From Pecten maximus (Eukaryota), in assembly GCF_902652985.1 (NCBI RefSeq), contig NC_047020.1:28768001-28832000 (forward strand): a DNA stretch of 64,000 nucleotides. The letters are read 5' to 3'. Positions 1 to 64,000 of the stretch are shown here, piece by piece. Position 1 is the stretch's first letter. Every line of letters begins with the position of its first letter. The translations under genes were made by a program, and so were the position numbers. The notes under the pieces are model-generated. The model saw only the letters and a program-made list of their open reading frames with translations, had not been told where the DNA came from and ran no database searches.

Positions 1-606
1 TTAGTGGAAATTCTACAAAGGATTTTGAACAATATTTTAAAAAGTTTATACCATCGGTCTAATCATAAACAACAAGATAATGTGTTTATTGCGTGAAGTG
101 ATAAGCTGTTTGAAAGATTAGGCCTCAGGAGAGGGAAACGGTGTGTCCGTGGTCTGTTGGAATTACCAACTCAAGAAGGACATTGTCAACCAGGAATCCG
201 CTAAATGTCACGACTGCGCATTCGATGTATTTCATCTTGGCTATAGTCGTGAATTTAATGAGATCCGCCCCCGTATGACAAATATCTGAAAGCAGGCATT
301 TGTAGCTGTATTTTGAATCATATATATGATAAATTACCTAGTATAACTCTTATTATAAGGTATTTTTTAAATTTAATAAGGACCTATAGCATGCGTTTTT
401 TATTTTCTATATCATTCAATATAATATTACAAATATATGTGATCTGACACGCCGTTTGATGATATCAGATTTTTCTTGCTCCTTTTTCAAGTCAATATCT
501 ACTTGTTTTCCGTTAAATAATCTTAATCACCTTTGTAGTAAGTTAGCTTAATGGCCGTGTATTTTCGTTTTGTTAGTTTACATATCATACAATATTTAAA
601 AAAAAA

Positions 607-682
607 AACATTGTTCTTTGGTCAACTCACCTTTGAAATAAAAGTCTAAGAAATTTTGTAAAGTTGACCAAAGAACAATGTT
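607..682. repeat. Perfect 21-bp inverted repeat with 34-nt loop
   Basis: aacattgttctttggtcaact (607-627) is the reverse complement of agttgaccaaagaacaatgtt (662-682). Confidence 0.85.
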
Positions 683-3009
683 CTTTTTAACGTTTTTGAC
701 ATTAAACAAAATAAACCAAACCAAAGATTTCTATTTTTTCTTCTATGTTGCTTACCGTGCTGTGTTCGCTATTAAATGGGACGGTACTAATGACTAATCA
801 TTTCTGTGGATGTATAATAGATTAGAAAAGAAAATTATTGTATTACTATATCCAGAAACTCTGTCTTTATACGTAAATGCTGTTCCATTTTCTCCCGTCA
901 AAATTTTCGTCCTGAAAGAAGAAGGATCGACGTTGGAAAAATGCAGTATCGCTCGGCCAGCAACATCGCTCGGCCAGCAACATCGCTCGGTCAGGAACAA
1001 CTTCCAACTAAAAGTATACGCGGGTGTCATCTTTAATGAAAACCTCAAAAACGACCTTGATATACAATATCTATTTACTTTTCTATAAAGGTTTTATTTA
1101 TACGTAAATACTGTTCCATTACTCCCGTCAAAGTAATCTCTGATAGAGAAAACTTTGCTGTGTGTTTTACATGCTATACTGAGAGCGACCAGACTTATAA
1201 AACATCCCTGTTTAGTGTATCTCTGATGTCTATTATGATTTTAAGCCCCAATATTCTTTTTAAGTAGATCAATACATTGGTATTTACTTATTTCGGTTTC
1301 CCTAGGTTGTATTTTGTACTATTTCAGATAAAAACCTATTCCATTAAGATCTTTACGCAGTTGTAAAAACAAAAAGTCGTATCCTATCGCTGGTTTGTTC
1401 TTTTCCAGTAAGTAAGTTGGTAAGCTTTTCTGTCTGCTACAGGTATTACTCACGGAAATCGATGTAATGTGAACTAGCCCTAGATAGCCAATCAACTGCG
1501 ACAAAAAACGCAGCAAGTAGGAATGTAAATATGCAGAAATGGAAAATTCAAAATATCATACAGCTTAGTGGTAAGGCTGTCTTGGAGGAGTACAGATGGT
1601 AGGAACTTTGGATGCGATAGTTATATTTGAAAAAGCCACTGCGATGGTTCAGTTTGGAGATATCCTGAAATACCGGTACGTGTGAACCCTTTCGCCATTA
1701 AATATTTTACCCTCATTAATTGGAAAATCATTGTATACATTGGTTAAGTTCCTAAGAACGCAAAATATTAACAACCAACATCCATGTCTGTTGGGTTTCC
1801 GTCATCCAATGACTATAGTTAGTCGATGTTTTCCTTTACTTTAATTTGCCGAGGTCTACGCCATCATTGAAGCATACAATAGCTCCAAAACTCGAGTAAC
1901 TTACATATCGATAAAAAAAAACCCAATAATTTCTTTCTAGATAGGAAAGTGTTAGGGGACTGATGTAAATTTGGACACCTCGCTCTGGTACTGGGCAAAA
2001 CCCCACATATGATCATTGTAAATATCAGCGAACCTGTTCAACATCACAATATTTCTGACGCCACGATCGAGAATGTCGCTACCTCAATACTCTAGGGGAT
2101 ACGTTCACTTCCGCTGGCTACGTAACCACTATTGTATCGAGGACGGAATGTCACAGCATGCCAACCGCTTTAAAATTACATCATGATTAAATACAGAAGT
2201 CAAGATATCTGTGACAATCATAAATGTGTAAAGAATATGTTCTTTACAAAAGCACACGATGCTCAAATAAGGATTCTTTGACGCTATCACGTACCAATTT
2301 TAAATTGACATGCACTAATTTGCGCTAATTTTTATATTCCTTAACGAACTTTTGGATCTAAAAGCTTTGGATTTTACTTAACAGCGATAATAAGGAGTTT
2401 TAATGAGATCGAAGAAAGATTTCCCCTGTGGCGTGTCTGCCGGCGTTGATCATGTAAGGATGGCGTTTAATTGTCGGTAAAGTTGCTCCCAACTCTCGCC
2501 TAGTTAATTGTTACATGTGACTATTCCATTTGTAACGACACATGTTCCTTGCGGATAGACAATCGAGTGACAATTATAGGATACTTGATAGATAACAGGC
2601 GACGTTTTACGTCCGACACACGACCCACAGCCTCAGTATGACGTACACCCAGTCCTTGAGTGGAGTGATGAGACTTCAATGATGCAATTAAATGTTGTAC
2701 CATTGTATCAGCGGGGAATCCTTAATTGTTCAATCTAGATTCAATAAAAAAAGTCTATAGAACCTTGTATGTTTCATGGTCGATGTTTTTTTGTGACATA
2801 TTGTTGCCTTTAACGCCATGCGAAATACGTCGCCGCGTGATGAGAGAGCGATCCTTTTAACGAGGTGTCAAACGGAAAAGCAATGTTGTTATTTTTGGGG
2901 ATGGTGTTCCTTCTATCTCCAGATGATAAAAGATAGACTAAGTAACCGTTTACATTTGCGTTCCTTTTAATGGTGAAATCAGACAAAACAATTTGAAAGG
3001 CAGTATACT

Positions 3010-3045
3010 TCAATCAATCAATCAATCAATCAATCAAGCAAGCAA
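3010..3045. repeat. (TCAA)n microsatellite
   Basis: Direct read of tcaa repeats decaying into gcaa. Confidence 0.9.
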
Positions 3046-3879
3046 CCAGAGTCACATGTTAATACAAATCTATATAACATGTATTTGAGACATAAAGCAT
3101 AAAAACTGTATTAACATTCAGCCATTAATGACTTAATGAAACATTCTAGATCGTAAAAATAAGTTCCATTGTCTATACACATCTATATTAAAATATTACA
3201 GGTACATGTATGAAATTGATATATACAAAAATGTACAAGTTATTAAAAGGACATGATTAGTGATATGCAATATACAAACATTCTTTGTCTGCAGAACTTA
3301 ATATACTGTCATAGCTAATATATACTGAGTGTCTGGGCAGCCACTCCCGATAGGTAGTGTGGATCGCCTTTAATTGCTCATTCAATATCACCCAATATGG
3401 TCATGTCTGACCTTTGACCGTAAACCTTGACAGAACTATTTGATATACCAATAATAGGATGTAAATGCGATCTTACACACAAGAATTTTACTACACTGTA
3501 CACATGACCTAATCGATTGATGTAACCCGTCGAAGAAAAGATGTCAGAATAAAGAAAATGAGTTGTTTGTGAAGAGTATTTTGTGGTTCGTTGATGATAA
3601 AGGCTCTGGTGGACAGTTAGAATAGATTGTGTAGGATAACGAGACATGGGTAGTGAGGCTCTGGTGGAGAGTTGAAATAGATTGTGTATGAAAACAGCAA
3701 ATTGAGACTAACAGGCACACAAGGGCAAAAACGTAGGTACAAACATACACACAAGGTCAGAGACATGGATAACGAGGCTCCGGTGGACAGGTGGAATAGA
3801 GTGTGCATTTAGGATAGCGAATTGAGAACAAGAGACACACAAGAGCAGAAAAGAAAACTAGAGACAAACAGAAACATAT

Positions 3880-4480
3880 GGACAAAAAACCTAGGGACAA
3901 AGAGACATAGACAAATACCTAGGGACAAAGAGACATAGACAAACACGTAAGGACAAAGAGACATAGAAAAACACCTAAGGACAAAGAGACACACAAGGAC
4001 AAACATCTTAGGACAAAGAGACATAGACAAACACTTAGGGACAAAGAGACATTGACAAACACCTGAGGACAAAGAGACATAGACAAACACCTAGGGACAA
4101 AGAGACATAGACAAACACCTAAGGACAAAGAGACATAGACAAACACCAATGACAAAGAGACATAGACAAACACCTAAGGACAAAGAGACACACAAGGGCA
4201 AACATATTAGGACAAAGAGACATAGAAGAACACCTAGGGACAAAGAGACATAGACAAACACTTTAGGAAAAAGAAACACACAAGGACAAACACCTAAGGA
4301 CAAAGAGACACACAAGGAAAACATCTTAGGACAAAGAGACATAGACAAACACCTGAGGACAAAGAGACATAGAAGAACACCTAGGGACAAAGAGACATAG
4401 ACAAACACTTTAGGAAAAAGAAACACACAAGGACAAAGAGACACACAAGGAAAACATCTTAGAACAAAGAGACACACATG
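3880..4480. repeat. ~30-bp minisatellite (ctagggacaaagagacatagacaaacac-type), about 20 degenerate copies
   Basis: Tandem units read directly; they explain the repetitive ORFs at 3809-4477. Confidence 0.9.
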
Positions 4481-4541
4481 GACTGGAAACGAAAACAGAC
4501 AAAGAAAATTAAGGACCTAAGGCAGCGGACGGACAAACGTA

Positions 4542-5074
4542 CGAGGGTTGATTGATATGTTGTGAGCTTCGTATTGAAGAAAGTACTCAAGGATGTTGTT
4601 TTTAAGGCCTAATATTGTTTGACAATATAGGATCGTGTGCCCAAGGACTGGTCTCATTTGGTTAGTTTATATCGACGAGGTAGCACTCTAAAGTAAACAA
4701 GACAAGCGGTTTTTTTTTTTTGCAAAATGGACAAAACAGGTTAGAGTTAGGGTTATATTTTGAAAGAGTCTGTCATTGCCATGGCTGCCATTCACGATTG
4801 TGGCTTTAAATTCATTGAGCATCCGCCTTATTCACCTAATCTCGCTCCATCAGACTTTCATCTAGCTATTTCAGGCACCCTAACACTAACATGCAGTGGA
4901 TGACTCTCTGCACAGCCAAGAAAATGAGTTCTATAAAGGTGGCATTGAGGCCCTTAAACACCACTGGCAAAAGTGTGTAGATACTGAAGGGGATTATGTT
5001 GAAAAATAAAACAATATGTCCGGCAAAATTAAAATCCTTCAATATCAGGTTCACAACTTATCAATCAGCACTCG
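4542..5074 (+). mobile_element. Internally deleted mariner (Tc1/mariner) element, non-autonomous
   Basis: Imperfect ~26-bp TIRs (cgagggttgattgatatgttgtgagc / gttcacaacttatcaatcagcactcg) flanked by TA at 4540-41 and 5075-76. Residual transposase C-terminus HPPYSPNLAPSDFHL (~4820-4864) and FYKGGIEALKHHWQKCVDTEGDYVEK* (~4929-5009). Confidence 0.9.
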
Positions 5075-6648
5075 TACATCCAGATACACATACAGACAGA
5101 AAGGGCAGTGAGAGTCGCGAGGGGACAGAAGTGTGGAGAGCTAGTGTAATACAACTGTAAAGTACAGTCTATTGGTCAGATAAACCGTATCTTAAGGAAA
5201 TATAATATATACATGTATGTGCAAAATATGGATCTGCATGGAGACCAATGATATAAAGTCCAAGTGATAGGCCACGCGTTCTGGGAGAGTAAACGTCTTC
5301 TAGTAAACCCAAGTCAAGTCGAGGTTAGGTCTGTCACAACAGAACCAAAACATCTCAACAAACATCAAACATGTCTGACTTCAAAAAATCACAAAATCGA
5401 ATACATTTTAATGGGATGATGGTGTCGGCCATAAAAAATGTCCATGGTTTTCAGCAAACTGTAGCTCTCGAAAACTATTGTTGCCAGTTTCCCCCTCCTT
5501 TTGTCGACATATTTCTCGGAAATCGTGATAATGGAATGGGAGCAAACCATTGCATATCGATTCAACTGTTAACACCGTAGGCTGGGGAAGCACCGATGTT
5601 ATCATCTAGAACTGGAAAGTAATTGGGAAATCGAATTCATCACGCTTATCGCCTAATGCGGTTTTTAACTGCACCTGCTGGTAACATTATAAGGATTCTT
5701 ATGAGGTAAATTAATCCAATATAGGAAGGTATGTAGTCTTATCATCATCCCGTTTTTTTAAGATTGCAATACGGTATAATAATCAGCTAGTATCTTGTCT
5801 TTTGAATTCCCTGGCTACCAAGCAAGCCTAGCTTCTATTGCAAACAGGAGAGGTGATAGTATAACCAGATGAGAATCAATTCATTAGATACTTTACCTGC
5901 AATGGATTTTATTAACCCCGAAAGCGATTTAATGTCGTTTTACAGATGAGATGGAAGATATACGTTTATTTGACTGAAAAAACCCACAAAAAAGCAAACA
6001 AAAAAGCTGTAAGATTTCTTTGAAACTCATTTTACCAGGAGGCGTAAATCATTTTTGACTGAACCTTACTCAATAGATGCAGCATCATAAATTTCTATTT
6101 CTAGACAGTAACATCTCTGATTTCCCTTCCAACGGTCTCAGTTAATTAATGCTCAATCTCCGTTCAGATTTAATAGGTTAATTTTCAGACAATTAAATGG
6201 TAACAAAAACTTAACGTTTAGGTGGAAGGTATATTACAATTTCATACCAGGTAAACAACATTTACCATGCTTCATGAAACCCGATATATAAATTGGTATA
6301 GTGGTTAAGTGATGTCTTAAATCTGATGAGACTACAAAAATGTAAACATTTCAGCAAAACTTTTAAAATTGCAAAATTGTAAAAGAAATATATATTTAAA
6401 GACCTATCAACAATCTTTCAATATTCCATTTCTCTTCACAAAATTAGATATACAGAGGAAAACATATTTACAACAATGTACAAACAAAGCGTTGATGTGG
6501 AGGACGGATCATGAGACTTTTTGAAACATAATTTTTATAAATTTACATAAGTTTCTTTTTGAAATTTTTTGTGTTCATTATTTCTGAAAACTTAATAACA
6601 TTTAGCAATTCGTATATAGATATATTTTTCTTTCTGTATTCAAAAATG

Positions 6649-6817
6649 GGGGCCGCGGTGGCCGATTGGTTAAGGCGTCCCGACACTTTTACACTAGCCC
6701 TTCACCTCTGGGTTGCGAGTTCGAAACCCACGTGGGGCAGTTGCCAGGTACTGACCGTAGGCCGGTGGTTTTTCTCCGGGTACTCCGGCTTTCCTCCATC
6801 TCCAAAACCTGGCACGT
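6649..6817 (+). mobile_element. tRNA-derived SINE with V-domain-like centre, 3'-truncated
   Basis: A box (tggccgattgg) and B box (gttcgaaac); ttctccgggtactccggctttcctcc; highly similar to the full copy at 53681-53894 but lacks its 3' tail. Confidence 0.85.
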
Positions 6818-6873
6818 GGAATTCATCTCCGATTTCATGTCATGCATGTAGTTTGCACTCGTTTTACCGGAAT

Positions 6874-9472
6874 ATGAAAAATATGGAGAAGTGTATTAAC
6901 CTTATTGGGAGATTTTCTTTTCCATTGTGGCTTTGTGAATGTCGATATTTCGGATTAGGCTCATTAGTATGCATTGTGGTTGTCACTACTTCCTAATGTT
7001 ATTGTTAGAATTTAAAACATGACTGGGGGTAATTGTGAGGTAAACATGGCGTAATTGTGTGTTCATTTACGTGGAGTCATTGTCACGCAAACACGACCTA
7101 CTTTTTGTCATCGTAAAATATCTAAAAGGAAAAAAAAGCTGGTTATTTCAATTTTAGATGAATCGTGGAGTTTGACAATAAGCATTCTAAATGTGAAAGT
7201 CTTCTTGTTATAGGAGTTAAGATTGAAGGGAAATAGTTCACCAAGTTTGATAATCCAATGTGAGAAAGGGGTCTAATTATCATAATCATAGGTTGATCAG
7301 AGAAGATTATCAATCTTCATAAACTCATTAATATAGAATATTCTTAATCCATGTTCTAAGGAATTCATATATAAAAGTGTGTCCGGTATCAATAGTATAA
7401 ACACTGTACGTTGGAACACTACATATCCGGCCTCTTGCTACTTCCCCCACAAAATGGGTTTCCCTGTTATTGTGTTATCAAATATCCGAACATCTGCATA
7501 ATCCAACAAATTGCGTGTCTCTCGAGCAGTTCAGATCTACGTCATTCTACTGTAATAGTAAAAAGGCTATACTAGTATTATAGAGACACAGGTTGTGTAA
7601 ACATAACAGAGTGTTAATTAATCTGAATAACTGGCAAGTTATCTTCGTCACAGATTGTATACACGCTGGGGACCAAAATCGTTGGGTAAATGAATGATTT
7701 TTACTTTCCTTATTCCTAGCAATAATATTATCAATGCATTTTTTGTATATTCTAAATAGCCCAAAGTTAAACGACTGCTGCGAAAATAATTAACCAATAT
7801 CGAAGCCTTCTTGAATTTACATAATAGAATTATGGTTTGGTCTGCACGCCTGTATCCGGTGTCGTTTTTGTTTTACCTGGCAGCATGTTACGAAGAAAGG
7901 ACGATACATTCCAACATATAATCAGACATTCAGCCATACCAGTAACCACTACACGGGTCTAATTTCCCCATGCAGTCTATGTGTAACGTAAAGAGCTTCT
8001 GGACGGTAATCTGATCAATGTAACATGATTCCTATATTTTACATGGCTACAGTATAAGACGACATCGCTGATTCAATAACTATTTTATTATACCAAAGGG
8101 TACAGACCAGGCGTCCGCTATATGACAATTGCTTCCGCGACATGGCTTATGAATGACAACAGAAATAGGTAATGACATTGCCAAGGCCGCTAGGTAACTA
8201 GGTAACATATTCTTACCGCTATATGACATTGTCAAGGCCGCTAGGTAACTAGGTAACATATTCTTACCGCTATATGACATTGTCAAGGCCGCTAGGTAAC
8301 TAGGTAACATATTCTTACCGCTATATGACATTGTCAAGGCCGCTAGGTAACTAGGTAACATATTCTTACCGCTATATGGCATTGTCAAGGCCGCTAGGTA
8401 ACTAGGTAACATATTCTTACCGCTATATGACATTGTCAAGGCCGCTAGGTAACTAGGTAACATATTCTTACCGCTATATGACATTGTCAAGGCCGCTAGG
8501 TAACTAGGTAACATATTCTTACCGCTATATGACATTGTCAAGGCCGCTAGGTAACTAGGTAACATATTCTTACCGCTATATGGCATTGTCAAGGCCGCTA
8601 GGTAACTAGGTAACATATCCTTACCGCTATATTTAGTACGCTTAAAATATTGCAAAAAACTATCTTTTATTTAAAACATGATGATGAAACGTGCATTAGT
8701 GAGCAGAACCTAGAAATATAGAAATATAAAATCAAGAAGGCTTCGATATTGGTTAATTATTTTCGCAGCAGTCGTTTAACTTTGGGCTATTTAGAATATA
8801 CAAAAAATGCATTGATAATATTATTGCTAGGAATAAGGAAAGTAAAAATGCAGATGTTCAGATATTTGATAACACAATAACAGGGAAACCCATTTTGTGG
8901 GGGAAGTAGCAAGAGGCCGGATATGTAGTGTTCCAACGTACAGTGTTTATGCTATTGATAACGGACACACTTTTATATATGAATCCCTTAGAACATGGTT
9001 TAAGAATATTCTATATTAATGAGTTTATGAATATTGATAATCTTCTCTGATCAACTTATGATTAGGATAATTAGACCCCTTTCTCACATTGGATTATCAA
9101 ACTTGCTGAACAGTTTCCCTTCAATCTTAACTCCTATAACAAGAAGACTTTCACATTTAGAATGCTCATTGTCAAACTCCACGATTCATCTAAAATTGAA
9201 ATAACCAGCTTTTTTTCCTTTTAGATATTTTACGATGACAAAAAGTAGGTCGTGTTTGCGTGACAATGACTCCACGTAAATGAACACACAATTACGCCAT
9301 GTTTACCCCACAATTACCCCCAGTCATGTTTTAAATTCTAACAATAACATCAGGCAGTAGTGACAACCACAATGCATACTAATGAGCTTAATCCGAAATA
9401 TCGACATTCACAAAGCCACAATGGAAAAGAATATCTCCCAATAAGGTTAATACAATTCTCCATATTCTTCAT
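6874..9472. repeat. Large foldback: ~750-bp inverted arms around a unique spacer and a minisatellite
   Basis: Left arm ~6874-7822 is the reverse complement of right arm ~8724-9472 with scattered substitutions; left-arm segment ~7500-7698 is absent from the right arm. Confidence 0.93.
8172..8631. repeat. 51-bp minisatellite, 9 near-perfect copies
   Basis: Unit ccgctatatgacattgtcaaggccgctaggtaactaggtaacatattctta; gives the 17-aa periodic ORF 8080-8655. Confidence 0.95.
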
Positions 9473-9999
9473 CAAAATGCATTCCTAGAAATACTATATT
9501 GAAATTTTATTGGCATTTTGCATTGATCAAAAACATCTTGTAACAGTTCGCCATAGTAAAAAAAATGTTTATGTGTATAAAACTTATTATTATTCTATGA
9601 TTTCATTTTCGTGTAAATTCAATTATCTTGTGTAGAAATCACTACTAGAAGTTGGACACCCCCTTTCTGTGTTGGGGGAGTTGTAGTTGATTGGTGAATT
9701 TCTGGCCCCAATTTCATCAATATTTCTTGATTAAAGGAAATCCCTCAAGTTATAAAATTCCATAAAAGCATTATTGGATTCAGGAGAAAAGTTTAAGTTA
9801 CGACTGAAAACTTTCTTCAAACTCTGTAATGTTTTCCTATGGGGAATTTCAGTTGAAGTAATTTCCTTCAGATAAGGAAAGTTGATTAAATTGGTGCCTG
9901 TTATTTTGTTTCTCTACCAAGATATACATTTATTGGTTTGGGGTGAGGCCTGCTGTATCACAATGAGCAATCCTATAATAGAGGACCTACAGAATGGAG

Positions 10000-10002
<3 letters not shown>

Positions 10003-10066
<64 letters not shown>
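10003..10066. repeat. (CT)n microsatellite
   Basis: Direct read. Confidence 0.95.
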
Positions 10067-10069
<3 letters not shown>

Positions 10070-10669
10070 TATTTATGAGTGTTGTCCTGCTAGACACTTC
10101 TAATATCCACTCTTCTATTCACTCTTTCTAAGACTTACCCGTTTTCAGGATATGATGTGAGTGTCATGCTACTTAGTCCAGGTTCAGATAGAGAGGATAC
10201 CAGGGTCTGTATATGAGCCGCCGGCTGGCATTTAGGTCCTTAAGGCATAAAAAATCAAAATTGAGTTTTTGGTATTTTCATAATCTAGAGATTATGGCGG
10301 TTAAATTGGTGTAAAAATAGCTTTGGTGTGTCAATAACTGACGATTTGACGCTACATTGAATATATGTCGCATTTGGTATGCTAGATGACGTTGGCGTTA
10401 ATAACGACGTCATTTTACCAGTGCCATTTTTGACGTCATTTTTTGCAACGTCATTTATCACAGACAGTTGCATAATGCTTTGCTGTTACAGGTCTTGAAT
10501 TGAAGACTGTTATTTTGTAATTGTTATTATATCTATAGTCATTTAAAAAGAAAAAAGTCCTTTTCAGTTGTCATGATTCATTTATTTACAAGGATAAAAT
10601 TTGTGATTCACATATCAACTTGAACACAAACATGTATCTTGCAATAAACAGGTAACATCCCTTGTAATT

Positions 10670-10947
10670 ACACACAAAAACAATCAGTCACATCCCTTAC
10701 ACACAAAAACAATCAGTCACATCCCTTACACACAAAAACAATCAGTCACATCCCTTACATACAAAAACAATCAGTCACATCCCTTACATACAAAAACAAT
10801 CAGTCACATCCCTTACATACAAAAACAATCAGTCACATCCCTTACATACAAAAACAATCAGTCACATCCCTTACCTAATACAAAAACAATCAGTCACATC
10901 CCTTACCTAATACAAAAACAATCAGTCACATCCCTTACCTAATACAA
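10670..10947. repeat. 28-31-bp tandem repeat (~9 copies) inside the transposon 3' region
   Basis: Unit acaaaaacaatcagtcacatcccttac(at/ac/ctaat). Confidence 0.92.
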
Positions 10948-11181
10948 ATAACAATCATTTTATATTTTATTTGGTAGAAACAGATTGCAAAGTGAACTCC
11001 AGGACTCCATCAGGATTATATTGTTACAATTAATTACATGTAGTGTAAGAAGATAAAACATTTATTTTGAAATTGTATTTAACTGTATCCTAACAAGCAA
11101 TGCTCATTTCATAATATAAATAAAAGCATGAGTACAGTTTTTAAGTTTTCATCAATAACAATTTTGATCTCAACTTTCAGT

Positions 11182-14100
11182 TCATTCTTCTGTGTGGGTG
11201 GGTCTAGAGGTGGGCTGTGGGACAGTGGGCAGGGGACATAGAAGGTCCTTAGAGGGATCCTTTACAAAAGGCCTGATATTTTTGTACAGGTACCATGCAC
11301 GTTCTGCGGAAAAACCTTTTGCCTCCAGTCTCACTGGCAAACCCTGTGGAATAATCTTTCCCCTCTTCACAAGCCTCACTGGCGTTGTCTCCCCGTCAAC
11401 ACCTTTTTTAACAGTAACCATTCCTGAAAGAAAGAAACAGGAATGGCATGTTGTAATTGAACTTAGTTTTGAAAGGGATACACATAAAAATCAAAAAGAA
11501 CCTGTACAAAACCATTTTATTTTTAAATCGGATAAAAATTCTGCATGCCCCGACATACCAAATACATCATTAGAATCAGACTCATAAATCTAGCGGAATT
11601 ACCCATGGAGGTAATTGATAATGAAAGCGCAGTACATTATATAAATTAAATGGATTGAAATATGTAAATATAGCAGTACATGTACCTGAAGTGGTGGAAG
11701 CAAAGTGAAAGTGATGGTATTTCCCAATACCAGGAACCGCTCTAAATACAGGCTTGAAGAATTGTTTCCAGTCTCTCCAGATCCACGAATTTGGTGACAT
11801 CTCACTGTATAAATCTGCCTGGTTATGTGTGGATGAAGCATGAATTGTCATCTTCAGGTCAGACAAACTATCCACATCATTGCGTCTGATTTTCCTTCGG
11901 GCAATACCAAACATCCCATCCACAAGACAACGGGCATGATATGGCTTCATGAAATGTAGATGGATGTCATCATGATATCCATTTGCCACTCTCCAAGCCA
12001 GATAGCTTGTGACAACCTGAATCATAAAAAAATAAAATTAGGTTCATTGTATAAAGCAGTGTAAGAACCTGTATTATTAAGTTTATTATATTACTGGCCT
12101 GCTTTCTACTAGCATGTCAAAAATAAGACACCTGTATAATAACACTATTGTGACTTCACAATTACAAAATTTTGGAGAGATGAGTGGGTATCAACATTCA
12201 ACAGCTTCAAAAATATGTAACTTATAATGTCATAATGATTATGTAATGCTGAATAATTGTTTCAGTACAAAGAAACATACAGCCTGCTCCTTATATTTGC
12301 ATAACTACCAGTTTTGTGATAAACAGAAACTTACACTGCTGACTTTTTTGAATGAATTCAGTTCAACTTGGCAAATGATCTTAACTGATGTGCCACACTC
12401 CTTTAAGGTGTTTTCTTAACTCAACAACAAATATTCCATACCTGATTCTTATTTTGGCCACCACAATTGTCTGCATTCAAGTACACAGTTTTTTCTCCTT
12501 CCCCATGGTATTCGAAGAAGTGGTGCAACATAGATACAACAGCATTGGCCGAGTGGCTCTGGGCACCATCCAGACCAATGGACTTATCCTCGCCGAACAA
12601 ATACTTTGTTTGCAGGGACCGACCATCATTGCAAATACCAAATAGATTAGCTTTATATGGTGACCTGAAAGAAAAAGCTGTACAATATCAGAGAAGCATA
12701 GTGTTCAAGATCATTTCTTTTAATTTCAATCTGATATTTTTTTATTCTGATATTCAAGATTGAAACTTTACATCTTTAATACATGAATTACATTTTATGA
12801 AATATGATCCAATACTACAGAGATTTAATGGTTTTAAATGTAACCTGTTTTACCTACTGCTTCTCCCTTTTAACAGACTTAAATTGTTTTTTACCTGAAG
12901 TACAAAGCTCCTTCCTGTCTGCAATGACTGGGCAGAAGTACACTTTGAGCATAATCAAATGTGTAGTGGACATCATTTAGGTCCATGGAAGTTGGAGGAA
13001 CAGGAACAGTAGACTTTGGATGACCCTGAAGACCTGCAATAGCAGCATGACATTTTTGTCGATAATGGTCTCTCTCCTTTTGGGCTGATGAAATGTGTTC
13101 TGCAAAGTCTGTGCTAGCCTCCATTTTATCTGCCTCAGTGATGGCCTAGATACAATATATGTACAAAAATCTTATCTTAACATGTCATCAAAATGTTCTA
13201 TATACATTGTACATACAAAATGTATATAATGAACCTATAAAAATGTATAACAAGATGTTTAAAGCAATAAAAGTTTTCTTTGTAATTTTACTAATAAATT
13301 CATACCATTATTGTTATGAATGAATATGAATGTAGAATTATTACAATATCACTATCTGTTTATCTAAAATTAGAACTCAAATATATTAAGATATTTTGGT
13401 TTTAATGTCCATGGATATTAAATTAGACTTGTTTTGATAAGGTTCTTACCTTCTGTATCCGATTCCTAAAGGATTCACATTTGTGACATACATCTGTCTT
13501 GCAGGACATGAACTGGATGTGTGGGAGACACTGGTGCCATATTCTTCTGAAAGTGGTCTCAGATAGGCATCGGTTTTCTGTTTCACTGTTGAAAATAGAT
13601 ATGTCACTAGATCATAAAATTGGAGGGTGACGATTATAAACAATACTAAAACCAAATAATTCAATGTCATTTCCAAAGTTTGAAATATATTATTTTCATT
13701 TTAACAAATAATTTGGACAAATTCTAAGATATCTAGTGATGGAAGATAATTTATTAGCAGCTTGTTTGTGTTGATAATTAAAGCATACATAGTTAAAAAA
13801 ATATTCTTATAGCTAAACCAATTTATAAAGGCATTATTTCAAATGTTTTATGATTATAAATTAAATGTATCTGTAGACAATATTTAATTCATAACAGTGA
13901 AAATTGACACTGGTTTATCATGGATTGCTGTATGAATTGATTACCAAGTACTTTTTTCATTATGAGGATAATACTTACATACATACTTGGCTGTATTTCT
14001 TATGGACAGATAGATAGGTTTCACTTCCAGGTAAATATATTGGTGGAAAGCTGTCCCGTCCACGTGGTGCAGCAGGTTGGGGCAATCCCATCTCATCTGC

Positions 14101-15329
14101 ATACCTAACATATAAATGTAACTGCATTAAAAAATAATTAACATCAAAATTCATTTCCAAATATCTCATTGTGCTGATAGTAAAATATGTATAATGGAAA
14201 TTTCGAAACAGACAAGGTCTGTATCAAACTGTGACCTATTACAATTGAATGTATGTAAATAAATAATATAGCTATTATATTTCAAAATACATGTACCCGG
14301 TATGTTTATATTTAATCAAGGTGACTTGAGATGATTTTTTTAAATTAAGTTTTGCACATGTTAAGTTAAATTACTAACAGTTGTATTATTTATTTATTTT
14401 TCCCCAGCAAAAGAGAACAAAATACAGACTGCACAGATAGTTTGATGTTAATCATGACATGCACGACAAGTATGAATATTCTACATACAGAACTATGGGT
14501 TTCATTTTTATTTTTTTTTAATGTTAAATACCTGTGTATAAGTACACATACGACACAGCACTTACCTTGAAATAAACTGGACAACTTGTTGAACATTATC
14601 ATAGGTCACTGCATTTTTGGGTTTTTTCCCTGTATTACCATGTATCCGTGGAACAGCACCATTCTTGACGAAATGGGCCCTGATGTTTTTCAAGTAATGT
14701 GCATTTATGTTATTAACATAAAGGAAACAAGCCTTGCAAACACTTGTGTTCTGGAATTGGTAGTCAAAGCGATGCCGTTTGACGTTAGTTTGACCATGTA
14801 TTCCCCTTGTCATGCCACATGCCTGGAGCTGTCCAATAATTAACATGTCCCTGCCATCTCTCTCCATTCCCTGCACATTCAATCTGTTATCTTTGATATC
14901 CATATTGGGAAATTTGGACAGACACCCCTTCTTACATTTACGCTGTGCGTCACGTTCGTCCGAGTTATTTTCGTCATCATCATCATCATCAACCTCGTTG
15001 TCATCACTACGTAGTGTGTCTTGATCAGAATCATTTTCTGTGTCCCTTTCAACGTCATTTCTGATAAAAACTCTCATCCGAGTATGCAGAATCGGCGAAT
15101 TAATAACGCTAATGCCGTTACTCACATCATCATCATCATTATCACTCTCGATGTCATAGTCAAAATCAACATCTTCATCCTGATTACCGGAGACAGAACT
15201 CACCTCTTCAGCTGTACCACTGTTTACCCGACTTGTACACGGGAAGAAATGGCTAAAATCATCGTCTATCTCACTTGCTAAATCGCTATCACATCCGACT
15301 ACGTTAAAATTTGGCGGAAGAGACATCAT
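11182..15329 (-). CDS. Sola-type DDD transposase, 7 exons, ~690 aa, no stops or frameshifts
   Basis: Exons 15329-14566, 14104-13979, 13585-13450, 13145-12895, 12664-12442, 12016-11686, 11423-11182; all GT-AG and phase-compatible, total 2073 nt. Motifs: KTDVCHKC, HYTFDYAQ, NADNCGGQNKN, YLAWRV, HARCLVDGMFG. AATAAA on the minus strand at 11061-11066. Confidence 0.88.
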
Positions 15330-17569
15330 ATACGATTTCTTGATGCGTAAGACCTAAACACTCCCATCTGCCATCTTCGTAGCGAATGTAAACAACTACG
15401 TAAATACCGGAAGTGTGTGCGGCAGAAAACGGGGAAACCCCATTCGTGTCGATATTTTTGTTGAATAAACACTTTTATTTACATTTACCGTTAATGTTAT
15501 TGAATGGAAAATTAACCGACATATCTAAAGTTTAAGGACAGGTATTTAAAATTCATCTATAACAAAGTATATCAGCTGCATTTTGTGCTTTTGCAACGCA
15601 AGTGGGATTCCCGTTTTCGCGCGAAACGGAAATAGAATGGAAATAATAACTCTGACGGAATTCCCTTTTTTCTCCGTTTTCATTGGATAGAACTTAAGGA
15701 CCTAAATGCCAGCCGGCGGCTCATATATAGACATGTCTCTCCATCGACAGACAGCTTTTACATTGTATAAAACTATTGGTACTTATCACATAAGTTACAT
15801 GCAGTTGTGGTATCAAGGTCTATTGTTATTTTGTTTGAGTGCTAATCACTTTTTATGATTCCATGACGTTTTCTTGTAGGAGATTTTCTATTATTTTCTC
15901 TATGACAAGTTGTATGGTAGTGATATCACCAAATTCCGTGATCATAAAAATGTTACCACGAGGGAGACTTTCCTCTCTCCTGAGGCCTACCTTAATTAAA
16001 CATACTAGAACGGTCATTAAATCGACAATTAAGGAAAGACCGTTATCCGGCAGTCAAGTTAATGGTAGGAATGAAGTTATGAGTATCGGATTTAAATCAT
16101 GATAACTGATTACGTTACTAAGATGATATTTAAGAACATGTATATAATGCTTAACAGTTTAGCGTTTTAATATAAAAGCATAGTTTGATAGATAATCTCT
16201 AGAGAATTAAACATGGATGAAATAAGTTAGGGTTTTTTTTTCATGGGAGAATGAGGCGGGGATCTTTCTGACCTTGCATTCTGCAATGTACTTTTACATT
16301 CGTTTTGAAGCTTTTCTTATCCATATGGACGGCTTTGATATGAGATACTCTCTTCACACGTCCCTTGGCCTGATATGAGTGTGGCACTGTCAAACTAGGG
16401 CTGGAATAACTAAATACTTGATTTGTGTATGTATTTTGTACTAAACAGTTAATGTATTCCTCCGTTCGGGATGTAAAGCTGCCTGTTGTCACTACACTAG
16501 AGGGATTCACGATAACGATAATTTGGGGTTTCTAGTCAATTTGTCACGTAACGGTGACAAGTGCGCTAAGCCTTACTTGAAATGTATTTCAGTATAAATT
16601 GTAGAAGTCACTAGTACGGAAGCCTTCAGGGACATTTTAGTAACCTTTTATTTGTCAGCATTTATTTGTTATTTGTTAGTCGTATTTGTTCAAGTGTCAT
16701 ATTAACAAATTATCAATGAAAACTATCTTGACTAAGCCCTTTAGCCTCTTACCTATGATTAATTATTTGTTTTCACTGTTTTTGTTACCGTTTATTTGTT
16801 GTTATTTATTTGCTTTTATTTATTTGTCATTATTTTATAATTACGGCAAAACTTGATAAGGCTGCCTGGAAAAAACGGACCGCTTCATCTCTAACGAAAA
16901 AGCAGAATCATTTAACTGAAATGTTACTGTTGTTCAGTTACTACGAAAGCCTCAGAGGCGAACACAGCGAGCATTTATATACAGATTTTCCAATGGGCAT
17001 TCAACATGTAGTTATTTTGATAAAACATTCAAGGGATTGATTCGGCTGTATGGTAATAAGAAGGACGACGGCCACATTGGACGGTATTATATCAGACCAA
17101 GGCGGTAGTTAAGGGGAAGTATTGATGCTGTGTCAAATTATAATGTGTTTATGTAGTAGAGTTCGCCTTGTGACATAGAATGGTATATTTCATCAGCATA
17201 TCAGAGAGACATGTTTGATTCCGAGACCTCGTGTCGCTGACGGATCAGAATGGCAGGGTTAATATAGTAACCGAGCCAGGAACTAGGACCTGTCACAACA
17301 TCCCTCACAAACTCAACTAGTTAATTAAGTTAGATGTGCATACACGCAACTCATTATTGGGGAGAATATATATTATTGCAACTGCACAATCCAATATTCT
17401 ATCGGCGCTCCAGACTCGGTATTACTAATTACCATCAGTGACAAAGCCTTAGTTTGATGGACCACAGCATCTGTTCTTATATGTAGTCGTATACATCTTT
17501 TCTGTGCCATCAAATGGTACCAAACAAAGACGTAAAGAATGAGTAACGATATAGTATACACGTACAGGT

Positions 17570-18075
17570 ATTCAGCTAAACAGTAGTACATGTACAATGT
17601 TCTATTTCTCAAATAAACAGTAGTACAACGTTGTATTTTTCAGCTAAACTGTAGTACAATGTTCTTTTTTTTCTATCAGAACAGTAGTACAGTGTTATAT
17701 TTCTCCAACTAAACAATAGTACAAAGTTCTATTTCTCAGTCTTAACAGTAGTACGATGCTCTCTTTCTCCAACTAAACTGTAGTACAATGTTCTATTTCT
17801 CTTACTAAACAGTAGTACAATGTTCTATTTCTCCAATTAAACAGTAGTACAATCTTCTATTTCTCAGTCTTAATAGTAGTACGATGCTCCCTTTCTCCAA
17901 CTAAACTGTAGTACAATGTTCTATTTCTCCAACTAAACTGTAGTACAATGTTTTATTTCTCCAACTAAACAGTAGTACAATGTTCTATTTCTCCAACTAA
18001 ACAGTAGTACAATCTTCTATTTCTCAGTCTTAACAGTAGTACAATGTTCTCGTTGTCTACCTTAACAGTATAACA
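17570..18075. repeat. ~32-bp minisatellite, about 15 degenerate copies
   Basis: Unit aaacagtagtacaatgttctatttctccaact. Confidence 0.9.
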
Positions 18076-19015
18076 ATGTTTAAAATTAGCACAATGTTCT
18101 GGTTTTCTGGCTATGATTAGACAGTAGTTTGCTTTATTCCTTAACCGGTCTTACTAGCTTTTTATCCATTACATTGTTAATAGATGTACGGATGTGTTTT
18201 GTATTGTCTTCCACTGTATACTACGGTTCTCTCCCCTTAGGAGTTTTGTTTTTGTTGCCGTTATCTCCACTTGAAACATATTGTTTCTTCTTTAATCTTT
18301 ATTACTTGTGTCATCAGAAATATATCATCATGGGAAAGTATGTGTAAGAAAAAAGTATGTGTAAGAAAAACATGCTACTAATCCTTCATTATCACACTTT
18401 GGTTTTTCCCTTTATTTCTTTTCGACCTTTCCTCATAATTTTTTTTTCATAATCTACCCAAATTTCTATCTTTACAACATATTACTTGCACACGAAATCA
18501 ATTTAGTTTTTAGCTTTAGGACTTGATACTTAATAGTCTCCCGTGTAGAACTTTATCTTCCAGAACATCCATTTCCCCGTCATTCCTTAAAATGTCGGTC
18601 CATTCGTCCATTAACTTATAAGTAACGTGAAAACGTTCATGTCAACGATAAGTCAGTCTGTATCTAATAACTTGTCTATCTCCAGAACATTACAAGTCTA
18701 CTTCGTAGTCATCTTTCTGTGGTTTTACACCCAGCACTTGTCATATTAACAAGTACACAGTTCCCGAATCTTATCAAGTAAATAGAACGGTTATATTAGC
18801 CGTTATCTAAGACAGAAGCATGTTCATTTCAGGAAGTCTCCCATTATCCTAAGATTTGAATGTCCATTATACTAAAGACCACAATATCGATAAGCTCAAC
18901 ATATCTCCCGGAAGTTTCTTTATCTGGGATTGGACCCTAGAATTGAACCATTGGCGGAGAATCGATCTGTGTGAACTTGTCGTTCCGATCGTTGTGCTCG
19001 GTGTTTACCCATTTG

Positions 19016-19755
19016 CAACAGACAGGGTCATATGAGGACGGGTGTCAAGGAGACACCAACAGACAGGTTCATGTGAGGACGGATGTCAAGGAGACACCAA
19101 CAGACATGGTCATATGAGGACGGGTGTCAAGGAGACACCAACAGACAGGTTCATATAAGGATGGGTGTCAAGGAGACACCAACAGACAGGGTCATATGAA
19201 GACGGATGTCAAGGAGACACCAACAGACATGGTCATATGAGGACGGGTGTCAAGGAGACACCAACAGACAGGTTCATATAAGGATGGGTGTCAAGGAGAC
19301 ACCAACAGACAGGTTCATATGAGGACGGGTGTCAAGGAAACGCCAGCAGACAGATTCATGTGAGGACGGATGTCAAGGGGACACCAACAGACAGGTTCAT
19401 ATGAGGATGGGTGTCAAGGGGACACTTACAGACAGGTTCATGTGAGGGCGGATGTCAAGGAGACACCAACAGACAGGTTCAAATGAGGATGGGTGTCAAG
19501 GAGACACCAGCAGACAGATTCATATGAGGACGGGTGTCAAGAGGACACTTACAGATAGGTTCATGTGAGGACGGATGTCAAGGAAACGCCAGCAGACAGA
19601 TTCATGTGAAGACGGATGTCAAGGAGACACCAGCAGACAGATTCATGTGAGGACGGATGTCAAGGAGACACCAACAGGGTCATATGAGGACGGGTGTCAA
19701 GGAGACACCAACAGGGTCTTATGAGGACGGATGTCAAGGAGACACAAACAAGACC
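19016..19755 (+). repeat. 41-bp minisatellite (last units 37 bp), ~18 copies
   Basis: Unit gagacaccaacagacaggttcatatgaggacgggtgtcaag; reverse complement of the neighbouring array plus a 4-nt insertion. Confidence 0.93.
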
Positions 19756-19903
19756 CCTGAAAAATTGAGGATTTTCTTCCGGGTCTTTTATTTAGAGAGC
19801 ATTGATGAGACCAAAATAGATCTTCTGACACCATTAAACACTTAGTATGTTAAATCGATCCTCACTACTCGGTCTTTCTGTGCATTGTTTTCCTACTCTA
19901 TGT

Positions 19904-22470
19904 CTCTCCTTGACATCCGTCCTCATAAGACCCTGTTGGTGTCTCCTTGACATCCGTCCTCATAAGACCCTGTTGGTGTCTCCTTGACATCCATCCTCAT
20001 AAGACCCTGTTGGTGTCTCCTTGACACCCGTCCTCATATGACCCTGTTGGTGTCTCCTTGACACCCGTCCTCATAAGACCCTGTTGGTGTCTCCTTGACA
20101 TCCGTCCTCATAAGACCCTGTTGTTGTCTCCTTGACATCCGTCCTCATAAGACCCTGTTGGTGTCTCCTTGACACCCGTCCTCATATGAGGACGGGTGTC
20201 TCCTTGACATCCGTCCTCGTATGACCCTGTTGGTGTCTCCTTGACATCCGTCCTCATAAGACCCTGTTGGTATCTTCTTGACACCCGTCCTCATATGACC
20301 CTGTTGGTGTCTCCTTGACACCCGTCCTCATATGACCCTGTTGGTGTCTCCTTGACACCCCACCTCATATGACTCTGTAGGTGTCTCCTTCACACCCCAC
20401 CTCATAAGACCCTGTTGGTGTCTCCTTGTCATCCGTCCTCACAAGACCCTGTTGGTGTCTCCTTGACACCCATCCTCATATGACCCTGTTGGTGTCTCCT
20501 TGACATCCGTCCTCATAAGACCCTGTTGGTGTCTCCTTGACATCTGTCCTCATAAGACCCTGTTGGTGTGTCCTTGACACCCCACCTCATATGACCCTGT
20601 TGGTGTCTCCTTGACATCCGTCCTCATATGACCCTGTTGGTGTCTCCTTGACATCCGTCCTCATAAGACCCTGTTGGTGTCTCCTTGACATCCGTCCTCA
20701 TATGACCCTGTTGTTGTCTCCTTGACATCCGTCCTCATATGACCCTGTTGTTGTCTCCTTGACATCCGTCCTCATATGACCCTGTTGGTGTCTCCTTGAC
20801 ATCCGTCCTCATATGACCCTGTTGTTGTCTCCTTGACACCCGTCCTCATATTGCCCAGTTGGTGTCTCCTTGACACCCGTCCTCATATTGCCCAGTTGGT
20901 GTCTTCTTGACACCTTCTTCATATGGCCCAGTTGGTGTCTCCTTGACACCGTCCTCTTACGACATTGTTGGTGTCTCCTTGACATCCGTCCTCATATGAC
21001 CCTGTTGGTGTCTCCTTGACATCCGTCCTCATAAGACCCTGTTGGTGTCTCCTTGATATCCGTCCTCATAAGACCCTGTTGGTGTCTCCTTGACACCCGT
21101 CCTCATATGACCCTGTTGGTGTCTCCTTGACACCCGTCCTCACAAGACCCTGTTGGTGTCTCCTTGACACCCGTCCTCATATGACCCTGTTGGTGTCTCC
21201 TTGACATCCGTCCTCATAAGACCCTGTTGGTGTCTCCTTGACATCCGTCCTCATAAGACCCTGTTGGTGTCTCCTTGACACCCCACCTCATATGACCCTG
21301 TTGGTGTCTCCTTGACACCCCACCTCATATGACCCTGTTGGTGTCACATTGACCTCTTCCTCATATGACCCTGTTGTTGTTTCCTTGACACCTTCCTCAT
21401 ATGACCCAGTTGGTGTCTCCTTGACATCCGTCCTCATATGACCCTGTTGGTGTCTCCTTGACATCCGTCCTCATATGACCCAGTTGTTGTCTCCTTGACA
21501 TCCGTCCTCATATGACCCTGTTGTTGTCTCCTTGACATCCGTCCTCATATGACCCTGTTGTTGTCTCCTTGACATCCGTCCTCATATGACCCTGTTGTTG
21601 TCTCCTTGACACCCGTCCTCATATTGCCCAGTTGGTGTCTCCTTGACACCCGTCCTCATATTGCCCAGTTGGTGTCTCCTTGACACCTTCTTCATATGGC
21701 CCAGTTGGTGTCTCCTTGACACCGTCCTCTTACGACATTGTTGGTGTCTCCTTGACATCCGTCCTCATAAGACCCTGTTGGTGTCTCCTTGACATCCGTC
21801 CTCATAAGACCCTGTTGGTGTCTCCTTGACATCCGTCCTCATAAGACCCTGTTGGTGTCTCCTTGACACCCGTCCTCATATGACCCTGTTGGTGTCTCCT
21901 TGACACCCGTCCTCACAAGACCCTGTTGGTGTCTCCTTGACATCCGTCCTCATAAGACCCTGTTGGTGTCTCCTTGACACCCCACCTCATATGACCCTGT
22001 TGGTGTCTCCTTGACACCCCACCTCATATGACCCTGTTGGTGTCTCCTTGACACCCGTCCTCATATGACCCTGTTGGTGTCACATTGACCTCTTCCTCAT
22101 ATGACCCTGTTGTTGTTTCCTTGACATCTTCCTCATATGACCCAGTTGGTGTCTCCTTGACATCCGTCCTCATATGACCCTGTTGGTGTCTCCTTGACAT
22201 CCGTCCTCATATGACCCTGTTGTTGTCTCCTTGACATCCGTCCTCATATGACCCTGTTGTTGTCTCCTTGACACCCGTCCTCATATTGCCCAGTTGGTGT
22301 CTCCTTGACACCCGTCCTCATATTGCCCAGTTGTTGTCTCCTTGACACCGTCCTCTTACGACATTGTTGGTGTCTCCTTGACATCCGTCCTCATATGACC
22401 CTGTTGTTGTCTCCTTGACACGCGTCCTCATATTGCCCAGTTGGTGTCTCCTTGACACATGTCCTTATAA
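19904..22470 (-). repeat. 37-bp minisatellite, ~69 copies, inverted relative to 19016-19755
   Basis: Unit gtctccttgacatccgtcctcatatgaccctgttggt; variant blocks recur (ttacgacattg near 20957, 21730, 22356). Confidence 0.95.
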
Positions 22471-24156
22471 GTCTCATTCAGTGGCAGACCTCAAAAGCTG
22501 AAATGCCCACCAGATAATCTAACCATTGAGTGGTAAACCTCATGAGCTAAAAAGTCAACTAGAATGTCTCACCATTGTGTGGCCAACCCTGGAGGACTAA
22601 CAAGGCATCACACAATACTAATCACGAATGTTTATTTATAGCAACAGTGACCTCAATTTTGACTCAAGGCAGTTGAATTGAATTACACACTTGCACAAGA
22701 GATGATGGTTGTGAGTAAATGTATGATTAATGAAGTTACTTGAGCGAAGACATGAAACTATATTTATAGTAACAGTGACCTCAATTTTGTCTGCATGTGT
22801 TTGAAATGCTAACTTGTAGAAGAGATAATGGTTGTAAGTGTATGAAGAAGTTGGATCAAGGAAGTCGAAAACCAGTAGTAATGGTGACCTCAATTATGAC
22901 TGCATGTGGTTGAAATGCAAACTTGTAGAAGTCATGATGGTTTTGAGTAAGTGTATGAAGTTTTAGAACAATTGGATAATCAATCAAGTCAGTAAATCAA
23001 GGACATCAAAAAATTACCGATAGTAACAGTGACCACAATTTTGAATTACTAAGTGAAAGAAACGTTATCGTGACTGTATAACGGCAAAACTACAAGTGAC
23101 AGAACGAAACATTACATATATATTTTCATGTATTGACCAGTCTTCACACTAAACTGATGAGCGACAGAGCGGACTTATAATGATTATATAATGTTGACAA
23201 ATATTGACCAAACTTTTCACCAAAAATGATAACTTGCTTAATTTTTTCGTGGTCCCGTCGACTTTGAGTTAACAAAGTTCCACTGTATGTGGTTGAAAGG
23301 CAAAATCTTAATGAAAAAAAAGGTTGTGAGTAAGTGTATGCAGTTTCAGGGCAATTGGATAATTAATGATGTCAGTAGAGTGACAATGCCAAAAACTTAT
23401 ACTTACAATGATCTCAAATGACCTCAGGTCCTTGAAATGCCAACTTGTACAAGAGGTGATAGTTGTAAGTGTATGATGTTTCAGGACAATCGTATAATAA
23501 ATGTATGAAATATTTGTTTTAAAGAAGTTTTTAAGTTCATTGGCACAAAATAAAATCTCCATCATATGGGGATGCTTCAGTATAAAATGTCATTTACATC
23601 TAACAGGATTAGTCACATCAGGATTAGCATCAAACATTCCACTTTTGGACTTTGCCAGGAAGGTCTTGAGACAGGCGCCACTGTATGAAATCATTTTGTT
23701 CTTTATCCAGGTAAGATATAACATAACAATCAATGAAAGTGATGTTTTGTTTAATTTTCTTTTCATTATTAGTTTGAAAATAAATACAATAGCAATATTT
23801 CATTCCAATATCAAATCAATTCAAATTACAGAAATGACATTAAAATCACTACAAACAATTTACATGTACAATGATTTTCCCCCATAACTCCACAATTATT
23901 TCCATTCTTTTCTTTAATCATGATCAATATTACAAAATGCAATAAAACATTTATTCACCAAATATTAGTTTTGCAATACGAATGATTTTCAAACTTTGTT
24001 AAAATGATCCCTATAATTACAAATGTATGTCACAAAAGTACTTTTTACTGGTCTGAGGATTACAGTATCAGTAATCTATGACTAAGTAGTCACTGATTTA
24101 TAGCACTATTAGCAGCATCACTTAACCTCTGTAATGCCCATTATTAATTATATAAC

Positions 24157-26500
24157 TGTACAACACTGATCAGACTTATCTATACAACACTGTTCAGACT
24201 TATCTTTACAACACTGTTCAGACTAATCTATACAACACTGTTCAGACTTATCTATACAACACTGTTCAGACTAATCTGTATAACACTGTTCAGACTTATC
24301 TATACAACCCTGTTCAGACTAATCCATACAACACTGTTCAGACAACTCTGTACAACACTGATCAGACTTATCTATACAACACTGTTCAGACTACTCTATA
24401 CAACACTGTTCAGACTAATCTATACAACACTGTTCAGACTTATCTATACAACACTGTTCAGACTTATCTATACAACACTGTTCAGACTTATCTATACAAC
24501 ACTGTTCAGACTTATCCATACAATACTGTTCAGACTAATCTATACAACACTGTTCAGACTTATCTATACAACACTGTTCAGACTTATCTATACAACACTG
24601 TTCAGACTTATCTATACAACACTGTTCAGACAACTCTATACAACACTGTCCAGACTAATCTACAACACTGTTCAGACTAATCCATACAACACTGTTCAGT
24701 CTAATCTATACAACACTGTTCAGACTTATCTACAACACTGTTCAGACTTATCTATACAACACTGTTCAGACAACTCTGTACAACACTGTTCAGACTAATC
24801 TACAACACTGTTCAGACTTATCTATACAACACTGTTCAGTCTAATCTATACAACACTGTTCAGACTTATCTACAACACTGTTCAGACTTATCTATACAAC
24901 ACTGTTCAGACTTATCTATACAACACTGTTCAGACTACTCTGTACAACACTGTTCAGACTAATCTGTACAACACTGTTCAGACTAATCTATACAACACTG
25001 TTCAGACTAATCTATACAACACTGTTCAGACTTATCTATACAACATTGTTCAGACTTATCTATACAACACTGTTCAGACTTATCTGTACAACACTGTTCA
25101 GACTTATCTATACAACACTGTTCAGACTTATCTATACAACACTGTTCAGACTTATCTGTACAACACTGTTCAGACTTATCCATACAACACTGTTCAGACT
25201 AATCTATACAACACTGTTCAGACTTATCTACAACACTGTTCAGACTTATCTATACAACACTGTTCAGACTTATCTATACAACACTGTTCAGACTACTCTG
25301 TACAACACTGTTCAGACTAATCTGTACAACACTGTTCAGACTAATCTGTACAACACTGTTCAGACTTATCTATACAACACTGTTCAGACTAATCTGTACA
25401 ACACTGTTCAGACTTATCTATACAACACTGTTCAGACTTATCTATACAACACTGTTCAGACTTATCTGTACAACACTGTTCAGACTTATCTATACAACAC
25501 TGTTCAGACTAATCTGTACAACACTGTTCAGACTTATCTACAACACTGTTCAGACTTATCTATACAACACTGTTCAGACTTATCTGTACAACACTGTTCA
25601 GACTTATCTATACAACACTGTTCAGACTTATCTATACAACACTGTTCAGACTTATCTATACAACACTGTTCAGACTTATCTGTACAACACTGTTCAGACT
25701 TATCTATACAACACTGTTCAGACTTATCTGTACAACACTGTTCAGACTAATCTATACAACACTGTTAAGTCTAATCTATACAACACTGTTCAGACTTATC
25801 CATACAACACTGTTCAGACTTATCCATACAACACTGTTCAGACTTATCTATACAACACTGTTCAGACTTATCTATACAACACTGTTCAGACTTATATGTA
25901 CAACACTGTTCAGACTTATCTACAACACTGTTCAGACTTATCTATACAACACTGTTCAGACTTATCTATACAACACTGTTCAGACAAATCTATACAACAC
26001 TGTTCAGACTTATCTATACAACACTGTTCAGACTTATCTATACAACACTGTTCAGACTAATCTATACAACCCTGTTCAGACTTATCTATACAACACTGTT
26101 CAGACTTATCTATACAACACTGTTCAGACTTATCTATACAACACTGTTCAGACTTATCTGTACAACACTGTTCAGACTTATCTATACAACACTGTTCAGA
26201 CTAATCTGTACAACACTGTTCAGACTAATCTATACAACACTGTTAAGTCTAATCTATACAACACTGTTCAGACTTATCTATACAACACTGTTCAGACTTA
26301 TCTATACAACACTGTTCAGACTAATCTGTACAACACTGTTAAGTCTAATCTATACAACACTGTTCAGACTTATCTATACAACACTGTTCAGACTTATCTA
26401 TACAACACTGTTCAGACTTATCTATACAACACTGTTCAGACTTATCTATACAACACTGTTCAGACAACTCTGTACAACACTGTTCAGAATAATTTGTATA
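24157..26500. repeat. 24-bp minisatellite, ~97 copies
   Basis: Unit tacaacactgttcagacttatcta with occasional 22-bp variants. Confidence 0.96.
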
Positions 26501-26849
26501 ACACAGATTTCTGCACACCATCATAATGTATAAATATACTACATTGTATATACACTTCATTGCTTCTTTGTACATTTTATATACATTTCTGTTCTTTGTG
26601 AACGTCTATGGAATCTCTTTATAATGTTGTCAAATATACTACATTGAGTATGTACAAAAAAGTTACAATACTTCAACATCACAGCCAACAGTTTTTTTTT
26701 ATATAAAGTGCACACCATTGTATATGACCCTTATACTGGCAAATTTTGCATTGTACATTTAATACATGAAGTTCAGCTGTTTATAAACACTGTGGTTCAA
26801 TCTGTGTGCTAAGAGAATGTATGGTATGATTCAATATTTTAGGGTGGCA

Positions 26850-27382
26850 TATATGGTGACCTGCACACTGTATGGTTCAGTTGTCATGGTGAAAGGCGGC
26901 CTGTATGTTGACCAGTAGCCTGTACGGTTCATTTCTCCTATTGGAGGACAGCCTGTATGGTGACCTTAAGACTGTATGGTTCAGTTTTTTTTGGTGTATG
27001 GTGGCCTTTATGGTGATCTGTAGACTGTATGGTTAAGTTGTCTCTTTGAAGGGCCACCTGTATGTTGACCAGTAGCCTGTATGGTTTAGTTGTCATGGTG
27101 TAGGGTGGCCTGTATAGTGACCTGTAGGATGTATGGTTAAGTGTCCCTATTGGAGGGCAGCCTGTATGGTGACCTGTAGGATGTATGGTTCAGTGTCCCT
27201 ATTGGAGGGCAGCCTGTATGGTGACCTGTAGGATGTATGGTTCAGTGTCCCTATTGGAGGGCAGCCTGTATGGTGACCTGTAGGATGTATGGTTCAGTGT
27301 CCCTATTGGAGGGCAGCCTGTATGGTGACCTGTAGAATGTATGGTTCAGTGTCCCTATTGGAGGGCAGCCTGAATGGTGACC
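26850..27382. repeat. 52-bp tandem repeat overlapping the FAM114A2 stop codon and proximal 3' UTR, ~10 copies
   Basis: Minus-strand unit gtcaccatacaggctgccctccaatagggacactgaaccatacatcctacag; the first copy encodes VTIQAALQ*; copies diverge with distance from the gene. Confidence 0.9.
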
Positions 27383-30300
27383 TCTTGTAGACACGGCAGC
27401 AGTAACTGGAAAGCATCCTGTATGTATGTACTACTGTTTCCTGCCTGCAATACAAAGTTTGTCAGTTATTATATATCAAAATCTTTCTATACCGGGTCAA
27501 AGTTACACTCTTATACATGTAAAAGATTATATCTTGGTAATGTTGTAGTTGATACACCTATTATACATGTACTTACCTCCAGATAGATGTTGGTAACCAG
27601 AGTGTTGATGTCACTGCTATCCTCTTCACCCTCCTGATGAACATAAAGAAAAACTCTATTACTTCGACAGCTTCCAGACATTTTAACAAACCAGTGTCAG
27701 TACAATATTGTCAGTCCAGGACATACATATGGACATTCCAGTAAAGACAGACAGACAAAATTCAAAACAGGCAGACAAATGTCAGTCCTGGACAGACAGA
27801 AAACATTAATAACAAATCAACACCTCAAGCATGGAACACATCTCACATGTGTGGCCTCCAAGGCAATAAACACTGCAGATTATCCTTACAGATTATCAAT
27901 CAATGTTTGAAAGTCTCATGTGACCTGTCACCTCCAAACTAGGTCAAGGTCATTGAAGTTACATATTTACATAGCAGCATGTTTTCCTACTATGTTATGG
28001 TACAACATTAAACAAGAGGCCCAGAGGGCCTGTATCACTCACCTGGTTTATTTGAGCAAACATAAAGATAATGTTCATGTTATATTTGTTAATGTCTAAA
28101 ACAATGCTACATTGTATATGTATGAGTATGGCTTAAAGATCTCAACTGCTTCAAAGATATAACCTTGAAACGAAGTCAAGACTCAACATGATTGTGTTTA
28201 AAGAAGCCTATTAAGTCCCTTGGGGTGGGGAAAGACCCCTGGGCTTATTCTTACATCAGGCTTGTGTTCATCTCTTGATCTTAATTGTTTCAAAAATGCA
28301 AAAAGTCCTTTATAGCAATATAGTCAAATTGATCCCTTTTGCCCCGCCCTTGAGGCCCCTGGGGGATCAGCCCATCATTTGTATAACTTTAAATCCCAGC
28401 CACCTAGAGATGTTACCACTGAAATACCAATGTCATACATTGCTTAGGTCCAGAGAAGAAGTTGTTAATATCAATATTGCTAAAAGAACCACTTTTGGCC
28501 CAACCCCTCAGGCCCCTGCAGGGTCAGCCCCATCATTTGTATAAATTTGAATCCCAGGCACCTATGAATGCTACCACTGAAATATCAAAGCCATGCATTG
28601 CTTAGGTCCAGAGAAGAAGTCGTTAATATCGATATTACAAAATGGACCCCTTTTGACCCTGCCCCTCGGCCCCTGGGGAGTTAATCCAATCATATGTATA
28701 AATTTGAATCCTAGCCACCTAGGGATGCTACTGCTGAAATACCAATGTCATACATTGCTTAGGTCCAGAGAAGAAGTTGTTATTATCAATATTGCCAAAT
28801 GGACCCCTTTTGGCCCTGCCCCTCAGGCCCCTAAAGGGTCAGTCCTATCATTTGTACAAATTTGAATCCCAGCAACCTAGGGATGCTACCACTAAAATAT
28901 CAATGTCATGCATTGCTTAGGTCCAGAGAAGAAGTCGTTTATATCAATATTGCCTAATGGACCCCTTTTGGCCCTGCCCCTCGGGCCCCTAGGGGGTCAG
29001 TCCCATCATATGTAAAAATTTGAATCCCACCCACCTAGGGATGCTTCCTACCAAATTTGGTTAAATTCTGATCAGGGGTTCAGAAGAAGTCAATTGTGTT
29101 GACGGACGGATGGACGGACGGATGGACGGACGGACGGACGGACGGACGGACGGACGGACGAAGGACACCTGATGCCATGGTATGGCATAAGCTCACCTTG
29201 GTCCTTTGGACCAGGTGAGCTAAAAAAATGAATATTGTTTTATTAAGGATTTTTCAGACATGGATACTCACGGCCAGTGTGTTGAGGACAGATGTAAACT
29301 TCACGGACATAATTCCCACCTCCGTACACAAGACATTTGTCAGACTGCAAAAAATCCATTAGCATATAGTTACAATGATTCCAGCACTCTATTGAAGTGT
29401 TAGGTCCAAAATAAAAATTTGTGAATTTCTGCATTTCAAAATAATGAAGAGAATAGGGAAAGAACGAGAAAGAAACACTAAGGAAGAAAGGAAAAGGTGG
29501 AAGAGGATGGTAAGGATGATGTGGGATGAAGAAGACAAGAAAAAGAGGAAAAGACAGAAGAAAGGACGAAGAACTAAATGCAAAGTCTCACTTAGGTGTT
29601 GTACAATAAAGTCTAAATCGTATTTACATTCCCAATAATTAAGGTTAGAAATATGTTTAAAAACAAGATGTTATCAGGAGAATGATTACTCACTTAGAAA
29701 GACTGGTGGCTCTGTCTAAACACTGTTTATCAGACGGTTGGTTTAACAGAATTAGCTCCCCTGCTTTGTGAAACTGCTCCACAGACTTAGATGTCAGTTC
29801 CGCCAGTGATTGTATCGCCACCTGGTGGACAGCCTACAACAAAAGACAGACAACTTTTCCTAGAGGAGAAACAACTACCACACAAAGATACAATTTCTCT
29901 GCAATTTTTTTCAAACAACTGCGAACGTGTAGTTGAATTTGAAACAACCTTAGAATTGATACTATGAAACTGGGTAATATGGATTAATTGTTAAAGGAGT
30001 TGCATTTCATTAAATGTCAACACAAAGTACAAAGCTAACTTTGGAGATATTGAAAACTTAAACTTATGATAATATATCAATCTATATTTCATTAAAAAAT
30101 TAATTGACCTTTATAACTTATTGTCCATAAAAAAGATTTGACACCATGATTTTTTCTATTTTTCCAGTTCCGCTTTTACTTTTGGGTAAAAACTTTACAA
30201 CTCATTCTCGATAATTGTTGGAACATTTTTTTACATAATGGATATCCAAAGAACAATCACCTTGGGTTGGGCCTGCTCTTCCTCCCCTTCCTCCTTCGTG

Positions 30301-33300
30301 CAAAATTTACTAATACTTTGGCGGATTTTGTCCTGGGTCTGAAATAGATTTGATCATTCATATAATTCAGCCTTAATGTCTCTATAGAAATGAAGTTGTC
30401 TTTCTCAAGTCATTCTAATGTTATTCAGGTAACCAGCCTTTCTAAGGTCATCCTACTGTAGTTCAGCTAACCAACCTTTCTAAGGTCATCCTACTGTAGT
30501 TCAGGTGACAAACCTTTCTCAGGTCATCCTACCATAGTTCAGGTAACCAGCCTTCCTCGAGCCGTCTTACTGTACAGGTTGCAACTACTACCTGACAGAG
30601 ATCTGATAATTCTGATGTCAGCATGTTCTCACACACTTGTTCAAAACACGGACGGCAAATAAAAATTGAGAGTGTTTTACTTTGTTAATATGTGGTGAGT
30701 GCATCAATTATAAACATAACAATCTTACACTTCCATGACCATTCAAGTGAACATATTATCATAAAATTTTTACAGACTGCCAGATTTCACAGCCATGTAA
30801 TGACAGCCGTGAAAAGTAACGAGATTTAAGGTTAACATGAACATCCTAAACACTGAAAAATATTTTCAAATGTGCAGTTCTATGCTGGGTACACAGAATG
30901 TTACATTTCAATATAACAAGGAATTCTGACAATCATCCACTACACCTACAGTATATTAAAGTGGATAGAGAGTCAGAATCATTTGGAGGAGCACAGACAA
31001 ACCTTACTTACCCTGTTCAGTTTGCCTGGATCAGTACCCAGACTGAGGTTTGCCAAGTTATCAGTAACCAGCTTCACAAAATCTTGATCCTCTGGATCTT
31101 CTGGAACACATTGAACATACACCAATGAAAAGGAGGATTAATACAACAATATTATACTATAATGTCATGTAATCTAGGATTTTCTGGAACATATTGTCAT
31201 ACACCAATGAAAAGGAGGATTAATACAACAATACTATACTATAATATCATATATAATCTAACTGCTATTCTGAGAATATTCATTCTAAATATAATGTTCA
31301 AATAAAAACAAATCTACTAAAGACACATTGGACTATCAATATTACAGCAATAGTAAATCAAAATTTAAATCATTAATTGTACAAACCATCGTCATCATCC
31401 TCTTCATTTCTTTCAAACACCTGTTTGATCATGATGAGATCAGACTTTATGTCAGCGAGCGTATCAGCAGGCATGGATGTCAGTAGTGTCTGCACCTTCT
31501 TCTCACACTGATTGGCCAGGATCTCCAGAGCCTCCAAGTGGGCCAGACCTAGATATAGAAATTACAGACATAATCTCTAGTGTGTCCAAGTGGGCCAGGC
31601 CTAAATATAGAAATTAAATACAGAACATATAGTGTGTCCAAGTGGGCCAGGCCTAGATATAGAAATTACAGACAGAATCTCTAGAGTGTCCAAGTGGGCC
31701 AAGCCTAGATATAGAAATTACAGACAGAATCTCTAGAGTGTCCAAGTGGGCCAGGCCTAGATATAGAAATTACAGACAGAATCTCTAGTGTGTCTAAGTG
31801 GGCCAGGCCTAGATATAGAAATTACAGACAGAAACTCTAGTGTGACCAAGTGGGCCAGGCCTAGATATAGAAATTACAGACAATCTCTAGTGTGACCAAG
31901 TGGGCCAGGCCTAGATATAGAAATTACAGACAGAATCTCTAGAGAGTCCAAGTGGGCCAGGCCTAGATATAGAAATTACAGACAATCTCTAGTGTGACCA
32001 AGTGGGCCAGGCCTAGATATAGAAATTACAGACAGAATCTCTAGAGAGTCCAAGTGGGCCAGGCCTAGATATAGAAATGACAGACAGAATATCTAGTGTC
32101 CAAGTGGGCCAGGCCTAGATATAGAAATTACAGACAGAATCTCTAGAGTGTCTAAGTGGGCCAGGCCTAGATATAGAAATTACAGACAGAATCTCTAGAG
32201 TGTCCAAGTGGGCCAGGCCTAGATATAGAAATTACAGACAGAATCTCTAGTGTGACCAAGTGGGCCAGGCCTAGATATAGAAATTACAGACAGAATCTCT
32301 AGTGTCCAAGTGGGCCAGGCCTAGATATAGAAATTACAGACAGAATCTCTAGAGTGTCTAAGTGGGCCAGGCCTAGATATAGAAATTACAGACAGAATCT
32401 CTAGAGAGTCCAAGTGGGCCAGGCCTAGATATAGAAATTACAGACAGAATCTCTAGAGTGTCCAAGTGGGCCAGGCCTAGATATAGAAATTACAGACAGA
32501 ATCTCTAGTGTGTCTAAGTGGGCCAGGCCTAGATATAGAAATTACAGACAGAAACTCTAGTGTGACCAAGTGGGCCAGGCCTAGATATAGAAATTACAGA
32601 CAATCTCTAGTGTGACCAAGTGGGCCAGGCCTAGGTATAGAAATTACAGACAGAATCTCTAGAGAGTCCAAGTGGGCCAGGCCTAGATATAGAAATTACA
32701 GACAATCTCTAGTGTGACCAAGTGGGCCAGGCCTAGATATAGAAATTACAGACAAATCTCTAGAGAGTCCAAGTGGGCCAGGCCTAGATATAGAAATGAC
32801 AGACAGAATATCTAGTGTCCAAGTGGGCCAGGCCTAGATATAGAAATTACAGACAGAATCTCTAGAGTGTCTAAGTGGGCCAGGCCTAGATATAGAAATT
32901 ACAGACAGAATCTCTAGAGTGTCCAAGTGGGCCAGGCCTAGATATAGAAATTACAGACAGAATCTCTAGTGTGACCAAGTGGGCCAGGCCTAGATATAGA
33001 AATTACAGACAGAATCTCTAGTGTCCAAGTGGGCCAGGCCTAGATATAGAAATTACAGACAGAATCTCTAGAGTGTCTAAGTGGGCCAGGCCTAGATATA
33101 GAAATTACAGACAGAATCTCTAGAGAGTCCAAGTGGGCCAGGCCTAGATATAGAAATTACAGACAGAATCTCTAGTGTCCAAGTGGGCCAGGCCTAGATA
33201 TAGAAATTAAAGACAGAATCTCTAGAGTGTCCAAGTGGGCCAGGCCTAGATATAGAAATTACAGACAGAATCTCTAGTGTGTCCAAGTGGGCCAGGCCTA

Positions 33301-36300
33301 GATATAGAAATTACAGACAGAATATCTAGTGTGTCCAAGTGGGCCAGGCCTAGATATAGAAATTACAGACAGAATCTCTAGAGTGTCCAAGTGGGCCAGG
33401 CCTAGATATAGAAATTACAGACAGAATCTCTAGAGAGTCCAAGTGGACCAGGCCTAGATATAGAAATTATAGACAGAATCCCTAGAGTGTCCAAGTGGGC
33501 CAGGCCTAGATATAGAAATTACAGACAGAATCTCTAGTGTGTCCAAGTGGGCCAGGCCTAGATATAGAAATTACAGACAGAATCTCTAGAGTGTCCAAGT
33601 GGGCCAGGCCTAGATATAGAAATTACAGACAGAATCTCTAGAGAGTCCAAGTGGACCAGGCCTAGATATAGAAATTACAGACAGAATCTCTAGAGAGTCC
33701 AAGTGGACCAGGCCTAGATATAGAAATTATAGACAGAATCTCTAGAGTGTCAAAGTGGGCCAGGCCTAGATATAGAAATTATAGACAGAATCTCTAGAGA
33801 GTCCAAGTGGACCAGGCCTAGATATAGAAATTACAGACAGAATCTCTAGAGAGTCCAAGTGGACCAGGCCTAGATATAGAAATTATAGACAGAATCTCTA
33901 GAGTGTCCAAGTGGGCCAGGCCTAGATATAGAAATTATAAGACAGAATATCTAGAGTGTCCAAGTGGGCCAGGCCAAGATTTCAGTTTTCTGAGAAACAA
34001 AAACCAACATGGGTACTGGTACGAAGCGTTGAACCGCTCACCACGGGCTTTAATACATATAAGTAATATCTGCTTACCCTACAATTACCCATAATGTACA
34101 GCCCACGTAGTTTGTCTGTCACCGACAATACAGACTGAGTATTCTATCTTACACAAATAATAGAGACCTGACTACTAATCTGACATCTAAACAGGTACCT
34201 GAATCTCTACTGTAAAGACTGACATTTGATGTAGATGCATTTCTGTGTTTGAGTGAATTTGCAAAAATATGTGACACCAAAATTTGGCTTGTTATGATAA
34301 AAATACTTAAATAAGACCTGACAGGACTGAAAAGATACCAAGAAAGATCCACTTATTTATATGCCCTCATTTGAGAAAAATATTGAAACACCCCAATCGA
34401 TAGAATCTCTAAACTTGCCTTGATATTCATCAAACATGAACCCAAAGTGGGCCTTCCGTGCATCATCGGATTCTTTTTCCTGCTCCATACGCTTGGCTGA
34501 ATCTTCCTTAGCATCTCGCAGAATCTGGGAAAGGTTAGGCTTATCTCCCCTCTGAAACAACACTTCCTTTGTCTTGTGAAGTCCGGGGTCGTGGTCTTTG
34601 ATGACATCAAATGTCTTTTTACCAATGGTTTCCAGGACATCCAAACTGCCAGTCACCAAGGCATTACTCTGTAAAATGCAAGTAAGTATGTCACCTAATT
34701 AGAAATACCAGTATATTAATGCAAAGTACATAACGAAATAAAAAAAATCCTTTCTGGGAGATTGCACACATCTTAAATTTCATGCCTCATTTATTCATTC
34801 ATAGACCTCCTTTTAGAAACGAATATTTCAAAAAATATATTTTGGCTACTCTTTCTTGTGGGCTTATTGGAGAAAATGTGAACATCGAGGAGGTTTACAG
34901 ATGATTTATACTTGAGAATAAGGTAACAATTTGAAAGCCTCCAGAAGAGAAGGTATGGAAAGTATGACATGGGTTTTGGAGTAATGACAGTGCAGTGTCT
35001 ACTGTCATGCTATGAACACAATCACTCTCTACTGATGTGTATTTTACTTTCTGCACACTATTTACATATATATATGTCTGTAGGTTTCATTCCATTCACA
35101 AATACTCTAATTCCAAACTTAGAGCAATCATTAAAAATTAACGAGACCCTGTGACACAAACAATGGAGTAGTCTCCTAAACTTTCAACAAGAAACTGAGG
35201 GCATACTATGTGATTATTACATATATATTGTACATGTATATATTTATAATTAAAAGTAAATAATGTCCTTGTGATGGATGTACATAATAATAAAAAAAAA
35301 CATAATAAAAAAAAACATAATAAAAAACACAAACCATAAAATCACAAGCGCTTTCACATGCTTTGTATATTTATTTCTCTGAGTGTCTCATAAGCCTTTT
35401 ATAGGCTAGGTGTAAATTCTAAATTTTGATAATTCTGTATAATTATAATACGTATATATGATGTTTTATTTAAAATTGACATGTGACACTTTGATTAAAT
35501 ATATTGTATTGTATGTATTGTAATAGACATCCATCAAGATCTGTCTTTGTGAAGAGCCTATTTAAAATGATTCACAGTAATAAGCCTGTATGTATGACCG
35601 TTCACTGTTCTGTAGGGTAAGGGTCTGTTTCTACTGACCGTGTTCTGTAGGGTAATGGTCTGTTTTTACTGACCGTGTTCTGTACCATGTGAGTAGTGTT
35701 CTGTACTACAGAGGTCAAGCTGGACATCCCCCAGGATGAGAACCAGTTACTTCCAGAACCTTGGTCTCCCCCTTCAGGATTCATCACATTGTCCTCTTTC
35801 TTTTTCTCTTCTTGTTTTTCTCCTTTTTCCTTCTGATCAACCTCTTCTTGGTCTGTTAAAAAAAACGAATGATTATACTACCAGGTACAATAGTATCATA
35901 GTAATTCACTGTTAGTATCATAGTAATTCACTGTTAGTATCATAGTAATTCAACGTTAGTATTATAGTAATTCACTGTTAGTATCATAGTAATTCACTGT
36001 CAGTATCATAGCAATTCACTGTTAGTATCATAGTAAATTACTGTTAGTATCATAGAAATTCACTGTTAGTATCATAGTAATTCACTGTTAGTATAGTAAT
36101 TCACTGTTAGTATAATAGTAATTCACTGTTAGTATCATAGTAATTCACTGTTAGTATCATAGTAATTCACTGTCAGTATCATAGCAATTTACTGTTAGTA
36201 TCATAGGAATTCACTGCTAGTATCATAGTAATTCACTGTAAGTATCATAGTAATTCACTGTTAGTTTCATAGTAATTCACTGCTAGTATCATAGTAATTC

Positions 36301-39300
36301 ACTGTAAGTATCATAGTAATTCACTGTCAGTATCATAGTAATTCACTGTTGGTATCATAGTAATTCACTGTTAGTATAATAGTAATTCACTGTTGGTATC
36401 ATAGTAATTTACTGTTAATATCACAGTAATTAACTGTTAATATCATAGTAATTCACTGTTAGTATCATAGTAATTCACTGTTAGTATCATAGTAATTCAC
36501 TGTTATATAGTACATGTATCATAGTAATTCACTGTTGGTATCATAGTATTCACTGTTAGTATCATAGTAATTCAGTGTTATATAGTACATGTATCATAGT
36601 AATTCACTGTTATATAGTACATGTATCATAGTAAGTCACTGTTATATAGTACATGTATCATAGTAATTCACTGTTGGTATCATAGTATTTCACTGTTAGT
36701 ATCATAGTATTTCACTGTTAGTATCATAGTAATTCACTGTTAGTATCATAGCAATTCACTGTTAGTATCATAGTAATTCACTGTTAGTATCATAGCAATT
36801 CACTGTTAGTATCATAGCATTTCATTGTTAGTATCATAATAATTCACTGTTAGTATCATAATAATTCACTGTTAGTATCATAATAATTCACTGTTAGTAT
36901 CATAGTAATTCACTGTTAGTATCATAGAAATTCACAGTTACCCATGGCTAGAACAGACATATATTATCATAAATGTATCAGAAATCCTATATCTTACTTT
37001 CTCTGTCGATGGTGGTGTTTTCTGGGGCCTCTGATTCCTCCCGAGACTTCCTCTTCATTTCGGCCAGCTCCTCTGGTGACGGCGCCCCCATACTGGTCTC
37101 TACTGCATCCACAAGTGTATTGAACTTGTCCTCTGTCACAGAAATACATGTTCAGTATTGTCAGATATCATACAATACTAATATATATATATATATGTAA
37201 ATGTATGTGTAACTGGTAATTTCAATGTTGATTTGACCACTATTACAAGTACATATTAATATATATCATACCCAACAAAATTATAAATCAGAAAGAAAAA
37301 TGAAAAATTCATGGAAAATGACATTTACACTTTTTTCTCTAAAATCCTCCTGAGTCCTCCAATAAATAATGTTGTAAAGTAGGGATGTTCATCTAATATC
37401 CACTGTCTAATAGCCAGTTATCTCCCTTTATAGTGTTAATCCCTTTTCACTTCCAAAAAGATAATTATGATTGTTTTGAAATAATAGATACTGGTCAAAT
37501 ATAGTCTGCGGTAGAGGATATACGACCTTACTAAAAGTAACTAATTTAATGTTTGTGTTGTATATACATATACAGAGGTATATATGTATCAGTGTTGACT
37601 TTGGCAGCAAAACCTGAGTGAGTTACATGATGTTACACAAGCTCTACATACCAACATGGCCAGCTAAGGACTGGAACCAGCCACCTTTAGCCTGCTCCTC
37701 TTGGCGATCTTCTGGGTTATCTCCCTTATTTTCTGTCACAGACTTTTTATTTTCCTCCTGATCATCATGTTCTGAGTCTGCAAAGTTATTAAAAAAAACA
37801 TTATCAGTGTCATGGTTTTCTTGTATACATATCTTCTTGTCATGACAGCAAATCAGGACATATGTTATTTCAACTTATGAAACACAATCTCCTTACATAC
37901 AAAAAGAACATTCAATGAGCCTAGATAATAGCAATTGCAATTTTGTAGTTGCACATATTTTAAATCTAAATGCTTTTTCAGGAATGAATGTAAAGATACA
38001 TGTGGATGAAAAGACTGAAGTTTACATTTTCAGGAAACAGATCACTACCATATAATAATATTTTAAATGTCACTTCAATCTTTCATATCCTTAGAAACAA
38101 TTTACACCAGCATCTCATGATATATCTTACTTTCTCTGTCGATGGTGGTGTTTTCTGGGGCCTCAGATTCCTCCCGAGACTTCCTCTTCATTTCGGCGAG
38201 CTCCTCTGCTGACGGCGCCCCCATACTGGTCTCTACTGCATCCACTAGTGTATTGAACCCGCCCTCTACAAAAGTAATACTGTTAGAGGCTCTCCTGAAA
38301 ACACTAGGTCTGTAGATACACATCAAATGTACTTTGTGAAATGAAATACATTTAATGATGCTGACAAATTTTGCTGCTATCAAACATATACAAATACCTC
38401 AAACAATGTTGAAGTAGGAGACTTATAAATTACATGTATACCACATGCGTATACCTAAATATCAAAGAATAGGACTTAAGTACATTGTATTTGATACTGT
38501 ACATACCAACTTGACTGGTGAAGGTTGACACTGAATGGGACGCTACATTCATCAGAGATGATCCCCAGTTACCCCAGGCACTCCAGCCACCAGATGCAGA
38601 GGACTGCAATGTAGTAAATAATACAAACTGTTAATAATCAAGTATTTAATATCATCATCATCATCATCATTTCAAAATAATTTCCTCCTGTAATATATAC
38701 TTTCATATAAGAGATCCCAGAGGGATCTTGGCACCCACTATTTATGTAAGTATGTATTTATTGCATTGATGCAAGCTATAGATATTTTTCTTCTTTCATG
38801 GATAACAACATGTTCTAAAACTTATTCTGCTGTGTTTGAAATAATCCTTTTAAAGATAAAATCATTCAATCTATGGACTAAAACAGTGAATTGTAACATG
38901 ATGATATATCAAAATTCATAATAGATGCTAGAATATGTCTAAGCAGGCTCAAGATATGGCATGCACAGCTAGGACCAAAGCTGAATGTTTGTCTTATGTT
39001 TTAAGAACATCACTATTGTTGTTCTTGAGGAATAGCAGTAACAAACTACAAATTTCAAAATTCTAAAAGGCTGCTGGCGAGTATCTGATGAAGCTCAAGC
39101 ATGTATCGAGTAAATCTCATGTTAACAAAGACATCCATTCATTATAGCTCTTATTTAAGGAAAAGTGCCAACAAACTTGATTCATCATTCAAAATTCAAA
39201 ATGGCCACTGGAGGACATAGCAAATATATGACCTATCTCAAAAAATGATGTGAAAAACTAAATGCACAACTAAGCTCCTAAAGTTCAAGAGAATCACCAT

Positions 39301-40556
39301 AGATTCTTATAGAAACAGCAGCAACAAACTTCACACATTGAAATTCATATATTAATGGCCATTCTGAATATCCTATCAGGTTCAAACTTGGACCATCAGA
39401 CATATTGAAAATAGTTTTCAGAATTTCTCTTCTTCAGTTCCTAAGAAATGCCATACAAACATTATATGTTGAATTCTAAATTCTAAAATTGCCTCAGAGA
39501 CCATCTTGAATATCCCTTCAAATGGCATGCACAACAATGAAACAAACCAAACATATTCCCAAAGTTTCAGGAAGAATCCAAAATAGATGATCTGTGATAT
39601 ACAATATAATCACATCGTTGTGAATTATCACAACACACTATAGAACTACCGATCAGCTGTTAACACAGCTTTACATTACATTCAACGATAACACTGTTTC
39701 TAACTATTCTAGAATAAACCTAACTAGATGTAATGTAACAGTTATCACTCACAATAGTGACAATTAACCAATAGAAGTAACAAAAATAATTTTCAGAGAA
39801 TGACAGACCAAGGACAAAAAGTGATGTATATATAATAATCATATTATGTAGAATACACACTTGTTTTTTCTCTTCTTGTTTTGCCTCTGTTCTTAATTCT
39901 TCTGAACGTTTAGAAGAAACATTGTCCGTTCTCTGTCTTGTATCTGTTGTTGTGTCTTTCAAAGTTTCTGTGTTTACTTCTTTCTGGGGAGTTGTTTCCC
40001 TTGACCTATGAGTAGCCACCTCCTCTGGTGTATGAGCAATTGTTTCCCCTGGTGTCTCTTCTGATTTACTTGTCTGTGTTGGCGTTTCAGAATTTGACTC
40101 AGTTTTATCAGATTTGTCTTCATGTTTATCACTCTTTTCTTTTTTGTGGTTACCCGAACTTAATGACACAGTTGAATCTTCTGATTGCTTCTTTTTTTCC
40201 TTGGTAGATGAACCAGAACCCTTTACTTCTGTGTTAGACTTTGGAGCCTGACTTTTATCAGCGATATTAGTTTTTTTCTTTTTATCTGTGGATTTTGTTG
40301 ATCCTGTTTCTTGTTTTCCAACATCAGTTTTGTTTTTATTCACATTTTTCTGTTTATTTTTTTTCTGAGAGTCTTTACTAGTTGCACCTTTCTTGCTTTC
40401 TGTTTCCTTGACACATGTCCCTGAAGTTCTTGCATCAGATTTGTCAGATTTTGTTGTTGAATGTGATCTTTTTACTTTTCCTTGTGTTGACTTAGTGTCC
40501 TCTGACAAGCCACCACCTTCATCTGCACTAGCAAACTCATCCTCAGAATCAGACAT
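27355..40556 (-). CDS. FAM114A2: FAM114A2/FAM114A1 (Noxp20, DUF719) family protein, 14 coding exons, ~768 aa
   Basis: Exons 40556-39861, 38603-38507, 38265-38131, 37777-37652, 37132-36998, 35852-35674, 34668-34419, 31548-31387, 31100-31012, 30338-30261, 29833-29694, 29344-29272, 27633-27577, 27444-27355 (2307 nt, phases consistent). Family motifs GWSAWGNWGSSL, TGSLDVLETIGKKTFDVIKDHDPG, FDEYQGLAHLEALEIL, SLAELTSKSVEQFHK, TNIYLEAGNSSTYIQDAFQLLLP. Confidence 0.92.
28010..29227 (+). mobile_element. Pearl/HINE-like non-autonomous element in a FAM114A2 intron
   Basis: 5' aaacaagaggcccagagggcc...ctcacctgg; five ~158-bp core repeats (~28330-29090); (GACG)n tract 29101-29160; 3' hairpin agctcaccttggtcc-ttt-ggaccaggtgagct then A-run. 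Confidence 0.85.
30424..30575. repeat. 38-bp tandem repeat, ~4 copies (intronic)
   Basis: Unit ttcaggtaaccagcctttctaaggtcatcctactgtag. Confidence 0.8.
31515..33975. repeat. 52-bp minisatellite (~47 copies) derived from a FAM114A2 intron/exon junction
   Basis: Unit tccaagtgggccaggcctagatatagaaattacagacagaatctctagagtg; on the minus strand this is 18 nt of 3' splice site plus 34 nt resembling the exon that starts at 31548. Confidence 0.95.
35893..36940. repeat. 22-bp minisatellite, ~45 copies, filling most of an intron
   Basis: Unit gtatcatagtaattcactgtta. Confidence 0.95.
38706..39590 (+). mobile_element. Degenerate HINE-like element remnant
   Basis: Starts aagagatcccagagggatcttggcacccac (short palindrome like other HINE 5' ends); decayed ~150-bp repeats containing aaattcaaaatggcc-like motifs. 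Confidence 0.5.
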
Positions 40557-40842
40557 GGCTGTTGTAGTCTGAAAAAATATCAAGGTAAGTATACTAATAA
40601 CCACTGACTTGTTATTAGACTTACAAACATGTGATCATTCTCAGCCCCACTGACTGTGCCAATCGCCCATGTGAAATGAATGTACATGTATACGTAGCAT
40701 GTACAATCTGTAGGTAACTGTGATAGATGAGAATGATGTCATTGACACACATGTAACAGTCTATTCATCACATTAAACCATAGTGTTTAGCATGTTTTAT
40801 CAAAGCTTAAGTAATTATAAGGCATTTATATTCATAACTACA

Positions 40843-41373
40843 ACAGGTTGGAAAATTCCTTGCATTTGCAAAGATGCACTGGAACTCCCAACTGCAACAC
40901 ATCCTCTCATTACAGAGGAGAATATGATAAATTAATATTCCTCAGAACACAATTTGTGTACAGGTATGAAATATTTGTATGATAAACTACATTTGCAAAC
41001 AAAAAGTTCGAAAATATGTTATCTACTTTTTACACAAACTGATAAACTGTACCACTATTCAATATTGCCATTGATCTTTTGTCAGAAAAGTAAGTGAACA
41101 CATTCTTAAAGTAGATCCACTTAACCGTGCATGCTTTTACTGTGGTTTCTCATTGGATTAATTGCACTGTGCAGTGTATAGTTTATCAATTTGTGTAAAA
41201 AAGTGGAAATCTCTTTTTTTATTATTTTTTTTATGTGGATATCTCTGTATTTAAATGAGATATGTCATCTGTCAGGTTATTAAGAAGATTTTTCTCCTAT
41301 GTAATGAGAGGATGCGTTTTGAGTTCCAGCGCATCCTCGCCAATCGAAGGATGTTCATAGAATCACAACCTAT
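40843..41373. mobile_element. Degenerate MITE-like inverted-repeat element in the FAM114A2 5' intron
   Basis: gatgcactggaactc...catcctctcattaca-gaggaga pairs with tctcctatgtaatgagaggatg...gagttccagcgcatc; inner pair tttttacacaaactgataaact / agtttatcaatttgtgtaaaaa. Confidence 0.6.
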
Positions 41374-41579
41374 TACATAAGGTACTGAAAATCCTCTGTT
41401 ATTTTTACTACACCATATGACAATTCTGGATCGTACATATATACAAGTACATTCCCCCTACAAAAACTTATACAGTCGACCGGTTGAGAAGCTTATCGTG
41501 TAACAGCAATTTACTTTGATTTGATCAAAGACGAATACATGTACAAAAAATGCATATATAGAAGTTTCTGACTTTGTTT

Positions 41580-42085
41580 ATGACGTCATAAATTACTTAC
41601 TTGTTATTTGACACTTAAGTAGCATTCATAGGTTATGACCAACTGTCATTGAATTAATTTGATAAACAGAAATCAGCATGAATTAGTATAATGGTTGATG
41701 TTAGTTAGCGCAAATCACATTACCGTCTGTTTTTATTCAGGCCACGTCAACTACGTATACGCCAGAAAATTTTTGTTTCTTTGATGTAACTTTACAGCTT
41801 GAATTGCCAGCTGGATTTTGGCGTACGATAAAACGTTTTGTTGACGCAGACAACTGGTAAACTTATTGTACTTGAACAAGCAAACTGGTTCATGTATTTT
41901 AAATGTTACTAGTACATACAAAAGAAATGCCATTTCTAATAAAAGTTAGATACCTTTATTAAAAAATACAAAGATGCCCTATCCATGCCGTTTCATAATC
42001 AAAACTGATGCAAAAATGTAGTTGAATATCAGTGGTTCGCATACAAACATTTGACTAGCCCGTGTATGGCAATAAAATTACAAAG
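41580..42085. promoter_or_regulatory. Probable bidirectional promoter between FAM114A2 and ZMAT2
   Basis: Divergent genes; candidate minus-strand non-coding exon donor (AA/GTAAGT at 41600); CRE tgacgtca 41581-88; YY1-like aagatggc overlapping the ZMAT2 ATG. Confidence 0.55.
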
Positions 42086-43931
42086 ATGGCTGGCGTTTAC
42101 GAGGTTTGTTTCTGTTTTGTGAAAATATTACGATAATCCATGTTTTATGTAATGTTAAGTGATAAATATACATGCGATTCCTTACTCCTGTACTCATGAA
42201 ATTTTGATGGGACTCACAGAATTTCTTTAACTAGTAAGATTTAACATTGCTGGACTTATTGTTTTTTAGCAATGTACAGTACAGTTTAGTTATATTGTTA
42301 CTGTACTACCTACTAGTGGTTCAGTACGTATCGTAGTGATCATGAATCACAGTGAATGCAGTCTTGTATAGTTTATTGAATGCCTGACATCGGTACATTT
42401 TCCAAAAGTATGTCCACTGTCTTAAATTCTCCTAAAGTCCGCTAGAACAGCGCGGATACTTCACTGAACCTTTGACGAAATATAAATAAATACAATTCTG
42501 CATGGGTAAAATTAGGTGCAAACGCGTGTACGGCTGCTGAACAAATTGACAGGTTGAACCAGAATTATTAGCAACAAATCCATACTCCAACTGGTGTATG
42601 TAGGTGAGAATTTGCATATTATACACAAGTTAGTGGCATGGGAAGGTTTTCCCTAACCTGATTATTTGTTTTAACATGTCTGTTATCGATAAAACAATCA
42701 ATGTAAAATAAATAAGAATTAAAATAAAAACCTTAAAACAAATGATGCATTTCAAAAGGAAATAAAATTACTATCATGGGAAGTAACTTGTATATAATCT
42801 CATTGATGCGTTTATATTGTGACATTGGAAAGTCACCAATTTGAGCTACGTATACCTCGCTTGCAGTCAGAATTTTCTGACAATCCTTACTACGTAGATA
42901 CACATACAAGGAAGCTTTAAAAGCGATATATATTAACATCAGAACCATTTGGATTACCTTGCTTGTTGAAGAAAATGGCCCTCACCCATCAAATACCTGT
43001 TTATACACTCATATTTCTCATGATCAGTTGGCAATCAGTAAGTGAAATGTTTCTACTTTTGTTTTAACAGTTTTGGTATTTTACCGATTTTCATAGCTTT
43101 TTATTATAGTGACTGAAATCACCATTTTCAAATGATTAAGAACCAGCAAAATTTTTTCCAAAAACCAGAACAGTTACAACAAAAGTTGTTATAAGAAAAA
43201 GAGGATATGCATGGTTATCAATAAATCATGCAAAAATCCATAATTTTGATGTTTTATATTGAGCAAACTTGATGATGAATACATGTTTAGATATAAACTT
43301 ACCATAATTGTAGGCTGCAAAATTCTTGCTCACAAACATTTATCATTTTGCTACTCTTGAATGGTTATATATATATATTTTCAGAAAAGTGTAACAGACT
43401 TCAGGAGAAAATGGGACAAAGAGGAATACGAGAAAATGGCTAAGGAGAAGTTGGAAGCAGAGCAGATGGCTTTGCTGGAGAAGGAACTAAAGGAACCACC
43501 AGTGAAAAGAGAACTTCTCCAACCCCGCGAGTACAAGGTAGATACAAAATGTACTTATGGTACTCTGGTTTTATTAAGTCAATTGAAATGTAGGGCGACG
43601 AAGACATTTGGAAAGTGATATGGTCAACATCAAGACCTTTATAAGAAATATTCTATTTTTGGTGCAATATGGATTCAGATTTGTTTTACGCTTGTTGTTA
43701 CTTTCTGTTCCAGGTTGATCTTGATTCAAAACTGGGAAAGTCTCAGGTGATCACAAAGACAACACCAGCCTCCCAACAAGGAGGGTAAGTGATCTAAGAA
43801 GCAGTATATATACAAGACACTGGACATTTTTAATAGTCTCACTTTGTAATTTACAGAATACGTATGAAGGTGCAGTGTATCAATCTGCTGTTTTATCACC
43901 TGAATAGGCACATTTAATGCCTATGGTTACT

Positions 43932-43964
<33 letters not shown>

Positions 43965-46755
43965 TAGTTGTAAATATGCAATTCCCATTTCTTGATTGGT
44001 TAATTCTAAATATCATCACTTTGCTCAAACATTTTGTCAACCCCAAATCAAGACTATGGGTTGAAATAACATATTCAATCCAGTGAATCCAAATAAAGTA
44101 AATGCTACAAATAACTTAATTTTACTCCAAAGCATTATTTTCCATCTGAAATCTTGCAATTAGTAATTTGAATACTGAAGATGAATTTTAAATAGTTACA
44201 TATATATATTGATCATTCTCTTTTCTATCCAGTCTATCCATTGATTGAGACTGAGAACTTTGTGAAGTGAAAATGTTGAGAAAGTCATATAATAAAACAG
44301 TTATGAGCCTGTTTTCCTCTGAATGTGATGACATTTTTACCCTTTAAAGAGATGTTTCCAAATATCAACTTTCAAATGTCAGTAATATAAATTTGCAGGG
44401 GGAAATATCTTTTTTTCCAGGGCCAATAATCATTTTATTCACCTAAAACAGGTGGATATCTCTATGATATTGAAATTTGAATGTGCAGAGTGTATAAAAA
44501 ATACATGATTTTGCCAGGGTGTTGATAGCATAAAAGATTTAAGACAGAATTTTTCACTTAATATTTGTGAATACAAAGTACCATATTTGACCACAAATAA
44601 GCCCCCACCACCACTATGGCAAATTAATGGATTAAGTCCCCCCCCCCCCCCCCCCCCCTCTAAAAACGATCTTCAAATGTTATCAACTGAGTATCTAACA
44701 TGACTCTGGTTTTCAACTGCGATTATCAATTTGATTGGAAAAATACATTTTCTCATGTCATTCTTAATTGTGTGAAATATGTCATTTCTATTTAAACATT
44801 ATAACACCTCGAGTCTATGTTGCTGATCATTTTGTGATGTCACAATAGACCATGTTTAAAAATTTTACATGTTAAATACCCTGTTATATGACATGGGAGT
44901 GTTGTGGATAAATATTGACTTAGTACAATGCAATTTACCTGATTTTTACTACTTTGTAGATATTACTGCAATGTGTGTGATTGTGTGGTGAAGGACTCGA
45001 TCAATTTCCTGGATCATATCAATGGAAAAAAACGTAGGTATTAAAGCTCCTTGATACACCAATACTGAGTATTAACTTGTAGATTTCATAACTCCTGATT
45101 ATTTCTGCTCTTTAGATTGCAGTATTTTTTCTGCCTATATAATTGGGTCCAAATTTTAAGGCCTAGGGCTACGGTAATTCTAACTGTTGTGTGCTGTTTA
45201 TTTTTCCCGATAAGTCATCAAAATTCACAAAATCTTTAAAGCTGGTATTTTTTTATATGATGATATGCAATCCAGCAATTTGTGAGCACTGCTTTTCTCA
45301 TATCAAAATTTTGCAATTTTGAACTTAAAGCATGTAAAATTCTTATTTGTCAATTGTATATTTCTTATATGAGATCTGTAACCAGTGGTTTATCAGGTGT
45401 GAAACATGAACATCACTTTAAATATGCTCATCATGTTATTGATTTATATACATGTAATTATATATTTTGTAATTCAAAATTGTAACGTGCGAATGCAAAG
45501 CCAAACCCATACATCATGAGAATTTTATTTTGTCATTATTTAATAAAATGCTCTTCTCTTGTTTTTATCTTGAAAGGCAAAAGCCAACATTTTATCATAC
45601 AATGGAAGAGCTCTGTTCTGTATGAGAACAGTTAAACTTATTTTTATCCAAAAGAAAGCCTTGATGTGATTCAAATCAACTTGTGTTTCAGATCAGAGAA
45701 ATTTGGGCATGTCAATGAAGATTGAGAGATCATCATTAGATCAGGTTAAAAAAAGGTTTGAGATGAATGTAAAAAAACAGGAAGAGAAAAAGAAAGAGTA
45801 TGACTTTGAAGAGAGAATGAAGGAGCTCAAGGAAGAGGTTTGTAGTCACATGATGGCTATTTGCACAACTAGGTTACATGATATGTCAAAGTTTCACTGA
45901 AAAAACACAAGAGTTTTAGTTGATAGGATGGTCTTGAAAAACTTGTAAAATAAAATTACTACAAAGTGACTGTAAACAACATGTTATTTGAAAAGTAAAG
46001 ACCACTTTGTTAATGCTGTATTCAAGGTTAAAGTGGGAGGGTAATGCAGTGGTAACAATCAAAAGTCAAGTCATTATCATTTCAAAAAGCTCTAAGAATA
46101 GTACATACACAATGTTTATGGTTAGTTTTAGTAGAATAAAACAGAAACACAAATGTTTATTTCTACCTATAATCTGTTCTTATTGGTTCTTAATTATATA
46201 ATGTATCATACACAGTTGTTGATCTGAAGGTTGAAGATTTTAATTTCCTCTCATAATTACTAAGTCAGTATATAATTTTTTTGTTATATAGATTGACAAA
46301 GTGTAAATGTTTGTGTAGATAACATTGAAATATAAAAATCAGTCAAAAAGACAATAGGTAAGTGACAATAAAATTACACATAAAATTTGGAAGTTTGAAG
46401 GGGAATCAGATTCATCATTCATCTCAAATCAAAAAGTCAAAGTGGTGTGTTCGTGTTGGATTTTATGGATAAGAATTATGATGCACAGTGATTGATTCAC
46501 ATAATTGTCTGCTTGTCCTGTTGTAGGATATCAAAGAGTCCTTTAGTTTTCTGTATAAACTTGTGGAGAAATTTTCATGGAATGCAAATTCATTTAATGT
46601 TATAGGAGGAGAAGCAGAAAGCTTACAGAAAGGAGAAGAGGAAGGAAAGAAAAAGGAAAGCTGATGACTCAACAGGACTGAATATCAATGTAGATCCAGA
46701 CATGGCTGCTGTGATGGGATTCTCTGGGTTTGGTACAACTAAACCTCCCACATAA
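42086..46755 (+). CDS. ZMAT2: Zinc finger matrin-type protein 2 (Snu23 orthologue, spliceosomal B complex), 6 exons, 203 aa
   Basis: Exons 42086-42103, 43385-43537, 43714-43784, 44960-45033, 45692-45837, 46606-46755 (612 nt). Motifs [59 protein letters not shown]. The 18-nt first exon is the least certain. Confidence 0.95.
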
Positions 46756-48597
46756 CAAGAGGTTAATACTAGTGTGTTGATGGACAGACAGTTGCAGCAC
46801 TGTTTTAATACCGATATGTGAAACATCTTAAATAATGACGAGGAACTTAGATATAGTATAGGTACACGAGGGATACAGACAATGTACAGTGTCATACAGG
46901 GAAAGGGTTCTATATGTATCACAGCCGTTAATTTACAAAGGTTTTACACAAACAAAAAACTTTTTATCACACTGTCTGTACTCCACCTGCTGATTTTCAA
47001 TGTGACTGTTAGAGCAGATATTGGATGTGTCACTTTTCACTGGAGACCTAAAATATTTGACATCACATTGGAAAATGGCTGTATGATCTAGAGAAAATAC
47101 ATCATTGTGTAACATTCAGTGTAAATCAAACATCAGGTTTATGTCCTATTTTACTGTAGTCCTAGAAAGAAAGGACTGGAATCATGCTGTTTGTTTTGTT
47201 GATATTTAACATTAATCACTGACAAAAATACTTTTGTATCTGGATTATTGTGTTGACTATCTTTTAATGCTTGACTTCTGCTGACTAGTATTAATGACAA
47301 TTTATGTGTATCACATAGTTTTCAGTGTGGCTATTTGATATAAAAAATTGTAATGGAGAATAGCTGGCCTTATTCAGTATTGGACAACAGTCTTGTAAAC
47401 ACATGTACATGAAGTCTATATGGGACAAGTACATAAAACAGGTTGAGCTTTCATAGGACAAGTGAACATAGAATGTCCCATCCATGTAAAACAAAGTAAA
47501 TCGTGAGTGAAAATGAGTGGGGATACTTGTGTGAATGACTGAGGTGGAGAGCTAGGTGAAATGAAAACTTGATGTGTTAGTGTTTATGTAACATTTTGAA
47601 TGATAATAAATGATATTTTATGTAAATGTACAAGTGACTTATTTTTCTTCACAAATGATTAAATCATAATGTATACATGAAGAATTATTTATGATGCCAT
47701 GAGTGAACGTTTTCAGTATTTTGTGTTAATTTTGTGTAAAAGTACGGTAACTATTTCAAGAATCTGATAATTTCACCCATATAGTACACATATTATCTAA
47801 AAGTAGCTTGCTCAAATAAATATAAAATAGATAGGTCTCACAACAAATTAATGTGGAGATGGTTTGTTTAATTGGTTAAACTAAAAAAAAAAATAATTTG
47901 CCATAGATTTGTTTCTTTATTTGACCAAGTAATTTAGCTTTTTTTCTGGGAAAGAGGATCAGTATACAGAAATTAAAGGCTTAGCTCACTCGCTGATTTG
48001 TCAATTTAATCCTCAGTCCTTTAAAACCGTATTCCGTTCAAGAGATAGCCAAGCACTAATATTTCTAAAGTCTTTCTATTTCTTGTTTTTTCTTGGTTTA
48101 ACATATTAAGCACATCCTTTTTTAGCCCACCATCATGGTATCTCACTACATCTGTAAACAATCCTTGTTTTTAGTATCTCTTTCTTTAGAAGTATTGGAA
48201 TCATATTTCTCAAACTTAACAGGTAGGTTCCCTTGGTCCCTATAGCTAGTTGTGCCCATTCCATTTTGAATCTGTCCCAAGAAAACGATATGGTAGATAG
48301 GTAGCCATCATGGATTTTGACTGTTGAAGTTTGTTATTGCTATTTCTTGAGAAGTAATGAAAGAATTTTCTCCAACTTCGATTAAATTGCTATATCTTTT
48401 ATTTTGTAGACGAATAGTAAGTTAAAAGTGCAAGAATCAGTACCTTAATTCTGATGTGTTTTAACAACTTTACGCTTGACAACAAGACTTCATTTTATTT
48501 CACTAATCTCCTTTAGGAGGCAATAAAATTTGATGTTCCCCTTTCCCCCAAAGGTTTCACTGACCAAATTTGGCTAAAACCCATTCCACACTTAATG

Positions 48598-49138
48598 ACA
48601 AGAGCCCATTGGGCCCCAATCGCTTACCTGCTATCAAGTGATCCTTTTTATACATAAACGTAATTAAAAACCAAGTGTATCAGAGATCAGATATAAGATC
48701 TTGGGGTCTCGCAGTTATTTGAAAAGGTGTCTTTTAAATATTTTGGCCAATTTACCTCTCTAAATCAAATTATGGTCAAGGTCATTCATTTGAACAAACT
48801 TGGTAGCCCTTCAACCCAGCACTAGTATCATCCAGACCCAATATCAAGTCCCTTGGTTATTGAGAGGAAGTCTTTTGAACACTATCAAGTCTCTAGGTCT
48901 GTTGGTTATTGAGAAGTTGCTTAAAACTTTTAGCCTATTTGACCCATATGACCTTGAAAGTAGGTCAAGGTCATCCATTTGAACAAATTTGGTAGGGCTT
49001 TATCCAAGCATGCAACTGGCCCATTAACCGTACCCTGGGCCTTCTGGTTATTGAAAAGAATTCATTTGAATGAAAAGTTAATGCATGACACGCCATGACT
49101 ATAGGTCATCCTGACTCTTCGGCCAGATGACTTAAAAA
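48598..49138 (+). mobile_element. Pearl/HINE-like element
   Basis: 5' acaagagcccattgggccccaatcgcttacctg; two core repeats with ggtcaaggtcat..atttgaacaaa; 3' hairpin aggtcatcctgac...ggccagatgactt then A-run. Confidence 0.7.
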
Positions 49139-49832
49139 TCTATTGTATCATCGCTAATGATATTATAAAGATTTATCATATCATCGCTAGTGATGACAAA
49201 AAAAGTGACAAAACTTGTTACCAAATTGATAATTTCTTATATTTCACTGGTAAAATGTAATAAAGCGATATGTGAACTTTGTACCCTTGCCTGTCTTGGC
49301 ATTCAGTGGATGGACAAGTAAGGTATCCAGCCTCTCCGTCTTTCTAGTGACATTTTGAAGATGGTGCTACAGTGTGGTGATGTACATTAAATGTGTAAGC
49401 ATATCAATTCGACATAATAACCACTCATCTTAAAAGTAGTTTTCAAATTTTATTAACAAATAACAATCAATCAAATTCAAACATTTCCTTCATTTGAACA
49501 CTAACCAAACTGTAATCATAAAAAGTAAATAAAACTGAACAGCTCAGTCAATTAAAACTTAAAGCTAAAGGCTTAAAACATCTAACTGCATGTGTCTTAG
49601 GAAAAATATTGGAACAAATAACTTGAAATGAAAAGGAGTATTTCATATTTAACATCTTGCATACATCTCTCTTATACCAAGTTTCATTGAAAACTAAGTA
49701 ACATTTGATATAAATTGAATATAAAAATAGTAACAGTGACCTCAACCTTGTCACCTGACAAACAATAGGAAGATGGGTAGAATGTATATTAGAATGACTA
49801 GATTAACATAAAAAGAATACTGTAGTGACATT

Positions 49833-50230
49833 GATTTGGTAAACACCAGACTAAACTTGAAGTCAATGCTGATTTGGTAAACAGCAGACTTGGACTAGAA
49901 GTCAATGATGATTTGGTAAACAGCAGACTTGGAATAGAAGTCAATGATGATTTGGTAAACAGCAGACTTAGACTAGAAGTCAATGATGATTTGGTAAACA
50001 GCAGACTTAGACTAGAAGTCAATGATGATTTGGTAAACAGCAGAGCAGACTTGGACTAGGAGTCGATGCCGATTTGGTTAAACAGTAGACTTAATAGACT
50101 AGCAGTCAATGCTGATTTGGTAAACACCAGACAAAACTTGAAGTCAATGCTGATTTTGGTAAAGAGAAAACTTAGACTAGGAGTCAATACTAATTTGGTA
50201 AACAGGTGGCTTGACTAGAAAATCAATGAC
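49833..50230. repeat. 39-bp tandem repeat, ~10 copies
   Basis: Unit gatttggtaaacagcagacttagactagaagtcaatgat. Confidence 0.9.
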
Positions 50231-51750
50231 AAATTCCCATACTGTTTCGTTAAAGAGCAAATTCAGAAAAAGAATTGGTCATCTAGTCTATATGAGAATT
50301 TTGAGTGTCCACAACTTGATAAAATTGTCCTGTAATGATCATGCGATTCCCCAAAAAAGATGGGTGTAACAATTGTTGCACTCTATGATGAATGTAGCAA
50401 TTTATTCTAAGAAAACATAAAACAATAAACTAAATCTACAACAACATAACTTTATACAAGAAATGGCCTTAATTTGGTGAAAAAAACTTCAAAATTCTTG
50501 GCTGCATTCAATTTTGCTGTGTTCAGCAATAACAATGCCTGCATTATTAAGCATGTTGCATTAAACAAAACTCAACTCTAGTAATCAACTCTTCATTAAA
50601 CATTATTACTGTTAATTAATCAATAATGTACATTGTATTGCAAAAACATGGACGGTTAAATCACTGATTTCATCACAATAAAATAGACTAGAAATTAAAG
50701 AACATGTATCAATAGATGTTAAAGGACATACAATTGATATTATAAAATGACTAGAAGTTAAATTGAAATGCTACTAGTTCTACCATCGACCTTAAAACCA
50801 GTCTGATCCTTGAACCATCATAGGTTTAAGGATCAAAGACTGGGCTAAGGTCATTGGTAGCACTAGTGAGGATTATTGTCTACACAGGAATCATATCGTT
50901 CTATACATGCATAAATTCATTTCTTTTACCGGTAAGTGTTCAGTCGTACAATTCAGCTGTAATATTGTCTTGAGTACATTAGACATATAACCATGACAAA
51001 CACCATTGCCATGTCCTGCCATACTTTTACAATAGGAGATGGCATAAAAACTAAAATAAATTATGCTATCATGGAATACAAGATATTAATTTGAGAAATT
51101 TTCATAAACCATCAAATGAAATTGTTTATCTCATAATTGAGCTCAATACACTAATTAAGTAATTTGGTATCTCATGAAGTGTATCACTTATCCCTGTGGG
51201 TAGTAAATGGCATTAGTGTAGGGATAGTTACCCGCTGGTATTAAAGAGTTGCAAATGTGTTTGATTTTGAAAAGTCACACTTAAAAAACTGCAGCACTAT
51301 AGATATTTGGAGTCTGGCTTTTTTCTGAAAGGGTTAATGCTGCCTTACATAGATCTATGAATCATTTGAAAGTGAACCGTTCAAATTTCAGCTGCTGAAG
51401 TTCTATCTTGAATCTGAAATATTGTGACACTCTGTACATTTCAGTATTCTGAATCTTGAATATTTGCAGAATCATTCATACATTTTCTTGAATACTGTAA
51501 AATTTCAGAAGTTCTATCAGAACTATAAATATTCTGACATCTTATACATTTCTGTAATATCTGTTGCCTTGAACAGTATAAACAGAAACTGCTGTGAAAA
51601 ATTGTGAGGATCTAGTCTTTACAGTTTAGTTACCACAAATGTCAACTCATAGCAGTTAGGAGAAGAACTGTTCATGGCAAAACCTTAAATACTTCAACAG
51701 TATTAGTTCAGACAATTGGATACGTTACAATTCTGCTGAAGATTTAACAT

Positions 51751-54700
51751 TCAGTAGAAAATGTCTTTGGTCTTGAACAGCTGTGAAAAGTTACTAGATG
51801 ACTCTCTGTTAGAGCTGGCCAGCAACCTGAAATTAAGTAAACTCATTGTTCAAAAAAAATGATCACGTACATTTAGTCATAAACATATAACATACAATTT
51901 TTTATATGATGATCGATATGTTGTTGTATTTATTGAAATGATGTAGTAAATAAATGGTTGCTTTGACACTCCCTCCCATAACCATGTATAGCATCGCTGG
52001 ACGTTAAGGGATAAACACAATTCTGATGTAAAAATAGGCCCAAGGGTTTTTCCCCACCCTAAGGAACTTAGTTGCTTTAAACACAATCATGTTGTAAAAA
52101 CAATTCCTGAGATCTTTTCACACCCTTAGAGAGTCTGGACTTCGTTATTTTTTTAAAGCAGTTGGGATCCCCAGATTATATAACCATATATAGCATTGTT
52201 CGAGATTGACAAATAGAACTACATATTAACAAATTGAACATGAACATTATTTAGACGTTTGGTCAAATCCAACCAGGTGAGCGATACAGGCCTCTTGTTT
52301 ATATATACAGCATCAATTTAGGCATGCATGCATGATGATTTATTGTTGTATGTATTGAAATGATGTAAATAATCTATGATACTATAATTTGTTTAGTCGT
52401 TTGCTGGGTTTATTTCCCCATGAACAGCAAGGGTCATTTTGAGGTTGGTAGTTGGTGACTTCCTCACTGAACAACATATGTGAGGCCCATTGCATGCTAT
52501 CCAGAGCAATTAGTAAAGTGTCTTGCCCAGGGACACAGCCACAACAACACAACCAGTCTGTTTTTCAGCTTCTCGAGAAACACAAACCGACATGGGTTGG
52601 GAGCATCAAACCACGCACCTCAGATATTTGTCCCCAGGTTACAAGGCCGGCGCTCTTACCGACTGAGGTATCATGTTCCCTTGTTTCGTAAAAATATTGG
52701 TTGAAGAAATATTTAAGAAAGTTTTGTTCATTAGCATTCTTCCTAACCTTCATATTGGATAGAATATTTTCCATGTACCGCTATTGCTATGTGCCATTGA
52801 ATATGAAACTAATAAACTTGTTTAATTCATCCTCAGTATTACATGTAAACTTTTGTTAGATTTTTTTTCCCCACCATATTATTGTAAACATTCTAATCTT
52901 GGTGCACTTTAATTTTAGCACATTAGTTGTTTTCAGCAGATTAGTGTTATGATGAATTGGCACACCTACATTTATTTTACTATAGAACTACTGGTATATG
53001 AAGTAAAGGAGTAATGAAAAATACCCTGCCTGTGCTGGACTTTGAACTAATGATCTTTTTTTTTGCTCTCTAGCCAACATCCTACCACTTGAGGCTAAAA
53101 TGAAGCTTCCACTAGCCTGAGCTACTAAAGACCTATACTCTGCACTTTTACAAAAGGTCTACCTTCGGGTGTGTTGAGATGTCCGTTTCTCAGGTGGAGT
53201 CATGTCACCAAACATTTCACACAAGCCCTGGGACACTGCCTGTTAACAGCAAGATACAAAAAATTATTGTCCTTTTTTTCATGGAAGTCAAAAATGTGAT
53301 ATAAATCAAACTTTTATAAAGATTTACAATGGTTATATTAACTTATTTGAGTTAAACAGACAGCAACTAAATATTTGAAATTATCAAAACAAGAAAAAAA
53401 TGATTGGCCACTAAAAGTAGAAAGAGGAAAAATTTGCTTTTGGTATGCCCTGAGGGTTAAAATCTTTACATTTTAAGTCTGCCAAAACTGAAATGATGCT
53501 TTTAGTTTGCCTTTAAAAGGTTTAAATCTTTATATGTTTAACCTTCTTAAACTATATCTCCACAGCAAGAGTCCTGCACAACACTTTGCGAAATACACAA
53601 ATTCAAATGATTTTAATTTTCCATCAAAACCTATAACATCATAGCTACTTGTAAACAGTAAAGGGTTTTAACTGTTGCTGTTTGTTTTTGTTTAACGTCC
53701 TATTAACAGCCAGGGTCATTTAAGGACGTGCCAGGTTTTGGAGTTGGAGGAAAGCCGGAGTACCAGGAGAAAAACCACCAGCCTACGGTCAGTACCTGGC
53801 AACTGCCCCACGTAGGTTTCGAACTCGCAACCCAGTGGTGGAGGGCTAGTGATAAAGTGTCGGTACACCTTAACCACTCGGCCACCGCGGCCCCAACTGT
53901 TGCTGATAGTAAGGCATGAAACAACTGTTTTGTTACCTGAATACCCCAGGTAGTCCCCCAAAAAATCAGATACAGGCAATTAAAATCTGATCCAGAGAAC
54001 CCTTGTCTGATGATATGTATATCCCTAACCGTCCTGTAGGGATGTCGGCAATCACGATAAGAAAGATGCTTCATTATAGTCATTTGAATGCTTGGGTGGT
54101 TCGGATGTTCCATGTCGATCAAAATGTTTTATTGTTACCTGACTGTCTCTATGTAAAAGTAAATTCAGTATAATTTTTTTACTGTTGACTGGCGAGGAAC
54201 ATATTCTGCATGCGCCCATACACCCAAATGATTACGATGAAGCGTCTTTCTGATTCTGATTTTGTAAACATGAGTTTTCTAGCAATGCCTAGATTTAAAG
54301 TCAGAAAGGTTCGAAGAAATCTCCAATCAGGGTTTGTTGTATCTAATTGAAAACAGGGATTCGGCTATCACATAAAATGTCATAAAACGGTCTGAATGAA
54401 TTCTTACATTGTACTGCGAGGCCAAAGAAACGTCCAAAGCCGGAATTAACAGTTTACTGAAGAATTTTTATGCATTCCTTAGCCTAATAAAATAGCCTAC
54501 CAGGTAAATGTGCAATCTTGTGGATTATTCAGGTAATGAAACAACTGTATACTGTTGACCAGCTAAAGATGATATGATTTTCTAGCAAATTTTTCTTGGA
54601 AACAGTTGAAAATATTTATTTATCTAAAGAGAGATTCAGGTAACAATAAACAATAACATAACTTCAGAAAATATCAATTAACCTCTATTAGACAGTAACA

Positions 54701-57700
54701 GAACATGAACGTTATAACAGTACCTACCTTGTCTGAAGAAACATGTCCCTGTATAATGTGTCCGGTCCCAGGTGAAGACTGGGAATTGGTAGCAGAGGAA
54801 TTGGAAGACACACTTGACATCTGAAACAGGGGATTAACATCTTAACAGCAATTAAACATGCACAATCACAGTGATTCAATTAATAACTATGAAATATATT
54901 ATCACATAATTTTGAAAAAGTAGTCAAGTCCTCTGATATTTTATTTCTGGCATAAAATTTATCCTTCATTATTCTCATGGAAATAGAAATTAAAATATGA
55001 AAACTAATCCAGAAACTAATCAATCAAAAATCTCACCAGAACTCAATCAGAACATACATATATTGTAAAGGAAGTCCATGAAAGATCCCTCCAGAACTGA
55101 ACATGCATATAAAGTTATTCAATTTCACTGTGCTAAACTTGCCAATATTTCGCAGTTGCCTCATTTGTAGCTACAGTAGCATGCAGGTATCACATTTGTG
55201 TATATTTTTGTACAATGTTTGGTGACTGTATTTATATCACCACCTATATAGTGAATATAGCTTTGAGGATGACACAGAAGTGTGTATTTACCATCATGTC
55301 AAAATTATTACCCACCTGACTGATTCCAGAAAGAGCCGGAGATAACAACTTTGGGGATGACCTTTCATCCGAAATCTCCTCATCTGCCACCACCTGCTTC
55401 ATCTTACGTAACGCTTGCATTAATGCATGACTCGCATCAGATTGGTCAATAGGATGGGAGTCACTCTCGCCCTCCGACAAGTCATCTGCATTATACTCTT
55501 CATCCAGAATTGTCCAGGAGTCAGAACTGGACAAGTCAGACAGTTTTGTGCTGTCATTATGGTCGTAATTTTCCGATTGAATTGCCAATTTTGTCTGGCT
55601 TCTCAAGGTCCTCCTAAACACTGATGAACAGTCTGGTTCCTTCGCATCCCCAGAAGCATCCACCAATGGTGACAGTACACTCTCACCTTTCTGTTCACAT
55701 TTCATGAATCTATCTACAGTATCGTGAGATTTTTTCACCTCTGTATAGGCCTTTTCTTCTCCAGCAAGATTTCTAGATGATCTACGCTTCTGTTTTGTAA
55801 GCTTAGATGATTGATCAATACAGTTATCAGGTGGCATTTGAAAATTCTCCTTCCACATTGATGATCGCCGTGCCTTCCGTGGTAATTTTGATGCTTCAAG
55901 AAGGTTGTGTGTGTAAACATCATCATCCATCTGTGGTGTGATATATGTTTTCTCCCCTGTCTGTACAACAGGTGTTATATCACCACCCTGTTCTGTCAAG
56001 CTAGGTTTTAACCCCAATGTCATCTCTTTCTTGGTCAAATAATAAGATTTTCTATAGGGTTGGCTATTAACACTGTCATTTGATTGGCTGTTACCATTAG
56101 CACTGTCATTTGATTGGCTGTTACCATGAGCACTGTCATTTGATTGGCTGTTACCATGAGCACTGTCATTTGATTGGCTACTATCATTGCCCTTTGAAAG
56201 ACTGTTTTCAAATAAGCTGTAATATGTATGATTGTCTCCCTTACCATCAGAAATGTCCTGTTTCCTCATCTTCCTGGACTTCCTTTTCGGTTTCCCAGCC
56301 AGGTTTTCATCTTTCACTGTTTCATCTCCATAGTTGACTTGTCTCTCACCTTCTTTTCCTGAACACTCTTTCCTTTTCTTTCCTCTTGTTGTATTCCCAA
56401 ATGTTGCTGGTTTCAATATTTTTTTCCCTTCTTCTGCTTCCTTAAATGAACTTTCCCTTTGATATTCATTTTCTTGACCTCCATCTATTTTCTTATATAT
56501 TCTCAATCTTTCTTTGTTGTGTAAACTTTTGTCACACTTCAACACCTCTCTGTGCATTTTTTTTTCCTTGTTGAAGACCGGATGAGTGTTAATCTGTCCT
56601 TGTTGTTTTTTTTCTTCCACAAACATATGGTGTTGGTCAATGTCATCAAAGTCGAAGGAGTCATCTGTACGTCTGATGAGCATAGCATTGTAATCATCTT
56701 CAGAGTCATCGTCTTGGTTACAGTCGTCTGCATCACTGCAATCCTGTGACTGTTGGTAGTTGTCATTCCCATCAGTGGAAAAGCTTACTCTCCCCTTCCC
56801 AGCTTTTGTTTTGGGTGTCTCATCAGTCCTATAAATAACAGATAAGACTCAGTAGGGATTTCAAAATAGACCCATCCTATAACATGCAAAGAAAATATTT
56901 CCCGCACTGGTCAGTTTACACAAGATAAACATGCAACAAAATATGTCATATTGAAACATTAAATGGTCATATTTGATATTACAAAATTAAAGCCTTTCGA
57001 TAAGGTTGATACATGGTTTCATTAACCTAAAAACATATCAACAAAGGGCAAAGTCTGAGGTTGAAATTTGTTTCAGGTTGATAAACTTGACCAAAGTTAT
57101 AAGGCTATAATAGTTTTATGATAAAAATACTGTTTTTGATTTTAATAAGCATGCAATACATGAGTATACATGTAATTATAGAGACTGATTTATGGAGCAA
57201 TTGTAAATATTTCATTATATCTTTTAAACATCACACATGTGCAATCAAAAGTAGACTAATATATTAAATTGTATTCACTACACTAATATGATTAATTTAA
57301 TATTCTAACAAACAAAGTTATTGCTTGTCATACTTCAATTGCATTAAAGTTATTTGACAATGTTGGACAATATCAAGGGGAATAAATTCAAAATTAACAA
57401 AGGTAATCAATTTTTAAAATTCCTGTTACTAATATTTTGATATTTTTTCACTCATGCTACGTATACGCACTCATGAAAAATATCAAAATATTAGCTACAC
57501 TCTTGAAATATATTTGGTATTACTGCAAAGACACTGTTAGATATTCTCTATGTATTCATTTGCCAATGAACATTCGTTACCCCCCTGTGTGAGATTGATT
57601 TACCTTTTCCCTAGCAACGAGACGGGATAACCTTGTGAAGTATGTGAGAAAATATAATGACATCAGGTTGATAATTACTTCTTATGACATCAGAGTACAT

Positions 57701-58505
57701 GTCTGCTGTCTTTGCCTACCACATGCAAGATAGAGTTATCTCTTCCCTATTAACAACAGAATCATCCTATGGTCCCTTTGAAGTATGTGAGAAAATTTGA
57801 ATAAATCAATATCAGGCACCAAGAAGACTGTAAAAAGATGTAGTGAAAGCAAAACAACAAAAGTCTGAAAATATATGAAATAACAACTATGAAAGATGCA
57901 GTATACCGTCTTCCTTTCAGGATTCCTTGAGTAGAATGCTCACTTTGAGTGATTTTGGGAACTTTGAGAGGAAGCTTGCTTTTGGTGTAGTTCTTCTGAT
58001 TGAATATGTCAAACTGGCGATGTGGTGGAGACTCAAAGTTTGGACTTTCAAACAATTTGGGACAGAATGTATCCTGGCTATTGTCATTGTTCGGTGATAC
58101 CATTGGTGAACTGTAAAAGTCACTTGTGTACACAGAGTCATTTTTCTTTGGTTGACCATAAACAGGTGAAGCCTTCTGGATGGGTAAGTCCACTGTTTCA
58201 TAACCTATCAGATCACATGTTTCTTCATCAACCATAGCCCTGACATTATGTTTCTTAGGCTTCGATTTGGTGGTCCCCTTCGTCTGTTCTTTGGATGGAG
58301 TTTTGACGAGGACAGATTTTGTGTATGACAATTTTGCCTCCTGTTTCAGTCTGTTCCAGCTCTCCTTAACCTTGCGGCTGATCTGTACTGGGGAGAGGAA
58401 GGGGTAGCGGGACCGGAGCAGTACTTTTTGCTCCTGTTCATACATACGATAACTGACCTTTTGCTGTACCATATATTCATCTTGTCCATCACTATCCCCA
58501 AACAT
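51751..58505 (-). CDS. Uncharacterised protein with N-terminal HMG-box-like domain, GILK and RVSF motifs and a long low-complexity region; 5 coding exons, ~785 aa
   Basis: Exons 58505-57907, 56828-55316, 54820-54728, 53239-53163, 51826-51751 (2358 nt, GT-AG, phases consistent). HMG-like YRMYEQEQKVLLRSRYPFLSPVQISRKVKESWNRLKQEAKLSY; 30-bp coding repeat NSQSNDSAHG x~4 at 56070-56190; ends FSQLFKTKDIFY*. Confidence 0.78.
51985..52300 (-). mobile_element. Truncated 5' part of the same HINE-like family as 28010-29227
   Basis: ccaggtgagcgatacaggcctcttgttt (~52273-52300) and tttaaacacaatcatgttg (~52076-52094) are reverse complements of the 5' region of the 28010 element. Confidence 0.7.
52388..52672 (-). 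mobile_element. tRNA-derived SINE with CORE-like centre
   Basis: Minus strand: tRNA-like head (ctcagtcggtaagagcgccggcc...ggtttgatgc), gtgtccctgggcaagacactttac CORE-like motif, 3' tail aaatgacccttgctgtt. Confidence 0.7.
53681..53894 (-). mobile_element. Full-length tRNA-derived V-domain-like SINE with 11-bp target duplication
   Basis: A/B boxes, V-like centre, (AAAC)-type tail; aactgttgctg at both 53670-53680 and 53895-53905. Confidence 0.9.
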
Positions 58506-58557
58506 CTTGAAGAAATTGTTCAGTTATCAGAAGTACCTGAAAAAGAATACACAGACA

Positions 58558-59222
58558 ACTAGAACTGTCGTCCAGAGGGCCAACTCATACCCCCCGCCCC
58601 TCTGGTGAAGATTTTCCAACAAAAACCTGTGTTTAGTGAACGGATTACCACGGCAACCTAAATTTGTGGGGGAAATGCCTGCATGCAAATGTACACATTA
58701 TGAGTCCCTAACATTCCTGTGTATTTCAAATGAAATCAGTTGATAGGAGTTGTCCGATTTGTCTTAAGAAAGTTATCCACAAGACTCACCCAAAATCGAA
58801 GTATAGTGACCTAGTTACCATGGTAACCACAAAATTACAACATGATATAGATTACGCACATCTGCAATGTATAAGGGTTATTGCCATAAAGTTTTGTTGA
58901 AATTCCTTCAGTAGTTTAGGAAGAATAGCCGGTACATTGTTGTGTCTACAGACTCACCCAAAAAACGAAGTATAGTGACCTGGTGACCATGGTAACCACA
59001 AAATTACAACATGATATAGATAACGAACATCTACAATGTATAAGGGTTATTGCCATAAAGTTTTGTTGAAATTCCCTCAGCAGTTTAGGAGTAGCCGGTA
59101 CATTGTTGTGTCTACAGACGGACGGATGGACGGACAATCTGATTCTAGTATAATTCTCTCCCCCCTCCCCTCCCCCCCCCCCCCCCCCGCTAACGCTAAC
59201 TTCATTGCGGGGGGTATAATAA
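58558..59222 (+). mobile_element. Pearl/HINE-like element
   Basis: 5' aactagaactgtc...tcatacccccc; two ~168-bp core repeats (from ~58783 and ~58950); (GACG)n; 3' hairpin ccccccgc...gcgggggg then tataat. Confidence 0.75.
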
Positions 59223-59984
59223 TTACTGTGTGATAGGACCAAAAACGTGTGTTCGAATCCAGACCAGGTATATCCCAAGCAATAAATCTTTCAGGTTATT
59301 AAAGGTACCCAGATATTAAAGGTTCTCACCGGGTTTTGGATGTTGCCTTTTTGTGTCAATTTTGGAAGAACATTGTAGAATTGAATAACAGGAAAAATTT
59401 TGTGAATTTGGAATAAATATGAAATATTTTAATTGGGAATCATATTGCCCACCCACCCCCCACCCCCTCCCAAAAAAAAAACCGCTGCGTGCCATGCTGT
59501 TTTATGATTAAAGAAGGGAGTAGAGAATGTTTTAAAATGTTGTTTTAATGCATTATGGGGTAACGAAATTCACAAATTAATCCTACTATTTTATTAATTT
59601 TTCAGGTCTGCTGTAAATCTCAAATACTCCTGAAAATGTCCGCATGTTATTAATCAATCCATAATTATCACAGAAAATTGGCCTACAAAGGGACAAAACG
59701 TCATATGCAGCCAAACAGCAGTACTATAACCGAAATTCAATTCAAGTCCCAGCTACCATTCCCATACCATGTAAAACTACAAACATCATTGTAAACTTTG
59801 AGACGTTACAGCCCCATAGCGTTCAGTCCTAAAACCGCTATAACAGTCCTATTTGTTTCGATGGAGGGAATAATCCGCAGTTAGTACTATGCAAATTTGT
59901 GTTTTCTACTGAAGCATTACGCTTTGAACGACGGTACATCACATTAAATAGTTTGATTACCGAAATTTACACTTTTGGTTCATA

Positions 59985-60152
59985 TTTTACCGCCATCTTC
60001 CTACAAAAAACGCTGAAGAGTTCCAATTCTTCGGAATTTCACGCGAGACTTGGAGGAAGTGACGTCATCAGTTGCTATCAAACAAGAAGGTTGGCATGTT
60101 GTTTTGACGTTGTAAGAATGTAAATCAACTGGAAATAACGAAAGTAAGTACC
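59985..60152. promoter_or_regulatory. Compact bidirectional promoter (HMG-box gene / CFAP97)
   Basis: YY1-like cgccatctt 59991-99, tcacgcgaga 60039-48 (one mismatch to TCTCGCGAGA), overlapping ETS-CRE ggaagtgacgtca 60055-67; locally CpG-rich. Confidence 0.6.
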
Positions 60153-61319
60153 ATGGCTGTTATCGGTGGGAAGACGGATTTCACTGCCGATGTATTCGAC
60201 TTCTTTGATACGCCACGGAACGAGGATAATCGCATTCAAGAGAGCACAAAGCCGCGAAAGGCAACAGGTAATTCTGGCAAAGAACCACAAAAACCACCCA
60301 AACATGACGCTTTCCTTGCACAAAAGAGTAAGGCACGAAGCAGCAGGCGGTCACATAGCGATTCTGACTCGTCTCATTCGAGTGACAGTGACGTTAGTGA
60401 TATAGAGACAGATTCTGTTGCTAGTTACAAAAGTGCTGACCGAGTGAAGAACAACAGATCAAGCCCGGGGGTTGTGGTGAAGGGGGAGACGTACAGCGAC
60501 GACAGCTTTACGGATAGCTCCAGTGCCTATTCAGACGAGTCGACAGATGATGAAGAGGATATAATAGAGACGGAACGAGAGAGATTCAGGCAGAAAAATG
60601 AATCCAAAGAGTCTAAATCTAACAGACCTTCGGATTTACAGGTACACAAAACGCCCGTGCATGAGGCAGAATCGTCAAAAAGAGAGGCATGGTCAACTGG
60701 CGGAATTCGCAAAGTAGAAATACATCAACCAAGGTCTGATATGGAGGATCAAGGTGACAGTGGTACTTCTGTTCCTAACAGATCCAGACCTAAGAGTTCA
60801 AAGCCAAGAAGTCGAGGCATCAATACGAGTAATGAACGTTTATTCCGTGAAAGATCAAAGTCTGGTTCAGATAGCGAAATGACCGATGTTTCCCCATTAC
60901 CATCACCTAAACACTCCCCACGCTCACATAATGGACACGTTAATGTGCAATATGATGATGTACCAAACATAAAACTGCAAAATAAACAGTTGGATCTCAG
61001 TGTTCTTATGGATGCTGTTCAGGAAATAGAACGAGAGCAACAACGAAATGAAAGACTAAAAATAAACTCTCGTAGGGTAATGTTTGCACCTCCTAAGGGT
61101 AAGCAGACATCTGAACATGGAAACTTTACATATGATCAAGATCGTGCTAAAACCATAGAGAAGGAAAATCAGAGACTCTTGAAAGAAATCATGAAGCATG
61201 TTGGTCCAAATAAGAAGAAACAGCATCAGCGGGTTGCAGCAGAACCATTTGTTCAAAGGCTGACACCATCTGCTGTAAACAGGAAGCGGGACCAGCGCCG
61301 CATAGAGTCAGAAAACTTG
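60153..61319 (+). CDS. CFAP97: Cilia- and flagella-associated protein 97 (KIAA1430 family), first coding exon; gene continues downstream
   Basis: 389 codons ending at donor TTG/GTAAGT. Motifs DVFDFFD, SEMTDVSPLPSP, LDLSVLMDAV, NFTYDQDRAKTIEKENQRLLKEI, SAVNRKRDQRRIESENL match the family pattern. Confidence 0.85.
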
Positions 61320-64000
61320 GTAAGTCTGTATATTAGTTGTGGGGATACTGATATCTATTTTGTGACAGATTGTGCTAGTGTAAATTTCCTAATACAAATA
61401 AGCAAAGTAATCAAAAACATTCCATCACATATATTGGCATTAATTTACTGAAGGACGCTATGTACTTCACACATACTGTATGGAGATAAGCTGTTAATCT
61501 GGTAGGGTAGTACAATGAGAGATTTATGAAATGAAAGAGGAATACATTCTTTTGCTTTATTGTCTGATTAATTTATTTAAGATCATGAATTTACTACTTT
61601 TTAACTGGTTTGTGAAAAAATATAAGGAAGACAGGTCCAATAAAAAAAATGCAAACTTGCAGAGTGCCAAATAGAGAGTTTAAGTATATTTTCTTGTTCT
61701 TGTATTGTATTTAAAGAATGAGATAGCTTAGGTAGGTATTTATAACTAGTGTAAAAGCAATAAAAAATCTCATTAGAGAGAACTTCCCTCTTTGGCTTGA
61801 TCAGTCAAGTTCAAGGCTAGAAAGCCAGCTAGAGCCTGAGGTCGCTGGGTTTTATCCCTAGCGGAGGCAGGGATTTATATTTAAATAATCATGTACTGAA
61901 TTACATCTTAAGCTTACAAAGATGATCAGACTTAACAATGCTTGCTTGAATAAGACCAAGAATTAAACTGTCTATATAGTAATGAAAATATGGGAGGTCC
62001 AAAACAATAGTCAAATAAAGAGCATATAGTATTTATAATATACTATAAACTTGTAAAAATGGGCAAAGTGATCATGACTTAAATGATTCCATTATTTCCA
62101 CACATCATATATCAGAGCTTGGCTTGACTAAATCCTATTGAATCATGTTACAGTGTTTGAAAGTATAGATGAAAATTCCTTAGACAATTGGTCTACAGAA
62201 AATTTAAATCCCTTAGCCCAAGTCATTTTTCGATAGACCCATTTTGCAAACATATATTATTTAAAGTAGCATAATTATAACTGCATCATGCAAAAGCTTG
62301 CATCATCAAGTTCATACTCACTTAAATGTTTGAAGCCAAAAACACGCTATTCTCAATAAAAACACCTTGATTGTAAACTCTGATTTCATATGATCGTTTG
62401 TCAGAAAATATAGGAATATTGTTTACATGAATTGAAAAGTATTCAAACTTTTCATAGCCATTCGGGCCAACATTTAGAAATTTTACATAGACCGGCCAGG
62501 TTTTCTATAGCCTCGGGCCATCGGATCACCTTTACTTTCGAACACTGCATGTTTCTGTTTCAAAATAGCAAAATAATGTTATAAGTATACCTAGGCCTCC
62601 AGTAGACCCTGCTTTTAGGTATGTGCTTTATATTTTTTGACTCCCCAAAATGAGATTGAGATTTATGTATAAATTTATCTATACCAATTTGATGCAAGTT
62701 ACCATTAAAATGGGCACCATCTTAGATCCCACTATAACTTTCCAAATAGCATTCTATGCAAAGCTGCTGCAGTAGCAATGGATGATACAGGTAAATGTGA
62801 CCGTATTCTTCCCTTTCGTCAGTTTGAAATCACCATATTATGATATAGTTTACTGGAAATATTGCTTTATGACCTTGACCTAGAGGTATATGTTACAATC
62901 AGCGTAATTACAGGATACCTCTGAAAGTGTGGTAATTTAAGCATTTAAGTTTGATCAAACTGCATATAATGCTAAAATCTGAAAAGAAGCAATTAATTGA
63001 ATAATTATATATGAAATACATACATGTACAGGTATGTATCTCAGGTTATTTGAAGGGGTGTAGATTTTAATATTGCACGATTTGAAATAAATCCATAGAT
63101 TATACTTAAATTAAATTACAATGTTACTATGCTATGGCTAGCACTAGTGTACATGTATACATAATATACAAAATTTACCATTGACAACCTAAATGTTATG
63201 TATAGACAGCTGTTCATTGCTAGCTAGCATTCCATATCTTAGCTACAGCCCTAAGTGCAGACTAAAATATCTATACCTTTTCACTTTATTGAAATGACTT
63301 GAGAAAATTACCTTTTTAAAGGTCTCTATACTCTATACAGATAGTGTGATCGTCCAAATATAATATTTAGACATGAATTGAATATCCTATACATATACTG
63401 AAATTGTTATTGTTGGGACTAATCCAACATATACTTAATTTATCATTTAAATACATACAAAAGGTGAAATGTTTTCAAAGGCAATTTCAAATGTCATTTT
63501 ATACCATATCTTTTTAGTTCAGTTTGGAAAGTTTGGAAAGAAACATTAATTCTAATCAGGTATAAATTTGAATTTATACAGCTGAGAAATTAATATTGCA
63601 AAGTAGTTCTAATTTAATTTATCATTTTACTTTTAGCATCTTGACAGCAATTTTCAGAATAGTAATATCAGCAGTGTTCAGTCTTTGTATTCCTATAAAA
63701 TTATAGTTAATATTTGTCTTTCTGTTCAGCTTTTGTACCAGTCCATTTGAAAATGAAACGATTTACAAAGATGACTTTAAATTAATTATAATTAATTGTT
63801 ATAGTGGGTTCTAAGCAATTCAGTACCGATTTTTTGTTCTAGCTACAATAAACTATCTTATTTTTCAAGTTGACAATTCAATTACACTTAAACACTGGTT
63901 ATTTTCAAATTTAAGATATGTAAGAAGTAAAATTATTGACAGATTTTTTACCAGGTTTTATATCGCCTACCAGATACTATATTTATATACAGGATTAATT

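Follow-up and report, generated by a model that had tools for sequence, protein, structure and literature searches.

Anatomy of the element

The window analysed here (the whole stretch of 64,000 nucleotides from Pecten maximus, positions 28,768,001 to 28,832,000 of NC_047020.1) contains, at positions 10215-15722, a 5508-bp transposable element with a spliced gene on the minus strand. The first-pass annotation of this DNA reported perfect 30-bp terminal inverted repeats (TIRs) and an intact ATAT target site duplication (TSD), and both are present: the repeats at 10215-10244 and 15693-15722 match in inverted orientation at 30 of 30 positions, with the similarity ending inside the element, and ATAT occupies positions 10211-10214 and 15723-15726. 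A longer TIR or a 6-bp duplication, which the near-palindromic flank could suggest, was rejected, the limits of 30 bp and 4 bp being set by other copies. A 25-mer of the TIR finds 24 exact matches in the genome, compared to none for the reversed control, so that these ends are not due to chance.

Splice joints were sought in contigs from 8 of 24 listed sequencing runs, namely five RNA-like runs from five studies and three DNA runs. Among the RNA-like runs, X19 is on record as RNA, whereas X5, X13 and X18 are guessed to be RNA; X16, labelled “DNA?” and “organism B”, is grouped with them and counted as RNA because five splice joints are seen in it. The features of the locus are as follows.

10211..10214, no strand: left target site duplication, ATAT (sequence; the empty-site joint 10210 to 15723 skips 5512 nucleotides, i.e., the element plus 4)
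10215..10244, no strand: 30-bp TIR at the 3' end of the gene, starting with GAG (sequence and other copies)
10581..10586, minus strand: AATAAA, candidate poly(A) signal past the tandem array (sequence)
10668..10957, no strand: 29-bp minisatellite past the stop codon, with about 10 units and likely in the 3' UTR (repeat analysis)
11182..11423, minus strand: exon 7, codons 611-690 and stop (intron 6 joint in X19 and X16)
11686..12016, minus strand: exon 6, codons 501-611, with the PYH loop and the third Asp, D533, at 11920-11918 (intron 5 joint in 5 of 5 RNA-like runs)
12442..12664, minus strand: exon 5, codons 426-500, with DNCGGQNKN and the second Asp, D491, at 12471-12469 (intron 4 joint in 3 of 5)
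12895..13145, minus strand: exon 4, codons 343-426, with FDYAQ and the first Asp, D406, at 12956-12954 (intron 3 joint in 5 of 5)
13450..13585, minus strand: exon 3, codons 297-342, with the conserved DxCxxC (intron 2 joint in 4 of 5)
13979..14104, minus strand: exon 2, codons 255-297 (intron 1 joint in 1 of 5, X13)
14566..15329, minus strand: coding part of exon 1, codons 1-255, an acidic N-terminus followed by a Cys-rich region with a putative role in DNA binding (ORF model)
15326..15374, minus strand: two short upstream ORFs, of 6 codons from 15374 and of 13 codons from 15367 (sequence)
15693..15722, no strand: 30-bp TIR at the 5' end of the gene (sequence and other copies)
15723..15726, no strand: right target site duplication, ATAT (sequence)

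The uninterrupted seven-exon reading frame of about 690 amino acids proposed in the first-pass annotation is confirmed: all six introns (461, 393, 304, 230, 425 and 262 bp, from 1 to 6) are of the GT-AG type, and the 690-aa product, which contains no stop, is letter-identical to RefSeq XP_033743305.1, “uncharacterized protein LOC117329463” of Pecten maximus. The final exon model agrees with both the RNA joints and the RefSeq protein; an alternative model, in which 14121 is the acceptor and exon 3 starts at 13546, is open, but puts exon 2 in the wrong frame. Translation from the ATG at 15374, which would give the window copy a premature stop, was rejected because this stop is found in 7 of 7 full-length copies and the relatives begin at MMSLP; a relative from Argopecten can be aligned to the transposase from residue 1 on. 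The 6-codon upstream ORF that starts at this ATG is kept in all 7 full-length copies, and the stop codon of the 13-codon ORF overlaps the main ATG. A location of the element between the coding exons of FAM114A2 was also rejected, given that these exons span 40556-27358, far from the element.

Downstream of the stop codon, AATAAA occurs three times (at 11066, 10971 and 10586). The poly(A) signal claimed earlier thus has candidates, but it is the weakest item of the anatomy because such hexamers are common in DNA with 65% AT, and contigs cannot assign usage. The minisatellite between the gene and the 3' TIR, which is absent from the first-pass annotation, varies in number of units from 4 to 87 across 12 copies.

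All six junctions are joined across the five RNA-like runs, with the joints of introns 1 to 6 seen in 1, 4, 5, 3, 5 and 2 runs, respectively; for intron 6, loose contig ends in the three remaining runs match the next exon. None of the six is found among the joint rows listed for the three DNA runs, which argues for splicing as opposed to an intron-less DNA copy. Intron 1, spliced only in X13, is the least supported, and unspliced contigs are common. From the reading of the sequence, retention of intron 1 would bring an immediate in-frame stop and a 255-aa product devoid of the catalytic core. One may speculate that the upstream ORFs and the poor splicing of intron 1 hold transposase output down. 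Where the window copy has a private base, the RNA contigs carry that of its siblings, and expression is therefore assigned to the family rather than to the window copy.

Predicted catalytic core and fold of the transposase

A search of representative proteins identifies 4249 relatives of the 690-aa product at E<=0.001. In the alignment, which consists of 99 of the 155 fetched proteins (those of at least 380 aa), conservation reaches 98% for each of D406, D491 and D533, as counted in the 89-97 homologues that extend over these positions; DxCxxC, H359 and NCxxQNKN are conserved as well. A search of PDB by sequence finds no solved relative (best E 0.41). An AlphaFold2 model of exons 2-7 of the sibling copy P0001, built from a 90-row alignment, has a pLDDT of 92.6, compared to 38.6 for a single-sequence structure prediction, and gives the three aspartates the positions that they have in DDE/D cores: on strand 1, where strand 4 ends, and where the next helix begins. 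In structure, the protein is matched best by IstA, TnsB, retroviral integrases, Mos1, Metnase and Sleeping Beauty, with scores (Foldseek E of 5e-5; Z of 9-10 for the top matches and of 8-10 over 125-230 residues overall) that are moderate and informative on the fold class only. Mos1, Sleeping Beauty, IS21 IstA, TnsB and the retroviral integrases have the RNase H-like core in common with the scallop protein, but only 10-15% identity to it. These observations are best compatible with a DDD RNase H-like transposase, the trait expected of the Sola superfamily, with D406, D491 and D533 as the predicted catalytic residues.

The only Pfam family matched is DUF7869 (PF25273), over the catalytic core. 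This family, for which Pfam gives no function, is matched by 90 of the 90 aligned homologues, and coincides here with the Sola1 catalytic region. A full-text literature search for the name DUF7869 found no paper, and an ESM Atlas search returned DUF7869 clusters and no Sola name.

The scallop family has a PYH loop at a position where 92% of the nearest homologues have a glycine before the histidine (the usual xGH). The same loop is found in relatives from Tegillarca and Argopecten. The possibility that PYH is a disabling mutation was rejected: it occurs in 9 of the 47 rows of a tree, built by a quick method from homologues without Sola group labels, and these rows do not form one clade.

Copies, target sites and insertion polymorphism

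A DNA search of the genome yields at least 106 matches. Seven of these are full-length copies at different loci, at 97-100% identity and 0.07-1.15% apart in pairwise comparison, in support of a multi-copy family and of the young age proposed in the first-pass annotation; many more copies are interrupted or decayed, down to about 70% identity. The ORF is intact in 4 of the 7 full-length copies (the window copy, L002, L003 and L004), whereas L005 and L006 have a common nonsense codon at 361 and L007 contains frameshifts. Because L005 and L006, which carry the same nonsense codon, lie on different contigs and differ at only 4 of 5433 sites (the 0.07% pair), they suggest that a defective copy was moved recently in trans by intact copies. 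The flanks of the 10 two-ended copies show no BLAST match to each other. Among the coding changes between copies, 17 of 40 are synonymous, compared to 23.5% expected (p=0.006), a point in favour of the best explanation given below. On the other side, the density of variable sites is similar in exons (40/2073) and introns (44/2075), from which it follows that selection among copies is weak. As a separate observation, transposon copies are recorded as host genes, with 18 named members in one cluster.

The TSDs are equal on both sides in 9 of the 10 two-ended copies (ATAT in 8, ATTT in 1); in L004 they are unmatched, ATAT on one side and AATT on the other. A duplication of 4 bp, as is characteristic of the Sola superfamily, is thus found in these copies and in the empty allele described below, which skips the element plus 4 nucleotides. 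The two bases outside the TSD are a purine and then a pyrimidine (RY) at 24 of 26 ends, compared to a background of 25% in the window (binomial p=6e-13, with both ends of a copy counted where present and some ends lacking a partner); the 26 ends include three from L070 and L071 and omit L054 as a likely duplicate of L053. This bias points to a preferred 8-bp target, RY-AWWT-RY.

An empty-site allele, one of the checks proposed in the first-pass annotation, is present in DNA run X4, where a contig joins 10210 to 15723 and leaves the exact empty site with one ATAT. This joint may represent either the ancestral allele or precise excision. In run X16, an element end continues into sequence with one match in the assembly, at C14:16901464; this match directly follows a lone ATAT, and the assembly has no element there, so that X16 holds a non-reference insertion. 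Run X19 contains a second candidate flank of this kind, with no exact match in the assembly. The family is therefore insertion-polymorphic, although polymorphic insertions can be compatible with old age in a large population.

Given the spliced transcripts and the empty allele, the family is likely to be still able to jump. The earlier description of a potentially active autonomous element is fair for the family, but is unsupported for the window copy. The latter differs from the family majority at 22 positions, 17 of them private substitutions, whereas L002 and L004 are the closest to the majority, with 9-11 differences. The private changes include N446K and Q453K, both in the catalytic domain, and position 446 is N in 75% of the homologues; private alleles of the window copy are found, among other positions, at 12585, 12595, 12604 and 14637. 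Together with the sibling alleles in the RNA contigs, these differences give substance to the idea, which we rate at slightly below an even chance, that the window copy is a silent or crippled passenger, for which siblings such as L002 or L004 supply the transposase. Against it, the ORF, the splice sites, the triad and both TIRs of the window copy are intact, and the lack of its alleles in RNA might reflect rare variants lost from contigs or sampled animals without the window insertion. At the family level, a passenger role of this copy is compatible with the best explanation given below.

It is also conceivable, although we consider it unlikely, that the family jumped recently and is now extinct, such that the intact ORFs and the empty alleles are remnants still awaiting decay or fixation. 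The ORF-intact copies are never identical (the closest pair differs at 10 of 5502 sites), and there are many decayed copies at 77-97% identity, in line with such a history; the perfect TIRs, the 0.07% pair, the spliced transcripts in runs of five studies and the non-reference insertion favour a family that can still move.

Assignment to Sola1 and implications

Termini of the form 5'-GRG characterise Sola2, and Sola3 makes a TTAA duplication. The latter is found in 0 of the 10 two-ended copies, whereas the element does start with GAG, the reason why the first-pass annotation had hinted at Sola2. In a curated bivalve library, however, GRG starts 1 of 8 Sola1 entries and only 2 of 14 Sola2 entries (PMC10294476), so that this triplet does not separate the groups. 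An AWWT target duplication is described as a hallmark of Sola1 (PMC3845634), and is reported also for some amoebozoan Sola2 elements (PMC3627910); the ATAT and ATTT of 9 of the 10 two-ended copies are of this type, which is not exclusive to Sola1. A by-eye comparison, without a score, to states 82-124 of the 124 states of the Sola1 profile RNase_H_Sola1.hmm shows that the protein fits: the profile segment ilysDncagqNkn aligns with YLNADNCGGQNKN in the scallop protein, and IelkflepgHs(k) aligns with IHLHFMKPYHA, the fuller stretch being IHLHFMKPYHAR (PMC5751038 supplement). By comparison, the Sola2 alignment of Bao and Jurka, with 14 proteins, features DF[AS]EN, SDGxxxQYKN and FATSHGKxxCDG (PMC3627910 supplement 2), and none of these three motifs, taken from part 1 of the 2 parts of the alignment, is present in the scallop protein. 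Thus, by its motifs the element belongs to Sola1 and not to Sola2: the hint from the GRG ends is largely refuted, and a Sola2 element, for which the GAG start and the amoebozoan AWWT duplications could be cited, is highly improbable. A domesticated host gene, as the RefSeq model of a protein-coding LOC117329463 with six introns might imply, is practically out of the question because the empty-site joint exists, and the TIRs, the TSD and the dispersed near-identical copies point in the same direction.

The assignment to the Sola superfamily itself is borne out by the catalytic motifs, the 4-bp TSD, the TIRs and the fold. None of the outcomes named beforehand as speaking against the first-pass reading (grouping of the protein with another superfamily, unspliced junctions, or a single-copy, fixed and syntenic locus) occurred. 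The scallop family and the Sola1 group have in common the DNCxGQNKN and IxLxFxxxxH motifs, three aspartates, AWWT and short TIRs (PMC5751038, PMC3845634). The scallop family differs by its six introns, by PYH where the Sola1 profile has a glycine before the histidine (PMC5751038), and by the added RY on either side of AWWT, which was not found stated in the literature covered here.

The curated bivalve library contains 8 Sola1 and 14 Sola2 families, and its Sola1 families have a mean length of 5445 bp, close to the 5508 bp of the scallop element (PMC10294476). Judged by headers and first bases, P. maximus is not a source of any of the 22 Sola entries of supplement file 24, and the scallop TIR 15-mer is absent from the text of this file, where the sequences are partial. 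A sister family in the same genome, L066 (5361 bp, AATT duplication), matches the element at 19 of 30 TIR positions, and its protein is 63% identical over residues 340-617; by eye, positions 12-28 of its TIR are exactly those of Sola1_A.kagoshimensis_21 (PMC10294476). The introns of the element family lie at codons 255, 297, 343, 426, 500 and 611, and all six positions are also breaks in the L067 family. L066 has introns at 255, 311, 343 and 611 only; in L072, a distant family, residues 142-374 are uninterrupted and breaks come near 385, 440 and 512. Transposase families of CACTA elements are known to vary in their intron structure (PMC4158355), and the sister families of this one genome provide material on intron turnover in transposase genes.

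The best explanation of these data, which we hold with high confidence, is that the window contains one ORF-intact member of a Sola1 family that is young and multi-copy, and that the spliced 690-aa transposase of this family likely excises the element at the 30-bp TIRs and inserts it at RY-AWWT-RY, leaving a 4-bp duplication. Its directly observed parts are the ends, the duplications, the copy family, the splicing of family transcripts and the filled and empty alleles. In the proposed mechanism, the transposase would bind both TIRs, probably via its N-terminal half, which is rich in Cys, and the helical domain that precedes the core, and, as the DDE/D class predicts, would cut the element out at the TIRs; the excised element would then be joined to an AT-rich RY-AWWT-RY site, with the 4-nt stagger filled by repair. 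Intact copies would mobilise defective copies in trans.

The P element restricts the splicing of one of its introns by tissue. A more elaborate proposal, which we regard as rather improbable at present, is that the scallop family is a currently jumping Sola1 on a distinct PYH-loop branch, with an 8-bp alternating purine-pyrimidine target, RY-AWWT-RY, and self-limited by the upstream ORFs and tissue-restricted splicing of intron 1. If true, it would offer a ready system for the biochemistry and structure of Sola transposases and possibly a native means of gene transfer in bivalves.

Given that Sola1 is already catalogued in bivalves, the kind of element is known. A search for Sola together with transposition assays found no paper, in a literature that mostly leaves subscription journals uncovered, and a human-cell survey of 130 DNA transposons may include Sola. 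The scallop case gives Pfam DUF7869 a likely function. The four ORF-intact copies, RNA junctions, exact ends, target preference and segregating insertions are what an excision and integration assay needs, and the family is a good substrate for testing the transposition of Sola1, an element group with a little-studied enzyme.

Variant copies and transcripts of the transposase gene

A joint linking 12014 to 12893 in runs X13 and X18, presumably RNA sequencing runs, leaves out exon 5, the site of the second conserved aspartate, and would put the reading frame out. The only displayed contig with this joint carries many mismatches to the window, so that it probably represents the transcript of an older, diverged copy of the element that is still transcribed.

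In a copy on contig G000:C13 (L068), exon 1 of the transposase gene is interrupted by a 1057-bp foldback (palindromic) element (L068:6664-7717), which has CAC at its ends and a 7-bp duplication. Since GT...AG occurs within the duplicated bases, the insert might be removed by splicing, resembling a new intron. In another copy, L004 (G000:C5:14360933-14366532), the ORF is intact, yet the duplications do not match (ATAT/AATT); the mismatch may stem from a mutation, from copies having recombined, or from a join made in the assembly.

The genome also contains a second young Sola1 family (L066:2950-8310, L065, L073), with copies that are 97-99% alike, an AATT duplication and four introns. Compared exon by exon with an Argopecten irradians protein, this family shows 65-94% identity.

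Motifs upstream of the transposase gene

15374-15415, minus strand: CTTCCGG, TGTTTACATT and AAGATGGC, upstream of the transposase gene

We take motifs of these types to be putative ETS- and YY1-like promoter elements. In the curated bivalve entry Sola1_S.grandis_34 (PMC10294476), CTTCCGG and TGTTTACATT are likewise found near the 5' end.

Minisatellites and other features of the window

19905-22457: minisatellite array, 37-bp unit
24159-26488: minisatellite array, 24-bp unit
27358-40556, minus strand: FAM114A2-like gene, exon block duplicated (38314-38129 and 37151-36996)
31533-33980: minisatellite array, 52-bp unit
35891-36940: minisatellite array, 22-bp unit
55247-58523, minus strand: long open frame
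60108-61448, plus strand: long open frame

One of the two open frames has a weak HMG-box match, and the other matches Hemingway/CFAP97. All four arrays are large. Inside the element lies a 29-bp repeat (10668-10957; also in copies L069, L070 and L071), with 4 to 87 units across 12 copies. Of 200 exact matches to this repeat in the genome, the first 100 listed lie without exception within copies of the element, which therefore appears to be carrying a minisatellite of its own and expanding it.

What the first reader, a model, noticed from the sequence alone, without database searches (positions are those of the whole stretch)
31387..34419. About 47 tandem decoy 3' splice sites upstream of a real FAM114A2 exon
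Seen: the 52-bp unit on the coding strand reads TGTAATTTCTATATCTAG/GCCTGGCCCACTTGGACACTCTAGAGATTCTGTC, a copy of the true junction TGTAATTTCTATATCTAG/GTCTGGCCCACTTGGAGGCTCTGGAGATCCTGGC (decoy GLAHLDTLEILS vs real GLAHLEALEILA). About 2.4 kb of this 2.87 kb intron is such copies. The real site is the last one transcribed and reads AG/GT, while the decoys I read are AG/GC (one lacks the AG). Using a decoy would frameshift or reach a stop within two units. Inference: the spliceosome must skip dozens of near-identical acceptors, probably by exon definition from the downstream donor, so array length could tune productive splicing and NMD.
Basis: partly seen in the sequence, partly recalled or inferred. 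Interest (0 to 1): 0.85.

Follow-up and report, generated by a model that had tools for sequence, protein, structure and literature searches.

The report
Repeated splice-acceptor copies in scallop intron
A scallop gene carries 46 near-perfect tandem copies of one of its own intron-exon junctions inside the intron, a natural test of how cells pick the right splice site, but nothing here shows that the copies do anything.

Summary
On the minus strand, a 52-bp unit is repeated 47.7 times (31517-33980). This gives 46 pseudo-acceptors plus the authentic one (first exon base 31548) and fills 85% of a 2870-nt intron. Thirty-six pseudo-sites are identical to the real site from -20 to +1. All 46 have C at +2 where the real site has T, and all lead to a stop within 12-34 codons.

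The gene is not vertebrate. The window is Pecten maximus (king scallop) and the gene is FAM114A2-like. The exon start (GL.HLEALE.L) is conserved across animals, so the repeat was copied from the junction.

Such arrays recur in this gene. Ylistrum balloti has 28 copies of this intron's donor, 3 (+2) of its acceptor, and 46 of another donor. Argopecten irradians has 3 copies of another acceptor. P. maximus has a second duplicated acceptor. Annotated models always use the outermost site.

AG|GC is the real acceptor in two orthologues, so +2 cannot be the discriminator.

My best reading is a young, unstable minisatellite that is tolerated because exon context selects the last acceptor. Expression tuning through NMD is untested. 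The closest precedents are the human F7 and ABCA7 donor-side VNTRs.

The parts
34419..34668 (-). Upstream coding exon (end of the DUF719 domain, ...FGFMFDEYQ + first base of the Gly codon); ends in phase 1
   Evidence: Translation. Pfam DUF719 E=2.8e-26, profile positions 104-180 of 182. 100% match to the P. maximus models.
34413..34418 (-). 5' splice site of the intron, a GC donor (AAG|GCAAGT)
   Evidence: Sequence. The only in-frame junction; the nearby GT at 34414 gives a stop. M. yessoensis has the same GC donor, whereas A. irradians and Y. balloti have GT.
33981..34412 (-). Unique 5' part of the intron. It ends in a strong-looking pyrimidine tract plus CAG (AG at 33991-33990) just before the array.
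   Evidence: Sequence. Not alignable with the A. irradians intron beyond about 45 nt.
31549..33980 (-). Intronic part of the 52-bp minisatellite: one partial copy without AG, then 46 pseudo-acceptor units (18 nt of intron end + 34 nt of exon start)
   Evidence: TRF, pattern search, unit table, stop codons, identity to the real site.
32354..33049 (-). Upstream copy of a roughly 14-unit block duplicated within the array
   Evidence: Local alignment with 32330-31634: 692 of 697 identical, one gap (first seen).
31634..32330 (-). Downstream copy of the same roughly 14-unit block
31387..31548 (-). Authentic exon (162 nt, GLAHLEALEILANQCEKK...DDDD). Its first 32-34 nt form the last repeat unit. The acceptor AG is at 31550-31549.
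   Evidence: Translation. Conserved motif in 110 homologues. P. maximus models.
31495..31504 (-). Purine-rich GAGAAGAAGG (+45 to +54 of the exon), just beyond the duplicated segment and absent from every pseudo-exon; a candidate splicing enhancer
   Evidence: Sequence comparison of real and pseudo +1..+60. The enhancer role is inference from the general GAR-type enhancer consensus (my knowledge).
31385..31386 (-). Downstream 5' splice site (GATG|GTTTGT) that closes the authentic exon
   Evidence: Sequence.
31094..31250 (-). 82-bp x 1.9 duplication that copies the acceptor of the next exon. The real AG is at 31102-31101 (exon starts at 31100). The pseudo AG is at 31185-31184.
   Evidence: TRF. 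Sequence.

Best explanation
What it is (shown). This is a lineage-specific minisatellite in an intron of the Pecten maximus FAM114A2-like gene. It arose by tandem duplication of a 52-bp segment spanning the intron/exon boundary: the last 18 nt of the intron plus the first 34 nt of the exon. It then expanded, most recently by duplication of a roughly 14-unit block. The 3'-most copy is still attached to the rest of the exon and remains the working acceptor. The other 46 copies are intronic pseudo-acceptors.

How it works (inferred). The pseudo-sites are ignored, or used only at a low level, because acceptor choice depends on exon context rather than on the acceptor sequence alone.
- Only the last copy is followed by real exon sequence, including a purine-rich GAGAAGAAGG at +45.
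- Only the last copy has a 5' splice site at a normal exon distance (162 nt).
- Each pseudo-exon runs after 34 nt into the next pyrimidine tract and has no plausible donor.

On this reading the array is a tolerated, probably length-variable by-product of the very high minisatellite birth rate in scallop introns, not a purpose-built regulator. Any splicing to a pseudo-site gives a truncated reading frame and, if mollusc NMD follows the usual rule, an unstable mRNA.
For: Array anatomy.

The exon start is ancestral. GL[AVS]HLEALE[IM]LS follows ...FD[DE][YF]Q in 110 homologues from molluscs to vertebrates. The same junction is in the NCBI models of four scallops.

The acceptor window cannot separate real from pseudo. 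36 of 46 pseudo-sites are identical at -20..+1.

Real and pseudo sequences diverge after +34, and the purine-rich motif is present only in the real exon.

The array is young and dynamic. Two 697-nt blocks are 99.3% identical.

The sister species in the gene tree, A. irradians, has a 615-nt intron without any array.

Junction-spanning arrays arose independently, with different units, elsewhere in the same gene:
- Y. balloti has 49-bp x28 (donor), 66-bp x3+2 (acceptor) and 62-bp x46 (donor).
- A. irradians has 95-bp x3 (acceptor).
- P. maximus has 82-bp x2 (acceptor).
In every case the annotated model uses the outermost site.

There is experimental precedent that tandem identical pseudo-sites stay silent. 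In the human F7 intron 7 VNTR only the most upstream donor is used (PMC1557585).

The assembly rests on 65.9x PacBio reads (PMC7191990).
Against: - I could not examine any RNA data for P. maximus, so silence of the pseudo-sites is not shown. The gene models may simply report the only productive isoform.
- The two nearest pseudo-sites would give exons of 214 and 266 nt, well within normal exon size. Exon length alone therefore does not exclude them.
- By my recollection, classical duplicated-site experiments often favour the acceptor nearest the donor, which here would be a pseudo-site.
- The enhancer role of the purine-rich motif is assumed from a consensus defined in other animals.
- The human ABCA7 VNTR shows that array length can change splicing (PMC5954066), so neutrality is not guaranteed.
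- The real site carries a derived T at +2 while the copies keep the C seen in the outgroups. This could be a small compensatory strengthening of the real site.
Confidence: 0.6

Rival explanations
1. The pseudo-acceptors are used at an appreciable rate. They divert transcripts into frameshifted, NMD-sensitive products, or stall the intron as splicing decoys, so that array length sets the output of the gene.
For: - 36 pseudo-sites match the real acceptor exactly at -20..+1.
- All lead to early stops.
- The donor is a GC donor, a class that by my recollection is linked to alternative splicing.
- In human ABCA7, longer donor-side VNTR alleles change splicing and lower functional transcript (PMC5954066).
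- The array roughly doubled recently, so length variation is likely.
Against: - No transcript evidence could be reached.
- The NCBI models show only the productive junction.
- In F7 the identical pseudo-sites are silent.
- Comparable arrays of different unit, side and size sit in the same gene in related species, and none is present in this intron in A. irradians. This fits neutral turnover better than a conserved regulatory device.
Confidence: 0.25
2. RNA structure hides the pseudo-acceptors, or loops the array out, so that only the last acceptor is accessible.
For: The predicted probability that the AG is unpaired is higher for the real site (0.062) than the pseudo-site mean (0.016). The real site ranks 2nd of 47.
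Against: - Absolute accessibilities are low everywhere, and the real site ranks only 38th of 47 for the 20-nt tract.
- Unit and two-unit folds are no more stable than dinucleotide shuffles, with z-scores from +0.9 to -0.5.
- The F7 authors also found no structural explanation.
Confidence: 0.04
3. Assembly artefact. The array, or its length, is a product of misassembly of repetitive long reads.
For: wtdbg2 assemblies of noisy CLR reads can mis-size tandem arrays (my knowledge). Two blocks are almost identical.
Against: - The array is 2.4 kb, far below PacBio read length, at 65.9x coverage.
- Units carry ordered variants and 50/51/52-nt length variants, not a uniform stutter.
- Arrays of the same nature occur in three independent assemblies of other scallops.
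Confidence: 0.04
4. Stepwise (recursive) removal. The donor first splices to a pseudo-acceptor, and the regenerated junction then acts as a new donor until the real site is reached.
For: Joining the upstream exon to a pseudo-site regenerates CAAG|GC, the same first two intron bases as the real GC donor.
Against: The regenerated site reads GCCTGG. It matches the donor consensus only at +1 and +5, whereas GC donors normally need a near-perfect match elsewhere (my knowledge; the real one is GCAAGT). Recursive sites are defined by AG|GT, which only the real site has.
Confidence: 0.02

Closest known systems
Human F7 intron 7 37-bp VNTR (Borensztajn et al. 2006, PMC1557585)
   Same: An intronic minisatellite whose edge unit spans an exon-intron boundary, so the authentic splice site lies next to a row of identical pseudo-sites. 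Only the outermost site is used. The pseudo-sites are potentially functional.
   Different: F7 duplicates the donor (5' side) with 5-9 copies and has been tested experimentally. Here the acceptor is duplicated (branch region, pyrimidine tract and AG) in 46 copies, and the authentic site is the last one transcribed rather than the first. A 5'-to-3' scanning rule therefore cannot explain the choice.
Human ABCA7 intron 18 25-bp VNTR (De Roeck et al. 2018, PMC5954066)
   Same: A junction-touching intronic VNTR with many copies (12-427). Pseudo-site use gives a frameshift and a premature stop. Array length correlates with altered splicing.
   Different: It is on the donor side, and only the GT of the donor belongs to the unit. 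The effect is documented in patients. No length or expression data exist for the scallop array.
Junction-spanning arrays in the orthologous scallop genes
   Same: The same gene, and in Y. balloti the same intron. Units of 49-95 bp copy a splice junction, and annotated models use the outermost copy.
   Different: They have different unit lengths and breakpoints and sit on different sides (donor x28 and x46, acceptor x3 in Y. balloti; acceptor x3 in A. irradians), so their origins are independent. None is shared with P. maximus.
Expanded CAG repeats acting as serial splice acceptors (bioRxiv 10.1101/2023.10.16.562581, seen)
   Same: A tandem repeat that offers many acceptor AGs in a row.
   Different: Those are 3-nt units that create acceptors by composition. 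They are not copies of a gene's own acceptor with its tract and exon start. I read only the abstract.
NAGNAG tandem acceptors
   Same: Duplicated acceptor AGs that compete for the same donor.
   Different: They are spaced 3 nt apart, keep the reading frame, and occur as two copies. Here the spacing is 52 nt, use would frameshift, and there are 47 copies.

Membership tests
Junction-spanning intronic minisatellite with tandem pseudo splice sites (F7 IVS7 type) | Head-to-tail tandem array inside an intron | tested here: met
   TRF period 52, 47.7 copies, 93% matches.
Junction-spanning intronic minisatellite with tandem pseudo splice sites (F7 IVS7 type) | The edge unit contains the authentic exon-intron boundary | tested here: met
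   The last unit carries the acceptor at 31550-31549 and the first 32-34 nt of the exon. The junction is confirmed by homologues.
Junction-spanning intronic minisatellite with tandem pseudo splice sites (F7 IVS7 type) | Pseudo-sites identical or nearly identical to the authentic site | tested here: met
   36 of 46 are identical at -20..+1; all differ at +2.
Junction-spanning intronic minisatellite with tandem pseudo splice sites (F7 IVS7 type) | Only the outermost (authentic) site is used physiologically | not testable with these tools
   Gene models use it, but no RNA reads or transcript fragments of P. maximus were reachable.
Junction-spanning intronic minisatellite with tandem pseudo splice sites (F7 IVS7 type) | Copy number varies between individuals (VNTR) | not testable with these tools
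   Only one assembly holds the locus. A 99.3% identical internal block duplication suggests instability.
GC-AG intron | GC at +1/+2 of the intron, an otherwise strong donor consensus, and AG at the 3' end | tested here: met
   AAG|GCAAGT at 34418 and AG at 31550-31549. It is the only junction that keeps the frame. The GC donor is shared with M. yessoensis.
FAM114 / DUF719 protein family | Match to Pfam PF05334 above the gathering score, and orthology to named FAM114A2 proteins | tested here: met
   93.2 bits against a cut-off of 22.4 for the upstream exon. Exon 1 is 232 of 232 identical to P. maximus 'FAM114A2-like'. Named homologues are listed.
Recursive splice site (ratchet point) | Acceptor immediately followed by a regenerated GT donor (AG|GT) with a usable donor consensus | tested here: not met
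   All 46 pseudo-sites read AG|GCCTGG.
NAGNAG tandem acceptor | Two acceptor AGs 3 nt apart, in frame | tested here: not met
   Spacing is 50-52 nt, and every pseudo-site leads to a stop.
Decoy exon promoting intron retention | An intronic pseudo-exon with both an acceptor and a donor that engage the flanking sites unproductively | tested here: inconclusive
   The units have an acceptor. The only GT motifs (TCT|GTAATT, TCT|GTCTGT) lack G at -1, and each departs from the donor consensus at +3 to +5, by inspection of the unit. Intron retention itself could not be measured.

The most novel reading that the evidence does not exclude
Minisatellites anchored on exon edges may be a systematic feature of scallop genes rather than a one-off.

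- In this one gene across four species, about 7 of 14 independent arrays that do not look transposon-derived include a splice junction or the stop codon. A crude random-placement model expects about 20%.
- The stop-codon array is shared by all four species.
- Up to 46 identical donors or acceptors are bypassed in favour of the outermost site on both sides of introns.

If this is real, one possibility is that the copy under selection keeps re-seeding its array. Scallops would then offer a natural, two-sided system for testing how splice sites are chosen among identical competitors, possibly with array length modulating gene output.
Probability: 0.2. Interest if true: 0.75.

Novelty: new variant of a known kind. 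Interest (0 to 1): 0.5.

Why it matters
How the spliceosome picks one site among equally good candidates is still argued. The best natural model so far, the F7 VNTR, concerns 5-9 donors and led to a 5'-to-3' scanning rule. Here the authentic acceptor is the last of 47 near-identical sites to be transcribed. Scanning from the 5' side and 'first come, first served' both predict the wrong site, which puts the weight on exon context.

A close relative carries the mirror case, with 28 and 46 tandem donors, in the same gene. Both directions can therefore be compared in one system.

If pseudo-sites turn out to be used, the array would be a length-variable brake on expression. If they are silent, it is a striking demonstration of how robust exon definition is. 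Either way, it warns annotators and RNA-seq aligners about junctions inside repeats.

Tried and rejected
1. RNA structure masking. Local-folding accessibilities and folds of one and two units give no structure beyond shuffles.

2. +2 T/C as the discriminator. Rejected, because AG|GC and AG|GG are authentic acceptors in the orthologues.

3. Recursive splicing and NAGNAG. The defining features are not met.

4. Exon derived from the repeat rather than the reverse. Rejected, because the exon start is conserved across Metazoa.

5. Homology of the unique intron part with the A. irradians intron, to reconstruct the ancestral acceptor. Not alignable beyond about 45 nt. The founder event therefore stays open. 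One untested idea is that the partial first copy, preceded by a good pyrimidine tract and reading TTGG, is the disabled original acceptor.

6. Transcript evidence. A search with the upstream exon for short protein fragments found no P. maximus entries. The P. maximus protein clusters have a single NCBI member each.

7. Other individuals or species. An exact unit search of metagenome contigs gave 0 hits. Only one contig carries the P. maximus protein.

8. Known RNA families in the gene. None found.

9. Literature. Four searches aimed at precedents found donor-side precedents but no acceptor-side array.

10. Search policy. Exons were searched singly by reference.
Full report
**1. The observation**

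Read on the minus (coding) strand, the region shows a long run of one 52-nt unit. Tandem Repeats Finder reports a single array at 31517-33980 with period 52, 47.7 copies and 93% matches. A 33-nt pattern across the junction matches 47 times with at most 3 mismatches, all on the minus strand inside the array. Shuffles give none.

Unit-by-unit extraction gives 46 pseudo-acceptors, with first pseudo-exon bases from 33921 to 31600, and the authentic acceptor at 31548. Units are 50, 51 or 52 nt long. At the 5' edge a partial copy reads TTGG where the others read TAGG.

The intron runs from 34418 to 31549 and is 2870 nt. The array makes up 85% of it.

When each pseudo-site is read in the phase set by the upstream exon, every one of the 46 reaches a stop after 12-34 codons. 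Thirty-six pseudo-sites are identical to the real site from -20 to +1.

**2.

The intron begins GC, not GT. The junction AAG|GCAAGT at 34419/34418 is the only one that keeps the frame.

The gene is not vertebrate.
- The upstream exon matches Pfam DUF719, the FAM114 family.
- An exhaustive profile search with that exon found as best hit a 753-aa protein of the bay scallop Argopecten irradians.
- A wider search named FAM114A2-like proteins of Pecten maximus, Ylistrum balloti and Mizuhopecten yessoensis.
- Exon 1 of the window is 232 of 232 identical to the P. maximus protein.
- The P. maximus locus fetched from GCA_902652985.1 is identical to window 50556-17303 over all 33,254 bases.

That assembly was built from 65.9x PacBio reads (PMC7191990). 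A 2.4-kb array is therefore unlikely to be an artefact.

**3. Direction of copying**

In 110 homologues from molluscs, annelids, echinoderms, amphioxus and fishes, the residues after ...FD[DE][YF]Q are G-L-[AVS]-H-L-E-A-L-E-[IM]-L-S. The exon start is therefore ancient, and the repeat was copied from the junction, not the reverse.

The P. maximus, A. irradians, Y. balloti and M. yessoensis models all join ...FDEYQ to GL[AS]HLEALEIL. The pseudo-exons have drifted at the Glu-Ala codons (GAGGC to GACAC, GACTC or GTCAC), where all orthologues agree with the real exon.

At +2 the copies keep the C seen in Y. balloti and M. yessoensis, A. irradians has G, and the real P. maximus site has T. This position is the synonymous third base of the Gly codon. 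AG|GC and AG|GG serve as authentic acceptors in the relatives. The AG/GT-versus-AG/GC contrast therefore cannot be what marks the real site. At most it is a small derived improvement.

**4. Age and dynamics**

Two blocks of about 14 units, 33049-32354 and 32330-31634, are 692 of 697 identical. More than half of the array thus stems from one recent block duplication. The end units are the most divergent.

In a single-gene tree, P. maximus and A. irradians are sisters (support 100/99). A. irradians has a 615-nt intron with no array in either of its two assembled copies. The array is therefore most simply specific to the Pecten lineage.

The introns cannot be aligned beyond the first 45 nt, so the founder event cannot be reconstructed.

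**5. The wider pattern**

This is the main new result. The same intron in Y. balloti carries:
- a 49-bp unit repeated 28 times that copies the donor junction (real donor first, then 27 pseudo-donors, 17 of them with the same GTAAGT);
- a 66-bp unit that copies the acceptor junction three times at the acceptor (real site last), with two more copies displaced upstream.

Other cases in the gene:
- Two introns further on, Y. balloti has 46 tandem copies of another donor junction in a 62-bp unit.
- A. irradians has three copies of the acceptor and first 58 nt of a later exon in a 95-bp unit, with the real site last.
- P. maximus itself has a second case, an 82-bp duplication of the acceptor of the very next exon.
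- M. yessoensis has a 36-bp array of about 65 units in the same intron that touches neither junction.
- In all four species the last codons plus the stop codon are the first unit of a 52-55-bp array.

Units and breakpoints differ between species, so the junction arrays arose independently. Everywhere the annotated model uses the outermost copy, which removes the whole array.

Arrays make up roughly 38% of the P. maximus gene and 63% of the Y. balloti gene (my sums).

With units of 50-95 bp, about 29 exon edges and about 8 kb of non-repeat intron, a random founder duplication would span an edge about 20% of the time. I count about 7 edge-spanning arrays among 14 independent arrays that do not look transposon-derived. 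This is suggestive (binomial about 0.02). It is also post hoc, from one gene and by hand. I treat it as a lead, not a result.

**6. How it most likely works**

What is shown:
- The acceptor window cannot distinguish real from pseudo.
- Real and pseudo sequences part after +34. The real exon goes on to a purine-rich GAGAAGAAGG at +45 and a donor 162 nt downstream.
- Each pseudo-exon runs into the next pyrimidine tract and contains no credible donor.

What is inferred:
- The acceptor is chosen as part of an exon-definition unit, and the pseudo-sites are bypassed.

What speaks for tolerance rather than function:
- The turnover of such arrays between species, and their absence from this intron in the sister species.
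- The experimental finding that the identical pseudo-donors of the human F7 VNTR are silent although functional (PMC1557585).

- The human ABCA7 VNTR, where length alters splicing (PMC5954066).
- The GC donor.
- The fact that exons of 214 and 266 nt from the two nearest pseudo-sites would be of normal size.

RNA structure does not explain the choice. Recursive splicing does not fit, because the regenerated junction reads GCCTGG.

**7. Comparison and novelty**

Junction-spanning intronic VNTRs with tandem pseudo splice sites are known on the donor side (F7, ABCA7). Four searches aimed at precedents found no acceptor-side array.

The acceptor-side case is not trivial. The authentic site is the last one transcribed, so the 5'-to-3' scanning rule proposed for F7 cannot apply. 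I file it as a new variant of a known kind.

**8. Limits**
- No RNA data, population data or second assembly could be reached.
- NMD rules in molluscs are assumed from other animals (my knowledge).
- Exons were searched one by one by reference. No model joined from window exons was sent to any search tool.

**9. Verdict**
- The most likely reading is a young, tolerated minisatellite copied from the acceptor junction (confidence 0.6).
- The expression-tuning reading is possible (0.25).
- Interest is 0.5. It is raised by the recurrent, two-sided pattern in scallops and lowered by the lack of any functional evidence and by the very high repeat background.

Noticed in passing
window 34413-34418 (minus strand); L003 5398-5403: The intron with the array is a GC-AG intron (AAG|GCAAGT). 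M. yessoensis shares the GC donor, while A. irradians and Y. balloti have GT at the same position.
   Followed up: partly
window 33990-34010 (minus strand): Just upstream of the array there is a much better-looking pyrimidine tract plus CAG (TTGGTTTTTGTTTCTCAG, AG at 33991-33990) than the real acceptor has. Using it would give a stop after two codons. The partial first repeat copy that follows reads TTGG instead of TAGG. This may be the disabled original acceptor, but that is untested.
   Followed up: partly
window 31094-31250: An 82-bp x 1.9 duplication copies the acceptor and first bases of the next exon. The pseudo AG is at 31185-31184 and the real AG at 31102-31101.
   Followed up: yes
L002 9380-10764, 11010-11137, 12535-12731, 13076-15930 (Ylistrum balloti): In the orthologous gene there are 28 tandem copies of the donor junction of the same intron, 3+2 copies of its acceptor junction, and 46 tandem copies of the donor junction two introns further on. 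Annotated models use the first donor and the last acceptor.
   Followed up: yes
L001 12359-12635 and 15040-15316; L004 13470-13746 (Argopecten irradians): A 95-bp unit x 2.9 copies the acceptor plus 58 nt of the exon encoding LTNVLCTEVGILSVKF, with the real site last. The chromosome copy has this array twice, which suggests a roughly 2.7-kb segmental duplication.
   Followed up: partly
window 26852-27383; L002 19465-21239; L003 11938-13621; L001 18577-19508: The last codons (...VTIQAALQ) plus the stop codon are the first unit of a 52-55-bp array that continues into the 3' UTR. Homologous arrays stand at this spot in all four scallops, so this one looks old or recurrently renewed.
   Followed up: partly
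window 36993-37151 and 38126-38314 (minus strand): There are two copies of the exon encoding FNTLVDAVETSMGAP..EELAEMKRKS. Both are present in the 768-aa P. maximus isoform and in the other scallops' proteins. The 681-aa isoform X3 lacks one set.
   Followed up: partly
window 28303-29045; L001 16325-17564; L004 9622-11262; L002 11224-12296: Roughly 157-bp satellite arrays recur in different introns of the gene in three species. In Y. balloti the array splits the 66-bp acceptor array. They may be repeats associated with mobile elements; they were not classified.
   Followed up: no
window 19016-22457, 24159-26488, 35891-36940: Further large minisatellites: 41-bp x18 and 37-bp x69, 24-bp x98, and 22-bp x48. 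The last lies in the intron upstream of the exon at 35674-35853, 35-52 nt from either splice site.
   Followed up: no
window 8172-8632: A 51-bp x 9 array (98% matches) whose unit contains CTAG|GTAAC twice, which is donor-like. I did not check whether it copies an exon edge of a neighbouring gene.
   Followed up: no
window 42086-46755 (plus strand): The head-to-head neighbour is a 203-aa zinc-finger protein (zf-C2H2_jaz / zf-met, ZMAT2-like by my reading of the ORFs). The same neighbour is present in A. irradians and Y. balloti.
   Followed up: partly
L001 versus L004 (A. irradians): The assembly holds two copies of the gene, one on the chromosome and one on an unplaced 71.5-kb contig. The proteins are 753 and 757 aa and the repeat content differs. 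This is probably an uncollapsed haplotype.
   Followed up: no
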